Shown here: positions 1 through 64,000 of the stretch, piece after piece
Numbering within the stretch: the first letter of the stretch is position 1
Layout of the letters: the number at the start of each line of letters is the position of its first letter
Assembly: GCA_964598765.1 (NCBI GenBank)
Contig: CAZRCZ010000001.1
Span: forward strand, 342,327-406,326
DNA: 64,000 nt
Reading direction: 5' to 3'
Origin: an uncultured Candidatus Sumerlaeota bacterium
GTDB taxonomy: Bacteria > Sumerlaeota > Sumerlaeia > MVZB01 > JAJFLK01
The notes under the pieces: generated by a model
What the model saw: only the letters and a program-made list of their open reading frames with translations
Databases searched by the model: none
What the model was told of the DNA's origin: nothing
Translations under genes and position numbers: made by a program

Positions 1-3000
1 GGGATGCCCGTTCAGGGCGTTCGTCATGGTCAAGTTTCCCTAACCGAGGGCGTTGCCCTCGGCTACCATGAACCAGACCTTCGGCCTGTCGGATTGAAAC
101 GGGATTTCGATGCGAGGTCGAATTCTGAGACAGAAACGCGATGATCTGATCGAGCGTGCGGAGCTTGCCCATTTGGTCGGGCTGAATCGCGGGAGCGTCG
201 GGAAGTTTTTCCTGAACGGCGGAAAGGATCTCGACCCGCTTGATGGAGTCAATGCCGAGGTCGGATTCCAAATCCATGGAGAGGTTCAGCGTTTCGACCG
301 GATAACCGGTTTTTTCGCCGACGATTTCCAAGAGAAGCGTGGCGAAATCCGTTGAGGGAATTGAATCGGACGTTGTGCCATAGCGCTCTTCGGCTGTGGG
401 CTTGACAACTTCCAACATTGAGTCACGGGCGTCTTGTGCATGAATTGAAGGATTTGTTCCCGGAGCGATCGCAGACGGGACGCCTGCGCCATTTGTGTTG
501 ATAGCGGGCTTCATTCCCAACGCCTGCTCATAGAGTCCCTGCTGGCGGGTCATCAGTTCTTGCAAGGCGCGAAGAGAAGACTCTTGTCCTTCGAGAAATC
601 TGCGATGAATTTGCGTGGTTTGCTCTTGGAGCCTTTGAACCGCGACAAGATTTTCCTGAGCGGTCCTGAGGGCTTCGAGAAGGATTGGATTGGCGGTGGA
701 GTCGGAAAAGGATGGAAGGGGAGACGTTGAAACGGAAGGCGAAGCAGGCGCGGCGGGAAAGGTTTTCGGAGGAGGCGCGGGAGTATGGCGCTTGGGCGCT
801 TCCTGCGGCGAGAATTCGATTTTCGCGGGTTGGGGCGACATCGTGGTTTGGATTTCCTCCCTTGATTCGACAATGGCCGGAGCGCCGTTGCCGTTCTTCT
901 CGGCGGATGAAATTTTCTTTGGCGAAGCGGCGCGATACTGCGCTCCGCAAATTGAAACGGTCATGCGTGAATGTTTTTTGGGTTGAGCGTCGGATTGGGA
1001 CGATTCCGGTTCCCAGAGCCGGAGGTCAACCGGATGCCCTAGAGCGGCCAGTTGTGCCAGCGCGCGAGCGAAATCGGCGATGCCGTCGCCGCGACCCGAA
1101 CTCGCGTCCGCGGCAATGGCGTGATATTCCCGCTCGCCGAGAATTGCCTTGACCAATCCGGTCAGTTTCGCGCCCGGACCCACTTCGACGAACGTTCGCG
1201 CTCCATCTTCATACATTCGCTCGATTTCCGAACGGAAATTGACGGGATTGGCGAGTTGCGTCCCGAGTAGATCCCGCGCTTGATCGGCGTCATCCGGGTA
1301 TGTCTCATTTGTGGTGTTGGAATAAACCGGAATTTTTCCGGGTGAAATCTCGGCTTCGCGCAGGGCTTCGCGGAAGGGCGCTTGCGCCGAGGCGACCAGT
1401 GCGCTGTGAAACGCCGCCCCAACGGGTAGCGTCGCGCAAGTCAGTTTTCGCTTGCGGAAAATTTCAGCCGCTCGCTCGACCTTCGGCGTCGGACCGGATA
1501 AAACAATCTGCCTCGGAGCATTGAGATTGGCGACCGTCAATCCAAGCCGCTCCTCCTCGATCACCCGTACCGCCTCTTCAAGCGACGCTTGAACGGCGAT
1601 CATCGAACCCTTGTTGTCCGAAGCCTTGGCCATCAACTCGCCGCGAACCTTGGCCAGATGCAAGAGGGTCTTGGCGTCAATGCGACCGCCGGTAAATAGC
1701 GCCATCAATTCTCCGAAGCTGTGTCCCGCCGCCATGGCCGGATGCGCGCCGAACATCGTCAGAAGACAAACCATCCCCATGCTGATCGCGCCGATGGCGG
1801 GCTGGGCGACATGCGTGGCGCGGAGCGCAAGCTCGTTAAGTTTCTTGGCTTCCTCGCTGAACGTGGCGTGGGGTAAAATGAAATCGCTCAATTGGCAGGC
1901 CAAATCGGCGACGTCGCCGTAAGCGAGATCGGCTTGCGTGAGCGCCTCCTGCATTTTAGGGAAAAGACAAATCAAATCGCGAGCCATGCCGACGTATTGC
2001 GAGCCTTGGCCGGGGAAAAGAAACGCCAGCTTGCCCGGTTTGCGCGAGCGTCCGAAATAAGCTCCCTCGGGAAGCGACCACGAAACTTTTTCCTTCTCGC
2101 GCACCAACCGATCAAGCGCGCCCCCAAAAAGTTTTTTGAAATCCGCCTTGTCTTTTTCCAAGACCACGACAAGGCGATAAGGATGAAGACTCGAAAATTC
2201 GCGGCGCGACGCGGCGGCCATTCGGCAGGCCGAATCCCACGAATCCATCGCCGACCATCGGGCGATTTCAGTTTTCAAATCGTCCAGTGATTCGGCGGAC
2301 AGCGCGGCAATTTGAACCCGCCCATCCCAATCGGCCCCGCTTTTTTCGGAGCGAAATTCCTCCAACACCGCGTGGAAATTGCTTCCCCCGAATCCGAACG
2401 CGCTGACCGCGGCTCTGCGCGGATGCCCCTTGCGCGCGAGCCACGGCCGCTTTTCCGTGCTCACGTAAAAAGGAGTTTCCTTGTCCACCAGCGCCGGAGC
2501 GGGTTTGGAAACCTTGATCGTCGGCGGAAGAATCTTGTGATGCAACGCAAGAGCGATCTTGATGAGTCCCGCAACGCCGGCCGCCGCCTTGGTGTGGCCG
2601 ATTTGCGATTTGACCGAGCCGAGCGCGCACCAAACGCCCGATTCCCTCGCGGAGCGGTAAACTTTTTTCAGCGCGGAGACCTCGGCGGCGTCTCCCGCTT
2701 TGGTTCCCGTTCCGTGCGCCTCGACCAATTCAACCGTCGCGGGAGAAACTCCGGACAGACGATACGCCTGCTCCAAGGCGCGGACCTGCCCTTCCGCGCT
2801 CGGAGCGTAAATTGCCTTGCCCCGTCCGTCGGACGAAGTGCCGATCCCCTTGATGACGGCGTAAATTTTGTCGCCGTCGCGCTCGGCGTCCTTCAAACGT
2901 TTCAAGACCACCATTCCGATTCCTTCGCCGAGCATCGTTCCGTCGGCGTCGGCGTCGAACGGACGGATGTCGCCGGTCGGCGAAAGCGCGGGGGTCTTGC

Positions 3001-3766
3001 TGAAACACATGAACATGAAAACGTCGTTGAACGTGTCCGCGCCGCCGGTGACGACCATGTCGGATCGCCCCGATGCGAGTTCGAGCGTGGCCAGATGCGC
3101 GGCGCTGATCGAACTGGCGCACGCGGCGTCCACGACGCAATTCGTCCCGCCGAGATCGAGACGATTGGCAATCCGCCCCGCGACGACGTTGCCGAGCAAA
3201 CCGGGGAACGAACCTTCCTGCCATACGACATATTGATCGCCGATGCTCTTGACGATCTCGTCTGCGGGCTTGCCTTTAATTCCGTGGTCCTCGAGCGCGC
3301 GGCGCCAGATCGGATGGCCGAGCCGTCCGCCGAGAGCGATGGAAAGCTGAAGCGTTCCGGTGACGCCGAGGATCACGCCGACGCGCTCGCGGTTGAATTG
3401 GCGGTCCGCGCCGTATCCCGCGTCGGCCAGTGCGCCCTGCGCGACGATCAAACTCAAAATTTGCGAGGAATCGGTAGCCTCAAGCGTGTGGGGAGAAATG
3501 CCGAATTCGGTTGGATCGAAATCCACCGGCGAAAGAAATCCGCCGCGACGGCAATAGGTGTGGTCCGGTTTTTTGGGATCGGCGTCATAGTAATCGTCGG
3601 CGTTCCAATGCGAAGGAGGAACGTCGGAGACCGCATCCACGCCGCGCTTGATGTTGGACCAATACCCGCCAAGGCTCTGCGCCTTGGGAAAAAGGCAACT
3701 CATCCCGACGATGGCGATGGGAGTCGGACGGATTGTTTCTTCGGAGCTAATGGAGGTCTCCCTCAA
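1..3766 (-). CDS. pfaA: PfaA-like polyunsaturated-fatty-acid/polyketide synthase, N-terminal KS-AT-ACP portion (3' end lies beyond window start)
   Basis: Minus-strand frame is open from the window edge to ~3766 (absent from ORF track because it runs off the edge). Translation gives PIAIVGMSCLFP...YCRRGGFLSPVDFDPTEFGISP...DSSQILSLIVA (as at the PfaA N-terminus), KS motifs DAACASS (~3110-3130) and HGTGT, acyltransferase motif GHSFGEL (1707-1727), and ACP motif LGIDSIKRVEILS (~240-280). Start uncertain: TTG 3766 or ATG 3703. Confidence 0.8.
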   Translation of the reverse strand, partial: MRETSISSEETIRPTPIAIVGMSCLFPKAQSLGGYWSNIKRGVDAVSDVPPSHWNADDYYDADPKKPDHTYCRRGGFLSPVDFDPTEFGISPHTLEATDSSQILSLIVAQGALADAGYGADRQFNRERVGVILGVTGTLQLSIALGGRLGHPIWRRALEDHGIKGKPADEIVKSIGDQYVVWQEGSFPGLLGNVVAGRIANRLDLGGTNCVVDAACASSISAAHLATLELASGRSDMVVTGGADTFNDVFMFMCFSKTPALSPTGDIRPFDADADGTMLGEGIGMVVLKRLKDAERDGDKIYAVIKGIGTSSDGRGKAIYAPSAEGQVRALEQAYRLSGVSPATVELVEAHGTGTKAGDAAEVSALKKVYRSARESGVWCALGSVKSQIGHTKAAAGVAGLIKIALALHHKILPPTIKVSKPAPALVDKETPFYVSTEKRPWLARKGHPRRAAVSAFGFGGSNFHAVLEEFRSEKSGADWDGRVQIAALSAESLDDLKTEIARWSAMDSWDSACRMAAASRREFSSLHPYRLVVVLEKDKADFKKLFGGALDRLVREKEKVSWSLPEGAYFGRSRKPGKLAFLFPGQGSQYVGMARDLICLFPKMQEALTQADLAYGDVADLACQLSDFILPHATFSEEAKKLNELALRATHVAQPAIGAISMGMVCLLTMFGAHPAMAAGHSFGELMALFTGGRIDAKTLLHLAKVRGELMAKASDNKGSMIAVQASLEEAVRVIEEERLGLTVANLNAPRQIVLSGPTPKVERAAEIFRKRKLTCATLPVGAAFHSALVASAQAPFREALREAEISPGKIPVYSNTTNETYPDDADQARDLLGTQLANPVNFRSEIERMYEDGARTFVEVGPGAKLTGLVKAILGEREYHAIAADASSGRGDGIADFARALAQLAALGHPVDLRLWEPESSQSDAQPKKHSRMTVSICGAQYRAASPKKISSAEKNGNGAPAIVESREEIQTTMSPQPAKIEFSPQEAPKRHTPAPPPKTFPAAPASPSVSTSPLPSFSDSTANPILLEALRTAQENLVAVQRLQEQTTQIHRRFLEGQESSLRALQELMTRQQGLYEQALGMKPAINTNGAGVPSAIAPGTNPSIHAQDARDSMLEVVKPTAEERYGTTSDSIPSTDFATLLLEIVGEKTGYPVETLNLSMDLESDLGIDSIKRVEILSAVQEKLPDAPAIQPDQMGKLRTLDQIIAFLSQNSTSHRNPVSIRQAEGLVHGSRGQRPRLGKLDHDERPERAS

Positions 3767-3946
3767 TGACCGCGTCGCTCGATGAACCTTCGGATCGCGC
3801 CCATTCTGCAAAATAACCCCCCTCAAATCAATCCTTCATTTCATTCACTCTGGAATTTACATCCGCCGCTGATCGGCGTATCTTGAAAAAGGGATTCGGA
3901 CCGGAATGAAAAGGAATCCGGTCAACGGTCCCATGCTCCCGCTCCC

Positions 3947-6415
3947 GTGAATATCCAAATGGAACCCCTGACGCCCCCCGCATCTCCCGCGCCTCCAACC
4001 ACCGGTCTTGTCGGTCTGCCGGTCATCCCGCAGAAGGACCTCGTGGTCTTTCCCAACAGCGTCATGCCCCTTTTCATCATGCGGCACAAGGATTTGGCTT
4101 CGCTCGAAGCGGGATTGGCGATCAACAAGACGGTCTTTCTGGTCGCGCAACGTTCCCCCGCCGAGGATCATCCCGGTCCCAAGGACCTCTATCGCGTCGG
4201 CACGGCGGCGGACGTCATTCAAGTTTTGCGCCTGCCGGACGGCTCGGCCAAGGTGTTGGTCGAGGGAAATTGGGTCGGGCGCATCGAAACATTCTCCAAG
4301 GATTACGAGTATTTGCGCGGCGAGATTCGGCGGCTCGACTTTTTCGTCGAGGATTCCAAGGAACTTCAGGCGTTGAAACGGGGATTGCTCGGTTTGTTCG
4401 AGCAATACGCCCAGCTCTCCGACAAATTGCCCGAGGACCTTGCCCTCTCGATCAAAGCTCTCGAAGACCCGCTTCAACTCGCCAACGCGATCGCGAACTA
4501 TTGCCGTTTCCGAACCGAGGACAAGCAGAGGGTCCTTGAAGCGCAGGACGTCGCGGAGAAGCTTCAGCTTCTATCCCAACTTCTCGCCGCCGACAACGAA
4601 CTTCTAAAAATCGAAAACAACATTTTGTCGCAGGTCAAAAACAAAATTGGAAAAAGCCAGAAGGAGTATTTCCTCAACGAGCAACTCAAGGTGATCGAGA
4701 AGGAACTGGGGCTTGCCAACGAGGAAGACATCGAGCTGGACGAGCTACAGGACAAAATCAAGAAGGCGCGCATGGGGGAAGCGGGCAAGGAAAAGGCGTA
4801 TCGGGAATTGAACCGTCTGTCGAAAATGGCTCCGCTCAGCCCCGAAGCGACGGTCTGCCGGACTTATATCGAATGGCTGACCGAACTGCCGTGGGGCAAA
4901 TTCACGAAGGATCAAATTGACCTCAAGCGGGCGCAGGAAATTCTGGACGAGGACCACTTCGGATTGGAAAAACCGAAGGAGCGGATCATCGAATATCTGG
5001 CCGTGCATCGGCTCGTCGAAAAAATGCGGGGTCCGATTCTCTGCTTCGTTGGTCCGCCGGGCGTCGGGAAAACTTCGCTGGCCCGATCCATCGCGCGGTC
5101 GCTCCGCAGAAAATTCGTCCGCATTTCTCTGGGGGGCATCCGCGACGAAGCCGAAATCCGCGGACATCGGCGAACCTACATCGGTTCCCTTCCCGGCAAA
5201 ATCATGCAGTGGATGAAGAAGGCCGGCTCGATGAATCCGGTTTTTCTTTTGGACGAAGTGGACAAGATGAGCGCCGATTTTCGCGGCGATCCCGCTTCGG
5301 CTCTGCTTGAGGTTCTCGATCCCGAACAGAACAAAGCCTTCAACGATCATTACATCGAAGTTGACTTCGATCTGTCGCACGTCATGTTCATCACGACGGC
5401 CAACACCACGGCGGGTATTCCGTTTCCGTTGCTCGACCGCATGGAGATCATTCACGTTCCCGGCTACACCGAGGACGAAAAACGGATGATCGCGCTCCAA
5501 CACCTGATCGGCAAACAAACCAAGGCGCACGGGCTTTCCCGTCGTCAAATTGCGTTCCAGCCGGAGGCGATTGACACGATCATTCGCTCTTACACGCATG
5601 AAGCGGGCGTGCGGAATCTGGAGCGCGAGATCGCCGCGATTTGCCGAAAAGCCGCGCGCGACGTCGTCAACAATCCGGCGATTCACCAAATCACCGTTAC
5701 GCCCCAACTGGCGAAGGATTATCTGGGACCGATTCGATTCCAAGACATGGAATTACACGCCGTTCAGGAAATCGGCGTCGCCACCGGATTGGCTTGGACC
5801 GAAGTCGGCGGAGAAATTCTTCCCGTCGAAACGACGCTCATGGCGGGCAAGGGAGTCTTGCTCCTGACCGGAAAGTTGGGCGAGGTCATGCAGGAATCGG
5901 CCAAGGCGGCGCTCTCCTACATTCGCGCGCACTCCGCCGAGTTTGGCGTGGACAAGGACTTTTACAAGAAGCTCGACATTCACGTTCACGTCCCCGAAGG
6001 GGCGATTCCCAAAGACGGCCCTTCGGCGGGAATCACGATGGCGGTTTCGATGCTCTCCGCGTTGACGCGCCGTCCCGTTCGCCGGGACGTCGCCATGACG
6101 GGCGAAATTACCCTTCGCGGCCGGGTTCTTAAAATCGGCGGATTGAAGGAGAAATTGGTCGCCGCGCATCGCGCCCATCTGGAAACCGTGATCATCCCCG
6201 CCGACAACGAGCCCGAACTGGCGGAAATCGGCAAGGCAACACGCGAGGCGTTTCGGTTTGTTCCGGTCAAGACGATTGACGAGGTGATCGCCGTCGCCTT
6301 TGCGCCGCAGGAAGCGAAAAAGCAGCCGGAGGAAAAACCCGCGCTTCCCGAAATTCCGATGCTCAAACCGATTCGCATTCGCGGACGATCGCGCCGCATC
6401 TCCGCCCGGCTTTGA
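3947..6415 (+). CDS. lon: ATP-dependent Lon protease
   Basis: 822-aa ORF with Lon N-domain (LPVIPQKDLVVFPNSVMPLFI), Walker A VGPPGVGKTSLARSIARSL, and C-terminal protease domain (PKDGPSAGITMAVSMLSAL). ORF-track start 3947 is GTG; ATG at 3959 is an alternative. Confidence 0.93.
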   Translation: MNIQMEPLTPPASPAPPTTGLVGLPVIPQKDLVVFPNSVMPLFIMRHKDLASLEAGLAINKTVFLVAQRSPAEDHPGPKDLYRVGTAADVIQVLRLPDGSAKVLVEGNWVGRIETFSKDYEYLRGEIRRLDFFVEDSKELQALKRGLLGLFEQYAQLSDKLPEDLALSIKALEDPLQLANAIANYCRFRTEDKQRVLEAQDVAEKLQLLSQLLAADNELLKIENNILSQVKNKIGKSQKEYFLNEQLKVIEKELGLANEEDIELDELQDKIKKARMGEAGKEKAYRELNRLSKMAPLSPEATVCRTYIEWLTELPWGKFTKDQIDLKRAQEILDEDHFGLEKPKERIIEYLAVHRLVEKMRGPILCFVGPPGVGKTSLARSIARSLRRKFVRISLGGIRDEAEIRGHRRTYIGSLPGKIMQWMKKAGSMNPVFLLDEVDKMSADFRGDPASALLEVLDPEQNKAFNDHYIEVDFDLSHVMFITTANTTAGIPFPLLDRMEIIHVPGYTEDEKRMIALQHLIGKQTKAHGLSRRQIAFQPEAIDTIIRSYTHEAGVRNLEREIAAICRKAARDVVNNPAIHQITVTPQLAKDYLGPIRFQDMELHAVQEIGVATGLAWTEVGGEILPVETTLMAGKGVLLLTGKLGEVMQESAKAALSYIRAHSAEFGVDKDFYKKLDIHVHVPEGAIPKDGPSAGITMAVSMLSALTRRPVRRDVAMTGEITLRGRVLKIGGLKEKLVAAHRAHLETVIIPADNEPELAEIGKATREAFRFVPVKTIDEVIAVAFAPQEAKKQPEEKPALPEIPMLKPIRIRGRSRRISARL

Positions 6416-8907
6416 TGAAATCTCTCATCGCCCGTGAACGCGGACTTCCGCTGTTTTGCTTGGGATCGGCGTTGATTTTGGTGTATGGGCGATTTTTCAT
6501 CGGCTTCGCTCCCGCCGGACGCGACATCGTTCTTCAATATCTCCCATATCAGCAATTGGTCCGGCAGGCGATTTGGCGCGGCCAATGGCCGCTTTGGAAT
6601 CCGGCGACGTTTTGCGGGCGTCCGCTCATGGCCGACATTCAGGTCGGCGTTCTCTATCCTCCGAATTGGCTCCACTGGGTTCTTCCGCTCCCCGTTTCGT
6701 TTGCGATTCTTTTTCTCGCGCACACGGCTTGGTCGCTTTGGGGTTGCTTTCGGTTGGGGAAGACTTGGAATTTCAGTTCTCCGGCTTCTTGCCTCACGGC
6801 GGTTCTTTACACTTTCTGTGGATTTCTCTCGGTCAAACTTCAGACCGGAATCATTTTGTTTCACTACGCGGCGTCGTGGCTTCCGTGGTCCGTGCTCGCC
6901 TTGACGGCGTTGTATCGCGCTCCGTCGCTACGGAGCGCGATTGTTCTGGGGCTCGCTCTTGCCATGTCGTTGTTGGCCGGCGCGCCGCAGATCGCGTTTT
7001 ATTCGTGGCTTCTGGTTGGGGGATTGGCGGTGGGATTGACGTTGGGAGGGAAAAGGGTGGAAGGCGAGGAGCAAAAGGCGATAATCGGAGCGAAAGGAAA
7101 ATTTCTCTGTGGCGTCGCGGGGGCGTTTGGCTTGGCGGTTGCGTTGACGCTGATCCAAACCTATCAGACCTATCAAATGACGAGCGTTTCATTTGATCGG
7201 GGATTGAACGTCGGGATATCGAAACGCTGGGAGACGATGACGGAAGGCTCTTTGCGTCCTGATTTGATGTCCTTGATCCTCGATCCCGATTGGTTCGGTC
7301 CGGGAAATGACGAGATGCAATACGCCGGACCGGAAACGGGCTTCTCCGAGGCGTGCGCTTATCTCCCTTGGCTCGCGTGGGGACTCTTGCTTCCGCTGGG
7401 AGAGTTGATGTGGCGTTCTCTTTCCACTCGGGCGCGCCGAATATTTATTTGTTCGCTCCTCCTTGCAATTTTTTCAGTTTTGATGGCGATGGGACATTAT
7501 TCGCCGATTTTCCGTTTCTTCTTCGATCATGTTCCCGGATTCGATCTTTTCCGCGTTCCCGCGCGATGGATGTTCGGATTCAACGTCGCCGTCTCCGTCG
7601 CCTCCGGAGCGGTTTTCGACGAACTTCTCCGCGCGCGCCCTTTGACGGAAAAATCAAAGTGGACCCTTTTAATTGTGGTTGGTTTGTCTCTTGCCGGCCT
7701 TGCGGCTGTCCGCCTTGGTGTCCGGCAATCGAATTCAGCGCGCGGCGTTGAGACCTTTGCTCCGATTTTCAAACTCTCCATTCCCATCCTTGTAGCAATA
7801 TTCTCGGTGTGGTTATTCGCTTTTTTCCCTGTCCACGTAGGTCGGGCTTGTAGCCAGGCGAATGGTCGCCTTGAAAGGCCGACGTACAATCTTCTCCAAT
7901 TTCTTATTCCGCTATTGGCGACATTGGACCTCGCGCTTGTCGCATGGCCGAATCAAGCCGCCGTCCGCGCCGACAAGTTTTATTCGACCTTCTATTCTCA
8001 AACCCCTCTGGTGAAAAAGTTGAAGGAGATGTCAGCCGGAGGCAGAGTTCTCTGGACCGACGGACTCCTCGACTGGCATCTGGATCAAAACACGCCCGAA
8101 GTCGTCACCAATACCCTCATCATGCAAGGGATGACCGACGCGCGCGGATACGATCCGGTCAACGCGTGGTGGATCGGGACGTGGTTCAATCGTCTCGCGG
8201 GCCTGCCGCCGGAAAATAATCCGAGAGGCTATATGCGCGTCCCGAAAATCGCGCTACCCCCGTGGCTGACGTTGATGGGAGTCGAAACGATTCTGAGCTA
8301 TGAAGACTTGTCATCCCTGCCTGAACTTCAACTTGCGGACCGCGTTGATTTTCCCGAAGGACCGTTGGGGATTTGGACAAACAAAAATTATCGCGGCCTT
8401 GCCTTTGCGGTTCCCTCCGATTCCTCGGAAACAAACGTGGAACTTGATGATCGCGCGAAGGCTCAATCCCTCTCCCAACGCGCCGCTCTTTCGAATCCGA
8501 CCGATCCTCTCAAAGCCGTAGTCTTCGATTCTCTCAATTTTCATCCTTCATCCTTCATCCCTCATCCTTTCGGCGTCCGCGCCGTTGAGGAGGGTCCGAA
8601 TCGTTTTGCCTATCAAACCGATTTCCCCGACGCCGCCCCGTTGCTTTTCGCGCAAAGCGCGTATCCCGGCTGGAGCGTCAAGGTCAACGGCGCTTACGCA
8701 CCGCTTTCCGTCGTGTGCGGCACGTTTTTGGCGGTCGCGGTCCCCGCCGGAAAAAGTCTTGTGGAGTTCGAATATTATCCGCCGTCGGGATTTGAATGGG
8801 CCGAACTGACGAGCCTTGCGACGGCAATCGTCATGATCTTTTGCTTGATCCGCGATTGGCGAAAGGGGAAAACAGACGCTCCGATCAAACCGCAAACTCA
8901 ACCATGA
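6415..8907 (+). CDS. YfhO-family polytopic membrane protein (GT-C-like)
   Basis: ~830-aa ORF, multiple hydrophobic segments, N-terminal region QYLPYQQ...GQWPLWNPATFCGRPLMADIQVGVLYPPNWL resembles YfhO family. ATG at 6415 overlaps the lon stop (TGA 6413-6415); ORF-track start 6412 is TTG. Confidence 0.6.
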   Translation: MKSLIARERGLPLFCLGSALILVYGRFFIGFAPAGRDIVLQYLPYQQLVRQAIWRGQWPLWNPATFCGRPLMADIQVGVLYPPNWLHWVLPLPVSFAILFLAHTAWSLWGCFRLGKTWNFSSPASCLTAVLYTFCGFLSVKLQTGIILFHYAASWLPWSVLALTALYRAPSLRSAIVLGLALAMSLLAGAPQIAFYSWLLVGGLAVGLTLGGKRVEGEEQKAIIGAKGKFLCGVAGAFGLAVALTLIQTYQTYQMTSVSFDRGLNVGISKRWETMTEGSLRPDLMSLILDPDWFGPGNDEMQYAGPETGFSEACAYLPWLAWGLLLPLGELMWRSLSTRARRIFICSLLLAIFSVLMAMGHYSPIFRFFFDHVPGFDLFRVPARWMFGFNVAVSVASGAVFDELLRARPLTEKSKWTLLIVVGLSLAGLAAVRLGVRQSNSARGVETFAPIFKLSIPILVAIFSVWLFAFFPVHVGRACSQANGRLERPTYNLLQFLIPLLATLDLALVAWPNQAAVRADKFYSTFYSQTPLVKKLKEMSAGGRVLWTDGLLDWHLDQNTPEVVTNTLIMQGMTDARGYDPVNAWWIGTWFNRLAGLPPENNPRGYMRVPKIALPPWLTLMGVETILSYEDLSSLPELQLADRVDFPEGPLGIWTNKNYRGLAFAVPSDSSETNVELDDRAKAQSLSQRAALSNPTDPLKAVVFDSLNFHPSSFIPHPFGVRAVEEGPNRFAYQTDFPDAAPLLFAQSAYPGWSVKVNGAYAPLSVVCGTFLAVAVPAGKSLVEFEYYPPSGFEWAELTSLATAIVMIFCLIRDWRKGKTDAPIKPQTQP

Positions 8908-9212
8908 ACAAAACTCCCCCACCCAAAACCCTCAATCACCCATCCAATCTGCCGGATCGCCTCTCGATGGACCGCACGTTGTTATCCAATGAGCGCACCC
9001 TGCTCGCTTACATTCGGACGGCGCTGACGGCGGTGATCGTCGGCATCTCTCTCATCAAATTATTCGCCACCGTGCTGGTTATTGTCATTGGTTGGGCGTT
9101 TTTGGGTCTGGGGATTTTGATTACATGGTGGGGTCTGGTCCGATACCAACAAGTCAAACGCCTCGTGCGAAAAATGGAGGAAGAGGACTTCGGTCCGCGC
9201 GATCCGACGTAA
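8904..9212 (+). CDS. DUF202 (YidH-like) small membrane protein
   Basis: Motif LSNERTLLAYIRTAL followed by two hydrophobic helices. ATG 8904 overlaps the stop of the upstream gene (ATGA). Confidence 0.65.
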   Translation: MNKTPPPKTLNHPSNLPDRLSMDRTLLSNERTLLAYIRTALTAVIVGISLIKLFATVLVIVIGWAFLGLGILITWWGLVRYQQVKRLVRKMEEEDFGPRDPT

Positions 9213-9258
9213 GAATTGGCCTGCGAAAGACGCGAAGGATGCGAAAATTGAATTTGAA

Positions 9259-11223
9259 TTACGGCTTGGACGAAGTCGGTTTCTTCTCGGACGCTTCCGC
9301 AAGCCGATTAACAACCATCGAGACGGTAAGCAATCCATCCGGTAGCACGATTGGCTCGCCCGGGCGTCCAGCGGGAAAAACCACATAGAGCGGCACGCCG
9401 CTCCTGCCGAACTGATGCAGGACTCGGGTGATTTCCGGCGAGCGGTTTGTGTAATCCGCCTTGAGCGTAATTACATTGTATTTCGCAAGAGCGTCTTGAA
9501 TCGCCTGAGTGGCGAGAACGGCTTTTTCATTCACCTTGCATGTCAAGCACCAATCGGCGGTGAAATCCACGAAGACGGTTTTATTTTCCGCCGCCAGCTT
9601 TTCGACCAAATCCACGCTGAACGATTGCCATTGGATTTTGCCATCGGCGATTGAAACTGTTTGGCGCGCGTCAATTCCGGGTTTTTCCTTTACTCTCAGA
9701 AATCTTTCGGGAAAATAAAGATAGGACACAAGAATCAACGCCGATGCTGAAGCGGCGAAGGTGAGCCGCTTCTTATTTGTTGCTCGCAGATCAAATCCGA
9801 GACCGAGCAACCAGCAAGCCAATCCTACCACCGTCAAAAAAGCCAGCGTTTGAATGATACCCTCCGAACCGATTTGTCCTCCCACGACCGACAACAACCA
9901 CACCACAGTCGCCATCAAAAGAAATCCCATTATCTGTTTGAAGACGTCCATCCACGCGCCCGGTTTGGGCATGAATTTGAGCCAGCCCGGTTTGGCGGTC
10001 AGCAAAACGTAAGGCGAGGCTAGCCCGCCGGCAATGGCGAGAAAAAAAAGATAAATGACGAGCGGCGGTTGCGCGAAGGCAAATCCCAAGGCGGGAGCCA
10101 GTAGGGGAGCCGTGCAGGGCGTCGCTAAAGCCGTGGCTAGTACGCCGTTGAAAAACGCCCCAGCCGCCCCCTCACGTCTTTGCAATCCTTCCACCCCTTC
10201 GATGGCCGTCCCGGGCAGTTCGACGGTGAAGACTCCGAAGAGGCTCAACCCGAACGCGAAGACAATCGCGCACATGAGAATCACGAAGCGCGGTTCTTGG
10301 AATTGAAATCCCCACCCGATTTGCGTTCCCGCGCCTTGAACCGCAACGACCACCGACGCCAAGGCGGCGAAGGATGCGAAAACTCCCAAGGCAAAAACAA
10401 GACCGAGCCGGAAAACACGCTTCGGTTCTTCGCCCGATTGTCGGACAAAACTCAAAATTTTGATCGAAAGGACGGGCAAAACGCAGGGCATGATGTTCAG
10501 CAACAGCCCGCCCAAAAACGCGAAGACCAAGAAACCGATCGTTGATTTCTCCGCTTTCGATTCCTTTTTCTCCTTCAAAAAAGAAAATACCTGTCCCTGC
10601 TCCGTCGCCTTGATCCCTTGCTCTTTTGGCGGAGTCGCCGTCGTCGCGACAGGGGTGGAGATCGGAGTCTCGCGTGGAACAGTCTCCGCGTAGTGATCGA
10701 ACAAAGAGGAGAAAGCCGAAGCGGCCGCTTTGCCGGCGGAAAGCGAAAGTTCAATTTCCATTTCTCCCGGAATACATTGGCCGTCCAGCTTGCAGACGAG
10801 CCAGTTCGTCTTGGCGGAAAGCTTATATTTCTTGTCGGACTCCAAATTCGTCGTCGGCGTCACGGAGGCGAAAATCAAAACCTCACTCTCGTAGCCGATA
10901 TTGACGATCCCGGCGGTTTCGATTCTTTTCGGCTCCGGCCATTGCAAGGGTCCGGCGGTGAATCCCTCGGGGAGTTCCCAATGGATTTCGGTCGGCAGGC
11001 CGATTTCTCCCGGCGTGTGCCAATAGATGTGCCACTGTGGGTCTATCTTGAACAACGCGCCGAGCCGGAACGGTTTCCCCGGCTCGATGGCGTCGGTATC
11101 GGCGATCAGCGAAACTTGAACGTGTTCTTCCTTTGCCGAAACCGCCGACGCAAAGCAAAAAGCGGCCATAAAAATTAGCAACGACGTTCGGCCGGTCTGT
11201 GAGCCTTGTTGCATCGAGTTCAT
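9259..11223 (-). CDS. dsbD: Thiol:disulfide interchange protein DsbD
   Basis: Signal peptide, central cytochrome-c-biogenesis-type transmembrane region (NIMPCVLPVLSIK), C-terminal thioredoxin fold with WCLTC motif. Start taken at ATG 11223 (signal peptide MNSMQQ...). Confidence 0.85.
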   Translation of the reverse strand: MNSMQQGSQTGRTSLLIFMAAFCFASAVSAKEEHVQVSLIADTDAIEPGKPFRLGALFKIDPQWHIYWHTPGEIGLPTEIHWELPEGFTAGPLQWPEPKRIETAGIVNIGYESEVLIFASVTPTTNLESDKKYKLSAKTNWLVCKLDGQCIPGEMEIELSLSAGKAAASAFSSLFDHYAETVPRETPISTPVATTATPPKEQGIKATEQGQVFSFLKEKKESKAEKSTIGFLVFAFLGGLLLNIMPCVLPVLSIKILSFVRQSGEEPKRVFRLGLVFALGVFASFAALASVVVAVQGAGTQIGWGFQFQEPRFVILMCAIVFAFGLSLFGVFTVELPGTAIEGVEGLQRREGAAGAFFNGVLATALATPCTAPLLAPALGFAFAQPPLVIYLFFLAIAGGLASPYVLLTAKPGWLKFMPKPGAWMDVFKQIMGFLLMATVVWLLSVVGGQIGSEGIIQTLAFLTVVGLACWLLGLGFDLRATNKKRLTFAASASALILVSYLYFPERFLRVKEKPGIDARQTVSIADGKIQWQSFSVDLVEKLAAENKTVFVDFTADWCLTCKVNEKAVLATQAIQDALAKYNVITLKADYTNRSPEITRVLHQFGRSGVPLYVVFPAGRPGEPIVLPDGLLTVSMVVNRLAEASEKKPTSSKP

Positions 11224-11930
11224 TTTGCCAGCCGCTTTTCTCTCGCGTTCTTGGTGTCCGCCGGGCAATACCGAAAATGGCGTTGAATCGGCGCCCATTC
11301 GTCGAGGCGATGGGATTCGCTTGTGCGCGGCGGATAGGAATCAATAACGAACGGCACTCCGTCGCGGTCGTGTTTATCCGAAACAATTGCGACGTGCCAA
11401 GGATGGCTGGCTTTGGGTTGGATGTAAAAAACAACGTCTCCCGCTTTCCACTCTCCCAACGACGAAGAGTCCATGGCAGTTGCGAGAGATTTGGCGTGGC
11501 GATTGAACCAAACGACAAGGTTTTGGCATCGGCGATGATCTATATTGGGATCGGGTTGTTTGTAATCCCAGATTTGGATTGGATAGGCTTCGGGATGTTC
11601 CCGCCGGTCTTCATGCAACAGTTTTTGAAGGTCAACGCCCGCATTACGAAATGCGCGAATGATCAAGTCGGTGCAAACTCCGGTGTCTCCGGGCACGTCG
11701 CCGCCGGGATATTTTATCGTTTGATATTCCATGATGTAAGGCGTGGCTTTGGCCGCCTCCCGTCTTGCTCCTTCAAGAATCAAGCCGGCAAATTGAGATT
11801 CATTGATTGACGAAGACGAAACAGGATCCGTCCACGCGCGCAAGGGAATAAATTGAGCGAGCGAGCCATACGCCAAGAATAAACAACCAAGAGGAAGCCG
11901 TATGGGAAAACCAGAAACTTTTAGCCGCAT
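11220..11930 (-). CDS. DUF1287 domain protein
   Basis: Motifs GVCTDLIIRAFRNAGVDLQ and PDPNIDHRR typical of DUF1287. Stop overlaps dsbD start (ATGA). Start chosen at ATG 11930 (signal-peptide-like MRLKVSGFPIRLPLGCLFLA), uncertain. Confidence 0.6.
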   Translation of the reverse strand: MRLKVSGFPIRLPLGCLFLAYGSLAQFIPLRAWTDPVSSSSINESQFAGLILEGARREAAKATPYIMEYQTIKYPGGDVPGDTGVCTDLIIRAFRNAGVDLQKLLHEDRREHPEAYPIQIWDYKQPDPNIDHRRCQNLVVWFNRHAKSLATAMDSSSLGEWKAGDVVFYIQPKASHPWHVAIVSDKHDRDGVPFVIDSYPPRTSESHRLDEWAPIQRHFRYCPADTKNAREKRLAK

Positions 11931-12045
11931 GGGTTCGATTCCAAGACGTTGAATTCTCAAGGCTAATCCTGCTAAAAAATAAAGACATTGGCCGCCATAT
12001 GCAAGTTTGGGGTTAAATCGGATCATTGTCTTGGAATCGGAAGTC

Positions 12046-12942
12046 ATGAAATTGCAGGAGGGCGAGGAAACAAAAGTGCGCGAACTGTTCAAGCGTGTCG
12101 GTCTCACGCTCGACATGATCAAATTTCCTCACACGATTTTCGCCCTCCCGTTCGCCCTTCTCTCCATGATCGTCGCCGCCGGAGGATGGCCGATCGGGCG
12201 CGAATTTTTCTGGATCGTCGCGGCGTGCGTCTTCGCCCGGTCGGCGGCGATGGCGTTCAACCGCCTCCATGACGAGCCTTTCGACCGGCAAAACCCCCGA
12301 ACAAAAAATTGGGCGTTGCCGTCCGGCAAACTCTCCCATCGTTTCGTTCTCGTCTTTCTTTTCATCTGCGTCGGCGGATTCGTCCTCTCCGCCGCGATGC
12401 TGAACACGCTGGCGTTATTGCTGTCCCCCGTCGCGCTCGCCATTCTTCTCGGATATTCCGTCACCAAGCGATTCACGGCGGCCAGCCATTTTTTTCTGGG
12501 GCTTGCGCTGGCCATCGCGCCGGTCGGAGCGTGGATTGCGATCCGGGGATCGTTCGCCTTGGCTCCGGTGGTTCTGGCGTTGGGGGTTCTTCTGTGGACC
12601 TCCGGCTTCGACATCATCTATTCCTGTCAGGACGCCGAAATAGACCGCAAACTTGGCCTCTTTTCGCTTCCGTCTAGGTGGGGGTTAAGACGCGCATTGG
12701 CGATTTCGGCGATGTGTCACGTTCTCGCGCTTGGGTCGTTTCTCGCCTTTTGGTGGTTGGTTCCTCTCGGTGGATGGTTTCTTTTCGCGCTCGCGGCTTG
12801 CGGGTGGTTGCTGGCGTATGAGCAGGAAATCATCTCGCCGGATGACCTCTCGCGGGTGGGTCAGGCGTTCTTCACGCTCAACGGCGTGGTCAGCATCGTG
12901 ATCTTCCTCGGCGGTTTGCTGGACATCTTGCTTGCCGGGTAA
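12046..12942 (+). CDS. UbiA-family aromatic prenyltransferase (possibly menaquinone/futalosine pathway)
   Basis: Polytopic membrane protein with NRLHDEPFD (NxxxDxxxD) prenyltransferase motif and a second Asp-rich region (YSCQDAEIDRK). ATG at 12046. Confidence 0.7.
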   Translation: MKLQEGEETKVRELFKRVGLTLDMIKFPHTIFALPFALLSMIVAAGGWPIGREFFWIVAACVFARSAAMAFNRLHDEPFDRQNPRTKNWALPSGKLSHRFVLVFLFICVGGFVLSAAMLNTLALLLSPVALAILLGYSVTKRFTAASHFFLGLALAIAPVGAWIAIRGSFALAPVVLALGVLLWTSGFDIIYSCQDAEIDRKLGLFSLPSRWGLRRALAISAMCHVLALGSFLAFWWLVPLGGWFLFALAACGWLLAYEQEIISPDDLSRVGQAFFTLNGVVSIVIFLGGLLDILLAG

Positions 12943-13042
12943 TTTTACTGGGTAATATTGTTGGATAAGATCGGTTTGGTCCAAGAGGAAACGCTCGCGT
13001 CTCGGTTGGCTCTACCATGCCTGAATTCAAGAAGACGCCCTC

Positions 13043-14485
13043 TCAACTACGCCCGAATCCTTTTCGGAGTTTCATCGCGGCGCGGACCAGAGACGATCCT
13101 TTAAGTGTTTTCATTTCCTTTTCCAGCCGCGCGAGTCCGGCGACCAGTTCCTGATTTTCGGCCATCAGCGAGGATTCTTCATTGCCGCGGCGCCAAAGCT
13201 CGGAGGGCGTCGCGCCTCCGACTCGCCGCCATTCGCGCAGATCTCCAGCGGATTGCGGATTGGAAGCCCAGCGCATGAGGGGACTGAGACATTTTTCCGG
13301 CGAGTATTCCTCCCGAAGATATTTTTGCGCGCCGAGCGTTTGCGCTCGGAACTTTTCGGGGCGTTCCGCGATTTGAACGATGGCGGATGCGACTGCCTCG
13401 GCGTCTGCTTGTTCAACGCCGACAACGTAATCTATCTCGGCCAAATCCAGCGTCAGCTCGCAACCGATGGTCGAGACCACGGGCAATCGCCCCATGATCC
13501 AATCCATGATGCGATTTCGCGTGCCGAGCCAACCTTCCGCCGAGGGGAGGTCCACGTTCAGTCCGAGATCACACTCCTGAATGATTCGGGGAACGCGACC
13601 CAGCGGAATCCAACCGAGCAGATGATAGCGATCTTTATTCGGCGATGAGGCGACGAGGGACTGAAACCGCGCGAACGATTTTTCGTTGTGGCCGGGGATC
13701 GCGCCGCCGGTGCAGGCGAACCGCAATTTGGGAAGGCGCCGCATTGCTATTTCCAGCGCGGCGAACAACGTCTCCACGTCGAGCCAAGTGTTGAAGCCTC
13801 CGGATTGAAAGACGAGGAAGGAATCGGCGGGCGCCGCAACGCCCCTCAAAAAAGGACCCGGCTCCGACGCGGGAGGAATCGGCTCAAGCCAAGGCGGAAC
13901 GAGATTGGCGAGTCGTTCGGCGGCGGTGTGCCGATTGAGCCGCCCCAGCGTCGCCATTTCCCCCAAGAGCGCCCCTACCTGAAACGTCGAACATCCCGAA
14001 ACTCGGTCGGCCCGGCGGAGCGCCGGAGCGAGGGTTTTCCATTGATCCGCTAATCCGTCGTCGCTCTCGTGCAGACGGGCGAGCATTTGCCGCTCGGCCA
14101 TCGGATCGCCGAAGTAATCGCACCAGAGAGGGATATCGGTTTCCATTTGCGCGAGTTCGCGGTTGACCAGATCGGTCGAGCCGATGGCGGCAACCGCGCC
14201 GAATTCACGGGCTTCATTGGCAAAAACTTCGGCGAGCTTGCGCCGTTGGAGATCAAGGACGCGAGGTTTAGGGAAATCGCAACCCGGAGACAAATCGAAC
14301 ACAAAAACTTTTTCGAGCGGCGCTCCCCAAAATTGAACCGTGGCCAAACGAAGGCGATGTCCCCGCGCCAGCAACTGCCGGGCGATTCCCCAAATCCGCA
14401 ATCCGGGCGCGAAGAGCCGGTCCGGATTTTCCGGCGGCAGGGGACCGACTCCGGCGCAAAAGATGGGAGGACGCGGCTCTTTCAT
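13043..14485 (-). CDS. Glycosyltransferase family 1/4-like protein with C-terminal coiled-coil tail
   Basis: 480-aa ORF; central region (LVFQSGGFNTWLDVETLFAAL...LLGWIPLGRVPRIIQECDLGLN) resembles GT-B C-terminal domain. Start taken at ATG 14485; assignment tentative. Confidence 0.45.
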   Translation of the reverse strand: MKEPRPPIFCAGVGPLPPENPDRLFAPGLRIWGIARQLLARGHRLRLATVQFWGAPLEKVFVFDLSPGCDFPKPRVLDLQRRKLAEVFANEAREFGAVAAIGSTDLVNRELAQMETDIPLWCDYFGDPMAERQMLARLHESDDGLADQWKTLAPALRRADRVSGCSTFQVGALLGEMATLGRLNRHTAAERLANLVPPWLEPIPPASEPGPFLRGVAAPADSFLVFQSGGFNTWLDVETLFAALEIAMRRLPKLRFACTGGAIPGHNEKSFARFQSLVASSPNKDRYHLLGWIPLGRVPRIIQECDLGLNVDLPSAEGWLGTRNRIMDWIMGRLPVVSTIGCELTLDLAEIDYVVGVEQADAEAVASAIVQIAERPEKFRAQTLGAQKYLREEYSPEKCLSPLMRWASNPQSAGDLREWRRVGGATPSELWRRGNEESSLMAENQELVAGLARLEKEMKTLKGSSLVRAAMKLRKGFGRS

Positions 14486-14611
14486 CCCCCCAGCTTGGAA
14501 CGATCCCGCGCAAGGCTCAAATCTTTTTTTTGTCACGGATTTTGCGGATTAAACAGATTATGTTTCGAAAAGTCCAAGGCAATATCTGTGTAATCCGCGA
14601 AATCCGCGACT

Positions 14612-14658
14612 TGAAAGAAAAAGCGGGGAGACCGAAGCTTGGACTTCGATCTCCCCGC
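14612..14658 (-). terminator. Intrinsic terminator downstream of sigma-factor gene
   Basis: 15-bp stem gcggggagaccgaag / cttcgatctccccgc (1 mismatch) with 6-nt loop at 14623-14658, followed on the minus strand by a U-rich run (plus-strand gaaagaaaaa 14612-14622). Confidence 0.6.
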
Positions 14659-14694
14659 CGGTTGATGGCCGCGCGTCCTTTGCCGCGCAGACGC

Positions 14695-15522
14695 TCAGAG
14701 CAGTCCGACGACGGCCTCCCGAATCGAAGGCCGGCGGAGCTTGGCGAGGGCGCGTTGTTCGACGCGACGGATTCCCTCCTGACTCATGCCCAGCCGGGCG
14801 CTGACCTTGCGCAGACTGCGCCCCTTGCCGTTGTTCAACCCAAATCGCTCGCTAATGACGGCCGATTCGCGTTCGTTCAAGTTTTGAATGATGGATATAA
14901 TTTTGGCCGACCGCTCGTGCTCCAGACTTTCGTTTTGGGTCGGGCGGTTCCGATTGTCGGGGATAAACTCCAGCAGAGGCGTGCCCTCCTCGTCTATCGG
15001 CGCGTCGAGCGAAAGGACCGTGTCGCCCAAACGAGCCAATTCGCGCGCCTGTGGCTGGGTGATTTTCAACCGCTCGGCCAATTCCCGTTCGGTCGGCGGG
15101 CGCCCCTTGATTGCCCATGACTCCTGAATGAATTCACTCATGAATCCGAGTTGCCGCGCCTTGCGGATGGGGATGCGGATCAGCGAACCGCGTTGGCGGA
15201 TCGCCAATTGAATGGCTTGGCGAATCCAGTAGGCGGCGTAGGTGGAGAAACGATAGCCAAGTTTGTAATCGAATTTTTCAATCGCTTCCAGCAGGCCGAC
15301 GTTTCCCTCTTGGATCAGATCCTCCAAGGGAAGACCCTTGGAGCGAAAGCGCTGGCAAATTTGGACAACGAACTTAAGATTGCACTTGACTAGTTCTTCG
15401 CGCGCGTCGGCGATTCCATCGGCCATTCGCTTGAAAAGGGAGACCTCTTCCTCCCGCGTTAGGACCCGGTTTTGGCTGACCTCGCTCAAATAAAACTGAA
15501 GGCTGGTGACCGTTTCGGACAT
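14695..15522 (-). CDS. RNA polymerase sigma factor, sigma-70 family
   Basis: Region 2 (DLIQEGNVGLLEAIEKFDYKLGYRFSTYAAYWIRQAI) and region 4 HTH (RESAVISERFGL...SLRKVSARLGMSQEGIRRVEQRALAKLR). ATG at 15522. Confidence 0.85.
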   Translation of the reverse strand: MSETVTSLQFYLSEVSQNRVLTREEEVSLFKRMADGIADAREELVKCNLKFVVQICQRFRSKGLPLEDLIQEGNVGLLEAIEKFDYKLGYRFSTYAAYWIRQAIQLAIRQRGSLIRIPIRKARQLGFMSEFIQESWAIKGRPPTERELAERLKITQPQARELARLGDTVLSLDAPIDEEGTPLLEFIPDNRNRPTQNESLEHERSAKIISIIQNLNERESAVISERFGLNNGKGRSLRKVSARLGMSQEGIRRVEQRALAKLRRPSIREAVVGLL

Positions 15523-15805
15523 TCTTGAAAAACCTCACTGAGTCTGTAAAGCAAGTTGGATACCATCGGCGGCCTTAGTTGGCATTAGCTTTGTATGACG
15601 ATATAAAGCTATAATTCACAACAATTTAAGACCAATTTCGGTCCGAAGATTTTGGTGATGGGGAAATAGTCTTCGCACATAATTTGTGCTTTTTTGAGTG
15701 CTACGCCGCCTGCTGTGCGAAAAATCGCACATTGCCGCCGATCCGTGAAATCTCTATAAGGACGGAAAGATTTGGTGTAGATTTCTGAAAGCGAAAGGCA
15801 GACCC

Positions 15806-16081
15806 ATGAACATTTCAAAGACCAGCCGTAACATCATCTTCGGGGCATTGGGGATGGTGGGATTTTGGGCTGGGTTAGTATGTATAGGTTTGTTCTTCGG
15901 TCCACGAATTTTGGACAGCCTGAGCCGGAACGATCCCTCCGCGGAACGACAACAGACGAGGGCGAATTTGGAGTTGAGCCGAAGATTGCTTCAATCGTCG
16001 AAGCCACCGGAAGATGAAATAGATCAGCTTCTGGACGCGAATGGAAATTTGGGGAACGAACATGGAACTGAGCGCAGATAA
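15806..16081 (+). CDS. Hypothetical small membrane protein
   Basis: 91-aa ORF with one hydrophobic helix (IIFGALGMVGFWAGLVCIGLFF); no recognisable family. Confidence 0.3.
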   Translation: MNISKTSRNIIFGALGMVGFWAGLVCIGLFFGPRILDSLSRNDPSAERQQTRANLELSRRLLQSSKPPEDEIDQLLDANGNLGNEHGTERR

Positions 16082-16781
16082 AGTTATCGCGATCACGGGG
16101 GCCTCGAGGGGAATCGGCCGGGCGACGGCGTTGGCGCTCGCGGAGGAAGGAACGCGGCTTGCGATCATGGCGCGCTCGACGGAAGCCTTGAGCGAGCTCG
16201 ATGTTGAATTACGAAAGCGCGGAGCGGTGGATGTTTTTTATCATGCGACCGATTTGACCGAAGAGGGAAGTTGCGAAAAATGGATTCAGGCGATTTTGGA
16301 CCGTTGGGGAAGAATTGACGCGCTCATCAACAACGCGGGAATCGGAATCATGAAACCGGTTGAGCAACTCGCCGACGAAGACTGGGCGCGGGTAATCCGG
16401 ACCAACCTGACCGCGCCGTTTCGCCTGATCCGCTCGGTGATCGGTCCGATGCGCAAACAGGGGGGAGGGCACATCATCAACGTTTCCTCGATCGCCGGCG
16501 AAGTGGGATTCGCCGGAGGGGGAGCCTATTGCGCGAGCAAATTCGGATTGCAGGGACTGTCCGATTGTCTCATGCAGGAAGTCCGGCGCGACGGGATCAA
16601 GGTGACGATTCTCGGACCCGGATCGGTCAACACGAGGTTCGAGGGTAAAGGGGGCGAGGGAGCCTCATGGAAAATTCAACCCGAAGAAATTGCCCGGACC
16701 ATTGTTTATCTTCTGAAATCTCCGGATAATGTCATGGCGACGAAATTGCAAATCAGGCCGACATTGAAGGGGAAGAGTTGA
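16062..16781 (+). CDS. SDR-family short-chain dehydrogenase/reductase
   Basis: N-terminal TGASRGIGRA cofactor motif, NNAG, catalytic YCASK. Start at ATG 16062 (GGGGA 8 nt upstream). Confidence 0.85.
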   Translation: MELSADKVIAITGASRGIGRATALALAEEGTRLAIMARSTEALSELDVELRKRGAVDVFYHATDLTEEGSCEKWIQAILDRWGRIDALINNAGIGIMKPVEQLADEDWARVIRTNLTAPFRLIRSVIGPMRKQGGGHIINVSSIAGEVGFAGGGAYCASKFGLQGLSDCLMQEVRRDGIKVTILGPGSVNTRFEGKGGEGASWKIQPEEIARTIVYLLKSPDNVMATKLQIRPTLKGKS

Positions 16782-16840
16782 AAGGATTTTGGATGAGCGG
16801 GAAGAAGGCGGAGTGAAATGAGATTAAAATTAAGATTAGG

Positions 16841-16888
16841 AGCAAGAGCAAGAGCAAGAGCAAGAGTAAGAGTAAGAGTAAGAGCAAG
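16841..16888 (+). repeat. Hexanucleotide tandem repeat (AGCAAG/AGTAAG) x8 in fmt leader
   Basis: agcaag x4, agtaag x3, agcaag x1 read directly; lies 64-111 nt upstream of fmt ATG. Confidence 0.9.
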
Positions 16889-16951
16889 AGAAGCGGAATC
16901 GGAATCTTAAGTTTCCAACCTCAAAACTCGGATCTAAAATTAAAGTTTAAG

Positions 16952-17911
16952 ATGAAAATTTGTTTCATGGGAACGCCCGACTTCGCGGTGCCGGCTTTGG
17001 ATCGGTTGCTGGCAAGCCGCCACGAGGTTTGTCTCGTCGTCACGCAACCGAGCAAACCGAAAGGGAGGGGACGTAAGATCGCCGATCCGCCGATCAAGAC
17101 TCTCGCCGGCGGGCGCGGGATTCCAGTCCTTCAACCCGTGAGTCTCAAGAAGGAACCGTTGGAGGACAAAATCAAGGAATCCGGCATTGACGCCATCGTC
17201 ATCGTGGCCTACGGAAAAATTTTGCCCGAATCGCTCTTGAACGCGCCGCGATTGGGATGTCTCAACATTCACGCTTCGCTCCTTCCGAAATATCGAGGAG
17301 CCGCGCCGATCCAGCGCGCCTTGATGGACGGACAAATGGAGACCGGCGTGACGATCATGAAGGTCGTTCCGCAATTGGACGCCGGACCCATCATCGCGCA
17401 AGAGCGGGTCGAAATTCACGACGACGACGACGCGCTTTCGCTCGCCAACGTGTTGAGCGTCGTCGGAGCCGATTTGCTTCTCCGCGTGTTGGACGACATC
17501 GAACGGGAAGGGGTCATTGAAGGGGAAGCGCAAGACGAAACCGAAGCGACTTATGCGGCGATGATTTCCAAAAGCGACGGGGAGATTCCGTGGAAAGCGA
17601 CTTCGCATGAGATCATGTTTCGTCTTCGAGCGCTCTCGCCATGGCCGGGACTATTCACCACGCTCGACGGCAAACGACTGCGCGTTCACCAAGCCGAGCC
17701 GATGTCCGAAGATGAAGCGGAGAAGATTGGAGCGGATGATGCCCTCGCGCCGGGATCAGTTTCGGGATTCTTGAAGGAATTCGGATTCGCCATCCGGACG
17801 GGAGACGGGCATTTGCTAATTCGCCAACTTCAACTCGAAGGAAAACAGGCAACCGAAGCCGATGCGTTTCTCCATGGGCATCCCTTGAAGATCGGGACGA
17901 AATTGGGTTAG
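16952..17911 (+). CDS. fmt: Methionyl-tRNA formyltransferase
   Basis: MKICFMGTPDFAVPAL..., HASLLPKYRGAAPIQRAL, C-terminal domain; typical length 319 aa. Confidence 0.93.
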   Translation: MKICFMGTPDFAVPALDRLLASRHEVCLVVTQPSKPKGRGRKIADPPIKTLAGGRGIPVLQPVSLKKEPLEDKIKESGIDAIVIVAYGKILPESLLNAPRLGCLNIHASLLPKYRGAAPIQRALMDGQMETGVTIMKVVPQLDAGPIIAQERVEIHDDDDALSLANVLSVVGADLLLRVLDDIEREGVIEGEAQDETEATYAAMISKSDGEIPWKATSHEIMFRLRALSPWPGLFTTLDGKRLRVHQAEPMSEDEAEKIGADDALAPGSVSGFLKEFGFAIRTGDGHLLIRQLQLEGKQATEADAFLHGHPLKIGTKLG

Positions 17912-18019
17912 CGCGATTTCATCAAAAGAGGATGAGGCGTTCCTCCCCTGAATCAGGGCGCGTATTAATCCTTGCGGGTATTCCGCAACCCCTTCGGGGT
18001 TGAATGGGCATCGCGCCAA

Positions 18020-18081
18020 CCCAAGGTAGCTTCGCATGGCTCGGCAACCTTGGGCTTCGATTCGGGACGCCGTTGGCGTCC
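18020..18081 (+). repeat. REP-like double-hairpin element, copy 1
   Basis: cccaaggtagc...ggcaaccttggg hairpin followed by gggacgcc-gtt-ggcgtcc hairpin; ~80% identical to the reverse complement of 21185-21248. Confidence 0.8.
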
Positions 18082-18106
18082 TCGGAGCATCTTCCAGTTT
18101 ATGAAA

Positions 18107-19621
18107 TCAGCCGCGTCCGCCGGCGGAACCGGAATGAACGACGTCCACGAATTCGGTGCGGTCGCCGAAGAAGAGAAGATCGAATTCACCGGTCGGGCCG
18201 TTGCGCTGTTTGCCGATGTAAACGCGGGCGAGTTCGGCTTCCGGCTTGGCGGCGGGTCCGCCGCTTCCTTTTTCATTGGTTTTATTAAAGTCGCGTTGAA
18301 TGAACATCACGACGTCGGCGTCCTGCTCGATGGCGCCCGATTCGCGCAGATCGGAGAGTTTGGGCTTCTGATCCTTGAGCGTTCTTCCGCCGCGCTGTTC
18401 GATTTGACGGGAAAGTTGCGAGAGGGCGAGAACGGGAATCTCCAAATCGCGCGCCAACCCCTTGAGGGCGCGGGAGACGGCGGAAACTTCCTGCTGGCGA
18501 TTTTCGGTTCGGGAATTCGGCCCGCTCATGAGTTGCAAGTAATCCACGATGATCAGCGAAAGCTGGGGCACTTTCTTCTTCAGCCGACGCGAGCGCGATC
18601 TTAATTCCAGAATTGAAAGGTTGGAGGAATCGTCGAGGTAAAGCGGGGAGTTGCCGAGCCGGATTGTTTGGTCGTGCAACAAGCCGATCTCGGAGTGGGA
18701 CAGCCGATTTTCCCGGACCCTTCGCATCGAGACCCGCGCCAGCGTGCAGAGGAGACGCTGATTCAGTTCCTCGCGCGACATTTCAAGGGAGAAAATGCCG
18801 ACGGGTTTTCCGTGACGGACCGCGACGTTGGTCGCGATGTTCATGGCTAGGGCCGATTTGCCCATCGAAGGGCGCGCCGCCAAGATAATCAAATTGGAGG
18901 GATGCAATCCGGTTGTCAGGTTGTCCAAATCCTTGAACCCGGTCGCCAAGCCGGTCACCTCGGTTGCTCCCTGCTTCGCGCGAGCCTCGATGTTCATCAT
19001 CACGCGCGGGGCGATTTCCTCGACGTGAACAAAATCCCGCGACTCCATTTGTTGCGAGAGATCGAAGATTTTCTGCTCCGAGCGATCAAGAATCTGATCC
19101 ACCTCATCCTCAGAGCGGCGAACCTCGTCGGCGATGGACTCGGCGACGCGCAGGAGGGAGCGCAGACGCCATTTCTCCACGACGATGCGGGCGTATTCGG
19201 GAAGATAGATCGTCGTGACCATCTCCTCCTCCAGCCACCCGAGATAAGGCGCGCCGCCGACGGCCTCGAAGCGTCCCAAGCGGTCCAGTTCCGCGCCGAG
19301 CGTGGTCAAATCCACCGCGCGCTCGCGGGCGTAGAGATCGAGGATGGTCTCGAAGATTTCCTGATTGGCGGGATGGGAAAACAGGGGTTCGTCGGTCGAG
19401 GGGATCGGGGTTCCGCCGATGGTTCTCACGCCGCCGGAAGAGCGCTGAGCTTGCTGGGGAATGAGGGTGATGACTTCGTCAATTTTGCGGTTGTCGAACA
19501 ACATGCCGCTCAGGAGCGCGCGTTCGGCCTCCAAGTTTTGGGGGACCGGACGGGTCGAAGGGAGAGCGGGTGATGCCAGAGCCATGCAGAAAAAATTCCC
19601 GGAAGAATCCGATGCAAACAT
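18107..19621 (-). CDS. dnaB: Replicative DNA helicase DnaB
   Basis: N-terminal domain (LEAERALLSGMLFDNRKIDEV), GLATGFKDLDNLTTGLHPSNLIILAARPSMGKSALAMN Walker A region, RecA-like C-terminal domain. ATG at 19621; ATG at 19585 possible. Confidence 0.93.
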   Translation of the reverse strand: MFASDSSGNFFCMALASPALPSTRPVPQNLEAERALLSGMLFDNRKIDEVITLIPQQAQRSSGGVRTIGGTPIPSTDEPLFSHPANQEIFETILDLYARERAVDLTTLGAELDRLGRFEAVGGAPYLGWLEEEMVTTIYLPEYARIVVEKWRLRSLLRVAESIADEVRRSEDEVDQILDRSEQKIFDLSQQMESRDFVHVEEIAPRVMMNIEARAKQGATEVTGLATGFKDLDNLTTGLHPSNLIILAARPSMGKSALAMNIATNVAVRHGKPVGIFSLEMSREELNQRLLCTLARVSMRRVRENRLSHSEIGLLHDQTIRLGNSPLYLDDSSNLSILELRSRSRRLKKKVPQLSLIIVDYLQLMSGPNSRTENRQQEVSAVSRALKGLARDLEIPVLALSQLSRQIEQRGGRTLKDQKPKLSDLRESGAIEQDADVVMFIQRDFNKTNEKGSGGPAAKPEAELARVYIGKQRNGPTGEFDLLFFGDRTEFVDVVHSGSAGGRG

Positions 19622-19695
19622 TCTTGAGCACGCATCGGGCGAATTTCAATTGCATAATGATTGGGAATGCTTCAACAAAAGCGCGCTACAACAAA

Positions 19696-20994
19696 TCACG
19701 CCAATCCCGACCGTTCGGCGGAACTGATAATCCCCAACTCCAACGCTTTTTCCGCCCGCAGGATGCCCCATGACGTCGCGCGGCGGAGTCGGGCGCGGAG
19801 GTGGCGGTCGGTGGCGCGGTCGGCCATGTAGGCGGCCTTCCCTTCGCCGAGCATTGTCGCGCCGGAGCCGGAGGCGACGCTCGCGCTGTAGGCTTCGATC
19901 TCCTTGAGGTCGCTCTCGACTTGTTTGGCGGGAATCGCGTTGCGATAGGCGGCCATGACCATCAGCAACTGCGCCGGATGGCCGACCCATTTGCCGCTCA
20001 TGCCGAGCGCGATGCCGTGCATGGCGTCGTCGTAAACTTCCTTGAGCGCGCCGAGGATTTTATCTTTGTTGGCCTGCGTTTGCTCGGGCGTGAGGTTTTT
20101 GTCGCGGTAGATCGGCGTCGGGTAGTTGAGCGTCATGCAATCAATCGCCGGGACGTTGAGCGCGCCGGCAACGTTGACAATTTCATATCGCGCCCAGTCG
20201 CAGACCGGATGGTCGTTCTTGATTTTGGGGAGATTGGCGTCGGCGCTGTAATCGGCGATGCCCCAGATGATCCCGGCGAGCCGATGCGCCGAGGTCCGCG
20301 CAAGTTCGTCAATCCGATTAAGCGCGTAACCGGACTCGACGAGGAACTCCAACTTGATCTGATTTTCGGCAAGGCCGAGTTGCTTTTCGACTTTGCCGAG
20401 GATGTCGCAAACCCACGCGATCTCTTCGGGATGCTCGGCCTTGGGCCAGACGATTCCGGCGATGGGATAATTTTCGGGGGCGCGTCCCTTGGCGACTTCG
20501 GTCAGGACGATCAGAATGTCCTCGACGCAGGAATCAAGACGCAATCCCGCCGGACGGAAAAAGGGAAGTGTCGTGCCCCAGTTTTCCTGAGTGAAAACGC
20601 GGATTGCCCCTTGGCGCGCCTTGTGAATCGTGTCCTCCGTCAGCGCGACGGCGTCCTCGGCGTCCACCATGACGAAAGGAGAATTTTTGTTTTCGCCGTG
20701 GAGAATTTCAAGAACCGTGGCCAGCGGCGCGCCGGTCGCGTCGGCGATTTCGTGGGGCGTGATGTGAAACCGCTCCAAAATTTTTGCGACCGCGCTCAGA
20801 CCCTGAATCGCCTTTTCGGGCGTCCCGCTGGCCGGAGTCGTGAAATGCGCCTGCTGGTTCCAGTATCGCAGGGGCATGTCCGCGCTCAGGCGCGAGCGTT
20901 GGCGCAGAAGATCCTGCCGTCGCGCCGAGGCGGTTTCGGCGATGGCTTGATATGTCGGGGCGACTTCCAATTTGGACAAGGCGGCCTGTTCCAT
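19696..20994 (-). CDS. HpcH/HpaI aldolase / citrate-lyase beta-subunit (CitE)-like protein
   Basis: 432-aa ORF with FVMVDAEDA (DxED metal-binding motif of CitE/malyl-CoA lyase family); larger than canonical CitE. Confidence 0.6.
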   Translation of the reverse strand: MEQAALSKLEVAPTYQAIAETASARRQDLLRQRSRLSADMPLRYWNQQAHFTTPASGTPEKAIQGLSAVAKILERFHITPHEIADATGAPLATVLEILHGENKNSPFVMVDAEDAVALTEDTIHKARQGAIRVFTQENWGTTLPFFRPAGLRLDSCVEDILIVLTEVAKGRAPENYPIAGIVWPKAEHPEEIAWVCDILGKVEKQLGLAENQIKLEFLVESGYALNRIDELARTSAHRLAGIIWGIADYSADANLPKIKNDHPVCDWARYEIVNVAGALNVPAIDCMTLNYPTPIYRDKNLTPEQTQANKDKILGALKEVYDDAMHGIALGMSGKWVGHPAQLLMVMAAYRNAIPAKQVESDLKEIEAYSASVASGSGATMLGEGKAAYMADRATDRHLRARLRRATSWGILRAEKALELGIISSAERSGLA

Positions 20995-21184
20995 GCGAGC
21001 GGTTCTCCCTGCGATGCGGTTTGGCGTTCAAAATGCGAGCGGTTGAAATTATCACGCCGGAGGGGGAAGCGTCAATTGCGGGTCACAGCCGCGAGCGTCA
21101 AATCGGGATACGCTTGAATTGCCCGCCTTCATAACTCGTCGGGTTCCGAAGACGCTTGTGTCTCGAGATGCGGAAAATCTGCGG

Positions 21185-21248
21185 GGAACGCCAAGAGGCG
21201 TTCCGGAACAAAGCCCAAGGTCGCCGAGCGTAGCGAGGCTACCTTGGG
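21185..21248 (-). repeat. REP-like double-hairpin element, copy 2 (abuts RAYT gene)
   Basis: ggaacgcc-aaga-ggcgttcc hairpin plus cccaaggtcgcc...ggctaccttggg hairpin; reverse complement aligns with 18020-18081. Confidence 0.8.
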
Positions 21249-21301
21249 TCCCCAAAAGCCACGATTGCAACCTCAACGAGGTTGCGGCATGATTTTCTCC
21301 G

Positions 21302-21712
21302 ATGCCGCAGTCACTTTCCGCCGTTTATCTTCATTTGGTTTTCTCCACGAAAGACCGGCGCCCTCTTCTTCGCGACCACACCCTGCGCGAAAGGTTACAC
21401 GCCTACTTGGCCGGCATTTCCAATCAATTGGATTGTCCTGTCCTCATTGTGGGAGGCGTCGAGGATCACGTTCACTTGTTGGCGCGGTTCGGACGGACGG
21501 TGACTCAGGCTGAATGGGTGAAAGAATTGAAGCGGGTGTCGAGCATCTGGCTTAAGAAACGCGGACGCCAATACGCCGATTTTGCATGGCAATCGGGATA
21601 CGCCGTATTTTCGGTGAGCCAATCCAAATTGAATCACGCGAAAATATATATCGCGCAACAGGAGGACCACCATCGGCGATTGAGATTTCAGGACGAGAGA
21701 CGATGTCAGTGA
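21302..21712 (+). CDS. IS200-like / REP-associated tyrosine transposase (RAYT) family protein, possibly C-terminally truncated
   Basis: AVYLHLVFSTKDRRPLL, HuH motif VEDHVHLL, YAVFSVS, IAQQEDHHRRLRFQDE. Ends soon after FQDE, shorter than I would expect for this family (from memory). Confidence 0.75.
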   Translation: MPQSLSAVYLHLVFSTKDRRPLLRDHTLRERLHAYLAGISNQLDCPVLIVGGVEDHVHLLARFGRTVTQAEWVKELKRVSSIWLKKRGRQYADFAWQSGYAVFSVSQSKLNHAKIYIAQQEDHHRRLRFQDERRCQ

Positions 21713-21862
21713 TGAACGGCACAAGTTCACTTGGCAGCCACATGGTTCGCAATTCACGATCATTGAATATGTGCCGCAGGACAGACTTGCGATCCGTCTC
21801 AAGAAACCTCCCCCAAAGATCGATCGTTCCAAACTACTGAATGAATTGCAGTTTGACAGTTC

Positions 21863-22339
21863 TTGGGTGGAGATACTCAAATCCTAAAAGTGGACACGGT
21901 CAGCGCGAAAAAACGCTCATGGATAATGGCTCAGATAAAATCGGCCGGGAATGAATCAACCGAGGGGCGTCTGGCAAAGCAGTTCCGTAACCACGCAATC
22001 AAGGGTTGGAGGAGAAAATCCAAGCTACTTGGCAAACCGGATTTTGTATTTCGTCGCGCTCGCGTTGCCGTTTTCGTGGATGGATGCTTCTGGCATGGAT
22101 GTCCCACCCATTGCAGATTGCCCACTACGCGACGGGCTTATTGGACGAACAAAATTGCCAAAAACATGCGGCGAGACAGAAATATCCGTGCGGCTCTCAG
22201 GCGTGGCGGGTGGACGGTATGGCGCTTTTGGGAGCATGAAATTCGCTCACCCTCAGTAGAAGAAAAACTTCGAGGATTAAGGCGAACAATTCGAGTCAGG
22301 TCGAAAAAGATGAATCCTCGAGTCGGTCGTCAAGAATGA
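21863..22339 (+). CDS. vsr: Very-short-patch-repair endonuclease (Vsr)
   Basis: Motifs KRSWIMAQIKS, GKPDFVF, AVFVDGCFWHGC, WTVWRFWEHE match Vsr. ORF-track start is TTG; GTG 21890 or ATG 21922 possible. Confidence 0.8.
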   Translation: MGGDTQILKVDTVSAKKRSWIMAQIKSAGNESTEGRLAKQFRNHAIKGWRRKSKLLGKPDFVFRRARVAVFVDGCFWHGCPTHCRLPTTRRAYWTNKIAKNMRRDRNIRAALRRGGWTVWRFWEHEIRSPSVEEKLRGLRRTIRVRSKKMNPRVGRQE

Positions 22340-22475
22340 GACTGATGGCCACGCGGACGCTGTCGCGGCATTCCGCAATGGATTCGCCTTGGCCATTCGC
22401 GCCGGGAACTTCCGGGCAGTAGCCGATGTAAAAGTTCTTTCCCTTTTCAATGATGACGGTAAATTCGCGATGCAT
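22296..22475 (-). CDS. hicB: HicB-like antitoxin domain protein (UPF0150), no adjacent HicA
   Basis: MHREFTVIIEKGKNFYIGYCPEVPGANGQGESIAECRDSVRVAISLIL fits HicB N-terminal fold. Start at ATG 22475 with GGGAG-like RBS upstream; longer ORF-track version overlaps apbE. Confidence 0.55.
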   Translation of the reverse strand: MHREFTVIIEKGKNFYIGYCPEVPGANGQGESIAECRDSVRVAISLILDDRLEDSSFST

Positions 22476-22542
22476 TGAGAGACTCCCTTCGTCTTCGCTA
22501 ATGATATAAGGAAGCGGCAGTATCGCGCCACTCAAACGACGC

Positions 22543-23583
22543 TCACACTCTTCGATAGGATGGAAACTCTCCCACCTGAACAAACTTCAATCCGCCGTTG
22601 GCGTCGAGATCGAGGTTGAGGCCGGAGACGCCCGCCGGAAGAAGATCGGGCGATGCGTCGCGTCCGGCGACAAACAGCGCGGTCGAGGCCGCGTCGGCTT
22701 CCATGCAGGTCGCGGCGAAGGCCGACGAACTGAGATACGTGTTAGATCGTTCGCCTGATTGCGGGTTGAACTTGTCCATCCGTTCCGGCCTGATTTTGAA
22801 GTCGGAGAAATCATAGTTGCCCGACGTGGCGATGGCCTGATTGGCCAGCTCAAAAATCGCGCAGACTCCCGCGCGGGTCGGGTCCTGCAAACCGACTTTC
22901 CAACCGGGCGCGTCGGTCGGACAGCCATGCACGTAGAGGTCGCCGCCGGCCTCGACGATGGCGTTGGCGATTCCCCATTTGTCGCGCAGGACGGCGATGG
23001 CGCGATCCACGGCGTAGCCTTTGGCGATGCCGCCAAGATCAAAACCCATTCCCTTGCGTTGCAATCCCAACTGACGCCCCTCGATCCGAATTTGGCGGTA
23101 ATCCACGAGTTCGCGCGCCTCGGCGATCGTGTCCGGAATGTCGTCGGCCTCGGGATGCAATCCGCCAGCCTTGAGCAAGGGAAGCGCGGTGATGTCGAAC
23201 AGCGCGCCGGATTGTTTCGCCCAGCGCAATCCCGATCGAACGACCTCGATGATGCGGGGATCCACTTCCAACATTTCGCTCCCCGCGACGCGATTGACGC
23301 GCGAGAGGGGTGTGAACCGCCGATGAATGCTCATCAAATCCTCGACGAGTTGGATTTCCGCGATGGCGTCGAGAACGGCCTCGCGCGCCTTGTTCTCCTT
23401 CTCGCCGATGACGACGAGGTGAACGACGGTTCCCATCGCCTGCCATGCCTTGCGGCAATCCTTGTCGGCGACCGACGCCGCCCAGCTTCCTTTCGGGATT
23501 CCCAGCGAGAAAACGGACGATCCGATGCCGACCATGCCAAGTTGCTTCAAAAAATCGCGGCGATCAGGTGATTTGAATGTCAT
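22543..23583 (-). CDS. apbE: FAD:protein FMN transferase (ApbE family), Tat-exported
   Basis: Tat motif RRDFLK at N-terminus; ApbE core (GFDLGGIAKGYAVDRA, TSGNYD). Confidence 0.85.
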   Translation of the reverse strand: MTFKSPDRRDFLKQLGMVGIGSSVFSLGIPKGSWAASVADKDCRKAWQAMGTVVHLVVIGEKENKAREAVLDAIAEIQLVEDLMSIHRRFTPLSRVNRVAGSEMLEVDPRIIEVVRSGLRWAKQSGALFDITALPLLKAGGLHPEADDIPDTIAEARELVDYRQIRIEGRQLGLQRKGMGFDLGGIAKGYAVDRAIAVLRDKWGIANAIVEAGGDLYVHGCPTDAPGWKVGLQDPTRAGVCAIFELANQAIATSGNYDFSDFKIRPERMDKFNPQSGERSNTYLSSSAFAATCMEADAASTALFVAGRDASPDLLPAGVSGLNLDLDANGGLKFVQVGEFPSYRRV

Positions 23584-23615
23584 GTCTTATATCTCCCTAA
23601 ATTCTATGAATACTT

Positions 23616-23709
23616 AAACACAAAGACACAAAGAAGGCACAAAGAATGGTGAGGCCGTGTGTCTTCCTAATCCCTTGTATTCTTTGTGACTCCTTCGTGT
23701 CTTTGTGTA
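23616..23709. repeat. Imperfect palindrome of tandem CACAAAG heptamers (CACAAAG subfamily, copy 1)
   Basis: Arms aaacacaaagacacaaagaaggcacaaagaatg and cattctttgtgactccttcgtgtctttgtgt separated by ~30 nt; shares a 23-nt identical core with 57445-57571. Confidence 0.85.
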
Positions 23710-23715
23710 TAATCT

Positions 23716-25191
23716 TCAAGCGTCGTTTACAATTTTTTCCTGTTTCGAATCCCAACGGACCCGTCTGCCGCGCAGATAGGCTTGATTCGCCATGTGCGCG
23801 ATGACGGCTTCATCGAAGGCCATGTCAATGTTGCAATTCGTTTTCACGTTTCCGCTCCGGACGCACTCGACGAAATTGAGCGCGTGAAGCGCCGTGACGT
23901 TGATCTTCTTGCCGTTGACGATCTCGATGTAAATCGCCTTGCCGAACATCCAATCCAAAGAGCGACTGCTCTTGGCCTTGATCTCCTCCAGACTCTTCAA
24001 ATCCTCCGCGCTCCCGATGTCCACGAACCACTTTTTCTTTTCAAGGTTGTCCAAATAATCGGGACGGTCCGAGTCTTTGTCGAAGATCAACTGCATCCCG
24101 TGGGTCATGTCGAGCGTGGCGTCGTGGCCGAAGAGCGCCCGCTCGCGCGTCTGGCTGTTGGCGAGCGTTCCGGTGTAGGTGACCATGATCTCTTCTTTTT
24201 CATAGTTGAACGTGATTTGGAGAACGTCGGGCGTTTCGCGTCCGTCCTTGTGATAATAAATGCCGCCCGACGCGACCGCCGTGCTCGGGATGCCGAGACC
24301 GGTGATTTGCTGAATCGCGTCCATTTCGTGCGTGAGCAGATCGCCGCATTGCCCCGTGCCGTAGTCCCAGTATTTGCGGAAACGGAAAAAGCGGTCCAAG
24401 TTGAAATCGCGCTTGGGACCTTTGCCCGTGAAGCGCGCCCAATCAATGTTGTCCGGCCCGGCGCCGACGGGAATTTTGTAAATCCAAGCTCCGTTGGCGT
24501 TGTTGCGGTTGGTGTAGGTTTCGATGAGGGTGATTTTGCCGAGCGCGCCCTCGGGACCGATGGAGCCGATGGCTTTCTTGGCCTTGGCCATCGTCGTGCC
24601 GCTTCGGGTCTGGTGGCCGAGTTGGAAAACAACCCCCGCTTGTTTCACGGCGGCGCGATATTCAATGGCGGCCTCGATGGAGTTGGCGAAACTTTTCTCG
24701 GAATAAATGTGTTTTCCGGCCTGCGCGGCGGCGATCCCGACGAGCGAATGATTGTGGTCCGAAGTTCCGATGAAAATCGCGTCCACGTTTTTATCGGCGA
24801 GCAGATCCTCGAAATTGGGATAAACCTTGATGTCCGGCACGGCCCCTTTGGCCCATTCCTGATTTCCTTTGTAGCAATCGCTCATCGCATGGGCGCGGAC
24901 GTTCAGCGGGCGGGGGAGATTCGCGGTCGGGTCTTCCTTCGGCTCGTCCTTCGGAGAAGGATCCTTGGGATTGCTGAATCCGGTGTAGCGCATGTGTTGT
25001 TTGCCGCGCACGCCGACGCCGACGTATCCGAGATTGACTGTGTCGCTCGGTTGCATTTTTTTGATGAACGCCGGAGCCTTTGGTTTTTCCTCCGCGCTCA
25101 TGGCGGCTTGGCCGGCGGAAGCGGCGGTCAAGGCGACGGCGGCGGAAGTTTTCAGAAAATCGCGGCGTTGAAGCATTGCGTCTTCGGACAT
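23716..25191 (-). CDS. Gfo/Idh/MocA-family oxidoreductase, Tat-exported
   Basis: Tat signal MSEDAMLQRRDFLKTSAAVALTAA; Rossmann N-domain. Start at ATG 25191 with GGAGGAGG RBS upstream; ORF-track start 25218 is GTG. Confidence 0.8.
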   Translation of the reverse strand: MSEDAMLQRRDFLKTSAAVALTAASAGQAAMSAEEKPKAPAFIKKMQPSDTVNLGYVGVGVRGKQHMRYTGFSNPKDPSPKDEPKEDPTANLPRPLNVRAHAMSDCYKGNQEWAKGAVPDIKVYPNFEDLLADKNVDAIFIGTSDHNHSLVGIAAAQAGKHIYSEKSFANSIEAAIEYRAAVKQAGVVFQLGHQTRSGTTMAKAKKAIGSIGPEGALGKITLIETYTNRNNANGAWIYKIPVGAGPDNIDWARFTGKGPKRDFNLDRFFRFRKYWDYGTGQCGDLLTHEMDAIQQITGLGIPSTAVASGGIYYHKDGRETPDVLQITFNYEKEEIMVTYTGTLANSQTRERALFGHDATLDMTHGMQLIFDKDSDRPDYLDNLEKKKWFVDIGSAEDLKSLEEIKAKSSRSLDWMFGKAIYIEIVNGKKINVTALHALNFVECVRSGNVKTNCNIDMAFDEAVIAHMANQAYLRGRRVRWDSKQEKIVNDA

Positions 25192-25363
25192 GGAATCCTC
25201 CTCCAAGCTGATAGTCACCGAGCGGACCTTGGTCTCAATTTGATGTTACGGTTCGACGATGACGTTGGCAACGGGAAATTATCCAAGGGAAATTGAACGC
25301 GGATGAACACGCATTGCGCGGATCAAGAATCAATCCGCGCGGTCCGCGCGGAAGGATAATTCA

Positions 25364-25609
25364 CTACGCGCAATAAAACAATACAATGCCCCCGATGAGA
25401 AACGCCCATCCGAGACACATGAACCGCGCGGCTGTTCGATTTTCGCGGAGGTATCGCCAGATGACGCAAACATCATATTCCCATGCCCATACCGTAGGGA
25501 TGTTCTGGGTTTTGTCCTTCCGGCCAGCTTCTGCGCCTCTTGCCAAAAATCCGATAATAAAGATGATCAGAAAACCCCATGCCGCCATGAAAGCTCCGAT
25601 GGCTCGCAT
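25364..25609 (-). CDS. Hypothetical small membrane protein
   Basis: 81-aa ORF with two hydrophobic helices; start codon lies 1 nt after the stop of the upstream aldehyde dehydrogenase gene. Confidence 0.4.
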   Translation of the reverse strand: MRAIGAFMAAWGFLIIFIIGFLARGAEAGRKDKTQNIPTVWAWEYDVCVIWRYLRENRTAARFMCLGWAFLIGGIVLFYCA

Positions 25610-25610
25610 T

Positions 25611-27047
25611 TTACTTCACTCGCGGCTCCATTTGAAACGCCCTCGCGCGAAACAAAAATTCCACGATGTTCCCCTCGTGCGGTTGCATCCAGTCGAGTTT
25701 GATCGTCGGGATCGGACCGAGGTTGAGACGGTCAATGTGAACGGCATCGGTCAATTCGCGCCGAAACTTCGCATCAGCGGTGATCGCAGAGCAAACCAGC
25801 GTCGGTCCCATTGCTTCAATCATCTTCTCTTGCGGGCATTGAACGATCGAGACAAACGGAAACATATATTCTTTCTTGGCGATGGAGGCTTCGGGCGAAT
25901 CGCAATGAGCGACGACGGGGCGCAGATACGCGCATCGTTCTTGCTCCACGAGGCGCGGACCGAATTTTTCCGTCGAGTGCTCGACGCCGTTCTCTCTCAA
26001 ATCGGCGTCAATCATCTTCCAAACCGCCTGCGCCTGTCCCGGAACGGTGAACGCGGCGAGTCCCGCGGCCGGGTCTTCGGGGGGCTTGACGTCAACCGGT
26101 CCGAGCCGCTCGGCGAGCGCGCTGGCGATTTCGCGCGTGTGGCGCGACGCCCAAACGCCCGAACAATTGATGCACCCGCGCCCGCTGTTCAGATAAACGC
26201 TGCCGGCCATCACGTCGAGGTATTTTTCCCAATGATCCGCGGCATCGTCGCCAAGGATGATCTTGCTGAAGCCGGGCCCATGCGCCTGAACGCGGGGATT
26301 GCCCTTATACATTTCCACCGTTTGCGATCCGCCGAAAATCAAGCTTCGGTCGCACGCAGACAGCACCGCCGCGCCGACCTCGCCGCCGCCGGGATAAATC
26401 GAAATCGCCTCGCGCGGAATCCCCGCCTCAAAAAACGCCGATGCCATCCGATAGGGGGTCCACGGCTCCTGCGGTCCCGGTTTCAGGACCAATCCGACCT
26501 GCATTGGAATAATCGGAAGCCAGAGCGTATGCACTCCGGGGGAATTGGAAGGGAGGACGAGGCCGACGACGGGCGATTGCGCCTGAAAGCTGACGATGAC
26601 TTCTCCCGCCGAGCGTTTTTCGACGCCGTAGCCCCGGCTCAAAACCTCAAGCTCAAGCCCGCGCGTCAAGGCGTCCAACATCTCCCCCATGCGCGAGAGA
26701 ACAAAATGATTCTTCTGCATGTTTGCCTTGCACATGTGCTCAGGAAGCCCCGTCGAGGCCGATTGGGCGTGGGCGAATTCGTCGGGAGTTTGAGTTCCGT
26801 CGCCGAGGGGTAGCGTCGCACTGAAATAGAGGTCCGCCGCCTTCTTCACGCGGGCGATCAATTCGGCGCAGGGGATTTCGCGCAGGGCGTCGCGCGCCGC
26901 TTGCGCCTTGCGCATGTCGCGCTGGACGATCCCGCCGTTGGCTTGACTCACCTTGGCGATCGGCTCGCCGGTGATGAAATGCGCGACGGTGTCGGTTTCG
27001 AGGGATTGATACGGTTTGCCCCATCGCAGGGCGGGGATATTGAGCAT
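25611..27047 (-). CDS. Aldehyde dehydrogenase superfamily protein
   Basis: 478-aa ORF with ALDH-like architecture and candidate catalytic Cys region [10 protein letters not shown]; specific subfamily not assignable. Confidence 0.6.
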
Positions 27048-27289
27048 CGAAGCTTCCTTCCAAATACGGAATCGCCAGAATCACCCGCAAATTAGCACGG
27101 TTGGGAATTGGATGAGAAGATTTATTGACGGCGACCCTCGGATTGGGGATGATAGTGGGCTTGGCGGGAGGGGGGAAGAGTTCAAGGTCGCGTCCTACTT
27201 AGGCGACGGCTTGAATGCTTCCGCCCGAAATTTCATCTCGCGCATGGCAAGAAGACCGGGGCGCGACCCGGCAAAGGGAGGAAACTTTG

Positions 27290-27522
27290 TGAGTTTGGTC
27301 CACGTTGACTCAGACGAACCGATTGACCGGGCGTTGAGGCGATTCAAGAAGGAATGTCAAAAATCGGGTATTCTGGCGGAATTACGCCGCCGGGAGTATT
27401 ACGAAAAGCCGAGCGTCCGCAAAAAACGGAAGATGGAAGCCGCCCGCCGAAAACTCCGTCGGCGGCTGATGAAGATTCAACGCAAATTCGACGAAACTCC
27501 CCAACCCGGACGCCGACGCTAA
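27290..27522 (+). CDS. rpsU: 30S ribosomal protein S21
   Basis: [45 protein letters not shown] is typical S21. GTG start at 27290 with GGGAGG RBS 7 nt upstream; the longer ORF-track form (from 27016) is an N-terminal extension. Confidence 0.85.
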
Positions 27523-27545
27523 ACGGCGAGCCGGACCGACTTCAA

Positions 27546-27585
27546 AGCGCCGCGCGGATTTCCGCCGGCGCTTTTTTCATTTTTG
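27546..27585 (+). terminator. Rho-independent terminator after rpsU
   Basis: Stem agcgccg / cggcgct enclosing a gcgg-attt-ccgc inner hairpin, followed by cttttttcattttt. Confidence 0.7.
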
Positions 27586-27608
27586 GCCTCCGATTTGGGG
27601 CAATCTGA

Positions 27609-28262
27609 ATGAACGACCTCAATCCGACTTCCGATGAGCCTCCCTCGCTCGGTCGAACCGTTTCCTGTTTTATTCTTTCCGGTGGGTCTGCCCGCCGGGC
27701 CGAAGGGAAGAACAAGTCATTCCTGATCGCCGAGGGAGAACCGATTCTCGACCAACAAATTCACCGTCTCCGTCCCTCCTTCCACGATGGAATCTTCATT
27801 CTCACCGACCGCTCCGCCGATTTTGAAGGCTACAATCTGATTTGCATGGCCGATCCTCCTCTGCCCGGATTGGGCGATTTGCGTTGCGGCATGAGGGGAC
27901 TTTACTCGGCTCTGTCGCTTTCCCCCACTCCTTGGGTTTTCGTTCTGGCGTGCGATATGCCGTTCCCTGACATGGAGATCGCTCAATCGCTCATCCAAGG
28001 TTTGAGCTTCCAAGCGCGCGAGATGCCGACTCAGTTTCGCGGAATTTGTCTTCGCGGAGCCAAAGGTCCCGAGCCGTTTCATGCGATTTATCACCAAAGC
28101 CTCGCCGAAGATTTGCGCCTCCGCTTGACCGCGTCCGGCGATTTATCGCTCCAGAACTGGATCCGATCCGAACCGCGCATCCTCCTTACTTCCGGCAAGG
28201 AAAATGGAACGAAGAACGCGGCGATCTCGCGTTGTCTTCAGAATTTCAATCAATCATTGTAG
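27609..28262 (+). CDS. MobA-like nucleotidyltransferase (molybdenum cofactor guanylyltransferase-like)
   Basis: ILSGGSARRAEGKNKSFL N-terminal NTP-transferase motif and LACDMPF. Confidence 0.65.
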   Translation: MNDLNPTSDEPPSLGRTVSCFILSGGSARRAEGKNKSFLIAEGEPILDQQIHRLRPSFHDGIFILTDRSADFEGYNLICMADPPLPGLGDLRCGMRGLYSALSLSPTPWVFVLACDMPFPDMEIAQSLIQGLSFQAREMPTQFRGICLRGAKGPEPFHAIYHQSLAEDLRLRLTASGDLSLQNWIRSEPRILLTSGKENGTKNAAISRCLQNFNQSL

Positions 28263-28283
28263 GGGCGACCCGCAGGGTCGCCC
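28263..28283. terminator. Bidirectional hairpin between convergent genes
   Basis: Perfect 9-bp stem gggcgaccc-gca-gggtcgccc immediately after the mobA-like stop and before the kup stop. Confidence 0.55.
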
Positions 28284-28289
28284 AAGAAG

Positions 28290-30275
28290 CTACGCTTTCG
28301 CCTCATTCATCACGGCGGGAATCACGTCAAGCTGGACCGTTTCGGTCGTCAGGCGTCCGTCATCGGTGAGGCCGAAATAGACGGCGGCTGAGGGGACATT
28401 GGCGAGCATTCGCCGGAAAAATTTGAGCCGCAAACGATCCAGACCGGACAAACCGACGAGCGAGATATTTTCGGTTCCCACCAAAATGGACCACTGTCGC
28501 AGGGGAATCTGAATTTTCAATATTCCGGAATCGTTCAACTCGCGCAACGCGACATTCAAATTTGGAGATTCCATGTAACCATACATCGCTTGAACGGTGT
28601 AAAGCGTCCCCAGTTCGCTGTCCTGAAGCGTCAGGACCAAATACCGCTCCTCGGGTTTATGGATGTTCATGTATGGCGAACGATGGGAGATGACCGTCAC
28701 CATGACGAGGTGGCGATAGACGACGCCTTTCAAATGCCCCAATCTGCTTTCCAACGGAGGCGGAACCAAATCTGTCTCGGCCGAAACAGGGCGCGACGAC
28801 AGGACGACCAGAGGCGTCTCGATGTGTCCCATCGCCGGATCGGCCTTCATTCGGGCCAATTCCCCCATGGTCATTTTTCCCTTGGCCTGATACCGCTCCG
28901 CGACCAGTTTGCGTCCCCATTCCCACGTCTGCATCGTCACGAAAAAGCTGACCGCGATCAGGACGGGAACGTAGCCCCCTTGGAGGAATTTTAGGGCGTT
29001 GGCGCTGAAGAAAGTCAAATCCACCGCGATCAGCGCGGCGCAAGCCGGCCCGATGATCCATCCCTTCCATTTCCAGTGGTATCGCGCCACGACGTAAAAG
29101 GCCGCCGTCGTGATTGCCATCGTTCCGGTGACGGCGATTCCATAGGCCGAAGCCAGCGCGTCGGACGTGCGGAACCCGACGACCAGCGTGACGCATCCCG
29201 CGAAGAGCGCCCAATTGATCCAAGGAATGAAAATTTGTCCCTCGACGTTGGGGTTGGTGTGAACGATCCGGAGTCGGGGGAAAACTCCGAGCGCGATGGC
29301 TTGCTGAGTGAGCGAAAATGCGCCGGAAATCAAAGCCTGCGACGCGATGATCGTCGCCGCCGTCGCCAAGGCGATCATCGGATAAATCGCCCAGCCGGGA
29401 ACCAGCGAATAGAAAAGATTGTCGTTCGGAATCTCTCCGGGAGAGAGCAGGCGCGCTCCTTGGCCGAAGTAATTGATAATCAGGCACGGCAAAACGATGG
29501 TCAGCCACGAAAGCCGGATCGCGCGCGGCCCGAAATGCCCCATGTCGGCGTAAAGCGCCTCGGCCCCCGTCACGCAAAGCACGACGGCTCCAAGAATCGG
29601 AAGCGACCGCCCGTCCTGACGGATCAAAAATTCCAATCCGCAAAGAGGATTTAGTCCTCCCAAGACGACCGGATGCCTCCAAATCCAAGGCAATCCGATC
29701 AAGGCGTTGCACACGAGCCAGACGATGACAATCGGTCCGAACAATCCGCCGATTTTGTGCGTCCCGCTCGATTGAAAAAGAAAGAGAACCGTCAGAATCG
29801 CGATGGTTAACGGAACGACGGCGACTTGGAGCGCGGGGGCGGTCACTTCCAATCCCTCGACCGCCGAAAGGACGGAGATGGCGGGCGTAATGACGCCGTC
29901 GCCGTAGAGCAACGCCGCGCCGAGCAAAATTGCGATCCCCGCGCCGAGAAAAATTTGCCTCGGGATCGAGGAGCGTTTCATGCGGATCAAGGCCAGCAGG
30001 GCGAAGATGCCCCCTTCCCCCTCGTTGTCCGCGCGCATGATGAGAAGGACGTATTTGATCGTGACCACGACGATCAAACTCCAAAAGAAAAGCGACAACG
30101 CGCCTTGAACGTTCTCCGTTGTCCGTTCGAGCTGGAAGCGCGAACCGAAAAACGTCGCCTTCATAGCGTAAAGCACCGAGGTCCCGATGTCGCCATACAC
30201 GACGCCCAATGCGCCGAGCATTAAACCCCAAAGGGCCTGCGGCTTGCGTTCGTGCGGCATGGATGGATGGGACAT
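28290..30275 (-). CDS. kup: KUP/HAK/KT-family potassium transporter
   Basis: LGALGVVYGDIGTSVLYA N-terminal signature, 12 TM core, C-terminal cytoplasmic domain. Start at ATG 30275 (GGAG upstream); ORF-track start 30296 is TTG. Confidence 0.9.
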   Translation of the reverse strand: MSHPSMPHERKPQALWGLMLGALGVVYGDIGTSVLYAMKATFFGSRFQLERTTENVQGALSLFFWSLIVVVTIKYVLLIMRADNEGEGGIFALLALIRMKRSSIPRQIFLGAGIAILLGAALLYGDGVITPAISVLSAVEGLEVTAPALQVAVVPLTIAILTVLFLFQSSGTHKIGGLFGPIVIVWLVCNALIGLPWIWRHPVVLGGLNPLCGLEFLIRQDGRSLPILGAVVLCVTGAEALYADMGHFGPRAIRLSWLTIVLPCLIINYFGQGARLLSPGEIPNDNLFYSLVPGWAIYPMIALATAATIIASQALISGAFSLTQQAIALGVFPRLRIVHTNPNVEGQIFIPWINWALFAGCVTLVVGFRTSDALASAYGIAVTGTMAITTAAFYVVARYHWKWKGWIIGPACAALIAVDLTFFSANALKFLQGGYVPVLIAVSFFVTMQTWEWGRKLVAERYQAKGKMTMGELARMKADPAMGHIETPLVVLSSRPVSAETDLVPPPLESRLGHLKGVVYRHLVMVTVISHRSPYMNIHKPEERYLVLTLQDSELGTLYTVQAMYGYMESPNLNVALRELNDSGILKIQIPLRQWSILVGTENISLVGLSGLDRLRLKFFRRMLANVPSAAVYFGLTDDGRLTTETVQLDVIPAVMNEAKA

Positions 30276-30485
30276 GGGGAATCGGTCTCCGCTCAAAGGA
30301 GAGAGGAAGGCACATTACCATTCTAGGAACGGATGTGAAAGTGAGATGTCTTAAATATTAAATCTGCAAGGACCACTGTCGGCGCGATGCTGGTGCCGAC
30401 CGTTCATCTTGTCATGGAGTCGCTACCGGTTTTGGTCATGATCAATCCGTGCTTCTCCGCGTGCAACTGTGTCCAAATTTCCAAC

Positions 30486-30926
30486 CTAAGCCTTGGAATT
30501 CAAAATCTCGACAACCCTTACCGTAAAATTCAAATCTTCTCCCGCCATCGGATGGTTGGCGTCCAGAACGATCCGGTCCTTGCCGACGTGCGCGATGATG
30601 ACAGGCATGAACGCGCCGTTGAGCAGGCGGATTTGAAAGCGTTGCCCGACTTCGACCGGAAGCCCTTCGGGAATTTCATGCGGCTCGGCGGCGAGAATCC
30701 ACTCCTGCCGATGCGGACCGAACGCCTGATCGGAGGAAATCTTGAATTTCTTGGATTGCCCCTTCGCCATGCCGACGATGGCGTGTTCGAATGCCGGAAG
30801 AAATTTTCCCTGACCGAGCGTGAACTGCAACGGCTCACGCCCTTCGGTGCTGTCGAAGACCGCGCCGTCGTTCAGCGTCCCCATGTAGTGAATCTTGACG
30901 GTGTCGCCCTGTTTGACTTGCGCCAT
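30486..30926 (-). CDS. FKBP-type peptidyl-prolyl cis-trans isomerase
   Basis: MAQVKQGDTVKIHYMGTLNDGAVFDSTEGREPLQFTLGQGKFLPAFEHAIVGM is a typical FKBP domain. ATG at 30926. Confidence 0.8.
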   Translation of the reverse strand: MAQVKQGDTVKIHYMGTLNDGAVFDSTEGREPLQFTLGQGKFLPAFEHAIVGMAKGQSKKFKISSDQAFGPHRQEWILAAEPHEIPEGLPVEVGQRFQIRLLNGAFMPVIIAHVGKDRIVLDANHPMAGEDLNFTVRVVEILNSKA

Positions 30927-31080
30927 GGTGTCGGTATCGTGTCCTCGTCCGCCGTTTATGGCGGAATCTTTAACTGAACCGCATTCGCGGTTCAAACCCA
31001 ACCCCAAATCCTAACCATGAGGCAAACCCCTTTTCCAGAGGATATTTTACGCGGAACGTTGATTTGATTTTTTGCCACCC

Positions 31081-31180
31081 TCTTCCCATCATTGCTCCTA
31101 CTCTTACTCATTCTCCTTCTCCTGAGAAAAGCATAAACCGCAAGGTGTTGAGAATGAGGAGGAGTAGGAGTATGAGAATG
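31081..31180 (+). repeat. Purine-rich imperfect inverted repeat in leader of M28 peptidase gene
   Basis: ctcctactcttactcattctcc ... gagaatgaggaggagtaggag(tatgagaatgag); the purine-rich arm ends 9 nt before the ATG at 31189. Confidence 0.7.
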
Positions 31181-31188
31181 AGAACGAT

Positions 31189-32901
31189 ATGGAACCAACC
31201 AACACCGACAAGCGATTTTCATTACGCGACCTTCTCGCTTTCGTGCCGATTCTCGTCTTGGCGCTCTGCGCGGCGTTCGCGTTAATGCGGATCACGCCCC
31301 CCAAACCGAAACCCGCCGACGCGCCCGCCTCGGAATTTTCCGCTGAGCGTGCGCTGATCCATCTGCACCAGATCGCCAAAGCGCCGCATCCCTCCGGCTC
31401 CGAGGAACACCGCCGCGTCCGGGAATACGTCATCGGCGAATTAAAAAAATTGGGTCTGGAGCCGGAAATCCAACAATCGGTTTCGGACGAGAAATCAGGC
31501 GGCCATTCCGCCCCCGGCATGACGTTCACCAACATCATGGCGCGATGGAAGGGAACGGACAATTCCCGCGCTCTCTTGATCGCCTGTCACTACGACAGCG
31601 TGGCGATGGGACCCGGCGCGAGCGACGACGGAGCGGGCGTCGTGGCGGTTCTGGAAACGATCCGCGCCTTAAAATCCGGCGCGCCGCCCAAGAACGATCT
31701 GATCTTTCTTTTCACCGACGGCGAGGAGGTCTGCCTCTGCGGAGCGCGGGCGTTCGCGGAGAATCATCCTTGGGCGAAGGACGTCGGATTGGTCGTGAAT
31801 TTCGAGGCGCGTGGGACCGCCGGACCTTCCATCATGTTCGAGACCAGCGCCGAGAACGGTTGGCTGATCTCCCAATACGCCCGCTCCGCCGTTCATCCCT
31901 CCGCCAGTTCGCTCAGCTACGAAGTCTATAAGCGAATGCCGAACGACACCGATCTGACGGTGTTCAAGAAACGGGGATTCGCGGGATTGAATTTCGCGTT
32001 CATCAAGAACGTCAAATTTTATCACACGGCCAACGACACGGTCGAAAATCTGGACAAGCGGAGCCTCCAGCACCACGGCGAGAACGCGCTGGCCATGGCG
32101 CGATGTTTCGGCAATCTCGATCTGCGGGAAATCAAAAAAACGAACGACGTCTATTTCGACGTCCTCGGCGCGTTTGTCATTCGATATTCTGAACATTGGG
32201 CGATTCCGTTGGCGATATTCGCGGTTCTGTTTTATCTGGTGATTACAATGACGGCGATAAAACTTGGCGAGTTTTCGTGGCGGCTGGGATTATTACGATT
32301 GGGTCTGTCGCTGGCCACATTTATTCTTTGGCCGCTCTTGCTCCATCTCCTCTCACTGGTGGGTCATATCAACTCCATTTCCAAGAAGGACCCATCTGGA
32401 TTTGCTTTCACGACCAATCCCTACGCGCTCTTGGGATTTGTTTTGGCGGCGCTTGCTCCCTTTTTCGGGTACTATTTGGCATGGAAGGGGGGTTCGGTCG
32501 TGGAGAAGACGATTGCCGGAGTATTCTGGTGGGTTATTCTGACCCTCCTGACGGTCTTTTTCCTTCCCGGAGCCAGCTATCTCTTCACTTGGCCGCTCAT
32601 CTTTGCCGCGCTCGGAATAGGATTTGTCCTCCAATCCCAGCGAATAGGAGGAAGTCCGATTGTGAGATCGTTTGCTTTGCTTCCTTTCAGTATTCCCGCC
32701 ATCATCCTTTGGACCCCGACCATCTATCTTCTGTTTTTGGCAATGACGCTCAAACTAACAGGCGTGATCGTCTTATTCGTGATGTTGAATCTTGAACTTT
32801 TTGCCCCTCACTCCGCGCCTTTATCGCCGCGACTACGTTCCGTTGCAATAATCGCAACCGTGGTGATCGGCATCGGCCTTGTAACCTATATTCTCCGGTG
32901 A
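31189..32901 (+). CDS. M28-family metallopeptidase with C-terminal polytopic membrane domain
   Basis: Peptidase M28 motifs (HYDSV, SDDGAGV, DGEE, metal ligands) in N-terminal half; C-terminal half with multiple TM helices. Confidence 0.75.
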   Translation: MEPTNTDKRFSLRDLLAFVPILVLALCAAFALMRITPPKPKPADAPASEFSAERALIHLHQIAKAPHPSGSEEHRRVREYVIGELKKLGLEPEIQQSVSDEKSGGHSAPGMTFTNIMARWKGTDNSRALLIACHYDSVAMGPGASDDGAGVVAVLETIRALKSGAPPKNDLIFLFTDGEEVCLCGARAFAENHPWAKDVGLVVNFEARGTAGPSIMFETSAENGWLISQYARSAVHPSASSLSYEVYKRMPNDTDLTVFKKRGFAGLNFAFIKNVKFYHTANDTVENLDKRSLQHHGENALAMARCFGNLDLREIKKTNDVYFDVLGAFVIRYSEHWAIPLAIFAVLFYLVITMTAIKLGEFSWRLGLLRLGLSLATFILWPLLLHLLSLVGHINSISKKDPSGFAFTTNPYALLGFVLAALAPFFGYYLAWKGGSVVEKTIAGVFWWVILTLLTVFFLPGASYLFTWPLIFAALGIGFVLQSQRIGGSPIVRSFALLPFSIPAIILWTPTIYLLFLAMTLKLTGVIVLFVMLNLELFAPHSAPLSPRLRSVAIIATVVIGIGLVTYILR

Positions 32902-32938
32902 AGATCATGAAACCTGAAAGCACGCAAAGGAACCTTCC

Positions 32939-33454
32939 ATGAGCAACGCCCCCACCGCCCCATCTCTCGACGCCGAGACCGGCTGGAAACCCTTCAACCA
33001 CACCGCTTGGCTGGAGCGGCCCAATTATGTCTCCGGCGATCCGGACGGCAACCGGCTCCGCATCCGCTATTATTACCGCGAGTCGGACATGGCGCTGGTC
33101 GGCAAGGCGTGGTTCGGTCCGGGAACCGAGGGTCCTCCCGGCCATGCGCACGGCGGAAGCATGGCCGCGCTCTTGGACGAGGCGATGGGCACGGCCTCGT
33201 GGATTTCCGGCCATCTCGTCCTCGCCGCGAAGATCGAAGTCAATTTCCGCAAGAAACTCCCGCTCGGCACGGTCGTCAAGGTCGAGGCATGGCTGGAAAA
33301 AGTGAATGGGCGGAAGGTTTTCGTCCGGGGCCAATTGATCGGCCTGGACGATCTGATTTATGCGGAAAGCTCCGGTCTCTTCATCAAACTGGAACCCGAG
33401 CAATTCGGCCAGTTGGGGACTTGGATGGTGCGGAGCACGAAGCCGCGGGAGTGA
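32939..33454 (+). CDS. PaaI-family (hotdog-fold) thioesterase
   Basis: GPGTEGPPGHAHGGSMAALLDEAMG motif of 4HBT/PaaI thioesterases. Confidence 0.7.
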   Translation: MSNAPTAPSLDAETGWKPFNHTAWLERPNYVSGDPDGNRLRIRYYYRESDMALVGKAWFGPGTEGPPGHAHGGSMAALLDEAMGTASWISGHLVLAAKIEVNFRKKLPLGTVVKVEAWLEKVNGRKVFVRGQLIGLDDLIYAESSGLFIKLEPEQFGQLGTWMVRSTKPRE

Positions 33455-33461
33455 TTGACGA

Positions 33462-34625
33462 ATGAAACTCAACCCTTACCCTGCCCTCTCTCTCGGAAAG
33501 GGAGAGGGTTTGCATGGGCAAAAATCCACCCGAGCCGCGACCGTGAGGGAGCGCCCAGCCCGCGAAATTCTTGTTTTCGGGCGCTCCCTCACGGTCGCGG
33601 CTCTGATGTTGCAGTTCTTCTTTTTCTTTGCTCGCGCCGCTGAAATCGCGCTCCATCCCGGGCATCACGAAATCACGTTCAAGAACGGCAAGACCGCCCA
33701 AGGGGAAATTCTGGCCGTCGAAGGGGAAAAATTTCGCTTCCAGCCCTACGAGGGGTCCGCGTTTGTCCTTCCGTTGGATCGAATCCAAACCGCCCGTGCG
33801 CTTTCGCCGGCGGAAGGCGTGCTTTTTCAATCGCGCCAGATGGCGGAGAAGGGAAAGCTCGATGAAGCCGTGCGATTATTGACGCGGAGCGCCGGGATGG
33901 AGGGAGGAGCCGCGCTGGAAGGGGAGCTGATGAGGCGGCTGAACGAATTGAATCGCCTGATAAAAGCGTCGCAGAAAAAAGAATTGGCGGAATTCGAGAA
34001 AAAATTCGAGGAATTACTGGACCGCAATCAACTTCACGACGCGCTCGATCTGGCGAGGCAAACGCTCAAGGATCATCCCGACGATCCCGACCTGCTCGGC
34101 GACGCCGCGCTGGCGGAATTTCGGATTCATCGCGGGCAAGGGGGGATCGCGAGCGAGTTTCGCTCGTTCCATTTGGATCGTTTGAAAAAAGCCGATCCGC
34201 AATCGCCAATCCTGCTCGGGATTCAAGCGGAAATGGGGGTCTCGGAGAAGCTTCAGGCCAAATGGGAATCCGACCGTAAGGCGTTCTTGGCGACCGCCTT
34301 GGACGATGCGGCGCGCTTTTACGAGAATTTCCAACTTCAAGAAGCCAAGGACATCCTCGACAAGGCGCTGGCGCTCGATCCGCCCGATGATCTGCTTGGT
34401 CCGCTGAAGGAACTGGCGGCCAAAGTGGACGCCGAAATTGCCGGCGGGTCCAAGGATCAGGCGCTACGGGAACGCGAACGCCTCCGCGCGCTCGAAGAAA
34501 AAACAAAGATGGAAGGGGAGTCGTCGGGCAAATCGCTGAGTGAATCCGAATCCAAGAAACTGGATAAAAAGCGCGCCCGCAGAATTCAGCAACGCGCGAT
34601 TGACCAAAGCCGTGGACCGAGATGA
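33462..34625 (+). CDS. Hypothetical exported coiled-coil / TPR-like protein
   Basis: 387-aa ORF, hydrophobic N-terminal segment, helical repeat-like C-terminus. True start may be ATG 33606 because 33532-33603 forms a perfect hairpin. Confidence 0.4.
   Translation: MKLNPYPALSLGKGEGLHGQKSTRAATVRERPAREILVFGRSLTVAALMLQFFFFFARAAEIALHPGHHEITFKNGKTAQGEILAVEGEKFRFQPYEGSAFVLPLDRIQTARALSPAEGVLFQSRQMAEKGKLDEAVRLLTRSAGMEGGAALEGELMRRLNELNRLIKASQKKELAEFEKKFEELLDRNQLHDALDLARQTLKDHPDDPDLLGDAALAEFRIHRGQGGIASEFRSFHLDRLKKADPQSPILLGIQAEMGVSEKLQAKWESDRKAFLATALDDAARFYENFQLQEAKDILDKALALDPPDDLLGPLKELAAKVDAEIAGGSKDQALRERERLRALEEKTKMEGESSGKSLSESESKKLDKKRARRIQQRAIDQSRGPR
33532..33603. repeat. Perfect 25-bp inverted repeat (hairpin)
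   Basis: gagccgcgaccgtgagggagcgccc ... gggcgctccctcacggtcgcggctc with 22-nt loop; located 78 nt after the PaaI stop. Confidence 0.85.
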
Positions 34626-34644
34626 GGATTTTTGTCTTGTTGAT

Positions 34645-34962
34645 TCATCGGCGACGTTTCGATTTGGTCCGTTCGATCCAATATCCCGGCTTGCGCCGAT
34701 TATGCATCACGGCAAGAACATGGATCACGCCACCTGCGATCCGATACACGATGCTGTAAGGAAACTTGTTCAGCACGATTCGCCGCGAGCCGGCTTCAAA
34801 GATCGGCCATCGCTCCGGAGCTTCGAGGATCAACTTGATTTTGGATTCGATCTCGATCTGGAAATTTTGCGCGGCGGAAACGCTACGCGCGCGATACCAC
34901 TCGGCCCCGTAAAAAAGTTCCCGTTCGGCCCCCATGTGGAATTCGAGTTTATTTTGCGTCAA
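34645..34962 (-). CDS. Type II toxin, RelE/ParE family
   Basis: LEFHMGAERELFYGAEWY...FPYSIVYRIAGGVIHVLAVMHNRRKPGYW matches ParE/RelE-type toxins. TTG start with AGGA RBS; overlaps antitoxin stop by 14 nt. Confidence 0.7.
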   Translation of the reverse strand: MTQNKLEFHMGAERELFYGAEWYRARSVSAAQNFQIEIESKIKLILEAPERWPIFEAGSRRIVLNKFPYSIVYRIAGGVIHVLAVMHNRRKPGYWIERTKSKRRR

Positions 34963-35185
34963 CGATCCTGCGCAACTTCGCGCGAACCTGCCGCCAAGGG
35001 ATCGTCCGCGCGACGCCTTGATCCAGTTCGTTCATTCGCTTCGCCACTTCCCGTCGCCACTCCTTTTCGACGTCCGCCTCGGTCGAGCCTTCGAGTGCGT
35101 CCACCAACAAGCCGGTGAGCGCAATCCTTTCGCTCGGAGGAAGATTCGACGCTTCTCTGTAGAGTTGGTCAATCCGGTTGGCCAT
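34949..35185 (-). CDS. Addiction-module antitoxin (TIGR02574-like component)
   Basis: LPPSERIALTGLLVDALE...ADVEKEWRREVAKRMNELDQGVARTIPWRQV is typical for the antitoxin partnered with RelE/ParE toxins. Confidence 0.65.
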   Translation of the reverse strand: MANRIDQLYREASNLPPSERIALTGLLVDALEGSTEADVEKEWRREVAKRMNELDQGVARTIPWRQVRAKLRRIVDAK

Positions 35186-35198
35186 GAGCTGAGCCTAT

Positions 35199-35233
35199 CA
35201 ATTGAATGTGCTGAAAGCCATGACGAATTCAAT
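35199..35233 (-). promoter_or_regulatory. Candidate operator palindrome upstream of the antitoxin gene
   Basis: Inverted repeat aattgaat ... attcaatt with ~19-nt spacer, 14-48 nt upstream of the antitoxin ATG (35185). Confidence 0.3.
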
Positions 35234-35316
35234 TATCCGCTTCTGCCGATCACGCTCGGTCGCCATTCATCGTCAGTCACGGACGCGGATCAAATTCGTG
35301 GGTCGGAGCCGCTCCG

Positions 35317-37419
<2,103 letters not shown>

Positions 37420-37571
37420 GTTTCTTTCCACTCTTTCATTTTTCGCGCAATTCTAACTTTGGCTCCAAATGGGGCGCGACCCAAACGGATGCCGGCGCGC
37501 TACGACACAACGCGAATTTACTTCTCCGCGTCGCGCGGGCGTGCTCCATTCAAAAACATTATACCATTATT

Positions 37572-38048
37572 TTACCATCCGTAGTGCGCGAAGGCCTTGT
37601 TGGCCTCGGCCATGCGGTGGGTATCCTCGCGCTTTTTGATCGCCCCGCCGGTTTTGTTGTAGGCGTCGAGGAGTTCTCCGGCCAGACGCTCGGCCATCGT
37701 CTTCTCGCCCCGTTCGCGGGCGGCCTCACGTAACCACCGGAACGAAAGCGCCTCCCGTCTCGGTGGCGAGACTTCGACCGGAATCTGATAGTTAGCCCCG
37801 CCGACGCGCCGCGATTTCACTTCGACGGTCGGTTTGACGTTTTCAATGGCCTGATTAAAAACCTCAATCGGCTTGACGTCGGCGACTTTCTCGCCGATCC
37901 GATCCAGCGCGGTGTAGAAAATCCGCTGGGCCAGCGACTTCTTCCCCTCATACATGATGCAATTGATGAACTTGGAGGCCAGCGCGCTCCCGCATCTGGC
38001 GTCGGGGATGATTTCCCGCTTTTTGGTTTTTCGTTCTTTCCGACTCAT
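37572..38048 (-). CDS. rpsG: 30S ribosomal protein S7
   Basis: 158-aa, typical S7 sequence ([21 protein letters not shown]...). Confidence 0.95.
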
Positions 38049-38067
38049 ACGATCATTCCCTCATTGC

Positions 38068-38442
38068 TCAAGCTTTGGGCTTCTTCGCGCCGTATTTGGA
38101 CCGGCTTTTCTTTCGGTTGGCCACTCCTTGGGTGTCCAAAACGCCCCGCAGGATGTGGTAGCGGATGCCGGGCAGATCCTTGACGCGCCCTCCGCGAATC
38201 AGCACGATCGAGTGCTCTTGAAGGTTGTGCCCCTCCCCCGGAATATAGGCCGTGACCTCGTGGCCGTTGGTCAGCCTCACGCGAGCCACCTTGCGCAGGG
38301 CCGAATTCGGCTTCTTCGGCGTCTGAGTGTAAACTCTCAGGCATACCCCCCGTTTTTGCGGACAGGCGGCGAGGGCGGGAACCTTGTTTTTCTTGCGAAT
38401 GGGAACCCGTCCCTTGCGAATTAGTTGATTGATCGTCGGCAT
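38068..38442 (-). CDS. rpsL: 30S ribosomal protein S12
   Basis: [12 protein letters not shown]...[37 protein letters not shown]; start at internal ATG 38442 of the longer ORF-track entry. Confidence 0.95.
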
Positions 38443-38582
38443 CGAACCTCTCTCTGTTGGCTGGATTCCCCCGGTTTTGTTCTCCAAGGGAATTCCAAAC
38501 CCTTGATTCAACCAGCTTTGATTGCGGGAGTCAAGGGGGGATAGCGTTTTTTTTCTGCTGGGATGGGTATCAAAATTCGGAG

Positions 38583-38624
38583 CCACAACCGAGCAGTGAC
38601 CGCACGGTCGCGGCTCGGTTGTGG
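38583..38624 (-). terminator. Hairpin immediately downstream of hemA stop
   Basis: Perfect 12-bp stem ccacaaccgagc / gctcggttgtgg with 18-nt loop, directly after the hemA stop codon. Confidence 0.5.
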
Positions 38625-38629
38625 TTTCA

Positions 38630-39946
38630 TTAATCCCCGCGATGATGATTTTTCAATTCCTGCATCGAAAGATGAAGGAGCCGTTGTTTGAGGCGGTGTT
38701 GCGCGGCGCGGATTTTTTCGCGGGACGATTCGGACAGATCGCGTTCCATGTCCGTTTGGATTTCGTCAAAAACCTCGTCGAAATGTTTTTTCAAACGCTC
38801 CAGCGCCGGGGCGAGCGAAACCGCCTGAAGCTTGGATCGAAATTTTTCGATCTCCTGCTCGATTAACTCCCACGCTTTCTGCGCGGCGGCGGTCCGTTTG
38901 GCTCGATTCTCGGCGATGATTCCTTCGAGATGGCTGATGTCCAAGAGCGTGACGCCGGGGATGGATCCGATGGCGTGGTCCAGAATGCGCGGGACCGCCG
39001 CGTCAATGAGGCAGACCCGGCGATTTTCGGACCCGGGACCGCGAAGGCTCTCGAACATCGCGCGCGTGACAAGAAAATTCGGCGCGAAAGCCGCGCCGAG
39101 AATCAGATCGGCCTGACGGATCGCGGGAGCCATTTGCGGAATCGGCACGATTTCGGCGTTCAGTCCGCGCGCGACCTCCTGAGCCTTTTCCACCGTGCGG
39201 TTCACGATCAGCAACTTGGCGGGACGACGCTCGGCGATGGCTTCGGCGGCGACGCGCCCGACTTTCCCCGCGCCGATGACGACGCAAACTTTTCCCTCGA
39301 ATGATCCAAGAATTTGCTCGGCGCGGAGCGTCGCGGCCTTGGCGACGGAAAGCGTGCCGACGTTCAAATCGGTTTCGGTCCGGATGCGTTTGGAGCATCG
39401 GTTGGCCGCTTCGATGAGACGATGCAAGTTTGCTCCGGCCATGCCCGTCTGTTTGCTCATTTCATACGCCTGCCCGACCTGCGATTTGATCTCGTTTTCG
39501 CCGAGGATCATCGAATCCAATCCGGCCTCGACCGCGAAGAAATGGCGGACGGCTTCGAGGTCTTCATAATTGTAGAGCGGCGGAACGTGATCCGGCTCCA
39601 ATTTCCCTCCAGCGAGCGAGAGAAAAAATTCGCGCAAGGTTTCGATGAAATTTTCCTCCAGCGGACTATAGACGTAAATTTCGGTTCGATTGCAGGTCGA
39701 AAGAACCAAGGCCTCCCCGGCGAGTCCCTCGTTCCGCAGGCGTTCCAGCGTTTGTAGGCATCGTTCCGGCGCGAGCGCGAATTTCTCGCGGACGCCGATG
39801 GCCGCGCGATCTTGGTTCACGCCGCACACAAAAAGGGTCGAGGTGGATGTGGTCGGGACGGAGTGTGTCTCTCGATCCTTCACGCGCAAATCCTCTCCCT
39901 CGCCCGGCTGTATGGACTTCGCGGAATGTTGAGTCGGTCGGGATCT
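38630..39946 (-). CDS. hemA: Glutamyl-tRNA reductase
   Basis: [20 protein letters not shown]...[14 protein letters not shown] and NADPH-binding domain. ATG 39946 overlaps stop of upstream hemY-like gene (ATGA). Confidence 0.9.
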
Positions 39947-41394
39947 CATGAAGGTCTGCCCGCCACAACGCTGATTTTTTGCGCCTGCGTCCGCGCTAAT
40001 TCGATGCGGTCGTTGATCGAGACGCCTTGCCGCCAGTTGCCGAAAAAATGAAGCCCCGGATGGCGGCGCTCCACGCCTTCGATCAACGCTTCCACCTCGA
40101 AATAATCCATTCCATATCGCGGAATGGCCCGGTTCCATCGCTCGATGTGGATCGCCTTTGCCTTGCCGTTCCAGTCGAGCGCGAATCCGAGATCATGACG
40201 GACCACCTTGAGTATTTCTTCGTCGCTGAGGTTGATCGCGGAAGGATCGAGATCGCCGCCGAGCATGACCGTCAGCGCGGCGCAACCGGCGGGCGCGCGT
40301 CCGGGAAAGATGTTGGAATTGAAAATCGTTCCCAGAATCCGCAATCCCTGATCGCGGGCGACAAGAAATCCGAATCCGGAGGGAATTTTCAGATCGCCGA
40401 CCTCAACGCCAAGGCCGACGCAAATCAGGGGGCAATAGGGAATGGCCTTTAATCGCGACGCCAATTCCGGCTCGAAATGTTCGATCAGCTTCCCGGCCGA
40501 TTGCGTTTCGGAGCTAAGGATGACTAGCTTCGCCCGAAACACTGTTTCTTTTCCCCGCAGTCGGCCCGTGATTTGAAAACCACCGGAATCCGATCCGGCC
40601 ATGATTTCGCAAACCTCCGCTTCCGGTCGGTAGGAGTCTCCGAGAAAATCCGCAAGGGAGTCGGTCAATTGCGCAATACCCTTTTGGAATGAAACGAGAT
40701 GAGTTTCCTTGGATGAGGCGCCGTCTTTCGAGGTAGCGCGTTGCGTCTTCATTCGACTAAAGAAACCCCGGATCACGCTTCGGTGATCAGCCTCAAATTC
40801 CTTCAAGGTTGGGAACGAAGCGCGCGCGCTCATCTGCGCCGGATCGCCTGCCCAAATCCCCTGAACCATCGGCAGGAATGCTCGATGATAAATTTCCTTT
40901 CCCAACCGGCGCACGACGAAATCCTTGAGCGTTTCATCGGCGTCCACGGGGGAAATCCAAGCTTCGCGGGCGAGGCGACACTTTGCTCCAAACGAAAGCA
41001 AGGAGGAGCGGATCAAACTCAGTGGACCCGTCGGAACAATGTGAAGACGGTTGTCGCGCCAAATGTAGCGGTTCTGCGATTTCAGAGGCGCGCGAACCGT
41101 TTGATCTTCCATCCCGGCCAAGTTGAGCAGTTCGTTAAACGCCGCGGATTTGTCCAGAATCGTATTGGGGCCCCGCTCAAAGAGAAATCCGTCCGCTTCA
41201 ATCGAACCGATGACCCCGCCCGGGTGATCGGATTTTTCGAGAACCAAGACGGCCATGCCCGATTTCTTCAGCCATGCGGCGAGAGACAGACCGGAAATTC
41301 CGCCGCCGACGATCATGACGGGTTCATTCGCCGGCGCGGAATCTTCAGGCCGGGGTCTTTGCGAAGAAGAAGAGGTTGCCATCGCCGTCGCCAC
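39946..41394 (-). CDS. hemY: FAD-dependent protoporphyrinogen/coproporphyrinogen oxidase (HemY family)
   Basis: N-terminal FAD-binding VMIVGGGISGLSLAAWL and amine-oxidase-like fold in a heme operon; cannot distinguish PgoX from CgoX by eye. Confidence 0.75.
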   Translation of the reverse strand: MATAMATSSSSQRPRPEDSAPANEPVMIVGGGISGLSLAAWLKKSGMAVLVLEKSDHPGGVIGSIEADGFLFERGPNTILDKSAAFNELLNLAGMEDQTVRAPLKSQNRYIWRDNRLHIVPTGPLSLIRSSLLSFGAKCRLAREAWISPVDADETLKDFVVRRLGKEIYHRAFLPMVQGIWAGDPAQMSARASFPTLKEFEADHRSVIRGFFSRMKTQRATSKDGASSKETHLVSFQKGIAQLTDSLADFLGDSYRPEAEVCEIMAGSDSGGFQITGRLRGKETVFRAKLVILSSETQSAGKLIEHFEPELASRLKAIPYCPLICVGLGVEVGDLKIPSGFGFLVARDQGLRILGTIFNSNIFPGRAPAGCAALTVMLGGDLDPSAINLSDEEILKVVRHDLGFALDWNGKAKAIHIERWNRAIPRYGMDYFEVEALIEGVERRHPGLHFFGNWRQGVSINDRIELARTQAQKISVVAGRPS

Positions 41395-41404
41395 GTTTGA
41401 GTCC

Positions 41405-42820
41405 TCAGAGCGTCCGGGAATAAAGCGGCCGTTTGCTCGCCGCTTGTTGCCGTTTTAGATGCGCGTCAAAGAGCATCGCGACGTTGCGGACGAAAAGCCG
41501 CCCCATGAACGAAAGACGGATCGAATCGCGCTCATTGACGAGCAATTCATCGGCGATCATCGGCGCGAGCGACTGAAGTTCGTCCTCGAAGTAGCGATTG
41601 AAATCAATATGAAAATCCTCGCTGATGCGGAGTTTGTCAATGCGGTCCTTGCACATCAAATCGCCGATAACGCGACGGCGAATTTGATCGTCTTCGTTCA
41701 AGATCAGGCCGCGCTCGATTGGAAATCGCCCCGAGTCCAAAGATTCCGAATAGGCGGTCAGCTTCTTGACGTTCTGCGCGAACATCTCGCGGACCGAACT
41801 GATCGAAGAAACGCCCATCGCGATCAGATCGGTTCCTGCGCGCGTGGTGAAACCCATGAAATTGCGATGCAGGGTTCCTCCATTGAACGCCCGCGCAAGC
41901 TCGTCGTCGGGGAGAGCGAAGTGATCCATGCCGATATAACGATAACCCGCCTCGGTAAATCGGTCGTGCGCGGCGAGAAAAATTCTCAACTTCGCCTCGC
42001 CATCCGGCAAGGAGGCCGGATCGAGCGTCCGCTGATGCGCGAGTCGTTGCGGCAAAAAAGCAAAGTTGTAAAGCGCGATTCGGTCGGGGCGCGAGGTCAA
42101 AACTTTTTCGAGCGTCTCGGAAAAAGTTTCCTCCGTTTGATAGGGCAAGCCGTAAATCAAATCGTAGTTGATTCCGGAGAATCCGACCTCACGGGCGAGC
42201 CGCGTGATTGCGTCCGTTCGCTCGTAACTTTGGAGCCGATGGACAGCGCGTTGCGTCCGTTCGTTGAAATCCTGAACTCCCATCGAAAGGCGGTTGAATC
42301 CAAGTTGCGCCAGCGTCCGAATTTGCTCGTCGGTTGTGATCGGCGGATGAATCTCGATGGAATTTTCGCAGTCGGAGGCGAGATGAAACCGGTCCGCGAT
42401 CATGGCGTGGGTCCGCCGAATCTGGTCGCAATCCAAATAAGTCGGCGTTCCGCCTCCCCAATGAAATTGGACGACCGGCCGCGACGGATCATTGTGACGC
42501 GCGTGCAACTCAATCTCGCGCTCCAGCTTTTCCAAGTATGGATCGGAGACCTCGCGTCCCTTCGCGCTGATGATCACGTTGCACGCGCAAAACGTGCAGT
42601 GCTCCTCGCAGAAGGGAATATGCAGGTAGATGGAAAGGGGGCGTCCCTCCCAATCGGCCTTGACCCGATCCAGATGCCGCGCGAATTCCTCGTGGCCGAC
42701 CGATTCGTTCCACTCCGGTGCGGTCGGATAGGACGTGTAGCGCGGTCCGGCCAAATCGTATCGGCGGAGAAATTCCCGATCGAGATCGCGCAGGCGGCGC
42801 GTTTCGTTAACAGACGCCAT
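41405..42820 (-). CDS. hemN: Oxygen-independent coproporphyrinogen III oxidase-like radical SAM protein (HemN family)
   Basis: GPRYTSYPTAPEW, radical-SAM cluster motif HIPFCEEHCTFCACN, 471 aa. Confidence 0.85.
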   Translation of the reverse strand: MASVNETRRLRDLDREFLRRYDLAGPRYTSYPTAPEWNESVGHEEFARHLDRVKADWEGRPLSIYLHIPFCEEHCTFCACNVIISAKGREVSDPYLEKLEREIELHARHNDPSRPVVQFHWGGGTPTYLDCDQIRRTHAMIADRFHLASDCENSIEIHPPITTDEQIRTLAQLGFNRLSMGVQDFNERTQRAVHRLQSYERTDAITRLAREVGFSGINYDLIYGLPYQTEETFSETLEKVLTSRPDRIALYNFAFLPQRLAHQRTLDPASLPDGEAKLRIFLAAHDRFTEAGYRYIGMDHFALPDDELARAFNGGTLHRNFMGFTTRAGTDLIAMGVSSISSVREMFAQNVKKLTAYSESLDSGRFPIERGLILNEDDQIRRRVIGDLMCKDRIDKLRISEDFHIDFNRYFEDELQSLAPMIADELLVNERDSIRLSFMGRLFVRNVAMLFDAHLKRQQAASKRPLYSRTL

Positions 42821-43898
42821 AGCGTTTCACCGCCTCGACGAGCCTGCACGCATTTTCCACGGGCGTTTGGGGAAGAACGCCATGACCGAGATTGAAAACG
42901 TGTCCGGTGGCCGGAGGGAACTGCGCGAACAAATCACGGACCGCCAGTTCGACCGTGTCGGGATTGGTGTAGAGAACCAAAGGGTCGAGATTGCCTTGAA
43001 GCGACGCGCCTCCGTTGGGGCGCTGGCTTTCCAGATTGCGTTCCTCATCATTGACAATCGCGCGCGCAGAGGCGAGATCAAGTCGCCAATCAATGCTGAG
43101 GCAATCGGCTCCGATGCGGGCGAGCGACGGGAGGTAAGGCGCGCAACCGTTGACGTAAACGATTACCGGCGCGCCCAGTCCTCGGACCGATTCGATGATC
43201 CGGCGAATCCACTTTCCGGAAAATCGCTCGTAATCCGACTGCCGCAGGGCCGAACCCCACGTGTCGAAAATCTGAACGGCGTCGGCTCCGGCCTCGATCT
43301 GAATCCGAAGATACTGCGCCGCGACTTGGGTAATGCGCTCCAGAATTGAATCGAGCAGATTTGGTTTTTCCCAACGCAAGCGGAGGATGGATTCAAAATT
43401 GCGCGACATGACCCCTTCGATCCAATAGGCCGCGAGCGTCCACGGCGCGCCGACGAATCCGAGAATGGGGAAATCGCGTCCCGCGCGTTCGCGGACGGTT
43501 TGGATCGTCCGCGCGACCGGTTCCTCGGCGTCCAATGCGCGTCCGCGAAGATTCCGCAAATCTTCTTCGGAACGAATCGGGTTGAGAATCTGCGGACCGC
43601 GGTCGTCGAATTTGATCTTCGCTCCCGCCGACTCCAGCGGAATGAGGATGTCGTTGAAAATGATGATCGCGTCCGCATCGAGCGCTTCGACGGGTTGGAT
43701 CGAAACCTCCGTCGCCGCGCGAGGCGTCTTGCAAAGCGTCAGGAAATCGTATTCCTTTCGGACCTTCTGATATTGCGGCAAATAACGTCCCGCTTGCCGC
43801 ATCAACCAAACGGGAACGCGATCCACCGGTTTTCGCCGCAGTGCGTTGAGCAACCGCTCGCGCGGGGTGAGAACGGGTTTGGTTGGATTAAGATTCAT
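42807..43898 (-). CDS. hemE: Uroporphyrinogen decarboxylase
   Basis: RRKPVDRVPVWLMRQAGRYLPQY signature; start at ATG 43898 (MNLNPTK). Overlaps hemN start by 14 nt. Confidence 0.9.
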   Translation of the reverse strand: MNLNPTKPVLTPRERLLNALRRKPVDRVPVWLMRQAGRYLPQYQKVRKEYDFLTLCKTPRAATEVSIQPVEALDADAIIIFNDILIPLESAGAKIKFDDRGPQILNPIRSEEDLRNLRGRALDAEEPVARTIQTVRERAGRDFPILGFVGAPWTLAAYWIEGVMSRNFESILRLRWEKPNLLDSILERITQVAAQYLRIQIEAGADAVQIFDTWGSALRQSDYERFSGKWIRRIIESVRGLGAPVIVYVNGCAPYLPSLARIGADCLSIDWRLDLASARAIVNDEERNLESQRPNGGASLQGNLDPLVLYTNPDTVELAVRDLFAQFPPATGHVFNLGHGVLPQTPVENACRLVEAVKRYGVC

Positions 43899-44150
43899 GA
43901 TACGATCGCGGCCAAGGGAGAAGCGGGTCTGCCAAAAGCTCCTTCCCCCTAGGCACACACTTCCATCATGCCCGTCGCGCCGAATCGCGGTCAAGCGAGA
44001 AGGAACGAACGGCGATATCGCGGGAGTAATCATGGCGTTGAAAGCGGGCCTTTGACCGAAGCGCCTGCCTCACTCTCTACAACCTGTTCAAGAGTTGAAC
44101 TGAAACCGGGAAAACGCCAATATGATTTCGAGAAGCTCGCAAGACAAGGC

Positions 44151-44522
44151 ATGAAAGTTCTCAGTATTTGCATGGATACTTCAATCATCGGGGGGTCCGA
44201 CGAGGAGTTCGCCGAGGAAGGCCGCGCGTTACTCGAAAACGCCAAAGCCGGGGAGGCGAACTTGGTGGCTTCTGACCTTTAGCCGGAGGCACTTGCCAGA
44301 GCGCCTGTGGAAGTGAAATCCGTTTTCAACGCGTTGTCCGAAGAATGTCAAGAGCGGGTTCTCGCCGACGTCCAATCCGAGCCTCTGAAGGACCAATTTG
44401 CGGTGGTGGGCGTTCTCGAACCTGTTTCCAAACAGGACGCGCATCACGTCGCGCTGTCGACCGCTTCCGATTGCGCTGTGATCGTAAGTTGGAATTTCAA
44501 ACACATTGTGAATTTTAGGTAA
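44151..44522 (+). pseudogene. PIN-domain (VapC-like) gene interrupted by an in-frame TAG at 44280-44282
   Basis: ORF-track entries 43968-44282 and 44307-44522 are in the same frame, separated by one amber codon. Joined product ~123 aa with MKVLSICMDTSIIGG N-terminus, QDAHHVALSTASDCAVIVSWNFKHIV C-terminus, resembling PIN nucleases. Confidence 0.5.
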
Positions 44523-44601
44523 ATTCCGACGTATAATGCCGTCAACATCCTGAGGGGATATTTGGACGGTCCAATGTTTTCTCCTTTGGAGGTTGTAACT
44601 G

Positions 44602-44835
44602 ATGCCAAACAGGTCCAAGAGATTCGACTGCGTAGGGATGAATTGTCAAGGCGCAGACAAGATTCGCCGCGCGATCAGAGGAATGAACCAGAACGAAGAG
44701 TTGGTCTATCGGTCGCAGGGAACGGCGCGATTGCTGGAACAGCAGGCGTCAATTCGGCGGACGATGGGAAACGCTCCGAACGGAAGAAAGCCCAGTGGAA
44801 GGATTGGAGTTCGAGTTGAAGGCATCGGGAATTAG
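44602..44835 (+). CDS. Hypothetical small protein
   Basis: 77-aa ORF with GGAGG 9 nt upstream of ATG; no recognisable family. Confidence 0.25.
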   Translation: MPNRSKRFDCVGMNCQGADKIRRAIRGMNQNEELVYRSQGTARLLEQQASIRRTMGNAPNGRKPSGRIGVRVEGIGN

Positions 44836-44908
44836 GTTGGAGGTCGCTTCCTGCGCACTTGAGGATTTATTTGGGGTAAATCCCTTCGATGACTTTACGG
44901 CGATAGAG

Positions 44909-45289
44909 ATGAGTTGGATTACGACAGATAAAAAGGCGATTCGCGGTTTTCTCTACGGAAGCGTGGTCATTTCCATGCTGACCCCCAAAATCCTCTTGGC
45001 TTTGGGAGCGGAACCGTTGAAAATCGGATGGATTGTCGGTTTCTCGGTCATGGTTTACCCGTTCTTGTGCCTTGTAGTTGGGGGTTGCCTCTTGCTAAAC
45101 CGACCCGCAGAAATTCTTATATCGAAGTTCGGCTCCGGAAAATTTAGGGGCGGAGTAATTCTGCTGGTCAAGATGATGCAAGGCGCGATGGCCGCCGCAC
45201 TGATGCTCATTGTCGGGTTGATCGCTATTATTATTTTGGGATTTGCTGTGGAGGTGTTGCGTGGAACTATAAGGGGATCGCCGAATTGA
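44909..45289 (+). CDS. Small polytopic membrane protein, paralog A
   Basis: 126 aa from ATG 44909 (MSWITTDKKAIRGF...); 3-4 hydrophobic helices; paralogous to 45327-45707. Confidence 0.5.
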   Translation: MSWITTDKKAIRGFLYGSVVISMLTPKILLALGAEPLKIGWIVGFSVMVYPFLCLVVGGCLLLNRPAEILISKFGSGKFRGGVILLVKMMQGAMAAALMLIVGLIAIIILGFAVEVLRGTIRGSPN

Positions 45290-45326
45290 TGCCTCGACGC
45301 GGAGATATCGTGGGTGTCGCGAGAAC

Positions 45327-45707
45327 ATGAGTTGGATTTCCACTCGCAAAAAAGGAATCCGTGCTCTGTTCTGGGTTTCTTACCTCCTTTGCATTCTGGC
45401 CTTCTTACTTGGACCCATCAAATTGCCGTTCGATCCGGCGTGGTCTTCCCTTTTGCTCGTTATATCCATCTTTTGCGTCGTGTCTTTGTGGCTGTTGATG
45501 GTCTATGAAACGCTTTCACTCAAAATAATCCGGTGGCTCGGACCGGGGAAACCCGGCGAGAAAACGAATTGGGCGAAGAAAGCCGCTCTACAGCTATTGC
45601 TTTTGTTGTCTACTCTCGTGATCGGAATCACGTTGCCGACAATGGTAGTGATTTGTCTGTCTCTGATCTTCTTCTATGCCTCGCGAAAATTGGTAGGCTT
45701 GTTCTAG
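45327..45707 (+). CDS. Small polytopic membrane protein, paralog B
   Basis: 126 aa (MSWISTRKKGIRALF...), same length and N-terminal motif as paralog A; similar nucleotides upstream of both start codons. Confidence 0.5.
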   Translation: MSWISTRKKGIRALFWVSYLLCILAFLLGPIKLPFDPAWSSLLLVISIFCVVSLWLLMVYETLSLKIIRWLGPGKPGEKTNWAKKAALQLLLLLSTLVIGITLPTMVVICLSLIFFYASRKLVGLF

Positions 45708-45730
45708 CCGTTGACGGTAAAATCGCCTTA

Positions 45731-46876
45731 ATGAAGGGATCCTTGCAAGAACTCGCTCTCGGTTCCATCCGCGATCCTGAAATTGATCCGCTCCTCAAAC
45801 GTGCGGTTGCGGGCAGGCGTCTCTGCGACGCCGAGGCCGAGCGGCTTTTTGAGAGCCATGATCTCTTGGCAATCGGTCGCGCGGCACACGCCGTCCGGAT
45901 GCATAAGCATCCCGAACCGGTCGTCACCTTTAACGTTGACCGCAACATCAATTACACGAACATCTGTGAAATTGATTGCTCGTTTTGCGCATTCTATCGC
46001 AAAGAGGGAAACAGCGACGCCTACGTTCTGACGCGCGAGCAATTCCGCCAAAAGATCCACGAATTGATCGAGGCGGGAGGAAATCAAATCCTCATGCAGG
46101 GGGGATTGCATCCCGATCTGCCGTTCGAGTGGTATGAGGATCTTCTGCGCTGGTTGCGAACCGAATTTCCGATGATCCATCTCCATTGCTTTTCGCCGAC
46201 GGAGATTTCGTTTTTCCGCGACAAATTTGGTCTCTCGCTTGAGGAGATCATTTCGCGGCTGATGAAGGCGGGGCTTCATTCGATCCCCGGCGGCGGGGCT
46301 GAAATTTTGAGCGACCGCATCCGCGACAAAATCTCCCCCGAAAAAACCTCCGCCGACGATTGGCTGGAGGTCATGCGCGTCGCGCATCGGCTCGGTCTGC
46401 GCACCAGCGCAACGATGATGTTCGGCATCATTGAATCTTACGCCGACCGCGTCGAGCACCTGCGGAGACTGCGCGATCTGCAGGACGAAACGGGAGGCTT
46501 CACCGCGTTCATCGCTTGGACGTTCCAGCCAAAAAACACCCCCTACAAGGACCGCTTCTGCGGCGCGTTCGAGTATCTGAAAACCGTCGCCATTGCGCGG
46601 CTCTATCTCGACAACTTCGAGAATCTTCAGGCGAGTTGGGTGACGCAGGGGGAGAAAATCGCCCAGCTTTCGCTTCTGTTCGGCGTCAACGACTTGGGAT
46701 CGCTCATGCTGGAGGAAAACGTCGTCCGCGCCGCAGGAACCAACTTTATGCTGACCAAAACCGACCTCAAGGCGATGGCCGAGGAACTCGGCTTTGAACT
46801 CCGCCAGCGCAATTTCTTTTACCAGCCGTTCACCCCTCCGGCGCGTCCGATTGCCGATCCGGTATTGGCGGCGTAA
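45731..46876 (+). CDS. Radical SAM protein of the MqnC/MqnE (futalosine-pathway menaquinone biosynthesis) family
   Basis: CEIDCSFCAFYR radical-SAM cluster motif and overall similarity to MqnC/MqnE/CofH-type enzymes; subfamily not resolved. ATG at 45731. Confidence 0.65.
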   Translation: MKGSLQELALGSIRDPEIDPLLKRAVAGRRLCDAEAERLFESHDLLAIGRAAHAVRMHKHPEPVVTFNVDRNINYTNICEIDCSFCAFYRKEGNSDAYVLTREQFRQKIHELIEAGGNQILMQGGLHPDLPFEWYEDLLRWLRTEFPMIHLHCFSPTEISFFRDKFGLSLEEIISRLMKAGLHSIPGGGAEILSDRIRDKISPEKTSADDWLEVMRVAHRLGLRTSATMMFGIIESYADRVEHLRRLRDLQDETGGFTAFIAWTFQPKNTPYKDRFCGAFEYLKTVAIARLYLDNFENLQASWVTQGEKIAQLSLLFGVNDLGSLMLEENVVRAAGTNFMLTKTDLKAMAEELGFELRQRNFFYQPFTPPARPIADPVLAA

Positions 46877-46882
46877 TTAAAA

Positions 46883-46957
46883 TTCACCACAGAGACACAG
46901 AGAGGGTGAAAAAATGCGGACTCGCACTTTTCTACTTCTCTGTGTCTGCGTGGTGAA
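46883..46957. repeat. Imperfect palindrome of tandem CACAGAG heptamers (between convergent genes)
   Basis: Arms ttcaccacagagacacagagagg and cttctctgtgtctgcgtggtgaa; loop ~29 nt; sits between the mqn-like stop and the GT4 stop. Confidence 0.85.
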
Positions 46958-46958
46958 C

Positions 46959-48140
46959 TCATTCCGGCCAAGGGATGTTCTTATCGGCGAATAATCGCCG
47001 ATAGACTTTTTTTTGCTTCTCGATCACCATTTCCTCGCTGAAAAATTCCTCGGCGCGGCGTCTTCCGGCTTCGCCCACTTTTTTTCTCAGATCGGGGGAG
47101 GCGAGAAGCTCGGCCAAGGCGTCGGCCAGCGCGTCGGCGTCGCGCGGCGGGATGAGCCGTCCGGTCCGGCTGTCCACGACCTCCTCCCGGCAACCGCGAA
47201 TGTCGGACGCGATCACCGGCAATCCGCTGGCCATCGCCTCCAGAATCGAGCGCGGCATACCCTCGCGCCAAGAGGGAAGAACGAACAGGTCGCTTGCGGC
47301 CAGCAGACGCGGAACGTCACGGCGCAATCCCGCGAAAATGACGCAATCGGCCAGATGGAATTCGTTGACCTTGGCGTGGATTTCTTCAGCCGAACGGTCA
47401 TGTTCGCTCGGCAATGCCTCGCCTATGACGACGGCGCGCGCGTTGGGGAAGCGTTCTCGAATTTTTGCCCACGCCTTCAAAAATTCCAGATACCCCTTCT
47501 CCCGCACGAGCCGCCCCATCATCGTCACGACGGGACCTTCGCCGGGTTTGATTCCCAATCCGGCGCGAACCTCGGCGCGCTCGTCCACGCGCAAAAGATC
47601 GGGACGGAATTTTTGGAGGTCAACCCCGTTGCCGATGGTCATGGCGCGGTCGAGCGGCGCGATCTTGCAGGCGACGGCGGTTTGCAGGTCTTCCTCGCTC
47701 TGCGAAAAAAGAAAGTCGGCTTTGCGTTGCGCCCAACGCTCCAGCGCGATGTAAACCGCGCGGACGAGCGGACTCATCCGGTCATGAAAATAAAATCCGT
47801 GCGCAGTGTAAAGGACGAGCGGGACGCCGGAGCGTCGCGCCGCCGGACGCCCCAGCAACGCCGCGACCGGCGTGTGAACGTGAACGACCGTGTAATCCGC
47901 CGTCTTGAACAACTTGCGAAGCCCGCGATAACCTTGGATTAGTTTCAGCGGATTTTTGCTCCGGGAGATCGGCACGGCGCGGACGGGGAATCCCTCGGCC
48001 TGAATCGCCGGAACAAAAACCCCGGGCGCGCAGGCCAACTCGACTTCAAATCCCCATTCCCTCTGCGCGCGCATCAGGGGCAGGAGAAAATGATAAGCCG
48101 TGAAATCCACGGCGCAGAGCTGGAGGACGCGGGGTTTCAT
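46959..48140 (-). CDS. Glycosyltransferase family 4 (GT-B fold)
   Basis: 393-aa; GT4 C-terminal signature (GLPVIASDIRGCREEVVDSRTGRLIPP). Confidence 0.8.
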   Translation of the reverse strand: MKPRVLQLCAVDFTAYHFLLPLMRAQREWGFEVELACAPGVFVPAIQAEGFPVRAVPISRSKNPLKLIQGYRGLRKLFKTADYTVVHVHTPVAALLGRPAARRSGVPLVLYTAHGFYFHDRMSPLVRAVYIALERWAQRKADFLFSQSEEDLQTAVACKIAPLDRAMTIGNGVDLQKFRPDLLRVDERAEVRAGLGIKPGEGPVVTMMGRLVREKGYLEFLKAWAKIRERFPNARAVVIGEALPSEHDRSAEEIHAKVNEFHLADCVIFAGLRRDVPRLLAASDLFVLPSWREGMPRSILEAMASGLPVIASDIRGCREEVVDSRTGRLIPPRDADALADALAELLASPDLRKKVGEAGRRRAEEFFSEEMVIEKQKKVYRRLFADKNIPWPE

Positions 48141-48187
48141 GCGGGAGCGAGCAACTCAGAGCGGCGTGGCTTCATGCAACGTGATTT

Positions 48188-48281
48188 AACGCAGAGGCGC
48201 GGAGGACGCAGAGATTGAATGAAGGTCTTGTCTCAATTTGAAATACTCTGCGTTTCTCCGCGTTCTCTGCGCCTCTGCGTT
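48188..48281. repeat. Imperfect palindrome of tandem CGCAGAG units
   Basis: Arms aacgcagaggcgcggaggacgcagag and ctctgcgtttctccgcgttctctgcgcctctgcgtt; between MaoC-like stop and GT4 start. Confidence 0.85.
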
Positions 48282-48317
48282 GATTGTCCCTTTCAAATAT
48301 TTTACCGCCAAGATGAT

Positions 48318-49142
48318 TCACCTTAACCGCACAATCGCCGAATGTTTGATCGTCTGAATCGCCCGTTCTTCCTCGCCGAAGATCGCCAAATCGCAAACGA
48401 CGAATTCATTTCCGCGCTTCTCGAACGCATCCGCAATTTTGCCGCGCAGGGAAAGCGGCTCCCCATCGCGCGGTTCGGCGAAATGGCGGACTTCGCTTGC
48501 CGTGTGAATCCACGGACCGAGATCAACATTGTCGCGAAGAATGAAATTCGCCTGCGCCAGAAGAAAGGCGGGATGGCATGCGGCGTCGGGACCGCGATAA
48601 ATCGGAAGCGGATCGTGCACGTCGCGGACGAAGGTTCGTTCGACTTCCGATGAATCCCATCTGAAATGGAATGAACCGAGAATGCTTCCCGGGCGCAATA
48701 CTGAGATCGAAGGGTGCAGACGCTGATCCAACGGCGGAGCGGGACGGTCCGGATAATCATCCGGTTTCGGAGGATCGGTGGATCGCAGGAACGCGGCTTC
48801 TCCGACCGCGCGAAGAATTTCCATTGAATCCAAAACTTGAATCTCGATTCTCATTGGATCAATTTCGGCGACTCTCGCGCGAACCGTCACCGCCTCGCCT
48901 TCGTAAACCGGTTTCAGAGATTTCGCCTTCATCGTCCCCCGCGCGAGCCAATCGTGCCCCAGCGCCTCGACGACCGGTTTGGTCATATACGCATAGACCG
49001 CAATCCCCGGAACCAACCCGCCGGAAAAACCATGCAGGCGCGCGACCTCGTCGCCGTGGATTTTATTTTCCGAATCGGGCGCGTAGTTCCGCGAAATCAA
49101 TCGATACGGGGAAAGTTCCTCTCCAAGCGCGAGGGAATTCAT
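48318..49142 (-). CDS. MaoC-like / hotdog-fold dehydratase domain protein
   Basis: 274-aa ORF with hotdog-like regions; family call tentative. Confidence 0.45.
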   Translation of the reverse strand: MNSLALGEELSPYRLISRNYAPDSENKIHGDEVARLHGFSGGLVPGIAVYAYMTKPVVEALGHDWLARGTMKAKSLKPVYEGEAVTVRARVAEIDPMRIEIQVLDSMEILRAVGEAAFLRSTDPPKPDDYPDRPAPPLDQRLHPSISVLRPGSILGSFHFRWDSSEVERTFVRDVHDPLPIYRGPDAACHPAFLLAQANFILRDNVDLGPWIHTASEVRHFAEPRDGEPLSLRGKIADAFEKRGNEFVVCDLAIFGEEERAIQTIKHSAIVRLR

Positions 49143-49155
49143 AAAAAATCCGCGT

Positions 49156-52100
49156 TCACTTCAGCGTCGAGATGAACTCCACCAAATCGCGCAATTCGGA
49201 TTTGGCGAGATTTTCAGAAATGTCTTCGGGCATCGAGGAGAGATTGTGCTGGCGGGAGACGATTTGATCCTTGGGGAGCGTCATCTTCGTCACTCGCGGG
49301 CCTTTAGTGGCTTCCGACTCCCACTTTTCGTTCTTATCCTTCTCCTTCTCATCCTCCTTTTCGTCCTTTTTTGCTTCCGTCCCCTTCGGCGCATCCTCCT
49401 CCTCGACAAATTCCTCCCCTTCTTCTTGGACTGGAATCTCCAGTAGAATCTGGTTTCCTTCTTCTTCCAGAACCCGTCCGGCGTATTCCTTGCCGTCTTT
49501 CATCGTCAGCGTGACGTTCTCAAATCCCTCGGCGATTTGCGCGTTGGGATGAAGAATGGATTCGAGGATGTATTCGCGCCCCTTGCGTGTGCCGACGCTC
49601 GGTAGCTCCGGCCCGACTTCGCCTCCCACTTTGCTTTTAACCGTATGGCATTTCTGGCAGGTGACTTCAGTTTTCTCGAAGAAAATTTTCTCTCCCCGCT
49701 CGGCGTTGCCGCCGAAGAGCGACTCGCGGAATCCGCCGAGCGGATCATCCGTGGAAATCGCGGATTGATACCGCGCCAACTTCATTTTGATCTCATCGTT
49801 CGGATGCTTCTGGGCCGCTTCGAGCAGATCGAGTTGAATTTCGGCGGGGACTTTTTTCGCCGCCAGCGAATCGAGCCACGTCGAGAGCAGTTGATCGAAT
49901 TGCGCTCCCTCCAAATCGGCGAGCGTCGCCAGCGCCCCTTGCTTTTCGAGGATGCTTCCCCCGTTGAGCGCCGTCGCCAAGACGCTCGCCGCTCCGGCGG
50001 GATCGAGTTTGGCGAGTTGAGCGTTCCCCTCGTTGCGTAGCGCGTCGGCGGCGTCGGCGCGGGCGAGGTTCACCGCCTTGGCGAGGTTGGGGTCCTCGAA
50101 TTCGCCGAGCGCCCTCAGCGCCTCAACTCGCGCCTCGGTTGGCTTTTTCGCGTCGGAGAGCAACGCAAAGAGGGGCGCGCCCGCCTCAGCGACTTGATAC
50201 TGTCCGGCGAGTTGCGCGCAGGCCTGCAAAATTTTGTTCGGCGCGGAGCGGAGAAGTTCGGGCAGGATCGGCCTCAAGGCGCGAGCCGCGGTTTCGGGAT
50301 CGCGCTTGGGCAGAGGACGCCAGACGCCGATCACGCGGTCGCGCCCCGACGGAGACGCCCAATCTTTTAACTCGCCGAGCGCTTCGAGCCTCACGACCTC
50401 GGGCGGCTCCGAGCGCGACGCGAATTCGGCGATGGCTTTGGCGTTCTCCGCGCCGCCCAATCGGAAATTCGCGTTGAGAATCCTCAACATCACCGGCTTG
50501 CCGACCACGTCGGCGTCGGCCATTTTCAGAATGTTTTCGCTCTGGCCGATCATCCCCGCCAGTTCGGGTAGGGCGTCGGCAATCGGAACGTCGTTGATCG
50601 CATGAGCCGCCTCGCTGACGAGCGCCGGATCGCGGTCCTTGAGGAATCGCGCAATTTCCGGTTTTTGCATTCGACGCAAGGCGAGCAAAATTCCCATCCG
50701 CACCGCCGACGATTCGTCATCGGCGTGTTTCAGCAACGCCTCCGCGTCGCCAATCCCGACCAATCCCATCACTCCGGCATGGCGCAGATACGGATCGGCG
50801 TCGTTATTTTCGCGAAGCATTTCCGCCAGCGCGGAGATGTATCTGGTTTTAATTTCTTCCGATGGAGGCATCGCCGGAACGCCGGGATTGACGATCTTGC
50901 CAAGACTCATCGCCGTAAAAAAACGGACGCGAAGACTTGCATCTTTGAGTAGATCCAATAATTCCGTCAAATGTGACTCATTTGAATTTAATATTACCGA
51001 ATGTATGTCGCTCAAGACCTTGATTGCTTGGGCACGAATTTCGGCGTTTTCGTCTTTCAAGCACTCAACCAAGACGGCCTCTCCGCGATTGCGCGGATCA
51101 GACAAAAATTCTCCAAGTCCTTTGCCCAACAGTTCGCCTGCCGCTTTTTCCCCTTCTGGTCCTAACTTAAGATCGTTTCCGGAAATTAAAGTAGAGACGA
51201 CAAGAGAAAAAATGAATTGGAACTCTTTCTCTTTATCTTGGGGAGATTGGGCTACGGCTTCGGATTTCGGCTCGACCTTAGGTCCGAGTTTGCTCAGAAC
51301 TTCTCCGATTCCCCAAATTGCGTGGAGCCGTGCCCATGGGCTTCGAGAGCATTTCTCAGCCAATTGTAAAAGCGCCCGTGCTTGAGCATCCGGGTATTCT
51401 CCCGATGTCCAAGAATTTTTGAACTCCTCGGAGTAGGTTTGCGGACTTATGAATGCAATCGTGCCCAGCGTTCCAAATAGCATAAAATCCGAATCACGCC
51501 CAGTCTGGAGCCTTCTCAAATCCCTCCGTGCCAACTCATACTGCGCCTCGAACCGCACTCTTTGATCCTGGTGCGCGAGCAGTTCCCCCAACTCATAATC
51601 GCTGTAGCGATCCAGATTCCCCGCGAGGATTTCCTTTGCCTCCTTGACGAGCGGATCGTTTTTCACCGCGGGATCGAAGGCGTGATAGAGGCGTCCCTTG
51701 TGCGGCTGATCCCAACCTTCGGTCCAATCGGTCCAATAAATGCCCCCCTCAGCGCCGAAATCCACGTCGGTCACGAGGGACCCCTTGAGGAAATCCTCGC
51801 GGTCGGTCATCTCGAACGAGGCCCCCTTGGGTTGGACCTTGAAGGTGTGAATCAGGCTTATCCCCGCTCCGCCGCGAAAATCGCACAGAAAAAAATGATC
51901 CTTGTATCGTTCCGGCATTCCCGTGCCGGGATAAAACGCGAACCCCGCCGGTCCGGCGGCGACGTGCGCGACGGGAGGCACGATATACGCGGCCTGTCCC
52001 TTCCACGGGAGGTGCCAGATTTTTTCGCCGTTCCACGGACCGCGCTGGACCGGCTTTTCGATCCACTGGTAGCCGATCCGCCAGCCGCTGTCGCCCCCCT

Positions 52101-53061
52101 CGACGCAATAGACGAGCCGCGCCTTGTCGCCGGCGTCGGAGTTGTTGTCGCCGGTGAAGAGATTGCCGTAGTCGTCAAAGACGAGTTCCTGCGGGTTGCG
52201 GAGTCCGGTGCAGAACGGCTCCAATTGCGAGCCGTCGGGATTGCAACGGAAGACCGCGCCGGTGTCGGGAAGGTCAATGACGCGCCCTTCGGTTTCGATA
52301 TGCGCGCCGCGGTCGCCGATGCTGAAATAAAGTTTGCCGTCGGGGCCTTTGCGCAGACCGTGGAGATCGTGGCCGAGAAAATTAAAGTGGACGCCGTAGC
52401 CCGTGCTGAGCGATTTGCGTTCGTCGGCCTTGCCATCGCCGTCGGTGTCGCGCAGTTTCCAGAGATCCGGGATGCAGGTGTAGTAAATGTCCCCTTGATC
52501 GGCGAGTAATCCCGCGCCGACGCCGTCCTCCGCGTGGTTGAATCCGTCGGCATAAACGACGGCGCGGTCGGCTTTGCCGTCGCCGTCGGTGTCTTCGAGC
52601 AGACGGATGCGCTCGTGCTGTTTGTCGTAGTCCGCGAACGACTCGCCGAGGTTTTTCTTCATCGCGGCGAGCCGATCCGCGACGGTCCGGCTCGCCAGAT
52701 CGTCGTCGAGCCAGAGGCGGTGCGTCCGCATGTCAAGCACGCCGTCATAGAGGCGGAACGTCTCGCCGACGTAAAACCGCCCCTTGTTGTCCAAGCAGAA
52801 ACAGACCGGATTGGCGAGCATCGGCTCGGCGGCGAAAAGCTCGATCTTGAATCCGTCGGCGATTTTGAATTTCTTGATCGCCTTTTCCCCTTCGTCGGAG
52901 GCGGGGTTGATTTGGGGATGATAGGCGGGGTCTTCGGCAAAGGCGAAGGTAAAAAGGGAAAATAAAATCACCACAGAGGCGCAGAGGCACAGAGTAGGGG
53001 CGACCCGTTGAGTCGCCCGCTTTCTTCTCTGTGTCTCTGTGACTCTGTGGTTTTTCTTCAT
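49156..53061 (-). CDS. Large exported protein with beta-propeller 'membrane-bound dehydrogenase'-like domain, HEAT repeats and C-terminal cytochrome-c (CxxCH) domain
   Basis: 1301 aa; N-terminal signal-like segment, HEAT-repeat middle, CQKCH heme-binding motif near C-terminus, acidic Lys/Glu-rich tail. Confidence 0.75.
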   Translation of the reverse strand: MKKNHRVTETQRRKRATQRVAPTLCLCASVVILFSLFTFAFAEDPAYHPQINPASDEGEKAIKKFKIADGFKIELFAAEPMLANPVCFCLDNKGRFYVGETFRLYDGVLDMRTHRLWLDDDLASRTVADRLAAMKKNLGESFADYDKQHERIRLLEDTDGDGKADRAVVYADGFNHAEDGVGAGLLADQGDIYYTCIPDLWKLRDTDGDGKADERKSLSTGYGVHFNFLGHDLHGLRKGPDGKLYFSIGDRGAHIETEGRVIDLPDTGAVFRCNPDGSQLEPFCTGLRNPQELVFDDYGNLFTGDNNSDAGDKARLVYCVEGGDSGWRIGYQWIEKPVQRGPWNGEKIWHLPWKGQAAYIVPPVAHVAAGPAGFAFYPGTGMPERYKDHFFLCDFRGGAGISLIHTFKVQPKGASFEMTDREDFLKGSLVTDVDFGAEGGIYWTDWTEGWDQPHKGRLYHAFDPAVKNDPLVKEAKEILAGNLDRYSDYELGELLAHQDQRVRFEAQYELARRDLRRLQTGRDSDFMLFGTLGTIAFISPQTYSEEFKNSWTSGEYPDAQARALLQLAEKCSRSPWARLHAIWGIGEVLSKLGPKVEPKSEAVAQSPQDKEKEFQFIFSLVVSTLISGNDLKLGPEGEKAAGELLGKGLGEFLSDPRNRGEAVLVECLKDENAEIRAQAIKVLSDIHSVILNSNESHLTELLDLLKDASLRVRFFTAMSLGKIVNPGVPAMPPSEEIKTRYISALAEMLRENNDADPYLRHAGVMGLVGIGDAEALLKHADDESSAVRMGILLALRRMQKPEIARFLKDRDPALVSEAAHAINDVPIADALPELAGMIGQSENILKMADADVVGKPVMLRILNANFRLGGAENAKAIAEFASRSEPPEVVRLEALGELKDWASPSGRDRVIGVWRPLPKRDPETAARALRPILPELLRSAPNKILQACAQLAGQYQVAEAGAPLFALLSDAKKPTEARVEALRALGEFEDPNLAKAVNLARADAADALRNEGNAQLAKLDPAGAASVLATALNGGSILEKQGALATLADLEGAQFDQLLSTWLDSLAAKKVPAEIQLDLLEAAQKHPNDEIKMKLARYQSAISTDDPLGGFRESLFGGNAERGEKIFFEKTEVTCQKCHTVKSKVGGEVGPELPSVGTRKGREYILESILHPNAQIAEGFENVTLTMKDGKEYAGRVLEEEGNQILLEIPVQEEGEEFVEEEDAPKGTEAKKDEKEDEKEKDKNEKWESEATKGPRVTKMTLPKDQIVSRQHNLSSMPEDISENLAKSELRDLVEFISTLK
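52968..53052. repeat. Imperfect palindrome of tandem CACAGAG units (overlaps 5' end of the large dehydrogenase ORF)
   Basis: Arms atcaccacagaggcgcagaggcacagag and ttctctgtgtctctgtgactctgtggtt with an inner gggcgac-ccgttga-gtcgccc hairpin. Confidence 0.85.
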
Positions 53062-53064
53062 TGT

Positions 53065-54015
53065 TCAATCCTTCAAATACTTCGACAAATCGGGCGAGAT
53101 CAATTCCTTGATCTCCGGCGTCTCCAGATTTTCCTTCGTCACCAATTCCAATCGCGTGCGGATCGTCTTCTCGACTTTTTGTCCGCGCAACTGCGCGACC
53201 ATCGCCCGGACCCCTTGCTCGCCGATGTTGACGGGGTCCTGAACGACCAGACCCTGAATCTCATCCTTGCGCAGGGCTTCGATCAGGCGGTCGGTTGCGT
53301 CGAAGCCGACGAACCTGATTTTGCCCGCGCGACCGGCTCCGCGCAAAGCCAAAAGCATTCCATAGGTCACCGGCGCGTTGGGGCAAAAGACGCCGTCAAT
53401 TTGCGGAAAGCGATTGAGCAAATCCTCTCCCTTCTGTTGCGCCCCTTCGACCGTCGCTCCGGCAAATTGATTGGAGGAGATGATTTCGATTTTCGGGAAT
53501 TGTTTTTTGATCCCCGCGAGAAATCCTTCCTCCCGATTCGTGTTGCTCGCCGAGCCTTCGACGTAACGGAGAAGGACGACCTTCCCCTGACCGTTCAACA
53601 ATTTGCCGAGCCGCTCGGCCGCCAATTCGCCGCCGCGAGAATTGTCGGTCGCGACAAAACTGACATGCTCGTCCCCCTGCAAATCGGAATCAATCACGAC
53701 GGTCGGGATTCCGGCCTTTTTCGCGTCGCGCACGGGATGGACCAGCGCCTTATCGTCGAGCGGAGCCAAGACAATGCCGTTCACTTTTCGGCTGATAAAA
53801 TCCTCGACGACCTGAATCTGTTGCTCGCGGTCGTCTTCGCGCTGGGGTCCCTTCCAAATGATCTTCACGTTCAGATCGCGCGCGGCCTTTTCCGCTCCGG
53901 CATGGACTGATTTCCAAAATTCGTGCGTCGTGCCTTTGGGAATGACGGCGATGGTTTGAGCGAGCGCGAAGCGGCCCATGAGCGACAGGCTTAACAGGCA
54001 TATGTTGATCTTCAT
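53065..54015 (-). CDS. Periplasmic sugar-binding protein (ABC transporter substrate-binding, RbsB/LacI-type fold)
   Basis: Signal peptide MKINICLLSLSLMGRFALA; type I periplasmic binding fold motifs (KVNGIVLAPLD, IPTVVIDSD). Start at ATG 54015. Confidence 0.75.
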   Translation of the reverse strand: MKINICLLSLSLMGRFALAQTIAVIPKGTTHEFWKSVHAGAEKAARDLNVKIIWKGPQREDDREQQIQVVEDFISRKVNGIVLAPLDDKALVHPVRDAKKAGIPTVVIDSDLQGDEHVSFVATDNSRGGELAAERLGKLLNGQGKVVLLRYVEGSASNTNREEGFLAGIKKQFPKIEIISSNQFAGATVEGAQQKGEDLLNRFPQIDGVFCPNAPVTYGMLLALRGAGRAGKIRFVGFDATDRLIEALRKDEIQGLVVQDPVNIGEQGVRAMVAQLRGQKVEKTIRTRLELVTKENLETPEIKELISPDLSKYLKD

Positions 54016-54031
54016 GTTTATTCCCTTCTTA

Positions 54032-54113
54032 TTCACCACAGAGACGCAGAGGTACAGAGAAATACTTGGACGCTTTTCACTTCTTCTCTGTGTCTCCTTG
54101 CCTCTGTGGTGAA
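54032..54113. repeat. Imperfect palindrome of tandem CACAGAG units
   Basis: Arms ttcaccacagagacgcagaggtacagagaa and ttctctgtgtctccttgcctctgtggtgaa; immediately upstream of the sugar-binding-protein start. Confidence 0.85.
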
Positions 54114-54766
54114 TCATCTTTTACTTTTCGATACCTCCCCACAAACACCACCGGTTCCGCGGTCGCCTTATCACCGTAAATACCGCTCCCCTCAACGCAA
54201 TGCGCATCCCCCTCCACCCACTCGCGGAACGACTCAAGAACGCTCGGCGCGGAGCGGGACCAGAACAAATAATTCCCTTCGATCTTCCCAGTGCGAAAAA
54301 TCACCTCGCCGCCGTTTTTGCGGATGATCTTGCACCGGATCGTTTTCAGTTCGAAGTCCGCGCTGTAGAGCGCGCTCTCGCGTACCGTCTTGCCGGTCTT
54401 GGGATCGGTGATCTCGAAATGCCCCTCCTGCTGAAATTCCTTGTCGGCGAGGACGTGGCGATAATCCTGTCGGACTTTGACCTTGGAGACCGGCTCGCCG
54501 GTGAATTTGTAGGTGGCGAGCTCTCCCTCCCAAACTCCATCCCATGCCTTGAAGGGAGAAGCGACCGATTGCGCCGTCGCGGGAACCGAGAGGGCTTTGA
54601 TGAGCGCCAAGACGCCAAACCCCGAGATCCACAGAAGGAGAACTATGACCAACAGACGCGAAACCCAGAGGGGATAAGCGCGTTCCGATTTGTCTTCAGA
54701 AGATTCCAAGGATTTTTTTCCGTTTCTTGTCAGAGGCGGGCTTCTTTGCGTTGCCGTTTTCCGCAT
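54077..54766 (-). CDS. Hypothetical membrane-anchored protein
   Basis: 229-aa ORF with one N-terminal TM helix; overlaps upstream peptidase gene end and the 54032-54113 repeat; start uncertain. Confidence 0.4.
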   Translation of the reverse strand: MRKTATQRSPPLTRNGKKSLESSEDKSERAYPLWVSRLLVIVLLLWISGFGVLALIKALSVPATAQSVASPFKAWDGVWEGELATYKFTGEPVSKVKVRQDYRHVLADKEFQQEGHFEITDPKTGKTVRESALYSADFELKTIRCKIIRKNGGEVIFRTGKIEGNYLFWSRSAPSVLESFREWVEGDAHCVEGSGIYGDKATAEPVVFVGRYRKVKDDSPQRQGDTEKK

Positions 54767-57371
54767 CGAGTTTCTTCTTCACATCCTCCAAATCCTTCTT
54801 CATCTTTTCATTCTCTTTTTTGAGGTCCATCACTTCGGATCGGAGGTCGCCCAATTCGACGGGAACCTTCTTTACATCGCGCAGGGACTTCATCGCTTCA
54901 ATCGCCGCGCGCCCGGCCGGGTCTTTCTCTCCCGCCGAAGCGAAGGTCTCCACGACGGAAATTGCTTTTGGGTCCTTCAGGGTTCCCAGCGCGGAAATCG
55001 CCGCGATTTGCACGGCGCGCTTTTTGTGGTCCACCCGCGCTGATAAAAATTCGCGCACCGCGTCCTTTTTTTCCTCGTTACGCGCGATGTAGGCGAGAGT
55101 GTCCAGCCCGCGTCCGAATCCCCAAGAGGTGAATTCTTTTTCGCGCTCGGCGAGAACTGTCCTCAGCGGATCAATAAGCGATGGATCATCGAGTGTACGA
55201 ATCGCTCGGATCGAAGCGTCGGCGAGCGCGTTTTTATAGGAACTTGATTTGAGGAATTGAAGAATCAATTGTCGCGCGCCTTCATCCTGATACCGCCCCA
55301 AATTTTCAATCGCCGCCGCAAGAATGTCGGGATTCTTTTCCGAATCAAGCGTCTTTTTCGCCGCCGCAAGGCTTGCGTCCGAATAAAACTGCCCCAAATC
55401 CAAAGCCACTTGTCGTCGAACCCTCGCGTCGGATTGAGCCGTCGAAGTTGCCAGCGCCTCGAATGCCTCCTGCGTGTGGATTTCCCGCAGGGCTTTCGAC
55501 GCCTCAACTCGAACACCGTAAAACGGATCGTTATTCAAAACGGCTTTCAATCGCCCGACGGTCTCCTGATCCTTCTTGGCCTTGAGCAATTCAATTGCCA
55601 CAATCCGTCCCATCACATCGGATTTATCCTCCAGCTGGGCGTTCAACATCTGCGCCGGAGGATTAAACGCAATTTTGCCGAGGATGCCGTATTCGGGATC
55701 AAACCGAACCGTCGCCGGCGCTTCGCTCATCGGAAAATAAAAATCCTGCTCTTTCTCCTTGATCTCGATTTCCCGATCCACCGCGCCCGATTTGGTTTTG
55801 AACCGCACCTTGGTCGGGAGATCAAATAGAAAAACCTTGTCGGAGACCGACTGCGTTTGCTTGACGCTAACTTTCGCCAATTTCTCCGTTTCGCTCCAAC
55901 TGTAACTCACTTCCAATTCCGGGTATCGCGCATGATATACCCACTGATCGAAGAACGAATCGTACGAACGTCCCGACAATTCCTCGACGACGGCGCGAAG
56001 GTCTTCGGTCACGACGTTCCCCAAGGCGTGGCGTTCGAGATACGTCTTGATGCACCGGCGATATAACTGTTCGCCCAACTGAACCCGAAGCATTCTCAAA
56101 ATCCATCCCCCCTTGGGATAGGCGCGAAAGTCGAACTGCTCCATCGAATCCTTGTATTCCCGATAGACAATCGGCTTCGGCGAGTCTTCCCCTGCTCCCA
56201 ACACCTGCTTCGCGTCGTTCCAAAATCCATAGAGCATCGCGTCGTTTCCGTCCTGATGCCCTTCGTAAAGATGCGCGTAAAACGTGGCGAAACCCTCGTT
56301 GAGCCAGATGTGGCTCCAGTCCTTGCAAGTGACGTAATCGCCGAACCACTGATGGGCGAGTTCGTGTGCGACGAGGTTCGTGCTGGAACGGATGTTCTCG
56401 GTCGCGTCGGTGAAAAGGGTCCGGTCGGTCAGGACCGTCAGCGTTGTGTTTTCCATCCCGCCGTGATTGAAGTCGTCCACGACAACCTGATAATACTTCG
56501 TCCAAGGATACGAAACGCCGATTTCGCTCTCATAAAACGCGAGCATGTCGGCGGTGTCGCGGAAAGAATTTTGGGCTTGCGCGATTTGCGACCTCGGCGT
56601 GTAGAACGCAATCGGAACATCTTTGTATTTTCCCTCAACCTTCTCAAAATTACCTGCCGCGAGCGCGATCAGATAATTGGCGTGGGGCTTGTCCTGTGAC
56701 CATCGGACAACCTTGAGTCCCGTCTCGGGCTCGGAAGTTTCGGAAATCATTTTTCCATTGGAGAGGACCGTCATCGTCGGCGGGACGTGGCCGATCACCT
56801 CGGAGGTGAATTTTTGGTTCGGATAATCCGGACAAGGAAACCAATGCCGCGCCTCCTGTGTTTCTCCTTGCGTCCAGCAGTGAACGTCCTCTTCCTTGTA
56901 GCCCATCTCGGGCGTGCGGAAATAAAGACCCTCCTTCGGCTCGGCGCGATGGGCGAACGTGACCGTCGTCTCCGCGCCCGGCGTGATCGGCTCGGCGAAC
57001 GTCACGATCACTTCCTCGTTCGTCACCTGCCAGCCGCCGATTTTTGCGGTGGATTCAACCGAAGAAATCGTCAGATCAACGGCGTTCAACCGCAACTCGC
57101 GCAACGATTTGGCGATCGGCGCGAAGCGGATCGTCGTTTTGCCAGAGACGCTCCGCGTCTTGAAATCCGGCGTCACATCGAGAATGAAATGACGAATTTC
57201 AATCTGGCGATCCGGCGCGTATTGGCGCGATCCCACCGAAGTCGTCGCAAAACCGGATTTATCGCATCGGATTTCCGTTTCAGTTCCCTCCGAGACTGCA
57301 ACGGATAAAATTCCCGAAGTGAATATCCCCATGGCAATTTGCAGAATTTTCCAACGATTCATGGACACCAT
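54696..57371 (-). CDS. pepN: M1-family zinc aminopeptidase (aminopeptidase N-like) with C-terminal HEAT repeats
   Basis: HELAHQWFGD (HEXXH) and WLNEGFATF (downstream Glu ligand); signal peptide from ATG 57371. Confidence 0.85.
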   Translation of the reverse strand: MVSMNRWKILQIAMGIFTSGILSVAVSEGTETEIRCDKSGFATTSVGSRQYAPDRQIEIRHFILDVTPDFKTRSVSGKTTIRFAPIAKSLRELRLNAVDLTISSVESTAKIGGWQVTNEEVIVTFAEPITPGAETTVTFAHRAEPKEGLYFRTPEMGYKEEDVHCWTQGETQEARHWFPCPDYPNQKFTSEVIGHVPPTMTVLSNGKMISETSEPETGLKVVRWSQDKPHANYLIALAAGNFEKVEGKYKDVPIAFYTPRSQIAQAQNSFRDTADMLAFYESEIGVSYPWTKYYQVVVDDFNHGGMENTTLTVLTDRTLFTDATENIRSSTNLVAHELAHQWFGDYVTCKDWSHIWLNEGFATFYAHLYEGHQDGNDAMLYGFWNDAKQVLGAGEDSPKPIVYREYKDSMEQFDFRAYPKGGWILRMLRVQLGEQLYRRCIKTYLERHALGNVVTEDLRAVVEELSGRSYDSFFDQWVYHARYPELEVSYSWSETEKLAKVSVKQTQSVSDKVFLFDLPTKVRFKTKSGAVDREIEIKEKEQDFYFPMSEAPATVRFDPEYGILGKIAFNPPAQMLNAQLEDKSDVMGRIVAIELLKAKKDQETVGRLKAVLNNDPFYGVRVEASKALREIHTQEAFEALATSTAQSDARVRRQVALDLGQFYSDASLAAAKKTLDSEKNPDILAAAIENLGRYQDEGARQLILQFLKSSSYKNALADASIRAIRTLDDPSLIDPLRTVLAEREKEFTSWGFGRGLDTLAYIARNEEKKDAVREFLSARVDHKKRAVQIAAISALGTLKDPKAISVVETFASAGEKDPAGRAAIEAMKSLRDVKKVPVELGDLRSEVMDLKKENEKMKKDLEDVKKKLDAENGNAKKPASDKKRKKILGIF

Positions 57372-57444
57372 CCCTCTCTCACGCTTTAATTGCTCTGGAA
57401 TCGTGCAGAAAATCTCTGAAATCCGCAAGGGAGTTGGCAGAGGG

Positions 57445-57571
57445 ATTAAACACAAAGACACAAAGAAGGCGCAAAGGTCACAAAGAATGAAGGGATTCCG
57501 CGAATGAAAATCAGAGGCGGATGTTATTCCTTCGTGTCCTTCGTGCCTTCTTTGTGTCTTTGTGTTTAATC
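57445..57571. repeat. Imperfect palindrome of tandem CACAAAG heptamers (CACAAAG subfamily, copy 2)
   Basis: Arms gattaaacacaaagacacaaagaaggcgcaaaggtcacaaagaatgaagg and ccttcgtgtccttcgtgccttctttgtgtctttgtgtttaatc. Confidence 0.85.
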
Positions 57572-57584
57572 TTCTCCCGCCGAA

Positions 57585-59229
57585 TCACCAGCTTCCCCGC
57601 GCGATCGGCATGTGCCGCCCATAGCCGAACGCCTTGCCGGTGACCTTCAGTCCGGTCGGCATTTGCTGGCGCTTGTATTCGTTGCGGTCAATCATTCGGA
57701 CCACCCGCTGGACAAGCTCCTTGTTGCCTCGGCGGGCAACGATCTCTTGGAGGCTGACACGTTGCTCCACGTAATCCGCGATGATCGGATCGAGGAGGTC
57801 GTAGGGGGGAAGCGAATCGGTATCGAGTTGGTTGGGACGCAATTCTGCCGACGGGGGTTTCTCGATACTGTTTTTCGGGATGCGCTCTTTCTCGCGGTTG
57901 ACCCAACGCGAGAGCGAATAAACCCGCGTCTTCAAGACGTCCGAGAGAACCGCCAGCCCACCGCTCATGTCGCCGTAGAGTGTGCAGTAGCCCGTTGCCA
58001 ATTCCGATTTGTTTCCTGTGGTCAGCACCAGCCAGCCAAATTTGTTGGAGATCGTCATGAGGAAATTGCCGCGGATCCGCGCCTGCAAATTTTCTTCGGC
58101 GAGTCCGAACGGCGCGCCCTTGAAAATTTCATTCAGCGATTTCAACGCCGACTCAAAGACGGATTGAATCGGCAAGAGATGAAATTCGATTCCCAAATTC
58201 TTCGCCAGTTGTTTCGCATCGGTGCGGCTGTGCTCCGAACTGAACTGCGACGGCATGGCGACGCCGCAGACGTTTTCCGGTCCCAAGGCGTCGGCGGCGA
58301 TCACCGCCGTCAGCGCCGAATCAATCCCGCCGGAAAGTCCGATCACGACCTTCTTGAAACCGCATTTCCCGACGTAATCGCGCACACCGAGCGTCAATGC
58401 CCTGTAAATTTCTTCGTTCGAGTCTATTTCCGCAAACGTCCCATGTCCGACCGAATTGGAATCTATCCCCACGACGCTCAGGTCTTCCTGAAAAGAGGGA
58501 GATTGATGAAGGACCTTGCCCTCTATGCCCCACGCCTCGCTCCGCCCGTCAAAAATCAGATTGTCGTTTCCGCCGACCAGATTGACGAACACTAGCGGAA
58601 TTTTGTAGCGGGTCGTCGCCAGCGAATACATTTCCGCGCGGATTTTCGGTTTGCCAAGACAATAGGGCGAAGCCGAAATGTTGATCATCAAATCCGGCTT
58701 TTGTTCGGCGAGCGTTTGCACCGGATCAACGGGGTAAATGCGATTGCGCCAATAGAGTCGGTCGTTCCAGAAATCCTCGCAGATCGTCAGCGCGATGTGA
58801 AGCCCGCGAAACTCGGCGATTTGAACCGATGGAGCCGGTTGAAAATGCCGCGCCTCGTCGAAAACGTCATAGGTCGGAAGAAGTGTTTTGAAATGACGCG
58901 ATACGATTTTTCCCCGATCCAACACGGCGGCGGCGTTGTAAAGTCCTTTTCCATCTCCTTCGGCTCGCCGCTCGACGTAACCGATGATTGCGCCCGGTTT
59001 GCCTTCTCCCCGCGTCGCCTCCGCCAATTCCTCCAGCGCGCGGCGATTGGCGTCAATGAACGAAGGATGCTCAAGCAAATCCTTGGGCGGATAACCGGTG
59101 AGCGTAAGTTCGGGAAACACGACAATTTCCGCGCCTTGCTTTCCCGCGCGATCCATCGCGTCGAGGATTTTCCGTTTGTTCTCCTGAACGGCTCCAACCG
59201 TGGTGTTGATTTGTGCCAACGCGATCCGC
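57585..59229 (-). CDS. nadE: Glutamine-dependent NAD+ synthetase
   Basis: N-terminal nitrilase-like domain (LRIALAQINTTVG, VVFPELTLTGY) and C-terminal NAD-synthetase domain (VVIGLSGGIDSALTAVIA). Start chosen at TTG 59229 (AAGGA upstream); the longer ORF-track form translates the hexamer repeat as KSKSKSKK. Confidence 0.85.
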
Positions 59230-59253
59230 AATTTTTCCTTGCTCCATGCCCTT

Positions 59254-59289
59254 TTCTTGCTCTTGCTCTTACTCTTGCATCTGCTCTTA
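59254..59289 (-). repeat. Hexanucleotide (AAGAGC-like) tandem repeat in nadE leader
   Basis: Plus-strand cttgct cttgct cttact cttgca tctgct cttaat; in nadE sense it reads attaagagcagatgcaagagtaagagcaagagcaag, 25-60 nt upstream of the proposed start. Confidence 0.85.
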
Positions 59290-59431
59290 ATCCAGAAGAA
59301 ATTCGCCGGGTTTGTTTCAAAAACGGCCGGAACGCGACAATGATGAGAAGACTCACGCGAGCGGGAAATTATTGACACCCCATGTAAATTGACCGCATGA
59401 TACGGCGCATTAGGCTGGCGAGGTTGCCCCC

Positions 59432-59866
59432 ATGAAACTTGAGGAAATCCGCGAACTGATCCAATTGATGCGCGAGAACCAGATTACGGAAATTGATCTG
59501 GAGGAGGAAGGCAAGCGTATTCGCCTCGTTTCGGCTCAGGCGCAATCGTATCATCCGCAACCGATTACTGCTATCGCCGCGTCGCCCGAACCGATCGGGC
59601 CGGTTCTCGGTTCCGTGGCTCCGGCTCCCGCCTCCGACGCTCCCAAGGTTCCGACGACCACGATCAACAGCCCGATCGTCGGGACGTTCTACCGTTCCCC
59701 CTCGCCGGAAAGCGCTCCCTTCGTCAGCGTAGGCGACGAAATTGAGGAGGAATCAGTTTTGGGGATCGTCGAGGCGATGAAGGTGATGAACGAAATCAAG
59801 GCCGAGATCAAGGGGAAGATTCTCGAAGTCTTCTGCGCGAACGGACATCCGGTCGAATTCGGCTAG
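59432..59866 (+). CDS. accB: Acetyl-CoA carboxylase biotin carboxyl carrier protein
   Basis: Pro/Ala-rich linker and biotinyl domain with EAMKVMNEI biotinylation motif. Confidence 0.93.
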   Translation: MKLEEIRELIQLMRENQITEIDLEEEGKRIRLVSAQAQSYHPQPITAIAASPEPIGPVLGSVAPAPASDAPKVPTTTINSPIVGTFYRSPSPESAPFVSVGDEIEEESVLGIVEAMKVMNEIKAEIKGKILEVFCANGHPVEFG

Positions 59867-59942
59867 CCCCTGTTCCGCGTGAATCCCGCGTTTTAGGTTT
59901 CTTCGGGGTCATTGATCTTCGGTCCACGGAATTCCGGTCTGC

Positions 59943-61280
59943 ATGTTCCAAAAAATCCTCATCGCCAATCGGGGCGAAATCGCCCTCCGAATCATTCGAA
60001 CGTGCAGGGAAATGGGTATCGCCACGGTCGCCGTCTATTCCTCCGCCGACCGCGATTCGCTTCACGTCCGCTTCGCCGATCAAGAAGTCTGCATCGGTCC
60101 TCCGCCCAGCCAGCAAAGCTACCTGAACATGGCGCAGATTCTTTCGGCGGCTGAAATCACCGACTCCGAGGCGATCCATCCCGGCTACGGATTTCTCGCC
60201 GAAAACGCCGATTTCGCCCAGCTTTGCAGTCAGTGCAAGATCACCTTCATCGGTCCCAAAGCCGACTCCATCCGCAAGATGGGGGACAAAGCGATGGCGC
60301 GCAAGACGATGATGGACGTCAAGGTTCCCGTTCTCCCGGGGAGCGACGGCGTCTTGAAAACCGCCGACGAGGCGCGCGTCGTTGCCAACAAAATCGGTTA
60401 TCCCATTATCATCAAGGCGGCGGCCGGTGGAGGCGGGCGCGGCATGAGGGTCGCGCACACCGACGTCGCGCTTCCGACTGCGTTTCAGGCGGCGCAGACC
60501 GAAGCCGAAGCCGCGTTCGGCAACGGCGACGTTTACATTGAGAAATATCTGATGAATCCGCGCCACGTAGAATTTCAGATTCTCGGCGACGCGAAGGGAA
60601 ACATCGTTCATCTCGGCGAGCGCGATTGCTCGACGCAACGCCGCCACCAAAAATTGATCGAGGAATCCCCCAGCCCGGCGGTGGACGAAAAACTTCGCCG
60701 GACCATCGGCGACGCGGCGATCAAGGCCGCCAAGGCCGTCGGCTACATTGGCGCCGGGACCGTCGAGTTCCTCGTGGACGGACGCGACTATTACTTCATG
60801 GAAATGAACACGCGCATTCAGGTCGAGCATCCCGTCACTGAGGAGGTGATGGGCATGGATTTGATTCAGGAGCAAATCCGAATCGCCGCCGGAGAGCGAT
60901 TGACGATCAGCCAGAAGCACGTCAATCTGCGCGGCCACGCGATGGAGTTCCGCATCAACGCCGAGGATCCCGACCGCAATTTTGCCCCGTGCCCGGGCAA
61001 AATCACCGCCTATCACGTTCCCGGCGGTCGCGGCGTTCGCGTGGATTCGCACGTTTATGACGAATACGTCATTCCCCCCTATTACGATTCGATGATCGCC
61101 AAGCTCATCATCTCGGCCCCCTCGCGTGAGGAGGTTCTGCGCCGCGCCGAACGCGCCCTCGATGAATTCGTGATCGAAGGGATCAAGACGACCCTTCCCT
61201 TCCACCGCGCCATGTTGCGCAACGAAAAATTCCTTTCCGGCAATTTCACGACCAATTCGTTGGCGGAGATGATGAAATGA
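59943..61280 (+). CDS. accC: Acetyl-CoA carboxylase biotin carboxylase subunit
   Basis: [19 protein letters not shown]...; ATP-grasp fold, 445 aa. Confidence 0.95.
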
Positions 61281-61293
61281 TGGGGATAAAACC

Positions 61294-61842
61294 ATGACGG
61301 TAGTAAGCGAAATCATCAAGCTCTGGCGCGAGCGCGGCGGATCCAATTACGGACACGAGCCGGTGACGCAACTGGAGCACGCGCTTCAAACAGCCGCGTT
61401 CGCGTTGTGCGAAAACGCGAGCCATGAGCTTGTCGCCGCCGCGCTGTTGCACGACGTCGGGCATCTGCTCCACGATCTTCACGACGACGCCCCCGACGAG
61501 GGCATAGATGATCGGCACGAAATCCTGGGCCAACGCTGGCTGGAGCGGCACTTCGGACCCGCCGTCACCGAACCGGTCCGATTGCACGTCGCGGCCAAAC
61601 GGTTCCTTTGCGCGACCGATTCCTCATACGAATCCCAGTTGAGCGAACCATCGCGCGTGAGTTTGCGGCTTCAAGGGGGCGTGATGTCCGCCGGAGAGGT
61701 TGCGGAGTTCAACGCCTTGCCGTTCGCGCGCGACGCCGTCCGTCTGCGCCGCTGGGATGACGAGGCGAAAATGGTTGGCATGACAACTCCCGGCTTGGAG
61801 GATTTCCGTCCCCATCTCGAAGCGGCGTTGAAGGCAAACTGA
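61294..61842 (+). CDS. HD-domain phosphohydrolase-like protein
   Basis: H...HD motif region (AALLHDVGHLLHD), 182 aa. Confidence 0.6.
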   Translation: MTVVSEIIKLWRERGGSNYGHEPVTQLEHALQTAAFALCENASHELVAAALLHDVGHLLHDLHDDAPDEGIDDRHEILGQRWLERHFGPAVTEPVRLHVAAKRFLCATDSSYESQLSEPSRVSLRLQGGVMSAGEVAEFNALPFARDAVRLRRWDDEAKMVGMTTPGLEDFRPHLEAALKAN

Positions 61843-61980
61843 AGCCTGAAAACCGTTTAGCCGTTCCCAATTTCCATTCCCCGCTTGATTCTAAGACCGC
61901 TTTGGCGCACAATCTTCCGTTTGAGCCTTGGCGGAAGATCGTAAGGTCGAGGCGGAGAGAACTCCGAGGGTAATGGAACC

Positions 61981-62487
61981 ATGCTGTATTGGTGGCTGAT
62001 TTTAATTCTGCTCGTCTATTTTTTTGTCTGTCTTCTTTTAATCGGCGTCATTCTGATCCAATCGGGCAAAGGGGGAGGATTGTCGAGTCTGGCGCAGTCC
62101 ACGGGCGGAATTTCGGACGCGCTGGGCGCGACGGGAGCGGAAAGAACGCTCAACAAGATCACCTCCTTCATCGCGGTCAGTTTCATGGTGTTGGCGATTT
62201 TTCTTTCCATCGCCACAAGTTGCAATAAACAGGGACATTCGGCGTCGAAATTATTGGGCGAGCCTTCTCCGACCAAGCCGAACGCTCCGGGCGCGACGGC
62301 TCCCGCTGTCCCCCCGGCCAATCAAACCGGGGATGAAATTCCGGTTCAAGCGCCGCCAGCACCCGCGCCTCCCGCGAATCCCCCGCAACAAGGCGCGAAT
62401 GCTCCGGCAACCGTATCCGCTCCGCCGCCTGCTCCGGCTCAGCCCGCGCCCGCTTCGCCTCCGGCGGCCCCGGCGCAGGAGAAATAA
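61981..62487 (+). CDS. secG: Preprotein translocase subunit SecG with Pro/Ala-rich C-terminal extension
   Basis: N-terminal TM helix followed by ILIQSGKGGGLS (SecG signature) and second TM; ~90-aa low-complexity tail. Confidence 0.75.
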   Translation: MLYWWLILILLVYFFVCLLLIGVILIQSGKGGGLSSLAQSTGGISDALGATGAERTLNKITSFIAVSFMVLAIFLSIATSCNKQGHSASKLLGEPSPTKPNAPGATAPAVPPANQTGDEIPVQAPPAPAPPANPPQQGANAPATVSAPPPAPAQPAPASPPAAPAQEK

Positions 62488-62526
62488 TTTCGCGGCGCGG
62501 TCTTTCATTGGCCTGCGTTTTCAGCC

Positions 62527-63390
62527 ATGACCTACGGCACTCCCCTTGACGAACCCCAACTTTCCGAGTGGGAAGCCCGCGAGCAACTCTGCGAGGTGGG
62601 ACGCTGGCTTTGGCAACGTCAATACGTCGAGGCTAACGGCGGAAACATGTCGTATCGCCTATCCGACGGGCGCATCCTCGCCACGCCGACGATGATCAGC
62701 AAAGGAATGATGAAGCCCGAGGACATGGTCATTCTCGACATCAACGGCAATCAACTGGCGGGAAAACGGAACAAAACCTCCGAAATTCTCGTTCATCTCT
62801 TGATTCTCAAGAACCGTCCCGATATTCGTTGCGTGATCCATTGTCACCCGCCTCATGCGACGACCTTTGCGATTTCCGGCAAAGCGTTGCCCAAGTGCGT
62901 CCATCCGGAACAGGAGGTATTCTTGGGGGAAGTGCCGATCGCGCCCTATGAAACACCCGGAACGCAAAAAGTCGCCGACACGCTTTTGCCCTACGTCAAT
63001 GACTTCAATGTTTTTCTTCTGGCAAGCCACGGCGCGGTCTCGGCCGGTCGCGGAATTCTCGACGCCTATTGGAAAACCGAAATCGTCGAAGCCTATTGCC
63101 GCTTGATTATTTTGTCGCAGGCCCTTGGCGGACCAACGACGCTCAACCAACAACAGATGAGCGAACTTTTGCAGATCAAGCGAAACCTCGGCATCCATGA
63201 CCGCCGCCATTCGGATCCTTCCGCCGTTCCGTGTGATCGGCCTTCTCCCGCTCCACCCGAATTTTCACCCGTCGAGCCTCCCTGTTCCTGTTCGTCCGAA
63301 TCCAAGGCCCAAACCTCAGTTTTGCCGAATCCCGACGCCGAATTGGTCAAGCGCGTGACCGAAGCGGTGATGAAAAAATTACGGGGATAA
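62527..63390 (+). CDS. Class II aldolase/adducin-family protein with ~55-aa C-terminal extension
   Basis: Class II aldolase core (EANGGNMSYR, HCHPPHATTFAISG, SHGAVSAG) followed by Pro/Ser-rich linker and terminal helix DAELVKRVTEAVMKKLRG. Confidence 0.8.
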   Translation: MTYGTPLDEPQLSEWEAREQLCEVGRWLWQRQYVEANGGNMSYRLSDGRILATPTMISKGMMKPEDMVILDINGNQLAGKRNKTSEILVHLLILKNRPDIRCVIHCHPPHATTFAISGKALPKCVHPEQEVFLGEVPIAPYETPGTQKVADTLLPYVNDFNVFLLASHGAVSAGRGILDAYWKTEIVEAYCRLIILSQALGGPTTLNQQQMSELLQIKRNLGIHDRRHSDPSAVPCDRPSPAPPEFSPVEPPCSCSSESKAQTSVLPNPDAELVKRVTEAVMKKLRG

Positions 63391-63462
63391 GATTCGCCCG
63401 CCTCAACTTTTTCCGGCGATTTGCTTTCCTCTTCGAACGGGCAACCCGATGAGAAGGGTCTT

Positions 63463-64000
63463 ATGACCGAACCGACCGCCGACCGCCATCCTTCCCATCT
63501 TGCGCGTCTCTACGACCGTCTGGTTCTCGAAGGGCCGATGCCCGCGCTCATCGTGTTCTCGTTTCTCGTCGTCACGGCGCTTTTGGGGTTCCGCATCCGA
63601 AATTTTCAGGTGGACGCTTCCGCCGATTCCATCTGTCTCGAAACAGACAAGGATCTTCAGTATTACGATCAGTCGCGGCTCGTCTTCGGAAGCGATGAAT
63701 ACATCGTCGTCGTCGTGCAAGCCCCCTCGATGGAGGACCTTCTGTCAGAACATTATTTGTCCATTCTCAGCGAATTCACGGGGGAGATCGCCAAGGCTAA
63801 GGACGTGGAATCCACGCTGAGCATTCTGGACGTTCCGCTGTTCCACAGTCCCGATATTTCGGTGCTTCAGTTGGCCAAGGGCTACAACACGCTCTCGATG
63901 TTGCTCCGCCCCGACGTGAGTCCGGCGAAGAAGAAACAAATCCGCGAAGGAGCCAAACAGGAACTGATCGAAAGCCCGCTCTTCAACGATTACATCATCA
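63463..64000 (+). CDS. RND-superfamily / MMPL-like exporter, N-terminal part (continues beyond window end)
   Basis: Open frame from ATG 63463 to window end; N-terminal TM helix then periplasmic-loop-like sequence (DASADSICLETDKDLQYYDQSRLVFGSDEYIVVVVQ) typical of MMPL/HpnN-type exporters. Not in ORF track because it runs off the edge. Confidence 0.55.
   Translation, partial: MTEPTADRHPSHLARLYDRLVLEGPMPALIVFSFLVVTALLGFRIRNFQVDASADSICLETDKDLQYYDQSRLVFGSDEYIVVVVQAPSMEDLLSEHYLSILSEFTGEIAKAKDVESTLSILDVPLFHSPDISVLQLAKGYNTLSMLLRPDVSPAKKKQIREGAKQELIESPLFNDYII

Follow-up and report, generated by a model that had tools for sequence, protein, structure and literature searches.

The two palindromic loci described here, elements 1 and 2, are probably two copies of a palindromic repeat of the REP/REPIN/MITE kind that is dispersed and non-autonomous and behaves as a small mobile element. 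They lie in a stretch of DNA of 64 kb that was analyzed as a whole and is referred to below as the window. A dispersed, possibly mobile repeat had already been suspected in the first-pass annotation, and the suspicion fits with the finding of more copies, with their occurrence in many genomes, with presence/absence differences and unit-number polymorphism, and with one probable insertion within an ORF. REPs, BIMEs, MITEs, and other intergenic palindromic repeats occur commonly and are normally lineage-specific. Unusual in the present case is the occurrence of one simple grammar, down to a 34-nt module, in the hairpins of many phyla and in those of this deep-branching genome; the nesting inside hairpins is unusual as well.

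The exact 23-nt core, AAACACAAAGACACAAAGAAGGC, occurs three times in the 64-kb window, at 23616-23638 and 57448-57470 on the plus strand and at 57545-57567 on the minus strand, and it had no match in 100 dinucleotide-preserving shuffles, even when three mismatches were allowed. The presence of two near-identical palindromes, with the core exact at both loci, is thus borne out, and so is the matching inverted arm that each of them was said to possess (Table 1). Of the term "pair", under which the loci were originally presented, only a part can be retained: they are related copies, but they are not unique, since four more hairpins of the same design are found in the window. Element 2 has one extra unit per arm and an interior different from that of element 1, and in pairwise alignments the two can be aligned in either relative orientation. 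Folding of both orientations as RNA, proposed at the outset, gives single long hairpins from either strand, with energies of -39 to -81 kcal/mol and z-scores of -5.7 to -12.8, none of 200 shuffled sequences being as stable.

Table 1. Hairpin elements of the window, their parts, and the neighboring genes (positions refer to the whole 64-kb stretch).
Feature	Position	Strand	Remarks
ApbE-family gene	22543..23583	-	Downstream of element 1
Element 1, 5' arm	23614..23647		TTAAA, then three CACAAAG units, the first two joined by A and the last two by AAGG, then AAT
Element 1, loop	23648..23678		Unique 31-nt interior
Element 1, 3' arm	23679..23712		Mirrors the 5' arm; 88% complementary over 34 nt; mismatches are transitions
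GFO/IDH/MocA oxidoreductase gene	23716..25218	-	Upstream of element 1; TAT signal
Hairpin of the same architecture	46883..46957		CACAGAG units; fills an 82-nt convergent gap between an MqnC-like gene (+, ends at 46876) and a GT4 gene (-, ends at 46959)
Hairpin of the same architecture	48188..48281		CGCAGAG/CGCGGAG units; flanked by two minus-strand genes
Hairpin of the same architecture	52970..53051		CACAGAG/CGCAGAG units; inner GC hairpin GGGCGAC..GTCGCCC; 13 nt past the stop of a sugar-binding protein gene
Hairpin of the same architecture	54031..54114		CACAGAG/CGCAGAG/TACAGAG units; ~15 nt before the putative ATG of a periplasmic sugar-binding protein gene
M1 peptidase/HEAT-repeat gene	54696..57371	-	Downstream of element 2; start ATG at 57371 or 57362
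Element 2, 5' arm	57444..57485		42 nt; GATTAAA and four units; contains the segment CACAAAGACACAAAGAAGGCGCAAAGGTCACAAA
Element 2, interior	57486..57529		44 nt; small inner hairpin TCCGC...GCGGA
Element 2, 3' arm	57530..57571		42 nt; 90% complementary to the 5' arm; core on the minus strand
NAD+ synthase gene nadE	~57585..59231	-	Upstream of element 2; protein of 548 aa

Both hairpins were described as lying between same-strand genes, which proved correct: element 1 separates the genes of the GFO/IDH/MocA oxidoreductase and ApbE, and element 2 those of NadE and the M1 peptidase, all four on the minus strand. The distance from the upstream stop codon to the hairpin is 3 nt for element 1 and 13 nt for element 2, and that from the hairpin to the downstream start is 30 nt and ~75-80 nt, respectively. 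The best named relatives of NadE come from Candidatus Sumerlaeota and share 57-61% identity with it.

Altogether, six hairpins of one architecture are present in the 64 kb, all in gaps between genes. In the design that they share, 8-nt units (NCRCARAG) repeated in tandem make up the 5' arm, a loop or an inner stem follows, and the 3' arm, CTYTGYG, mirrors the first. The four hairpins other than elements 1 and 2 were among the top seven matches of an unbiased inverted-repeat search of the window, and an arm profile of the class, run over the window, matched exactly the 12 arms of the six hairpins and no other site. The arms of the window hairpins are 27-42 nt long and 81-93% complementary. In the four further hairpins CACAGAG or CGCAGAG replaces CACAAAG, and several of them are tipped by a small GC-rich hairpin. 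Five of the six are spaced along an 11-kb run of minus-strand genes with no functional relation to one another, comprising nadE, the M1 peptidase gene, a gene for a sugar-binding protein, that of a DUF7133/HEAT/cytochrome c protein together with an unknown ORF, and a GT4 glycosyltransferase gene; the hairpin at 46883 marks the end of this run, before the convergent MqnC-like gene.

Additional copies of the class exist well beyond the window. The 19-mer CACAAAGACACAAAGAAGG, taken from the core, has 104 loci in species-representative genomes (596 Gb), against approximately 4 expected by chance, as estimated from the size of the collection. These loci span at least eight phyla, and nearly all of them are hairpins of the same type. 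The carriers include Acidobacteriota, Bacteroidota, Thermodesulfobacteriota, Alpha- and Gammaproteobacteria, Planctomycetota, Chlamydiota, Chloroflexota, WOR-3, and others, with Flavobacterium tibetense, F. soli, and Sphingomonas psychrolutea as cultured isolates among them; as many as 16 of the 19-mer loci belong to a single Acidobacteria MAG. A metagenome scan with a 25-mer gave three loci, none of them from the window organism. Neither the window nor 10 carrier loci had a match in Rfam at the gathering threshold, below which only generic miRNA-precursor hairpins appeared. No paper matching the diagnostic strings was found in a full-text literature search, and a keyword search of the literature returned only general papers on REPs and terminators.

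In a set of 73 hairpins, 81% of the unit spacings equal 8 nt, and each arm consists of two to five units. The commonest unit is CACAAAG, followed by CACGAAG, CGCAAAG, CACCAAG, CACTAAG, CACGGAG, CGCAGAG, and CACAGAG; the heptamer can be written as C-R-C-N-R-A-G, with positions C1, C3, A6, and G7 nearly invariant, and the consensus of the outer end across phyla is TT.AA[AC], followed by CAC. The arm with CAC..AG comes first and that with CT..GTG second in 73 cases, as opposed to 15 with the reversed order, and about half of the latter (L045, L075, L078) are junctions between tandem neighbors or tandem gene copies. The four-unit module of element 2, whose units are unevenly spaced (unit, A, unit, AAGG, unit, NN, unit), is common to 17 Bacteroidota loci, and its segment given in Table 1 is identical over 34 nt to one Flavobacteriales locus. 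Copies within one genome have their loop and inner-stem sequences in common. In Desulfobacterales the octamer arms surround interiors of 80-130 nt holding other short-period hairpins, which points to a nesting of hairpins. The notion that the Bacteroidota module is followed by a cargo gene (GxxExxY or small ORFs) was abandoned, as it applied to one case only and was inconsistent.

The gaps occupied by the hairpins of the carrier loci, classified from ORF calls filtered by codon-position composition, are convergent in 22 cases, co-directional in 31, and divergent in 5. The hairpin often fills the whole gap between two stop codons or sits 1-40 nt from the stop or stops. In Endozoicomonas five hairpins are found within an 8-kb mannose/LPS cluster of operon-like organization, and in three Flavobacterium species a hairpin lies between trpB and trpA.

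The elements are gained and lost between relatives. In the one syntenic relative that was compared, which keeps the GFO-ApbE gene order (52% protein identity), the two genes are separated by a 79-nt gap without an octamer hairpin, and the conservation at orthologous positions envisaged in the first-pass annotation is thus absent at this site. In three relatives of the window organism there are 0 hairpins in ~33 kb, compared with six in the 64-kb window, and in relatives at 68-71% identity the nadE-M1 synteny is not kept. With nearest relatives of only 52-71% protein identity, the lineage of the window itself offered no direct view of an insertion. The Acidobacteria MAG is more informative. There, a VWA gene and its neighbor converge, and one hairpin takes up all of the 145 nt that separate their stop codons; in a relative of 84% identity the same two genes are ~18 nt apart and the element is absent, in another, of 81% identity, the site is occupied by an octamer-free palindrome with a 38-bp stem, the arm of which shares homology with the outer stem of the MAG hairpin, and in a relative of 99% identity the contig breaks within the element. 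At another copy, an orthologous metagenome contig has two units fewer in one arm, the other arm being unaffected, which is a slippage polymorphism. In an Endozoicomonas MAG (L033) a hairpin is located in frame within manC and encodes ~36-46 extra residues; the solved homologues 2qh5 and 2x5s are contiguous across the segment, and the alignment with these distant homologues makes an in-frame insertion probable.

Target-site duplications, suggested earlier as a sign of mobility, were not seen at the inspected copies, and the sequences flanking the hairpins tend to mutual complementarity rather than to direct repetition. Copy-specific complementary flanks of at least 8 nt accompany 29% of the hairpins, compared with 0.8% in controls that combine the flanks of different hairpins; such flanks reach 27 nt in the Acidobacteria MAG and only 2-7 nt in the window copies. 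Together with the site described above in that MAG, the complementary flanks suggest either insertion at the apex of pre-existing hairpins or outward growth of the palindrome by intramolecular template switching.

Another way of explaining the resemblance is that the hairpins are bidirectional factor-independent terminators evolved in place, in which the purine and pyrimidine arms, enclosing an inner GC hairpin, would serve as an extended A-tract and U-tract, and the likeness between copies would reflect convergence on a grammar favored by RNA polymerase. The order of a purine-rich 5' part and a pyrimidine-rich 3' part on both strands agrees with this, as do the excess of convergent over divergent gaps, the inner GC hairpins of several copies, and the position of the window hairpins, which begin 3-36 nt past stop codons and stand between same-strand genes of unrelated function. 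Canonical terminators are, moreover, not enriched where the window hairpins cluster: the region 44-60 kb contains 25 consensus intrinsic terminators, with 25.7 expected, and among the window hairpins a coincidence with such a site is found for the 52970 element alone, in its inner hairpin. However, loops and inner stems common to the copies of one genome speak for copying and not for convergence, the elements are missing at orthologous sites of relatives, and their density is lineage-specific. One copy lies within an ORF and others within operons, such as that between trpB and trpA, and some precede the next start by only 15-30 nt, leaving no room for a promoter. Neither is there a U-tract beyond the stem, the T fraction in the 12 nt past the hairpin being 0.33, nor does the sense strand have a folding advantage (2 vs. 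3 in the window, 11 vs. 20 in the loci). Evolution of terminators in place is therefore unlikely to account for the class.

The mismatches in the stems are symmetric transitions, 67 of the A.C and 60 of the G.T type. These even transitions, along with the lack of an Rfam match, of a strand bias, and of a U-tract, argue against a strand-specific structured RNA under selection, and they fit a DNA palindrome that is born nearly perfect and then decays. For a function, only the purine-first order of the arms comes into question: the transcribed 3' arm is rich in pyrimidines and U from either strand, similarly to bidirectional terminators. Each CTTTGTG unit, recurring at 8-nt spacing, presumably corresponds to the elemental pause consensus G-10...T-3 G-2 Y-1 G+1.

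A derivation of the elements, as MITEs, from an insertion sequence with a DDE transposase would make the octamer arrays multiple transposase-binding sites in foldback-like terminal inverted repeats. Several features could be understood in this way: the long terminal inverted repeats built of inward-pointing tandem sub-repeats, the outer end conserved across phyla, the variable interiors in Desulfobacterales, which would then be "cargo", and the patchy distribution with high copy numbers. Against it stand the flanks, which are complementary and include no direct target-site duplication at any inspected copy, and the fact that the loci contain no full-length element with the same ends, the one IS5-like gene beside an arm having no second arm. 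Viral contigs gave a single match, which is the chance level, and plasmids gave none. We consider such an origin quite improbable.

The search for a driver in the window and the carrier loci gave no candidate with octamer ends. A phmmer search with E. coli RayT against all ORFs of the window found no RayT-like protein, and the same query against ~0.8 Mb of the carrier loci detected three Y1-like ORFs, none of them flanked by octamer arms; the ORF in L077 is flanked by a different REP of its own, and the other two lie kilobases away from the arms. The above-mentioned IS5-like gene, in L068, was rejected as an autonomous parent, as no matching second arm accompanies it, and a phage or plasmid vector was dismissed on the basis of the viral and plasmid matches given above.

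The hairpins might also be structural DNA sites for a host protein (gyrase or IHF, as bound by BIMEs, or a nucleoid protein) that would read CAC/GTG steps at 8-bp spacing in double-stranded or cruciform DNA. The symmetry of the two strands in folding and in the mismatch spectrum, the strict periodicity, and the nearly invariant unit positions are what such a site would be expected to display, but a period of 8 bp is out of phase with the DNA helix, the number and sequence of units vary freely between copies, elements are gained and lost between close relatives, and there is no candidate protein, so that this proposal appears highly unlikely. A cis-regulatory leader or operator controlling apbE and the M1 peptidase gene, the reading implied by the first-pass annotation, is the least credible of all and is largely refuted: the two copies do lie 30-80 nt before the starts of genes whose products have export signals or are probably exported, and the purine-rich arm holds the SD-like GAAGGAG, but a specific tie to genes of exported proteins is not supported by the other copies, which precede the gene of a cytoplasmic GT4 glycosyltransferase, fill a gap between convergent stops, separate trpB from trpA in Flavobacterium, and in general lie between arbitrary genes in many phyla, while no element precedes apbE in the syntenic relative and no Rfam family matches.

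Among known systems the REPs and REPINs are the closest to the dispersed palindromic repeat proposed here. Similarly to them, the octamer hairpins are extragenic, high-copy inverted doublets of ~70-130 nt which lack target-site duplications, are concentrated at the 3' ends of genes and in convergent gaps, and can form tandem clusters (L045, L078); their locations are not the same in close relatives. REPINs are hairpin-forming mobile doublets (Bertels & Rainey 2011, PMC3116915), and REPs have been described as partial terminators and mRNA stabilizers (bioRxiv 10.64898/2026.03.23.713779), so that, by analogy, a terminator or stabilizer effect in the 3'UTR is probable for the octamer hairpins (bioRxiv 10.64898/2026.03.23.713779). 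In contrast to self-palindromic REPs, their arms consist of tandem NCRCNRAG units without an internal dyad, and instead of a 5' tetranucleotide of the GTAG/CGTC type they have the outer end TT.AA[AC]CAC. No RAYT gene in the window or in the loci is flanked by octamer arms, the RAYT-like genes of the loci carrying other REPs. REP families are usually specific to a species or genus, while the octamer grammar, and even the 34-nt module, recurs across phyla.

With MITEs and foldback elements the octamer hairpins share long inverted termini made of short tandem repeats, a variable interior, the lack of coding capacity, and a patchy distribution at high copy number, and they differ from them in the absence of target-site duplications and of an autonomous partner with the same ends in the loci. 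The palindromic elements of Rickettsia (RPE) reportedly occur in frame inside coding genes as well as between genes (Ogata et al. 2000). The hairpin in manC of the Endozoicomonas MAG is the one comparable in-frame case here, with none in the window; the sequences are unrelated, RPE are confined to Rickettsia, and the octamer copies are mostly intergenic. The small dispersed repeats (SDR) of Nostoc, said by Elhai et al. in 2008 to be 21-27 nt long and specific to cyanobacteria, resemble the octamer hairpins as very small hairpin repeats nested in other hairpins or repeats and without a known mechanism of mobilization, but they have no octamer-periodic arms. Intrinsic bidirectional terminators are likewise hairpins located just past stop codons, with a purine-rich 5' and a pyrimidine-rich 3' flank, and can be shared by convergent genes; their stems are of 5-12 bp, as opposed to 30-40 bp in the octamer hairpins, which have no U-tract beyond the stem, are multi-copy with common loops, and are gained or lost between relatives. 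Integron attC sites were also considered and rejected: by inspection, the ends TTAAAC/GTTTAA do not fit RYYYAAC, no recombinase is found among the annotated genes of the window, and the copies are dispersed among housekeeping genes.

If the hairpins are indeed copies of a small mobile palindrome, they would arise by a copy-and-insert process without target duplication. The intermediate would most plausibly be a single-stranded hairpin, acted upon by a trans-acting enzyme or by template switching during replication. Insertions would be tolerated chiefly at the 3' ends of genes and in pre-existing hairpins, after which the arms would decay by transitions and change their length by slippage. Transcription of either strand would give an RNA duplex of 30-40 bp with a 3' arm rich in pyrimidines and U, and such a duplex should, by analogy with REPs and long dsRNA, attenuate read-through, protect the 3' end of the upstream mRNA, and serve as a substrate for RNase III. 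The octamer hairpins thus probably attenuate read-through and stabilize the upstream mRNA, as REPs do, and would act as transcript-end or intercistronic hairpins. Any such RNA function would be a by-product or an exaptation and not the cause of the resemblance between the copies.

How far this extends beyond single lineages is a separate matter. One family of miniature elements that spreads horizontally, or one conserved host process, in at least eight phyla, employing an undescribed insertion at hairpin apices without target duplication and independent of RAYT and DDE transposases, is a possibility that we advance only tentatively, and the cross-phylum identity of so short and low-complexity a grammar could partly be due to convergence. 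Under this possibility, contact with a universal machine, such as a pausing RNA polymerase or the replisome, might underlie the purine-first order and the 8-nt spacing of the CT..GYG units. If there is one family, it would mean that an unrecognized means of moving very small DNA is widely shared and favors hairpins at gene ends; if the grammar is convergent, it would amount to a general rule for transcript-end hairpins in bacteria without canonical terminators.

The octamer hairpins also have practical consequences. They can lengthen or interrupt ORFs, and gene callers run start codons into them. They break short-read assemblies as well, and the Logan short-read contigs of the window organism begin or stop inside elements 1 and 2.

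In three species of Flavobacterium (L026, L087, and L034), trpB and trpA are separated by the octamer hairpin, an intergenic repeat with a 5' arm of tandem CAC..AG-type units and a mirrored CT..GTG-type 3' arm, in the same position each time. Its 5' arm is almost identical in all three, and in two of them the 3' arm shows decay by C/T transitions. At an orthologous site following a VWA gene, between convergent genes, an Acidobacteria MAG (L059) carries an octamer hairpin, whereas its relative (L113) has a palindrome free of octamer units. The arm of this palindrome (GTAGCCC...TTTTGCGGCT) and the outer stem of the L059 hairpin are homologous. Comparison with P0054, a 99%-identical protein, places a frameshift near the 3' end of the VWA gene of the L059 MAG; read in the correct frame, the gene ends at a TGA that adjoins the outer stem of the hairpin, and the TAG stop of the convergent neighbour lies within the other outer stem.

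Coordinates of the genes, palindromes, and arrays discussed in the text
Feature	Location	Source	Remarks
Palindrome with arms of 6-nt period	31095-31187	window	divergent gap, FKBP gene (-) / M28 peptidase gene (+)
GC-rich palindromes, second family	33527-33608 and 38583-38624	window	CCGAGCCGCGACCGTG common to both
ORF of 229 aa	54077-54766	window	(-); no Pfam match
Octamer hairpin inside manC	3098-3180	L033, Endozoicomonas MAG, NZ_CANMAO010000052.1	in frame
VWA gene	1767-2903	L059, Acidobacteria gp5 AA63	
Perfect palindrome without octamer units	3590-3700	L113, JGI Ga0679455_0018962	~38-bp stem; directly 3' of VWA gene stop
Tandem paralogous genes	3760-6010	L075, Parachlamydiaceae MAG	~230 aa; no Pfam match
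RAYT-like Y1 transposase ORF	5228-5824	L077, Bacteroidetes MAG	
Direct tandem array	4600-4850	L118, IMG/VR UViG_3300013138_000109	period ~80 nt

A copy within a coding sequence is found in manC of Endozoicomonas, belonging to a sugar-nucleotide cluster with five hairpins in 8 kb. Built of CACAGAG/CACGGAG units and with an interior resembling that of its intergenic siblings, this hairpin apparently separates the nucleotidyl-transferase core from the FVEKPD motif by ~36-46 additional residues. In the window itself, several longest-ORF starts or stops (e.g., 57461, 53061, and 54117) run into hairpin arms, and therefore gene callers are likely to misplace boundaries there. The last 71 nt of the M1 peptidase gene are shared with the 229-aa ORF, whose stop codon lies within the hairpin at 54031-54114.

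In total, nine intergenic palindromes of three kinds are present in the 64-kb window. The arms of the 6-nt-period palindrome read CTCCTA CTCTTA CTCATT CTC... / GAGAAT GAGGAG GAGTAG GAGTAT GAGAAT GAGAAC; its GGAGG-rich purine arm ends only a few nucleotides upstream of the M28 peptidase ATG. The longer GC-rich palindrome is located downstream of a stop codon at 33454, the shorter one between hemA (stop at 38630) and the next minus-strand gene. In six loci of Desulfobacterales/Thermodesulfobacteriota (L016, L056, L069, L105, L106, and L044), octamer arms whose ends are conserved (GTTCAGCCAC...GTGGCTGAAC) enclose interiors built from other short-period repeat hairpins (TTAGGGAT/ATCCCTCA, ATTGGTT/AACCAAT, GAGCGCTTCGCTTGAGGA...); the CACAAAG type may thus be one case of a more general phenomenon, palindromes armed with tandem repeats.

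The Parachlamydiaceae paralogues are separated by hairpins of reversed arm order, with the CT..GTG arm first and a 46-nt loop; equivalently, inward-pointing octamer arms bracket each paralogue. The array in L118, the single match among viral contigs, comprises purine-type arms only (CTCAC[AG]CAAAG x3 ...GTGTGAG) and is not the usual hairpin. In the Bacteroidetes MAG, the RAYT-like ORF, which has REP hairpins of its own (CCTAACAGG-N9-CCTGTTAGG) on either side, is part of a conventional REP/RAYT unit, situated 3 kb away from an octamer arm.

Follow-up and report, generated by a model that had tools for sequence, protein, structure and literature searches.

The hairpin that precedes the gene for an M28-family metallopeptidase, at positions 31080-31188 of the 64-kb stretch of DNA analysed here (hereafter the window), is in our estimate, with a probability of roughly 0.55, a somewhat degenerate member of a family of REP-like intergenic palindromes whose arms are composed of hexamers. 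The element exists and has the architecture of a hexamer array, and this architecture recurs at many unrelated loci with a fixed polarity. The family is indifferent to gene starts versus gene ends and is found in every intergenic context. Because the hairpin is one copy of a widespread kind of intergenic palindrome, it is more likely to be a generic stem-loop element in front of the M28 gene than a purpose-built translational switch, and a generic origin can be compatible with the co-option of the window copy for regulation. The term "family" is used here for a shared architecture and not for demonstrated common descent, because the loop of the window copy matches no other copy and no mobilising gene was seen.

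The M28 gene (31189..32901, + strand) encodes a protein of 570 aa with a Peptidase_M28 domain (Pfam, E = 4.7e-53), and its ATG at 31189 is the first start past an in-frame stop codon, TAG at 31165-31167. It is divergent from a gene for an FKBP-type peptidyl-prolyl isomerase (30486..30926, - strand; Pfam FKBP_C, E = 6.2e-20; called on the Logan contig L013 of the same organism), which is followed on the same - strand by kup (Pfam K_trans, E = 4e-172). The two divergent genes are separated by the intergenic region 30927-31188, and the 5' arm of the hairpin lies 169 nt from the FKBP ATG. A scan for the promoter consensus returned a single weak promoter-like site, at 30913-30940 on the + strand, a terminator scan of 30850-31300 returned no terminator-like sites, and no tRNA genes were found in the 64-kb window. 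In protein searches, the M28 protein retrieved one identical database entry followed by a match of 47% identity, and the best non-self match of the FKBP protein was 55% identical. A search of the genome collection with the M28 protein recovered M28 genes of Tenacibaculum only, with 36-39% identity. For Kup, a homologue of 81% identity was found on a contig from a soil metagenome (L012), where it has a different upstream neighbour and the FKBP-M28 neighbourhood is missing.

An inverted repeat upstream of the M28 gene had been proposed in a sequence-only reading of this DNA, and it is present where that reading placed it. The inverted-repeat search returned two arms of 21 nt, 31095-31115 (CTCCTACTCTTACTCATTCTC) and 31150-31170 (GAGAATGAGGAGGAGTAGGAG), which are 90% complementary and separated by a gap of 34 nt, close to the loop of ~35 nt that had been estimated. 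The repeat had been called purine-rich, which is true of the 3' arm only, the 5' arm being its pyrimidine complement. On the + strand, the element begins with an outer 5' flank (31080..31094) containing a degenerate terminal unit, ATCATT(G), which forms weaker pairs with 31172-31183. The pyrimidine arm (31095..31123) follows, with the units CTCCTA, CTCTTA, CTCATT, CTCCTT and CTCCT, the core stem occupying 31095-31115. Between the repeat arms there is a loop or spacer of 34 nt (31116..31149), and the element is completed by the 3' purine arm (31150..31188), composed of the units GAGAAT, GAGGAG, GAGTAG, GAGTAT, GAGAAT and GAGAAC plus GAT; the core stem occupies 31150-31170, and the array as a whole adjoins the ATG. 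TRF reported a period of 6 in both arms, the copy number being 4.8 in 31095-31123 and 6.0 in 31149-31184. The inverted-repeat search also returned a slipped second register, in which 31102-31123 is 82% complementary to 31166-31187, reaching position -2 relative to the start codon.

RNA folding of the leader had been suggested as a check. The + strand RNA of 31080-31200 folds at -41.8 kcal/mol (z = -4.45), and none of 200 dinucleotide shuffles was as stable. The RNA of the - strand folds at -42.2 kcal/mol (z = -3.9). In the predicted pair probabilities, the pairs of the core stem are at ~1.0, the outer pairs 31089-91 x 31173-75 at 0.87-0.90, and the outer pairs 31080-82 x 31180-82 at ~0.57; at one position of the stem, a G-U pair on the + strand corresponds to an A-C mismatch on the - strand. 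The repeat had been described as ending 9 nt before the ATG, which needs correction: the 3' arm of the core stem stops at 31170, leaving 18 nt to the start codon, and it is the weaker outer pairs that reach -7. The hairpin is not an assembly artefact, because the region is 100% identical in the independent Logan assembly (contig L013).

The excess of hairpin stability over chance holds against sequence shuffles only. When the hexamer units were permuted within each arm, the fold energy was -43.7 +/- 4.1 kcal/mol, with 67% of permutations at least as stable as the native order (z = +0.46), and when the variable positions were resampled in both arms, it was -43.5 +/- 5.7 kcal/mol. Since unit permutations are equally stable, the stability comes from the presence of two inverted arrays and not from a tuned order of units, and the exact pairing between the arms bears no sign of optimisation.

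To place the element among others of its kind, the family was defined as at least three CTCNTN units followed, on the same strand and 10-60 nt apart, by at least three GAGNAN units. The pattern ACTCNTNCTCNTNCTC-N20-50-GAGNANGAGNANGAG was matched in 7 viral contigs and in at least 120 metagenome contigs, and the architecture can be written as 5'-(A)TCNTN-(CTCNTN)n - 10-50-nt loop - (NANGAG)n-NANGA(T/A)-3', which is identical on both strands. Among the matches listed, there are 4-16 units per arm, the commonest being CTCTTA, CTCGTA, CTCCTA, CTCGTC and their complements; the palindrome carries outward a degenerate terminal unit (A)TCNTN ... NANGA(T/A) and inward CTCG...CGAG, and its fold has a median of -41 kcal/mol and 29 pairs, compared with -41.8 kcal/mol for the window copy. 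The loops are unrelated in most of the copies listed, and one loop, GGGTTTCAAAGCGGCTCAAAAGCTTC, occurs among the matches listed in ~13 loci with unrelated flanks. The loop of the window copy (31116-31150) had no match in a blastn-short comparison with 127 related loci, among the matches listed, and the flanking ORFs of the 127 loci listed include no common protein family and no transposase.

The window copy has five CTC units (31095-31123) and six GAG units (31150-31185), in keeping with the definition of the family, and its CTC arm comes first and its GAG arm second, as in the other members. Its 3' end, GAGAAC-GAT, fits the terminal unit of the family, and the 5' end, ATCATT+G, agrees with it only if one inserted nucleotide is allowed. 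It is intergenic (FKBP/M28), its fold energy is at the family median, and it is the only paired hexamer-array palindrome in the 64-kb window. A second family of palindromes, with tandem-octamer arms (ACACAAAG/CACAGAG ... CTCTGTG/CTTTGTGT), is represented in the window by at least five copies; these always have the opposite kind of arm order, and one of them folds at -74.9 kcal/mol.

The positions of the family members relative to genes were determined with a rule of length dominance, which was adopted because a self-trained codon-usage caller mixed sense and antisense ORFs (the antisense of the FKBP gene scored as high). A flanking ORF was taken as confident if it had at least 200 codons and exceeded every overlapping competitor in length by a factor of at least 1.5; in a spot check of this rule, 7 of 8 flanking ORFs had Pfam domains on the called strand. 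With confident ORFs, and among the matches listed, 52 element sides are 3' of a gene and 50 are 5' of a gene, and the 3'-of-gene copies are found at a median of 59 nt past the stop codon, many of them at 6-45 nt. Where both flanks are confident (n=20, among the matches listed), 16 pairs are tandem, 3 convergent and 1 divergent, the last being the kind of setting in which the window copy is found. Individual copies can be very close to genes on either side: in L148, a hydrolase gene begins with its ATG right after the last GAG (0 nt) and the stop codon of the upstream gene is 18 nt before the 5' arm, and in L192, the hairpin, which ends with GAGAACGATAATGG, is separated by 24 nt from the next ATG and is located downstream of the canonical terminator of the preceding gene.

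The order of the arms is fixed among the matches listed: in 698 kb of retrieved loci together with the 64-kb window, 126 elements are pyrimidine-first and none has the mirror order, and the corresponding counts without seed matches are 11 and 0, again among the matches listed. The mirror-order pattern gave 4 matches in viral contigs, which resemble coding low-complexity sequence. Since a fixed-register comparison of the arms is ambiguous (among the matches listed, complementarity in fixed outer and inner registers is 0.59-0.61 vs 0.52-0.56 for shuffled units), the unit-permutation test of minimum free energy was used instead. Among the matches listed, it gave a mean permutation z of -0.31 (p = 0.08); as in the window copy, one arm mirrors the unit order of the other only weakly. 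The family retains two arrays with a fixed polarity rather than an exact palindrome.

A few observations bear on the level at which the family is maintained. In three orthologous loci, L174, L221 and L202, the hairpin is kept in all, and L174 differs from L221 by two A-to-G changes, each of which makes a G-U pair on the transcribed strand. Among the matches listed, 154 G-U pairs are on the inferred sense strand vs 126 on the antisense strand (37 vs 23 hairpins, p = 0.09), and the sense fold is on average 1.0 kcal/mol more stable (Wilcoxon p = 0.048). This strand asymmetry is a weak hint of constraint at the RNA level, the RNA-level statistics of the family being marginal (p = 0.05-0.09).

The same observations are relevant to an interpretation in which RNA plays no part, namely that the palindrome acts as DNA, as a cruciform-prone or protein-bound site (an operator or a site for a nucleoid protein), or that it is a neutral, tolerated product of slippage and template switching. 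We keep this as an unlikely possibility, because both strands fold equally well (-41.8 and -42.2 kcal/mol) and the site is in a promoter region, lying between divergent genes, where promoters must be. The microsatellite-like arms with their unoptimised pairing are in agreement with it, and the constant arm order of the family would likewise be consistent with a protein that binds or processes DNA sequence-specifically. However, ordinary operators do not resemble a palindrome with 21-bp arms and a 34-bp spacer, the strand asymmetry of the family, weak as it is, favours the transcribed strand, the hairpin is kept at the orthologous loci L174/L221/L202, and slippage combined with inversion should give both arm orders, of which one alone was seen among the matches listed.

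Another interpretation is suggested by arrays that occur without a partner. The repeated GAG-N3 motif has 18 occurrences in the window vs 0.34 expected. A solo purine array of 10 GAGYAA units (16831..16890, + strand) is located 62 nt upstream of the fmt ATG without a pyrimidine partner, and a solo GAGYAA-type array (59255..59289, - strand) is located 24-58 nt upstream of the probable nadE start, TTG at 59231, also without a partner arm; both are on the sense strand. By analogy, the two arms of the hairpin could be two independent sense-strand purine arrays, one for each divergent gene, with (GAGNAN)n serving as an unstructured tract with many SD-like motifs or as a binding site for a multimeric protein and the hairpin being a by-product. 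Such a pair of divergent sense arrays would automatically yield the pyrimidine-then-purine order. Nevertheless, we find this explanation hardly probable: the minus-strand array is 169 nt from the FKBP start and closer to M28, and the paired form is found mainly between tandem genes (16 of the 20, among the matches listed), where one arm is antisense to everything. The solo examples in the window are just two, and (GAGYAA)n alone occurs in at least 120 viral contigs, many of them from giant-virus MAGs; a scan for it is uninformative because (GAGYAA)n is a generic microsatellite.

For the M28 gene itself, the question is what the hairpin would do to translation initiation. The sequence-only reading had GGAGG-like sequence directly upstream of the ATG, which does not agree with the distances: GGAGG (31158-31162) is 26 nt and AGGAG (31166-31170) 18 nt from the ATG at 31189, and both are therefore too distant to be the SD sequence of M28. 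The closest SD-like triplet is the GAG at -9..-7. In the predicted fold its unpaired probability is <=0.04, so that it is almost never free, because the weaker outer pairs extend the structure; the A of the AUG is predicted to be open, as are positions -6..-1. If the leader starts anywhere upstream of 31081, opening of the region -18..+12 is predicted to cost 10.8-12.0 kcal/mol, compared with 4.2 kcal/mol for a start at 31150, therefore the hairpin adds ~7 kcal/mol. The cost for M28, 11.6 kcal/mol, ranks 6th among 20 genes of the window (range 3.0-17.7 kcal/mol), with some of the start codons in this ranking having been called in the present analysis. SD-like motifs are missing upstream of many genes of the window and SD use is weak, hence SD sequestration may matter little in this organism. 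Besides, the M28 mRNA may start downstream of the 5' arm, in which case the hairpin is not in the M28 mRNA.

The proposed sequestration of the ribosome-binding region is therefore supported in one part: for an mRNA that starts upstream of 31095, the GAG/GGAGG motifs between -39 and -7 are without exception predicted to be paired. The AUG and the positions -6..-1 are predicted to be open, and with an opening cost that ranks 6th of 20 genes the initiation region is closed to a moderate degree only. The larger claim, that of a dedicated translational control element, is not supported, although the geometry allows it. A dedicated M28 leader would hide the ribosome-binding region in the hairpin and open it in response to temperature, a protein, an sRNA or upstream events, and a number of features are what such a leader should have: a stable fold (z = -4.45), SD-like motifs that are paired up to the GAG at -9..-7, an additional ~7 kcal/mol for the opening of the initiation region, a slipped register (31102-31123 / 31166-31187) that reaches -2 and could give two states, and one G-U pair on the + strand where the - strand has an A-C mismatch. 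Nonetheless, we regard it as decidedly unlikely, given the unremarkable opening cost, the open AUG, the distance of the strong SD-like motifs (18-26 nt) from it in a genome with weak SD use, the unoptimised order of units and the lack of a match to any Rfam family. Moreover, the architecture is found at no fewer than 120 unrelated metagenome loci, and among the matches listed it is behind stop codons about as often as before starts; no orthologous leaders were found in which the pairing could be compared, the best non-self homologues being 47% (M28) and 55% (FKBP) identical.

In the preferred reading, that of a generic family member, the palindrome would form a very stable RNA stem-loop (~-42 kcal/mol) in any transcript that crosses it, in the manner of REP elements. 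A stem-loop behind a gene would protect 3' ends or insulate neighbouring cistrons, and one in front of a gene would keep its purine-rich, SD-like arm covered. An M28 transcript that starts upstream of 31095 would have the stem-loop in its 5' leader, in which all the GAG motifs from -39 to -7 would be paired and the cost of initiation increased by ~7 kcal/mol. Translation of M28 would then be damped moderately and constitutively, possibly with stabilisation of the 5' end, and the element would not be a signal-responsive switch evolved for M28. Such damping by the hairpin is plausible and probably incidental. Two observations weigh against the generic reading: the window holds a single palindrome of this kind, and a divergent setting is rare in the family (1 of 20, among the matches listed).

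Among known systems, REP/BIME elements are functionally the closest. In work on malEFG and the his operon, REPs reportedly affect the expression of the downstream cistron. REPs are also associated with RAYT transposases, none of which was seen near the window element. REPs are short imperfect intergenic palindromes found within operons and after genes, which form stable transcribed stem-loops and for which roles in termination and mRNA stabilisation have been hypothesised; their length is 20-40 bp, and one of their ends carries a GTAG or CGTC tag (PMC3733652). The window element, on the other hand, has ~100 bp (31080-31188) and arms of tandem hexamers, and in its family the loops differ between most copies; it ends with ...CCCATCATTG / ...AACGAT and lacks the tag, GTAG being present only inside the 3' arm (31163-31166). 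A classical REP was rejected on the grounds of the wrong size and the missing GTAG/CGTC tag. The family resembles MITEs in being small, non-coding, dispersed and equipped with hairpin-forming inverted-repeat ends, but most of its copies have no common internal sequence and there is no cognate transposase in the flanks; assignment as a MITE was rejected, as no target-site duplication is present around ...CTCTTCCC|ATCATTG ... AACGAT|ATGGAACC. An intrinsic terminator was rejected as well, since no T-run is present (TATGAGAATGAG comes after the stem) and the genes on the two sides are divergent, and the intrastrand-triplex motif of PMC4666352 is different, being G/C-rich.

The hairpins that sequester ribosome-binding sites (ROSE and fourU thermometers, translational operators) likewise present a stem-loop before a start codon with SD-like purines in the 3' strand, but in the window element the AUG and -6..-1 are predicted to be open and the architecture is not specific to a gene. 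Melting-type thermometers are, in addition, far less stable than the 21-bp core stem. A search of the hairpin region against Rfam, with permissive as well as gathering thresholds, returned just generic miRNA-hairpin models below the gathering threshold (26.7 bits vs a gathering score of 97), nothing in the whole 64-kb window reached the gathering score, and 20 loci of the family had no match to any Rfam family. Intergenic short tandem repeats, which are arrays of 6-7-nt units restricted to intergenic DNA, are exemplified by the cyanobacterial STRR heptamers. The TAACTGA direct repeats of Beggiatoaceae and cyanobacteria are also intergenic, are present in many copies per genome and have a proposed, unproven post-transcriptional role (PMC4679880). 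TAACTGA and STRR are, however, direct repeats without a complementary partner, whereas the window element comprises two complementary arrays, is palindromic and has a fixed polarity; heptamers of the TAACTGA type are comparable with nothing but the solo arrays.

GAG triplets at a fixed short spacing upstream of a start codon are also reminiscent of the binding sites of TRAP. This protein is known from Bacillus and its relatives; its repeats are 2-3 nt apart, and some of its targets overlap the ribosome-binding region, with binding in competition with an RNA hairpin. The target in Bacillus trp leaders has 11 (G/U)AG repeats (PMC4027176). The window element differs in that its GAGs are pre-paired to a complementary array and that its family occurs in many contexts. 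A TRAP site was rejected: there are 6 GAG with 3-nt spacers vs 9-11 repeats, and 8 (G/U)AG only if adjacent triplets are counted. The strict polarity and the 6-nt periodicity of the family, in which every third position is T (or A), are unexplained and leave room for an element read by a protein. By analogy, the CTCNTN/GAGNAN palindromes might be a widespread, so far undescribed class of bacterial cis-elements recognised by an oligomeric, TRAP- or HutP-like protein that contacts GAG/CTC every 6 nt, a proposal that we consider very unlikely. Such a protein would bind the purine arm in its single-stranded state, in competition with hairpin formation, and the competition would switch translation of the downstream gene (here M28) or the fate of the 3' end of the upstream transcript; the fixed order of arms and the strict 6-nt periodicity would then be the footprint of the protein.

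As outlined above, the hairpin is best regarded as one copy of a generic element, and the consequence for M28 would be small: at most a moderate, probably constant drop in translation of the peptidase. The hexamer-array palindrome architecture is common in environmental bacteria and missing from Rfam, and a search of the accessible literature by repeat sequence and keyword found no description of CTCNTN/GAGNAN palindromes, a class which is apparently undescribed. Hexamer-array palindromes generate spurious ORFs and break assemblies, and single copies are prone to being repeatedly misread as gene-specific riboregulators. If their polarity and periodicity reflect a binding protein or a specific generating mechanism, they would provide a handle on post-transcriptional organisation in poorly studied phyla.

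The palindrome of hexamer units (a CTCNTN arm, a loop and a GAGNAN arm) that occupies positions 31080-31188, immediately before the ATG of the M28 metallopeptidase gene (31189), lies between the divergent FKBP and M28 genes. Of the proteins encoded at window positions 28290-32901, the potassium transporter Kup has an 81% identical homologue on a soil-metagenome contig (L012), whereas the closest homologues of the adjoining FKBP and M28 proteins in any source are only 55% and 47% identical, respectively. The upstream neighbour of kup in L012 differs from that in the window. The FKBP-M28 pair may be a lineage-specific insertion, or else sampling of the lineage may be very sparse.

A 35-codon ORF (31178-31285, forward strand) overlaps the M28 start out of frame, and AGGAG (31166-31170), located 7 nt upstream of its ATG at 31178, is better spaced as a Shine-Dalgarno sequence for this ATG than for that of M28; the ORF itself is probably spurious. 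In the start regions of about 40 ORFs of the window, many well-supported genes, including fmt and kup, exhibit none of the motifs GGAG, GAGG, AGGA or AAGG in the 25 nt preceding the start codon, and Shine-Dalgarno use appears weak in the source organism, as judged from these start regions.

Purine-rich hexamers are also found as solo arrays of the GAGYAA type, located on the sense strand and lacking a complementary arm in both cases: ten units at 16831-16890 (forward strand), which lie 62 nt before the ATG of fmt between the two halves of an 8-nt inverted repeat (TTAAGATT / AATCTTAA), and about five units at 59255-59289 (reverse strand), 24-58 nt upstream of the start of nadE, a probable TTG. 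GAG-N3 periodicity was also observed at 49330-49371 (reverse strand), within a 1301-codon ORF (49156-53061), where it probably reflects a coding segment rich in Glu, Lys and Asp and does not belong with the intergenic arrays.

Intergenic palindromes of another family, with arms built from octamers in tandem, are present in five copies in the 64-kb window (23616-23710, 46886-46955, 52968-53052, 54033-54113 and 57443-57572, the last with a fold energy of -74.9 kcal/mol). One form reads TTAA-ACACAAAG-ACACAAAG...CTTTGTGT-CTTTGTGT-TTAA and the other TTCACCACAGAG-ACACAGAG...CTCTGTG-CTCTGTGGTGAA, and in the window the A/G/C-rich arm always comes first. Because the arms are near-identical in two of the copies, their sequences suggest a dispersed repeat.

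Among the hexamer palindromes of metagenome loci, that of L148 (about 9268-9345 of the oriented strand) constitutes the entire spacer between two tandem genes: an erythromycin-esterase gene stops 18 nt upstream of the 5' arm, and the last GAG is directly followed by the ATG of a dienelactone-hydrolase-like gene, a placement that would suit translational coupling or occlusion. Many of the metagenome matches listed (e.g. L147, L154, L160, L169, L172 and L175) are no more than about 100 nt away from the end of their contig, as would be expected from assembly-breaking repeats or strong hairpins. In one sub-family of the hexamer palindromes the loop, 26 nt long, is conserved between copies (GGGTTTCAAAGCGGCTCAAAAGCTTC and variants); the members are L141, L147, L170 (two copies), L181, L182, L195, L196, L205, L208, L229, L234 and L258, with flanking genes unrelated between the loci. 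This sub-family looks like a truly dispersed repeat, possibly mobile, in some abundant organism.

Follow-up and report, generated by a model that had tools for sequence, protein, structure and literature searches.

Does a PIN-domain gene that is interrupted in frame still make a nuclease, or is it what is left of one? The question is raised by the forward strand of the window, the whole 64-kb stretch of DNA analysed here, in which a preliminary description had identified a PIN-domain gene of ~123 aa at 44151-44522, broken by a single amber codon and explained by nonsense mutation, sequencing error or readthrough. Comparison with homologs, separately assembled sequencing runs and the gene's neighbourhood led us to conclude that 44151-44835 is very probably the remnant of a two-gene toxin-antitoxin-like operon, whose PIN gene is now a pseudogene.

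One reading frame in three pieces

The amber codon at 44280-44282 was confirmed to lie in frame with the ATG at 44151, and the segments on either side of it match one protein family in collinear order. The frame 44151-44522 translates as MKVLSICMDTSIIGGSDEEF...ASDL, TAG (44280-44282), PEALARAP...SWNFKHIVNFR and TAA (44520-44522). The amber codon is not the single interruption it had been taken for: TAA is a second in-frame stop, past which the homology continues, with 44523-44597 encoding IPTYNAVNILRGYLDGPMFSPLEVV in 25 further codons of unchanged frame. The proposed end at 44522 and the length of ~123 aa had to be given up as well, as the full gene would comprise ~150 aa and extend to ...SPLEVV at 44597. 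A family HMM built from 97 homologs and run on the window's stop-to-stop segments matched three consecutive same-frame segments, collinearly (Table 1), and nothing else in the 64-kb window. A two-segment collinear match to one family is already far beyond chance.

The first piece keeps the first PIN acidic residue, D9, in the motif DTS, and has a one-codon gap (GGS-DEEF in the window versus GGCLDEEF in the family); the second is the best-conserved part of the pseudogene. Each premature stop needs one base change from a sense codon, namely TTG to TAG at 44280-44282 and AAA to TAA at 44520-44522. Homologs mostly stop 0-2 codons after EVV (up to 5 in P0003); the native stop is absent in the window, and the frame remains open to 44819, a loss that one small indel close to the end of the gene would explain. 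The window copy hence has no uninterrupted ~150-aa frame, with TAG at 44280, TAA at 44520 and the native stop gone, and translation from the ATG at 44151 stops after 43 codons, so that no PIN nuclease can be made. At the same time, the three pieces stay in a single frame for ~450 nt, and 31 residues that are invariant in the family are kept (D9, D96 and SWNFKHIV included), so either the inactivation is recent or some constraint remains.

For annotation, this means that one pseudogene at 44151-44597 replaces two or three small ORFs or an antisense ORF. The latter (129 aa, 44229-44618, reverse strand) is what gene calling on the SRR12313479 assembly had produced instead of the PIN fragments and the downstream gene; we rejected it as an opposite-strand shadow of the PIN homology.

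Table 1. Coordinates of the interrupted gene, its partner and adjoining genes in the window
Feature	Position	Strand	Details
hemN	41405-42820	-	overlaps hemE by 14 nt
hemE	42807-43898	-	part of the heme-biosynthesis run
PIN-like pseudogene, piece 1	44151-44279	+	43 codons, MKVLSICMDTSIIGGS-DEEF...SDL; HMM positions 1-44, 32.9 bits; begins exactly at ATG 44151
First premature stop, TAG (amber)	44280-44282	+	mostly-Leu column; CTG in closest homolog
PIN-like pseudogene, piece 2	44283-44519	+	79 codons, with DAHHVA and SWNFKHIV; HMM positions 48-123, 83.8 bits
Second premature stop, TAA (ochre)	44520-44522	+	column is Lys in 94% of homologs; AAG in closest homolog
PIN-like pseudogene, piece 3	44523-44597	+	25 codons, IPTYNAVNILRGYLDGPMFSPLEVV; HMM positions 126-150, 13.1 bits; same frame as pieces 1 and 2
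GGAGG, Shine-Dalgarno-like site	44588-44592	+	9 nt 5' of the partner ATG, inside the conserved LEVV codons
Junction without native stop	44598-44604	+	TGA 44600-44602 is one frame off the PIN frame and overlaps the partner ATG as TGATG
Partner gene, putative antitoxin	44602-44835	+	intact 77-aa ORF, MPNRSKRFDCVGMN... / MPNRSKRFDCVGMNCQGADKIRRAIRGMNQNEELVY..., KxFDCVxM motif
Small membrane-protein ORF, first	44795-45289	+	no Pfam family
Small membrane-protein ORF, second	45327-45707	+	no Pfam family
CofH/MqnC-like radical-SAM gene	45731-46876		on the other side of the locus from the heme run

The window's source is metagenome-derived, and the stops might in principle be sequencing or assembly errors in a genome that truly carries sense codons. 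However, the whole locus was recovered identically from two runs that were assembled separately, both of which probably belong to the study that the window itself comes from: a 14.4-kb contig of SRR12313479 and a 3.7-kb contig of SRR12313480 share 10,620 and 3,701 bases with the window, respectively, at 100% identity and with both stops included in each case. An NCBI contig of 454,576 bp holds a third copy of the sequence, and exact-protein look-ups of the neighbouring genes returned the same two Logan runs only, with no variant allele. Two separate codons would each need a substitution error, which would still leave the missing native stop, the codon gap and the replaced conserved residues unexplained. 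We therefore regard an error as very unlikely.

Both interruptions are UAR codons, as would be expected if TAG and/or TAA encoded an amino acid in this organism. Yet 36 long ORFs selected in the window end in TGA (24), TAA (8) or TAG (4), ORFs of up to 1303 codons run uninterrupted under the standard code, and TAA ends both hemE and the radical-SAM gene adjoining the locus. Stop usage in the long ORFs effectively refutes an alternative code, to which we assign a negligible probability.

Family fold and eroded residues

The PIN-like identity that had been suggested for the gene holds at the level of its family but could not be recovered from the window copy itself. The joined translation, searched against PIN/VapC models as the preliminary description had recommended, yielded no Pfam or NCBIfam match (E ≤ 1) and nothing above threshold for the curated PIN profiles (Pfam PIN and PIN_3, NCBIfam TIGR00305), a result that on that description's own terms formally speaks against the assignment. 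Its relatives behave differently. With a 153-residue query spanning both stops, 274 homologs were found in a large protein collection at 97% coverage, the best of them 52% identical to the window copy and the others 42-73% identical to that closest homolog, P0001. They are ~150 aa long (nearly all listed, 147-168 aa), and many carry weak precomputed matches to PF13470 (PIN_3). When homologs were rescanned individually, P0001 and P0007 exceeded the PIN_3 gathering score of 27 over the whole model (30.3 and 34.6 bits, respectively), and many other members, P0073, P0015 and P0109 among them, came to lie just under it (22-27 bits).

Structure prediction pointed the same way. The AlphaFold model of P0001, built on a 97-sequence alignment, has a mean pLDDT of 94 and shows the three-layer alpha/beta/alpha arrangement with a parallel sheet that defines the PIN fold. 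The PDB entries most similar to it are VapC toxins (3zvk, 5x3t, 5h4g, 5ecw and 6a7v; Foldseek probability 1.0, TM 0.56-0.68), with TM values of 0.58-0.68 for 3zvk, 5x3t and 5ecw. A PDB profile search by sequence gave chance matches only (a formyltransferase, E~0.6), and PADLOC returned no meaningful match for the PIN protein or its partner. As judged from the predicted fold and, marginally, from the profile scores, the family is a divergent PIN_3/VapC-like group within the PIN superfamily, and the window copy fails against PIN models because it has decayed, not because the family was wrongly assigned.

Erosion of the window copy extends beyond its stops. At the 47 columns conserved in at least 90% of sequences, it deviates at 9, compared with a mean of 1.08 (SD 1.17, maximum 7) for 120 homologs, although this excess divergence and the ancestral intact state are inseparable from a naturally long branch, because the organism has no close relative among the genomes scanned. 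Lowering the conservation threshold to 80% and 70% gave deviations at 20 of 65 and 25 of 75 columns, and at all three thresholds the window copy was the most deviant sequence, above each of the 120 homologs. Changes at conserved positions include Y7C, S24G, Y83F and H121N. In addition, Ala47 (GCA, 44289-44291) takes the place of a Glu that is 99% conserved among homologs as part of an S-x5-EL motif and is, by analogy with VapC, likely the second active-site acid. In the alignment, the set of likely active-site acids is consequently incomplete, with D9 and D96 kept and the Glu replaced by Ala47. The PIN gene was uninterrupted in 82 of 82 other loci, which were taken from best tblastn hits, a selection that favours intact copies.

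Compared with its intact homologs, the window copy thus carries disabling lesions that are reproduced in two separately assembled runs. The earlier option of a toxin inactivated by nonsense mutation was right in kind, but the damage is larger than assumed and comprises two nonsense codons, loss of the native stop, a one-codon gap and the replacement of conserved residues. Since it has no intact ORF, no complete set of the likely active-site acids and no profile match, the copy is best recorded as a pseudogene of the PIN family, rather than as a VapC toxin.

Programmed or leaky readthrough of TAG and TAA would keep the gene alive and supply a small amount of full-length PIN protein. The frame is indeed kept across both stops, flanked by good homology, and the base after the TAG is C, with which termination is relatively weak in E. 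coli. However, a ribosome would have to pass two different stop codons, both of which terminate normal long ORFs in the window, and, with the native stop missing, would add ~70 extra residues as a nonsense tail to a product that still has Ala for the likely catalytic Glu and the deviations at conserved columns described above. Interruptions were seen in 0 of 82 homolog loci, so that the stops do not recur there. Signals of programmed recoding were likewise missing: an Rfam search of 43800-45000 (E ≤ 1) matched no family, the 90 nt after TAG and after TAA folded no better than shuffled sequences (z = -0.73 and -1.53, respectively), leaving neither a stimulatory structure nor a known element, and the 64-kb window contains no tRNA. 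We consider readthrough exceedingly improbable. Two of the options that the preliminary description had kept in play, sequencing error and readthrough, are therefore disfavoured by the identical runs, the normal use of all three stops and the lack of an Rfam match or stable fold.

The pieces themselves might have taken on a new role, for example as a partner-binding decoy, be it the 43-aa N-terminal peptide or a 71-aa, GTG-initiated middle ORF (44307-44522). An automatic gene caller did call both fragments as genes in one assembly, and the middle piece is the best conserved (83.8 bits). The gene-caller support carries little weight, since the antisense ORF was chosen in the other assembly, and the homologs are all ~150 aa long, with no short-fragment family among them. 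Moreover, VapC structures show that a PIN active site is assembled from residues of three parts of the protein, namely the N-terminal strand, helix 3 and the C-terminal half. Functional fragments thus appear about as improbable as a sequencing error, and the reading as a pseudogene is retained.

The downstream partner and its neighbourhood

The observation that no antitoxin-like gene is evident upstream was correct: the upstream 250 bp constitute a divergent intergenic region before hemE, the true start of which is at 43898. The same does not apply to the locus as a whole, as a conserved partner gene lies directly downstream, at 44602-44835. A partner HMM from which the window sequence had been left out gives it 50.8 bits, and the GGAGG site in front of it would let it be translated uncoupled from the broken upstream gene. 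Using a five-sequence HMM, we detected a 60-80-aa partner directly 3' of the PIN gene and on the same strand in 65 of the 82 homolog loci. Of the 59 junctions scored, 57 have a spacing of -32 to +1 nt between the stop of the PIN gene and the start of the partner, so that the two overlap or abut, most commonly as ATGA. The pair is thus organized like a type II module, that is, as two small, adjacent, co-oriented and paired genes with overlapping or abutting stop and start. An upstream antitoxin with an RHH, AbrB, Phd or HTH DNA-binding domain is not part of this arrangement, and no Pfam or NCBIfam DNA-binding domain was found in the partner. Tblastn had also indicated a C-terminal extension past residue 150 of the PIN protein in some metagenome loci; this was rejected, as the three loci with listed ORFs, L087, L091 and L088, each have separate PIN and partner genes and no fusion.

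The window partner deviates at 3 of 10 conserved columns, a value equalled by one of 91 homologs and thus high, but within the range of the family. With 0 stops in 77 partner codons versus 2 in 150 PIN codons, the difference between the two genes is not significant. A search with an alignment as query showed that the partner family has at least 2193 members, every one of them 'hypothetical'; a single-sequence search with the window partner found itself only. The structural model of the window partner is a two-helix hairpin (pLDDT ≥96 over residues ~10-50) with a disordered tail after it, and a fold search with this model gave no PDB match. Some partner-family homologs, namely P0122, P0123, P0130 and P0141, all from outside the window, are ~120-130 aa long and consist of two tandem KxFDCVEMK units. 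A scan of the + strand for promoters and terminators revealed nothing above shuffle expectation.

The partner is a putative antitoxin of the PIN gene. It may still be expressed or useful and may persist as an orphan antitoxin-like gene. A variant of this scenario is that some activity of the PIN gene remains: if both stops were occasionally read through, or if the genome encoded a suppressor tRNA elsewhere, traces of an extended PIN protein would be made, and the stops would attenuate toxin dosage, with the intact partner as a check. We give this variant hardly any credence. It is more likely that the PIN gene and its KxFDCVEMK partner belong to a so far uncharacterised toxin-antitoxin family that has the toxin first and counts thousands of members, in which case the window would hold a decayed copy.

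To the left of the locus, a heme-biosynthesis run on the reverse strand (~38200-43898) comprises GlutR (hemA-like), an amine-oxidase/protoporphyrinogen-oxidase-like gene, hemN and hemE. To its right, the two small membrane-protein ORFs have an N-terminus of the form MSWI(T/S)T.KK.IR in common and are 24% identical over 107 residues from Met39 of the first (E=0.03), which makes tandem paralogy probable. Although listed from 44795, the upstream ORF of the two probably starts at the ATG at ~44909-44911 and would therefore not overlap the partner gene. GC content is 0.48-0.53 over 44300-45800, compared with 0.57-0.61 in the flanking heme genes and >0.60 beyond 47000, a dip that is consistent with later insertion of the PIN/partner pair and the two membrane-protein genes. 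Scanning 185,579 species-representative genomes with hemE yielded best relatives, unclassified 'bacterium' MAGs, of just 47-49% identity and no orthologous locus to compare, which places the source of the window in an uncultured lineage that branches deeply.

Probable course of the decay and known systems

The history that would best join these observations begins with a PIN-toxin/partner operon acquired between hemE and the radical-SAM (CofH/MqnC-like) gene. Its first gene would have encoded a PIN-domain nuclease of ~150 aa (VapC-like and PIN_3-related), presumably a toxin, followed by the ~70-aa helical partner, with a start overlapping the PIN stop. Two point mutations would then have created the in-frame stops, TAG from a codon for Leu at 44280 and TAA from one for Lys at 44520. 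In addition, the native stop would have been lost, one codon dropped and several conserved residues replaced, the probable active-site Glu among them. In this probable order of events, toxin function was lost by point mutations and the sequence has drifted since. Survival of the partner frame would be explained by a recent onset of decay, or by an orphan antitoxin doing no harm or being of use.

A toxin pseudogene as such is an ordinary finding, and only the unannotated partner family and the toxin-first architecture are mildly new. More useful than the pseudogene itself is the candidate toxin-first toxin-antitoxin family, in which an unannotated ~70-aa helical partner almost always lies 3' of a PIN_3-like gene. 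If this reading is true, the locus shows decay to an orphan antitoxin. For the window, a small real gene has been identified at 44602-44835.

Among known systems, the VapC toxins of VapBC modules are the closest in structure, and the family of the window gene has the PIN fold in common with Rickettsia felis VapC2 (3zvk), the M. tuberculosis VapCs and Shigella VapC (5ecw). Like VapC, its members are ~150 aa long and present the N-terminal D-T-S, the S-x5-E-L and the D-A-x-H motifs at the expected places, and, as in VapBC, a small partner gene is tightly linked in the operon. By analogy, the family presumably works like VapC. In contrast to VapBC, the PIN gene comes first and the partner second, and the partner is a predicted two-helix hairpin without a recognisable RHH, AbrB, Phd or HTH domain. 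The fourth acidic position of VapC is apparently an invariant Asn (SWNFKH) in the family, as placed by motif position only, and sequence identity to solved VapCs is 11-20%.

By profile, the nearest described group is PF13470 (PIN_3), together with the PIN_3 clusters described by Matelska et al. 2017 (PMC5499597), which are generally regarded as toxins of toxin-antitoxin systems. The closest homologs match this model over its whole length, whereas the window copy does not match it. On the partner side, the tandem-duplicated homolog P0123 passes DUF7889 with 37 bits, and two partner homologs weakly match the same part of PF18993 (Rv0078B/MenA1-related antitoxin; E~0.02, 15 bits, far below the threshold of 27); the window partner matches neither model. 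A relationship to the Rv0078B/MenA1 antitoxin is only a lead from sequence similarity. The MenA1 antitoxin neutralises a nucleotidyltransferase toxin, whereas the putative target of the partner here is a PIN protein.

Finally, the fate of the PIN gene has parallels. In chromosomal toxin-antitoxin loci, toxin genes often turn into pseudogenes (PMC13617665). A survey of Photorhabdus classed 30 of 80 predicted systems as non-functional, mostly owing to defective toxin ORFs, and pseudogenised copies existed for 41 of the 50 functional systems (PMC13617665). The window resembles such eroded chromosomal loci (PMC13617665) in its disrupted toxin ORF, conserved neighbourhood and second gene still in place. 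It differs in the type of lesion: the defective toxins of the Photorhabdus survey (PMC13617665) were mostly truncated and few were point-mutated, whereas the PIN gene of the window carries two nonsense substitutions and a stop loss in a sequence that can still be aligned over its full length.

Follow-up and report, generated by a model that had tools for sequence, protein, structure and literature searches.

A tandem pair of predicted small membrane-protein genes without detectable homologs in a variable slot upstream of mqnC, in a probable member of Candidatus Sumerlaeota

What are the two adjacent, strongly hydrophobic open reading frames (ORFs) that lie just upstream of mqnC in a 64-kb stretch of DNA (hereafter, the window) from what is probably Candidatus Sumerlaeota, a poorly sampled phylum, and did they arise from one gene by tandem duplication, as a preliminary description of this DNA had claimed? 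Both ORFs, A (44909..45289) and B (45327..45707), lie on the + strand and, in agreement with that description, encode 126 amino acids each (GRAVY 1.12 for A and 1.10 for B). The product of A (P0001 in NCBI, 126 aa) begins with a basic N-terminal peptide and continues with hydrophobic stretches at residues ~14–33, 39–63, and 82–117, the last two being separated by a basic loop at residues 64–81. B follows the same layout, with its basic loop at residues 61–85, and NCBI and two Logan assemblies agree on the call of its product (P0002). In both proteins, the central basic loop contains a G-x-G-K, which reads GSGK in A (residues 75–78) and GPGK in B (residues 72–75). The reading that we favor, and to which we give slightly better than even chances, is that A and B are real orphan small inner-membrane proteins that stem from an old tandem duplication, that the body of the two proteins has drifted while their N-terminal peptide has been constrained, and that the pair occupies an accessory slot beside a decayed PIN gene.

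On the left side of this locus, a PIN-domain gene (43968..44522, + strand) is split into two ORF fragments (43968..44282 and 44307..44522), which match separate parts (residues 52–90 and 125–169) of the intact PIN_3 protein of a Candidatus Sumerlaeota metagenome-assembled genome (L003), so that the gene is broken here. It is followed by a conserved small ORF of 77 aa (44602..44835, + strand), which serves as the left flank of the cassette in which A and B lie; this ORF shares 51% identity with positions 8769..9086 of L003 over 53 aa (E = 4e-20), matched no family, and retrieved only itself in a protein homolog search. The right flank is mqnC (45731..46876, + strand), which encodes a cyclic dehypoxanthinyl futalosine synthase; its product carries Radical_SAM and CofH_C domains and scores 485.6 bits against TIGR03699, for which the trusted cutoff is 428.1. 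The placement of A and B between a PIN pseudogene and an mqn-like gene, as initially proposed from the letters of the sequence, is thus borne out on both sides. The spacers measure 73 nt between the 77-aa ORF and A, 37 nt between A and B, and 23 nt between B and mqnC, and the gap between the flanking genes is mostly filled by A and B.

Four lines of evidence, namely the codon usage of the two ORFs, the improbability of such an ORF pair, the clustering of their polar residues, and the synonymous changes within the motif that they share at their N-terminus, suggest that A and B are real genes, and the gene callers of NCBI and Logan both predict the two of them. The alternative is that A and B are nonfunctional, that is, chance or decaying frames within T-rich sequence left over from an old insertion beside the pseudogenized PIN gene, in which case their hydrophobicity would come from T-rich codons. 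We consider this unlikely, although not negligibly so, and it has several observations on its side: no homolog turned up among ~15 billion proteins, the neighboring PIN gene is itself a pseudogene, the GC fraction dips to 0.49–0.50 at the locus versus 0.55–0.62 around it, and the codon scores are low for real genes, since the training genes of the window have codon log-likelihoods of 0.20–0.47, when A (0.226) is at the low end of this range and B (0.135) is below it. Moreover, one ORF that reaches 126 codons or more occurs in 15% of the dinucleotide-preserving shuffles of the region 44836–45730, because this region is T-rich and contains few stop codons. However, a pair of such ORFs on one strand occurs in just 0.17% of the same shuffles, and for both A and B the annotated frame outscores the five others, which reach at most 0.005. 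Likewise, polar residues are segregated into loops in comparison with shuffled proteins (p = 0.04 for A and 0.004 for B), the common 12-residue start carries synonymous differences, and the two ORFs are equal in length and matching in architecture. As for the GC dip, it originates mostly from codon position 1 (0.43–0.49) as an effect of amino-acid composition, and GC3 (0.59–0.60) remains within the genomic range of 0.55–0.75; on these grounds, low GC was also rejected as a sign of horizontal transfer, for being a weak one. The only other copies of A and B are found in L001 and L002 (runs SRR12313479 and SRR12313480), and their DNA is 100% identical.

If A and B are genes, their starts can be addressed jointly. 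An in-frame TAA lies at 45270–45272 ahead of B, and no ATG, GTG, or TTG is present between this stop codon and 45327, so that B has no possible alternative start. A could be preceded by an in-frame N-terminal extension (44795..44908, + strand) opening with a GTG, which would yield the 164-aa form called in Logan assemblies; this extension would add 38 residues of acidic, soluble character, and their in-frame codon score is positive (0.219). By analogy with B, whose single possible start supports the ATG at 44909 as the start of A, this ATG is preferred here over the GTG at 44795. No clear Shine–Dalgarno sequence was found for A or B, which is equally the case for many other genes in the window.

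With these starts, the N-terminal peptide is where A and B most visibly resemble each other. Indeed, the first 12 residues of A, MSWITTDKKAIR (44909..44944, + strand), and the first 12 residues of B, MSWISTRKKGIR (45327..45362, + strand), obey the common consensus MSWI[T/S]T[D/R]KK[A/G]IR that had been read off at the outset: 9 of 12 residues are identical, and the similarity stands far above that of shuffles in a local alignment (z = 10) as in a global one (z = 6.8). At the DNA level, the exact matches to the 12-nt start ATGAGTTGGATT in the window are these two sites only, and 0.07 chance matches are expected for the 17-nt start pattern when up to two mismatches are allowed. When the 12 codons of the motif are compared between A and B, five are identical, four differ synonymously, and three differ nonsynonymously. 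Four of the nine conserved residues (T6, K9, I11, and R12) are hence written with different synonymous codons, from which it follows that the motif is conserved as a protein and not as DNA, and also that the duplication is not recent. The hydrophobic moment of the N-terminus is modest (0.23–0.44), and the idea of a strongly amphipathic N-terminal helix was rejected for this reason.

Past the motif, what A and B share is architecture: the 126-aa length, the layout of the helices, the K+R pattern, and the G-x-G-K of the central loop. Their Kyte–Doolittle hydropathy profiles are correlated (r = 0.69), and the similar hydrophobic profiles of the preliminary description are therefore real. At the residue level, the similarity of the whole proteins (z = 5.3–5.9) is derived entirely from residues 1–12. 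For residues 13–126, comparison against shuffles gave z = 0.02 with Smith–Waterman and z = 1.5 with global alignment, and the best gapless diagonal beyond residue 12 gave p = 0.20 with global shuffles and p = 0.65 with local-block shuffles; neither local, nor global, nor gapless comparisons found any similarity above chance in these remaining 114 of 126 residues. As a single comparison, BLASTP of whole A against whole B yielded E = 0.023, and B was not recovered at E ≤ 0.001 by an exhaustive phmmer search with A. The nucleotides just upstream of each ATG, which had been described as similar too, turned out to be at chance level, the 60 nt upstream of A and B giving a local score of 6.5 against 6.4 ± 1.2 in shuffles (p = 0.44). 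The claim of a tandem duplication thus keeps the motif, the common length, the three-helix layout, the charges, and the GxGK in its favor, and gains no support from the upstream nucleotides or from the 114 of 126 residues without detectable similarity. Taken together, a whole-gene tandem duplication, old and strongly diverged, is plausible, with partial support.

A competing explanation is that only the 5′ end is common to A and B, the start codon and ~36 nt having been copied or gene-converted between small membrane-protein genes that are otherwise unrelated. This would explain why all significant similarity falls within residues 1–12, with the rest indistinguishable from shuffles, and why the first 12 nt are identical in A and B. 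Yet we find it quite unlikely, as A and B are both exactly 126 aa long, as the helix boundaries of their AlphaFold2 models agree, as the basic loop with its G-x-G-K sits at nearly the same position within the same distribution of charges, and as their hydropathies are correlated; in addition, the four synonymous differences in codons 6–12 speak against a recent conversion.

The prediction of monomer structures, which the preliminary description had put forward as a check, indeed returned three long helices with agreeing boundaries for each protein, at residues 2–31, 36–74, and 77–122 in A (mean pLDDT 73.8) and at residues 3–28, 37–70, and 81–125 in B (mean pLDDT 73.3). These AlphaFold2 models are of the single-sequence kind and of medium confidence (pLDDT ~73, pTM ~0.5), and long helices are the default output of AlphaFold2 for a hydrophobic sequence. 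The C-terminal hydrophobic region in particular can be read in two ways, as one helix of ~45 residues according to AlphaFold2 or as two short spans according to the positive-inside rule. The N-terminus, the central loop, and the C-terminus hold 3, 4, and 2 K+R residues in A and 4, 6, and 2 in B, with one more in the first loop of each protein. This amounts to 9 K+R inside versus 1 outside for A and 12 versus 1 for B under a four-span model, and to 7 versus 3 and 10 versus 3, respectively, under a three-span model. Combined with the positive-inside rule, this distribution would make both the N-terminus and the central loop of each protein cytoplasmic, so that A and B are both predicted to be N-terminus-in with the central loop inside. 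The C-terminus would end up inside if there are four spans and outside if there are three, as in the AlphaFold2 models. Given that A and B would have the same orientation, any complex between them would be parallel and not antiparallel. The first transmembrane segment (TM1) of A (residues 14–33) includes K27 and neither D nor E, and that of B (residues 13–30) includes no charged residue.

On this basis, each protein would start with a short basic peptide in the cytoplasm (MSWIxTxKKxIR), which leads into a hydrophobic helical hairpin, followed by a strongly basic cytoplasmic loop bearing the G-x-G-K and then by a long C-terminal hydrophobic region. We infer that A and B are translated and inserted into the membrane. 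Regarding their origin, the membrane-embedded parts would have drifted beyond recognition after an old tandem duplication, when the N-terminal peptide would have been held under purifying selection. Speculatively, this conserved peptide might constitute a shared functional element, be it a determinant of topology or insertion or a site for binding a partner, and the pair itself might be dispensable and fast-evolving, an accessory pair of membrane proteins that belongs to the immunity or effector types often located beside toxin–antitoxin modules. A farther-reaching version, which is very doubtful in our opinion, would make A and B the founders of a new and very fast-evolving family, in which the N-terminal peptide is a functional (docking or regulatory) module carried by drifting membrane anchors, maybe as an effector–immunity or defense pair in a variable hotspot by a PIN toxin module, or else as a gene recently born de novo in Sumerlaeota and then duplicated. 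If the N-terminal peptide were functional, the pair would illustrate how a membrane protein can duplicate and keep no more than a short cytoplasmic motif under constraint. Beyond annotation, the significance of the locus is small, as it bears on no open question and is an ordinary case of orphan genes; what it adds is a documented case, from a phylum with little sampling, of two neighboring orphan genes for small membrane proteins, together with the demonstration that related genomes differ in the slot upstream of mqnC.

The orphan status of A and B follows from searches at several levels. Pfam and NCBIfam returned no family at E ≤ 1 for either protein apart from noise (profile matches to PufX at E = 0.12 and to MAG0130 at E = 0.18), and the assertion that the pair has no recognizable family accordingly held. 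Against PDB sequences, phmmer with A and B found nothing at E ≤ 10. Against PDB structures, the top Foldseek matches were insignificant for both models (E ≥ 0.57, TM-scores of ~0.3–0.5), these being DgkA chains for A (E = 0.57, TM 0.33, rmsd ~10 Å) and NINJ1/2 for B. When 5.8 billion protein clusters were searched by word index, A and B each matched only themselves, and the exhaustive phmmer search of 1.84 billion cluster representatives with A gave, besides itself, one match (P0003), a 1,234-aa repeat protein whose FYGTGFYKGGSIAFLKAE repeat matches residues 55–94 of A five times and which was rejected as spurious. No relatives were found either when viral (IMG/VR) and metagenome contigs were scanned with the pattern MSWI[TS]T[DR]K as well as with patterns taken from one protein, or when A and B were searched by tblastn in 50,697 phage records and in plasmid records. 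Overall, A and B are taxonomically restricted orphan genes, and the wording "membrane proteins of unknown function" stands as a description of them. Phage holins and other phage membrane proteins were discarded as candidates, with no PHROG matching A or B at E ≤ 1 and no match in the phage records or in IMG/VR, and so were the known antiphage membrane effectors, for which PADLOC matched A to the "2TM effector" model only (E = 0.19, 9.4 bits) and B to none.

With regard to known systems, a conserved membrane-embedded Glu in TM1 is the hallmark of SMR/EmrE proteins, and DgkA, the prokaryotic diacylglycerol kinase, is a protein of ~121 aa with an N-terminal surface helix and three transmembrane helices. 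DgkA is therefore similar to A and B in size, and the likeness extends to an N-terminal polar or amphipathic helix that precedes three membrane helices. The paired SMR (YdgE/YdgF = MdtIJ), Fluc/CrcB, and DUF606 proteins are, like A and B, the products of adjacent paralogous genes, measure ~105–130 aa, have several hydrophobic spans, and are presumed to act as oligomers. It could be envisioned from such likenesses that A and B are extremely diverged members of a known family, such as the SMR/EmrE-type pairs, the Fluc/CrcB pairs, DgkA, the holins, or the immunity proteins of pore-formers, an explanation that we deem highly improbable. The 126-aa length, the three to four hydrophobic spans, and the tandem order do resemble the paired SMR and CrcB genes (PMC3962082), and DgkA chains do head the Foldseek matches of A. 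However, Pfam and NCBIfam are empty even at E ≤ 1, the PDB sequence search is empty even at E ≤ 10, and the Foldseek matches are insignificant (TM ~0.3 at E ≥ 0.57). Furthermore, small membrane proteins of the paired SMR type display opposite K+R biases and assemble into antiparallel heterodimers, as do the Fluc and DUF606 pairs (PMC3962082), a feature that sets them all apart from A and B, which both have the same strong N-in K+R bias. The members of these three kinds of pairs also have four helices, whereas A and B have three long ones in AlphaFold2. At the level of individual families, SMR/EmrE (PF00893) was rejected for the lack of a profile match at E ≤ 1, for the identical K+R bias of A and B, and for a TM1 devoid of D and E, hence of the membrane-embedded Glu, in both; Fluc/CrcB (PF02537) was rejected as neither A nor B has a Pfam or NCBIfam match at E ≤ 1; and DgkA (PF01219) was rejected as it has no Pfam match, no PDB sequence match at E ≤ 10, and only the insignificant structural match reported above.

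A and B come closest, instead, to a large and heterogeneous class, that of the small membrane-protein genes that are taxonomically restricted and occupy variable slots. Like the ORFan genes of this class, A and B are short, hydrophobic, devoid of homologs, and probably fast-evolving and tandemly duplicated. They are also reminiscent of the orphan immunity-type genes that accompany toxin modules, in that they adjoin a PIN (toxin–antitoxin-type) remnant and in that their slot differs between related genomes, but they differ from such genes by the absence of any detectable toxin partner, mobile-element hallmark, or matching defense-system model.

The variability of the slot is best seen in the closest genome as judged by MqnC, which is the aforementioned L003 (84% identical, when the next best is at ~58%); from this proximity, the DNA of the window probably belongs to the phylum of L003. 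The block made up of the PIN gene, the small ORF, and mqnC is common to L003 and the window. Its homology ends at ~44723 by blastn or ~44760 by tblastx and restarts at ~45692 by tblastx or ~45787 by blastn, which delimits a variable cassette (44760..45691, no strand assigned) that includes A and B and has no DNA or translated similarity to positions ~9024–9541 of L003. In place of A and B, L003 holds a 165-aa soluble ORF that is weakly PD-(D/E)XK endonuclease-like (PF11645, E = 0.0017; phrog_5018, E = 2.7e-5). In another relative (L083), in which the N-terminus of MqnC is 70% identical, mqnC comes directly behind another CofH/Mqn-type radical SAM gene, with no insert. More broadly, a tandem pair of small hydrophobic ORFs was found upstream of mqnC in 0 of the 97 loci for which 600 nt or more upstream were available, and tblastn of A and B against 112 other mqnC loci gave nothing below E = 0.2. 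According to the preliminary description, its view would be refuted if the pair were conserved in no related genome; within the present data, it is conserved in none, with neither L003 nor L083 having the pair and the searched collections containing no homolog. A and B are the lineage-specific occupant of a variable slot upstream of mqnC, and because this slot differs in L003 and L083 and because none of the 97 loci has such a pair, they are not linked to the futalosine pathway.

Transcription of A and B probably proceeds toward mqnC and possibly continues through it. Menaquinone is a membrane lipid, and the 23-nt same-strand proximity to mqnC, with no convincing terminator in between, could invite the view that A and B cooperate with MqnC or the futalosine pathway, for instance by anchoring or scaffolding menaquinone synthesis at the membrane, but this view has hardly any credibility when neither L003, despite the high identity of its MqnC, nor L083 carries the pair ahead of mqnC, when a comparable pair exists at none of the 97 mqnC loci, and when the slot of L003 houses an unrelated nuclease-like gene. 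A and B are not part of the menaquinone pathway.

A few minor features complete the description of the locus. A 16-nt inverted repeat with 15 of 16 complementary positions flanks A (44744–44759 and 45279–45294); it was rejected as a candidate for insertion ends and attributed to chance, since repeats of such quality occur in 16% of dinucleotide shuffles, and no significant flanking repeats were found around A and B. No Rfam match at E ≤ 1 was obtained between 43800 and 46200, and the window contains no tRNA. The total of the promoter and terminator scan was not above that of shuffles, and weak short-stem matches were recorded on the + strand at 45631–45650 (inside B) and at 46960–46977; the only convincing terminator-like hairpin is located after mqnC, at 46981–47004. 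On the opposite strand, the left part of the locus borders a heme-biosynthesis cluster, with hemE at 42807..44033 and, beyond it, genes for HemN, an amine-oxidase-type protein, and GluTR.

The slot that ORFs A and B, the two predicted 126-aa orphan membrane proteins, occupy in the window is filled differently in L003, the closest relative found, where a 165-aa soluble ORF with weak similarity to PD-(D/E)XK endonucleases (9087-9584, + strand; PF11645, E = 0.0017; phrog_5018, E = 2.7e-5) stands in their place and overlaps the start of mqnC by 4 nt. Because the L003 slot holds this PD-(D/E)XK-like ORF, the comparison of the two sequences suggests that the stretch between the PIN module and mqnC is a variable accessory hotspot.

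The PIN module itself is unequally preserved in the two genomes. In the window, the PIN-domain gene is broken (43968-44522, + strand) into at least two ORF fragments; L003 encodes an intact PIN_3 protein (8276..8890), to which these fragments align at residues 52-90 and 125-169. Downstream of this broken gene lies an intact 77-aa ORF (44602..44835, + strand), 51% identical to its L003 counterpart; family searches with this ORF returned none, and a protein search found no homologue besides that counterpart.

As the PIN-to-mqnC block is all that L003 and the window have in common, with different flanking genes on both sides, the neighbourhood has undergone rearrangement between the two genomes. 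In the window, a haem-biosynthesis cluster encoding GluTR, an amine-oxidase-type protein, a HemN-type radical SAM protein and URO-D (38201-44033, - strand) is divergent from the strand of mqnC (45731-46876, + strand). In L083, a relative more distant than L003 and drawn from a JGI metagenome, the region upstream of mqnC carries neither the PIN module nor the insert; the 3' part of a second CofH/Mqn-type radical SAM gene (41-640) is followed 9 nt later by mqnC (650-1798), an order that may represent the ancestral arrangement.

With regard to gene boundaries, the mqnC frame already resembles L003 by tblastx about 39 nt before the annotated ATG (45692-45730), where the similarity begins within the 3' end of ORF B, and no stop codon interrupts this frame from a GTG at 45533 onwards. 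ORF A can be extended in frame to a GTG start by a stretch (44795-44908, + strand) whose codon score is positive (0.219), and the resulting 164-aa form, whose first 41 nt would be shared with the 3' end of the 77-aa ORF, is the one called in the Logan assemblies. This extension would give ORF A an acidic, soluble N-terminus.

Finally, ORF A is framed by a 16-nt inverted repeat (44744-44759 and 45279-45294; 15/16 complementary), which probably arose by chance, since a repeat of equal quality turns up in 16% of cases when the 2.1-kb region is shuffled with its dinucleotides preserved. Its left arm coincides with the exact end point of the L003 homology, and the stop codon of ORF A falls inside its right arm.
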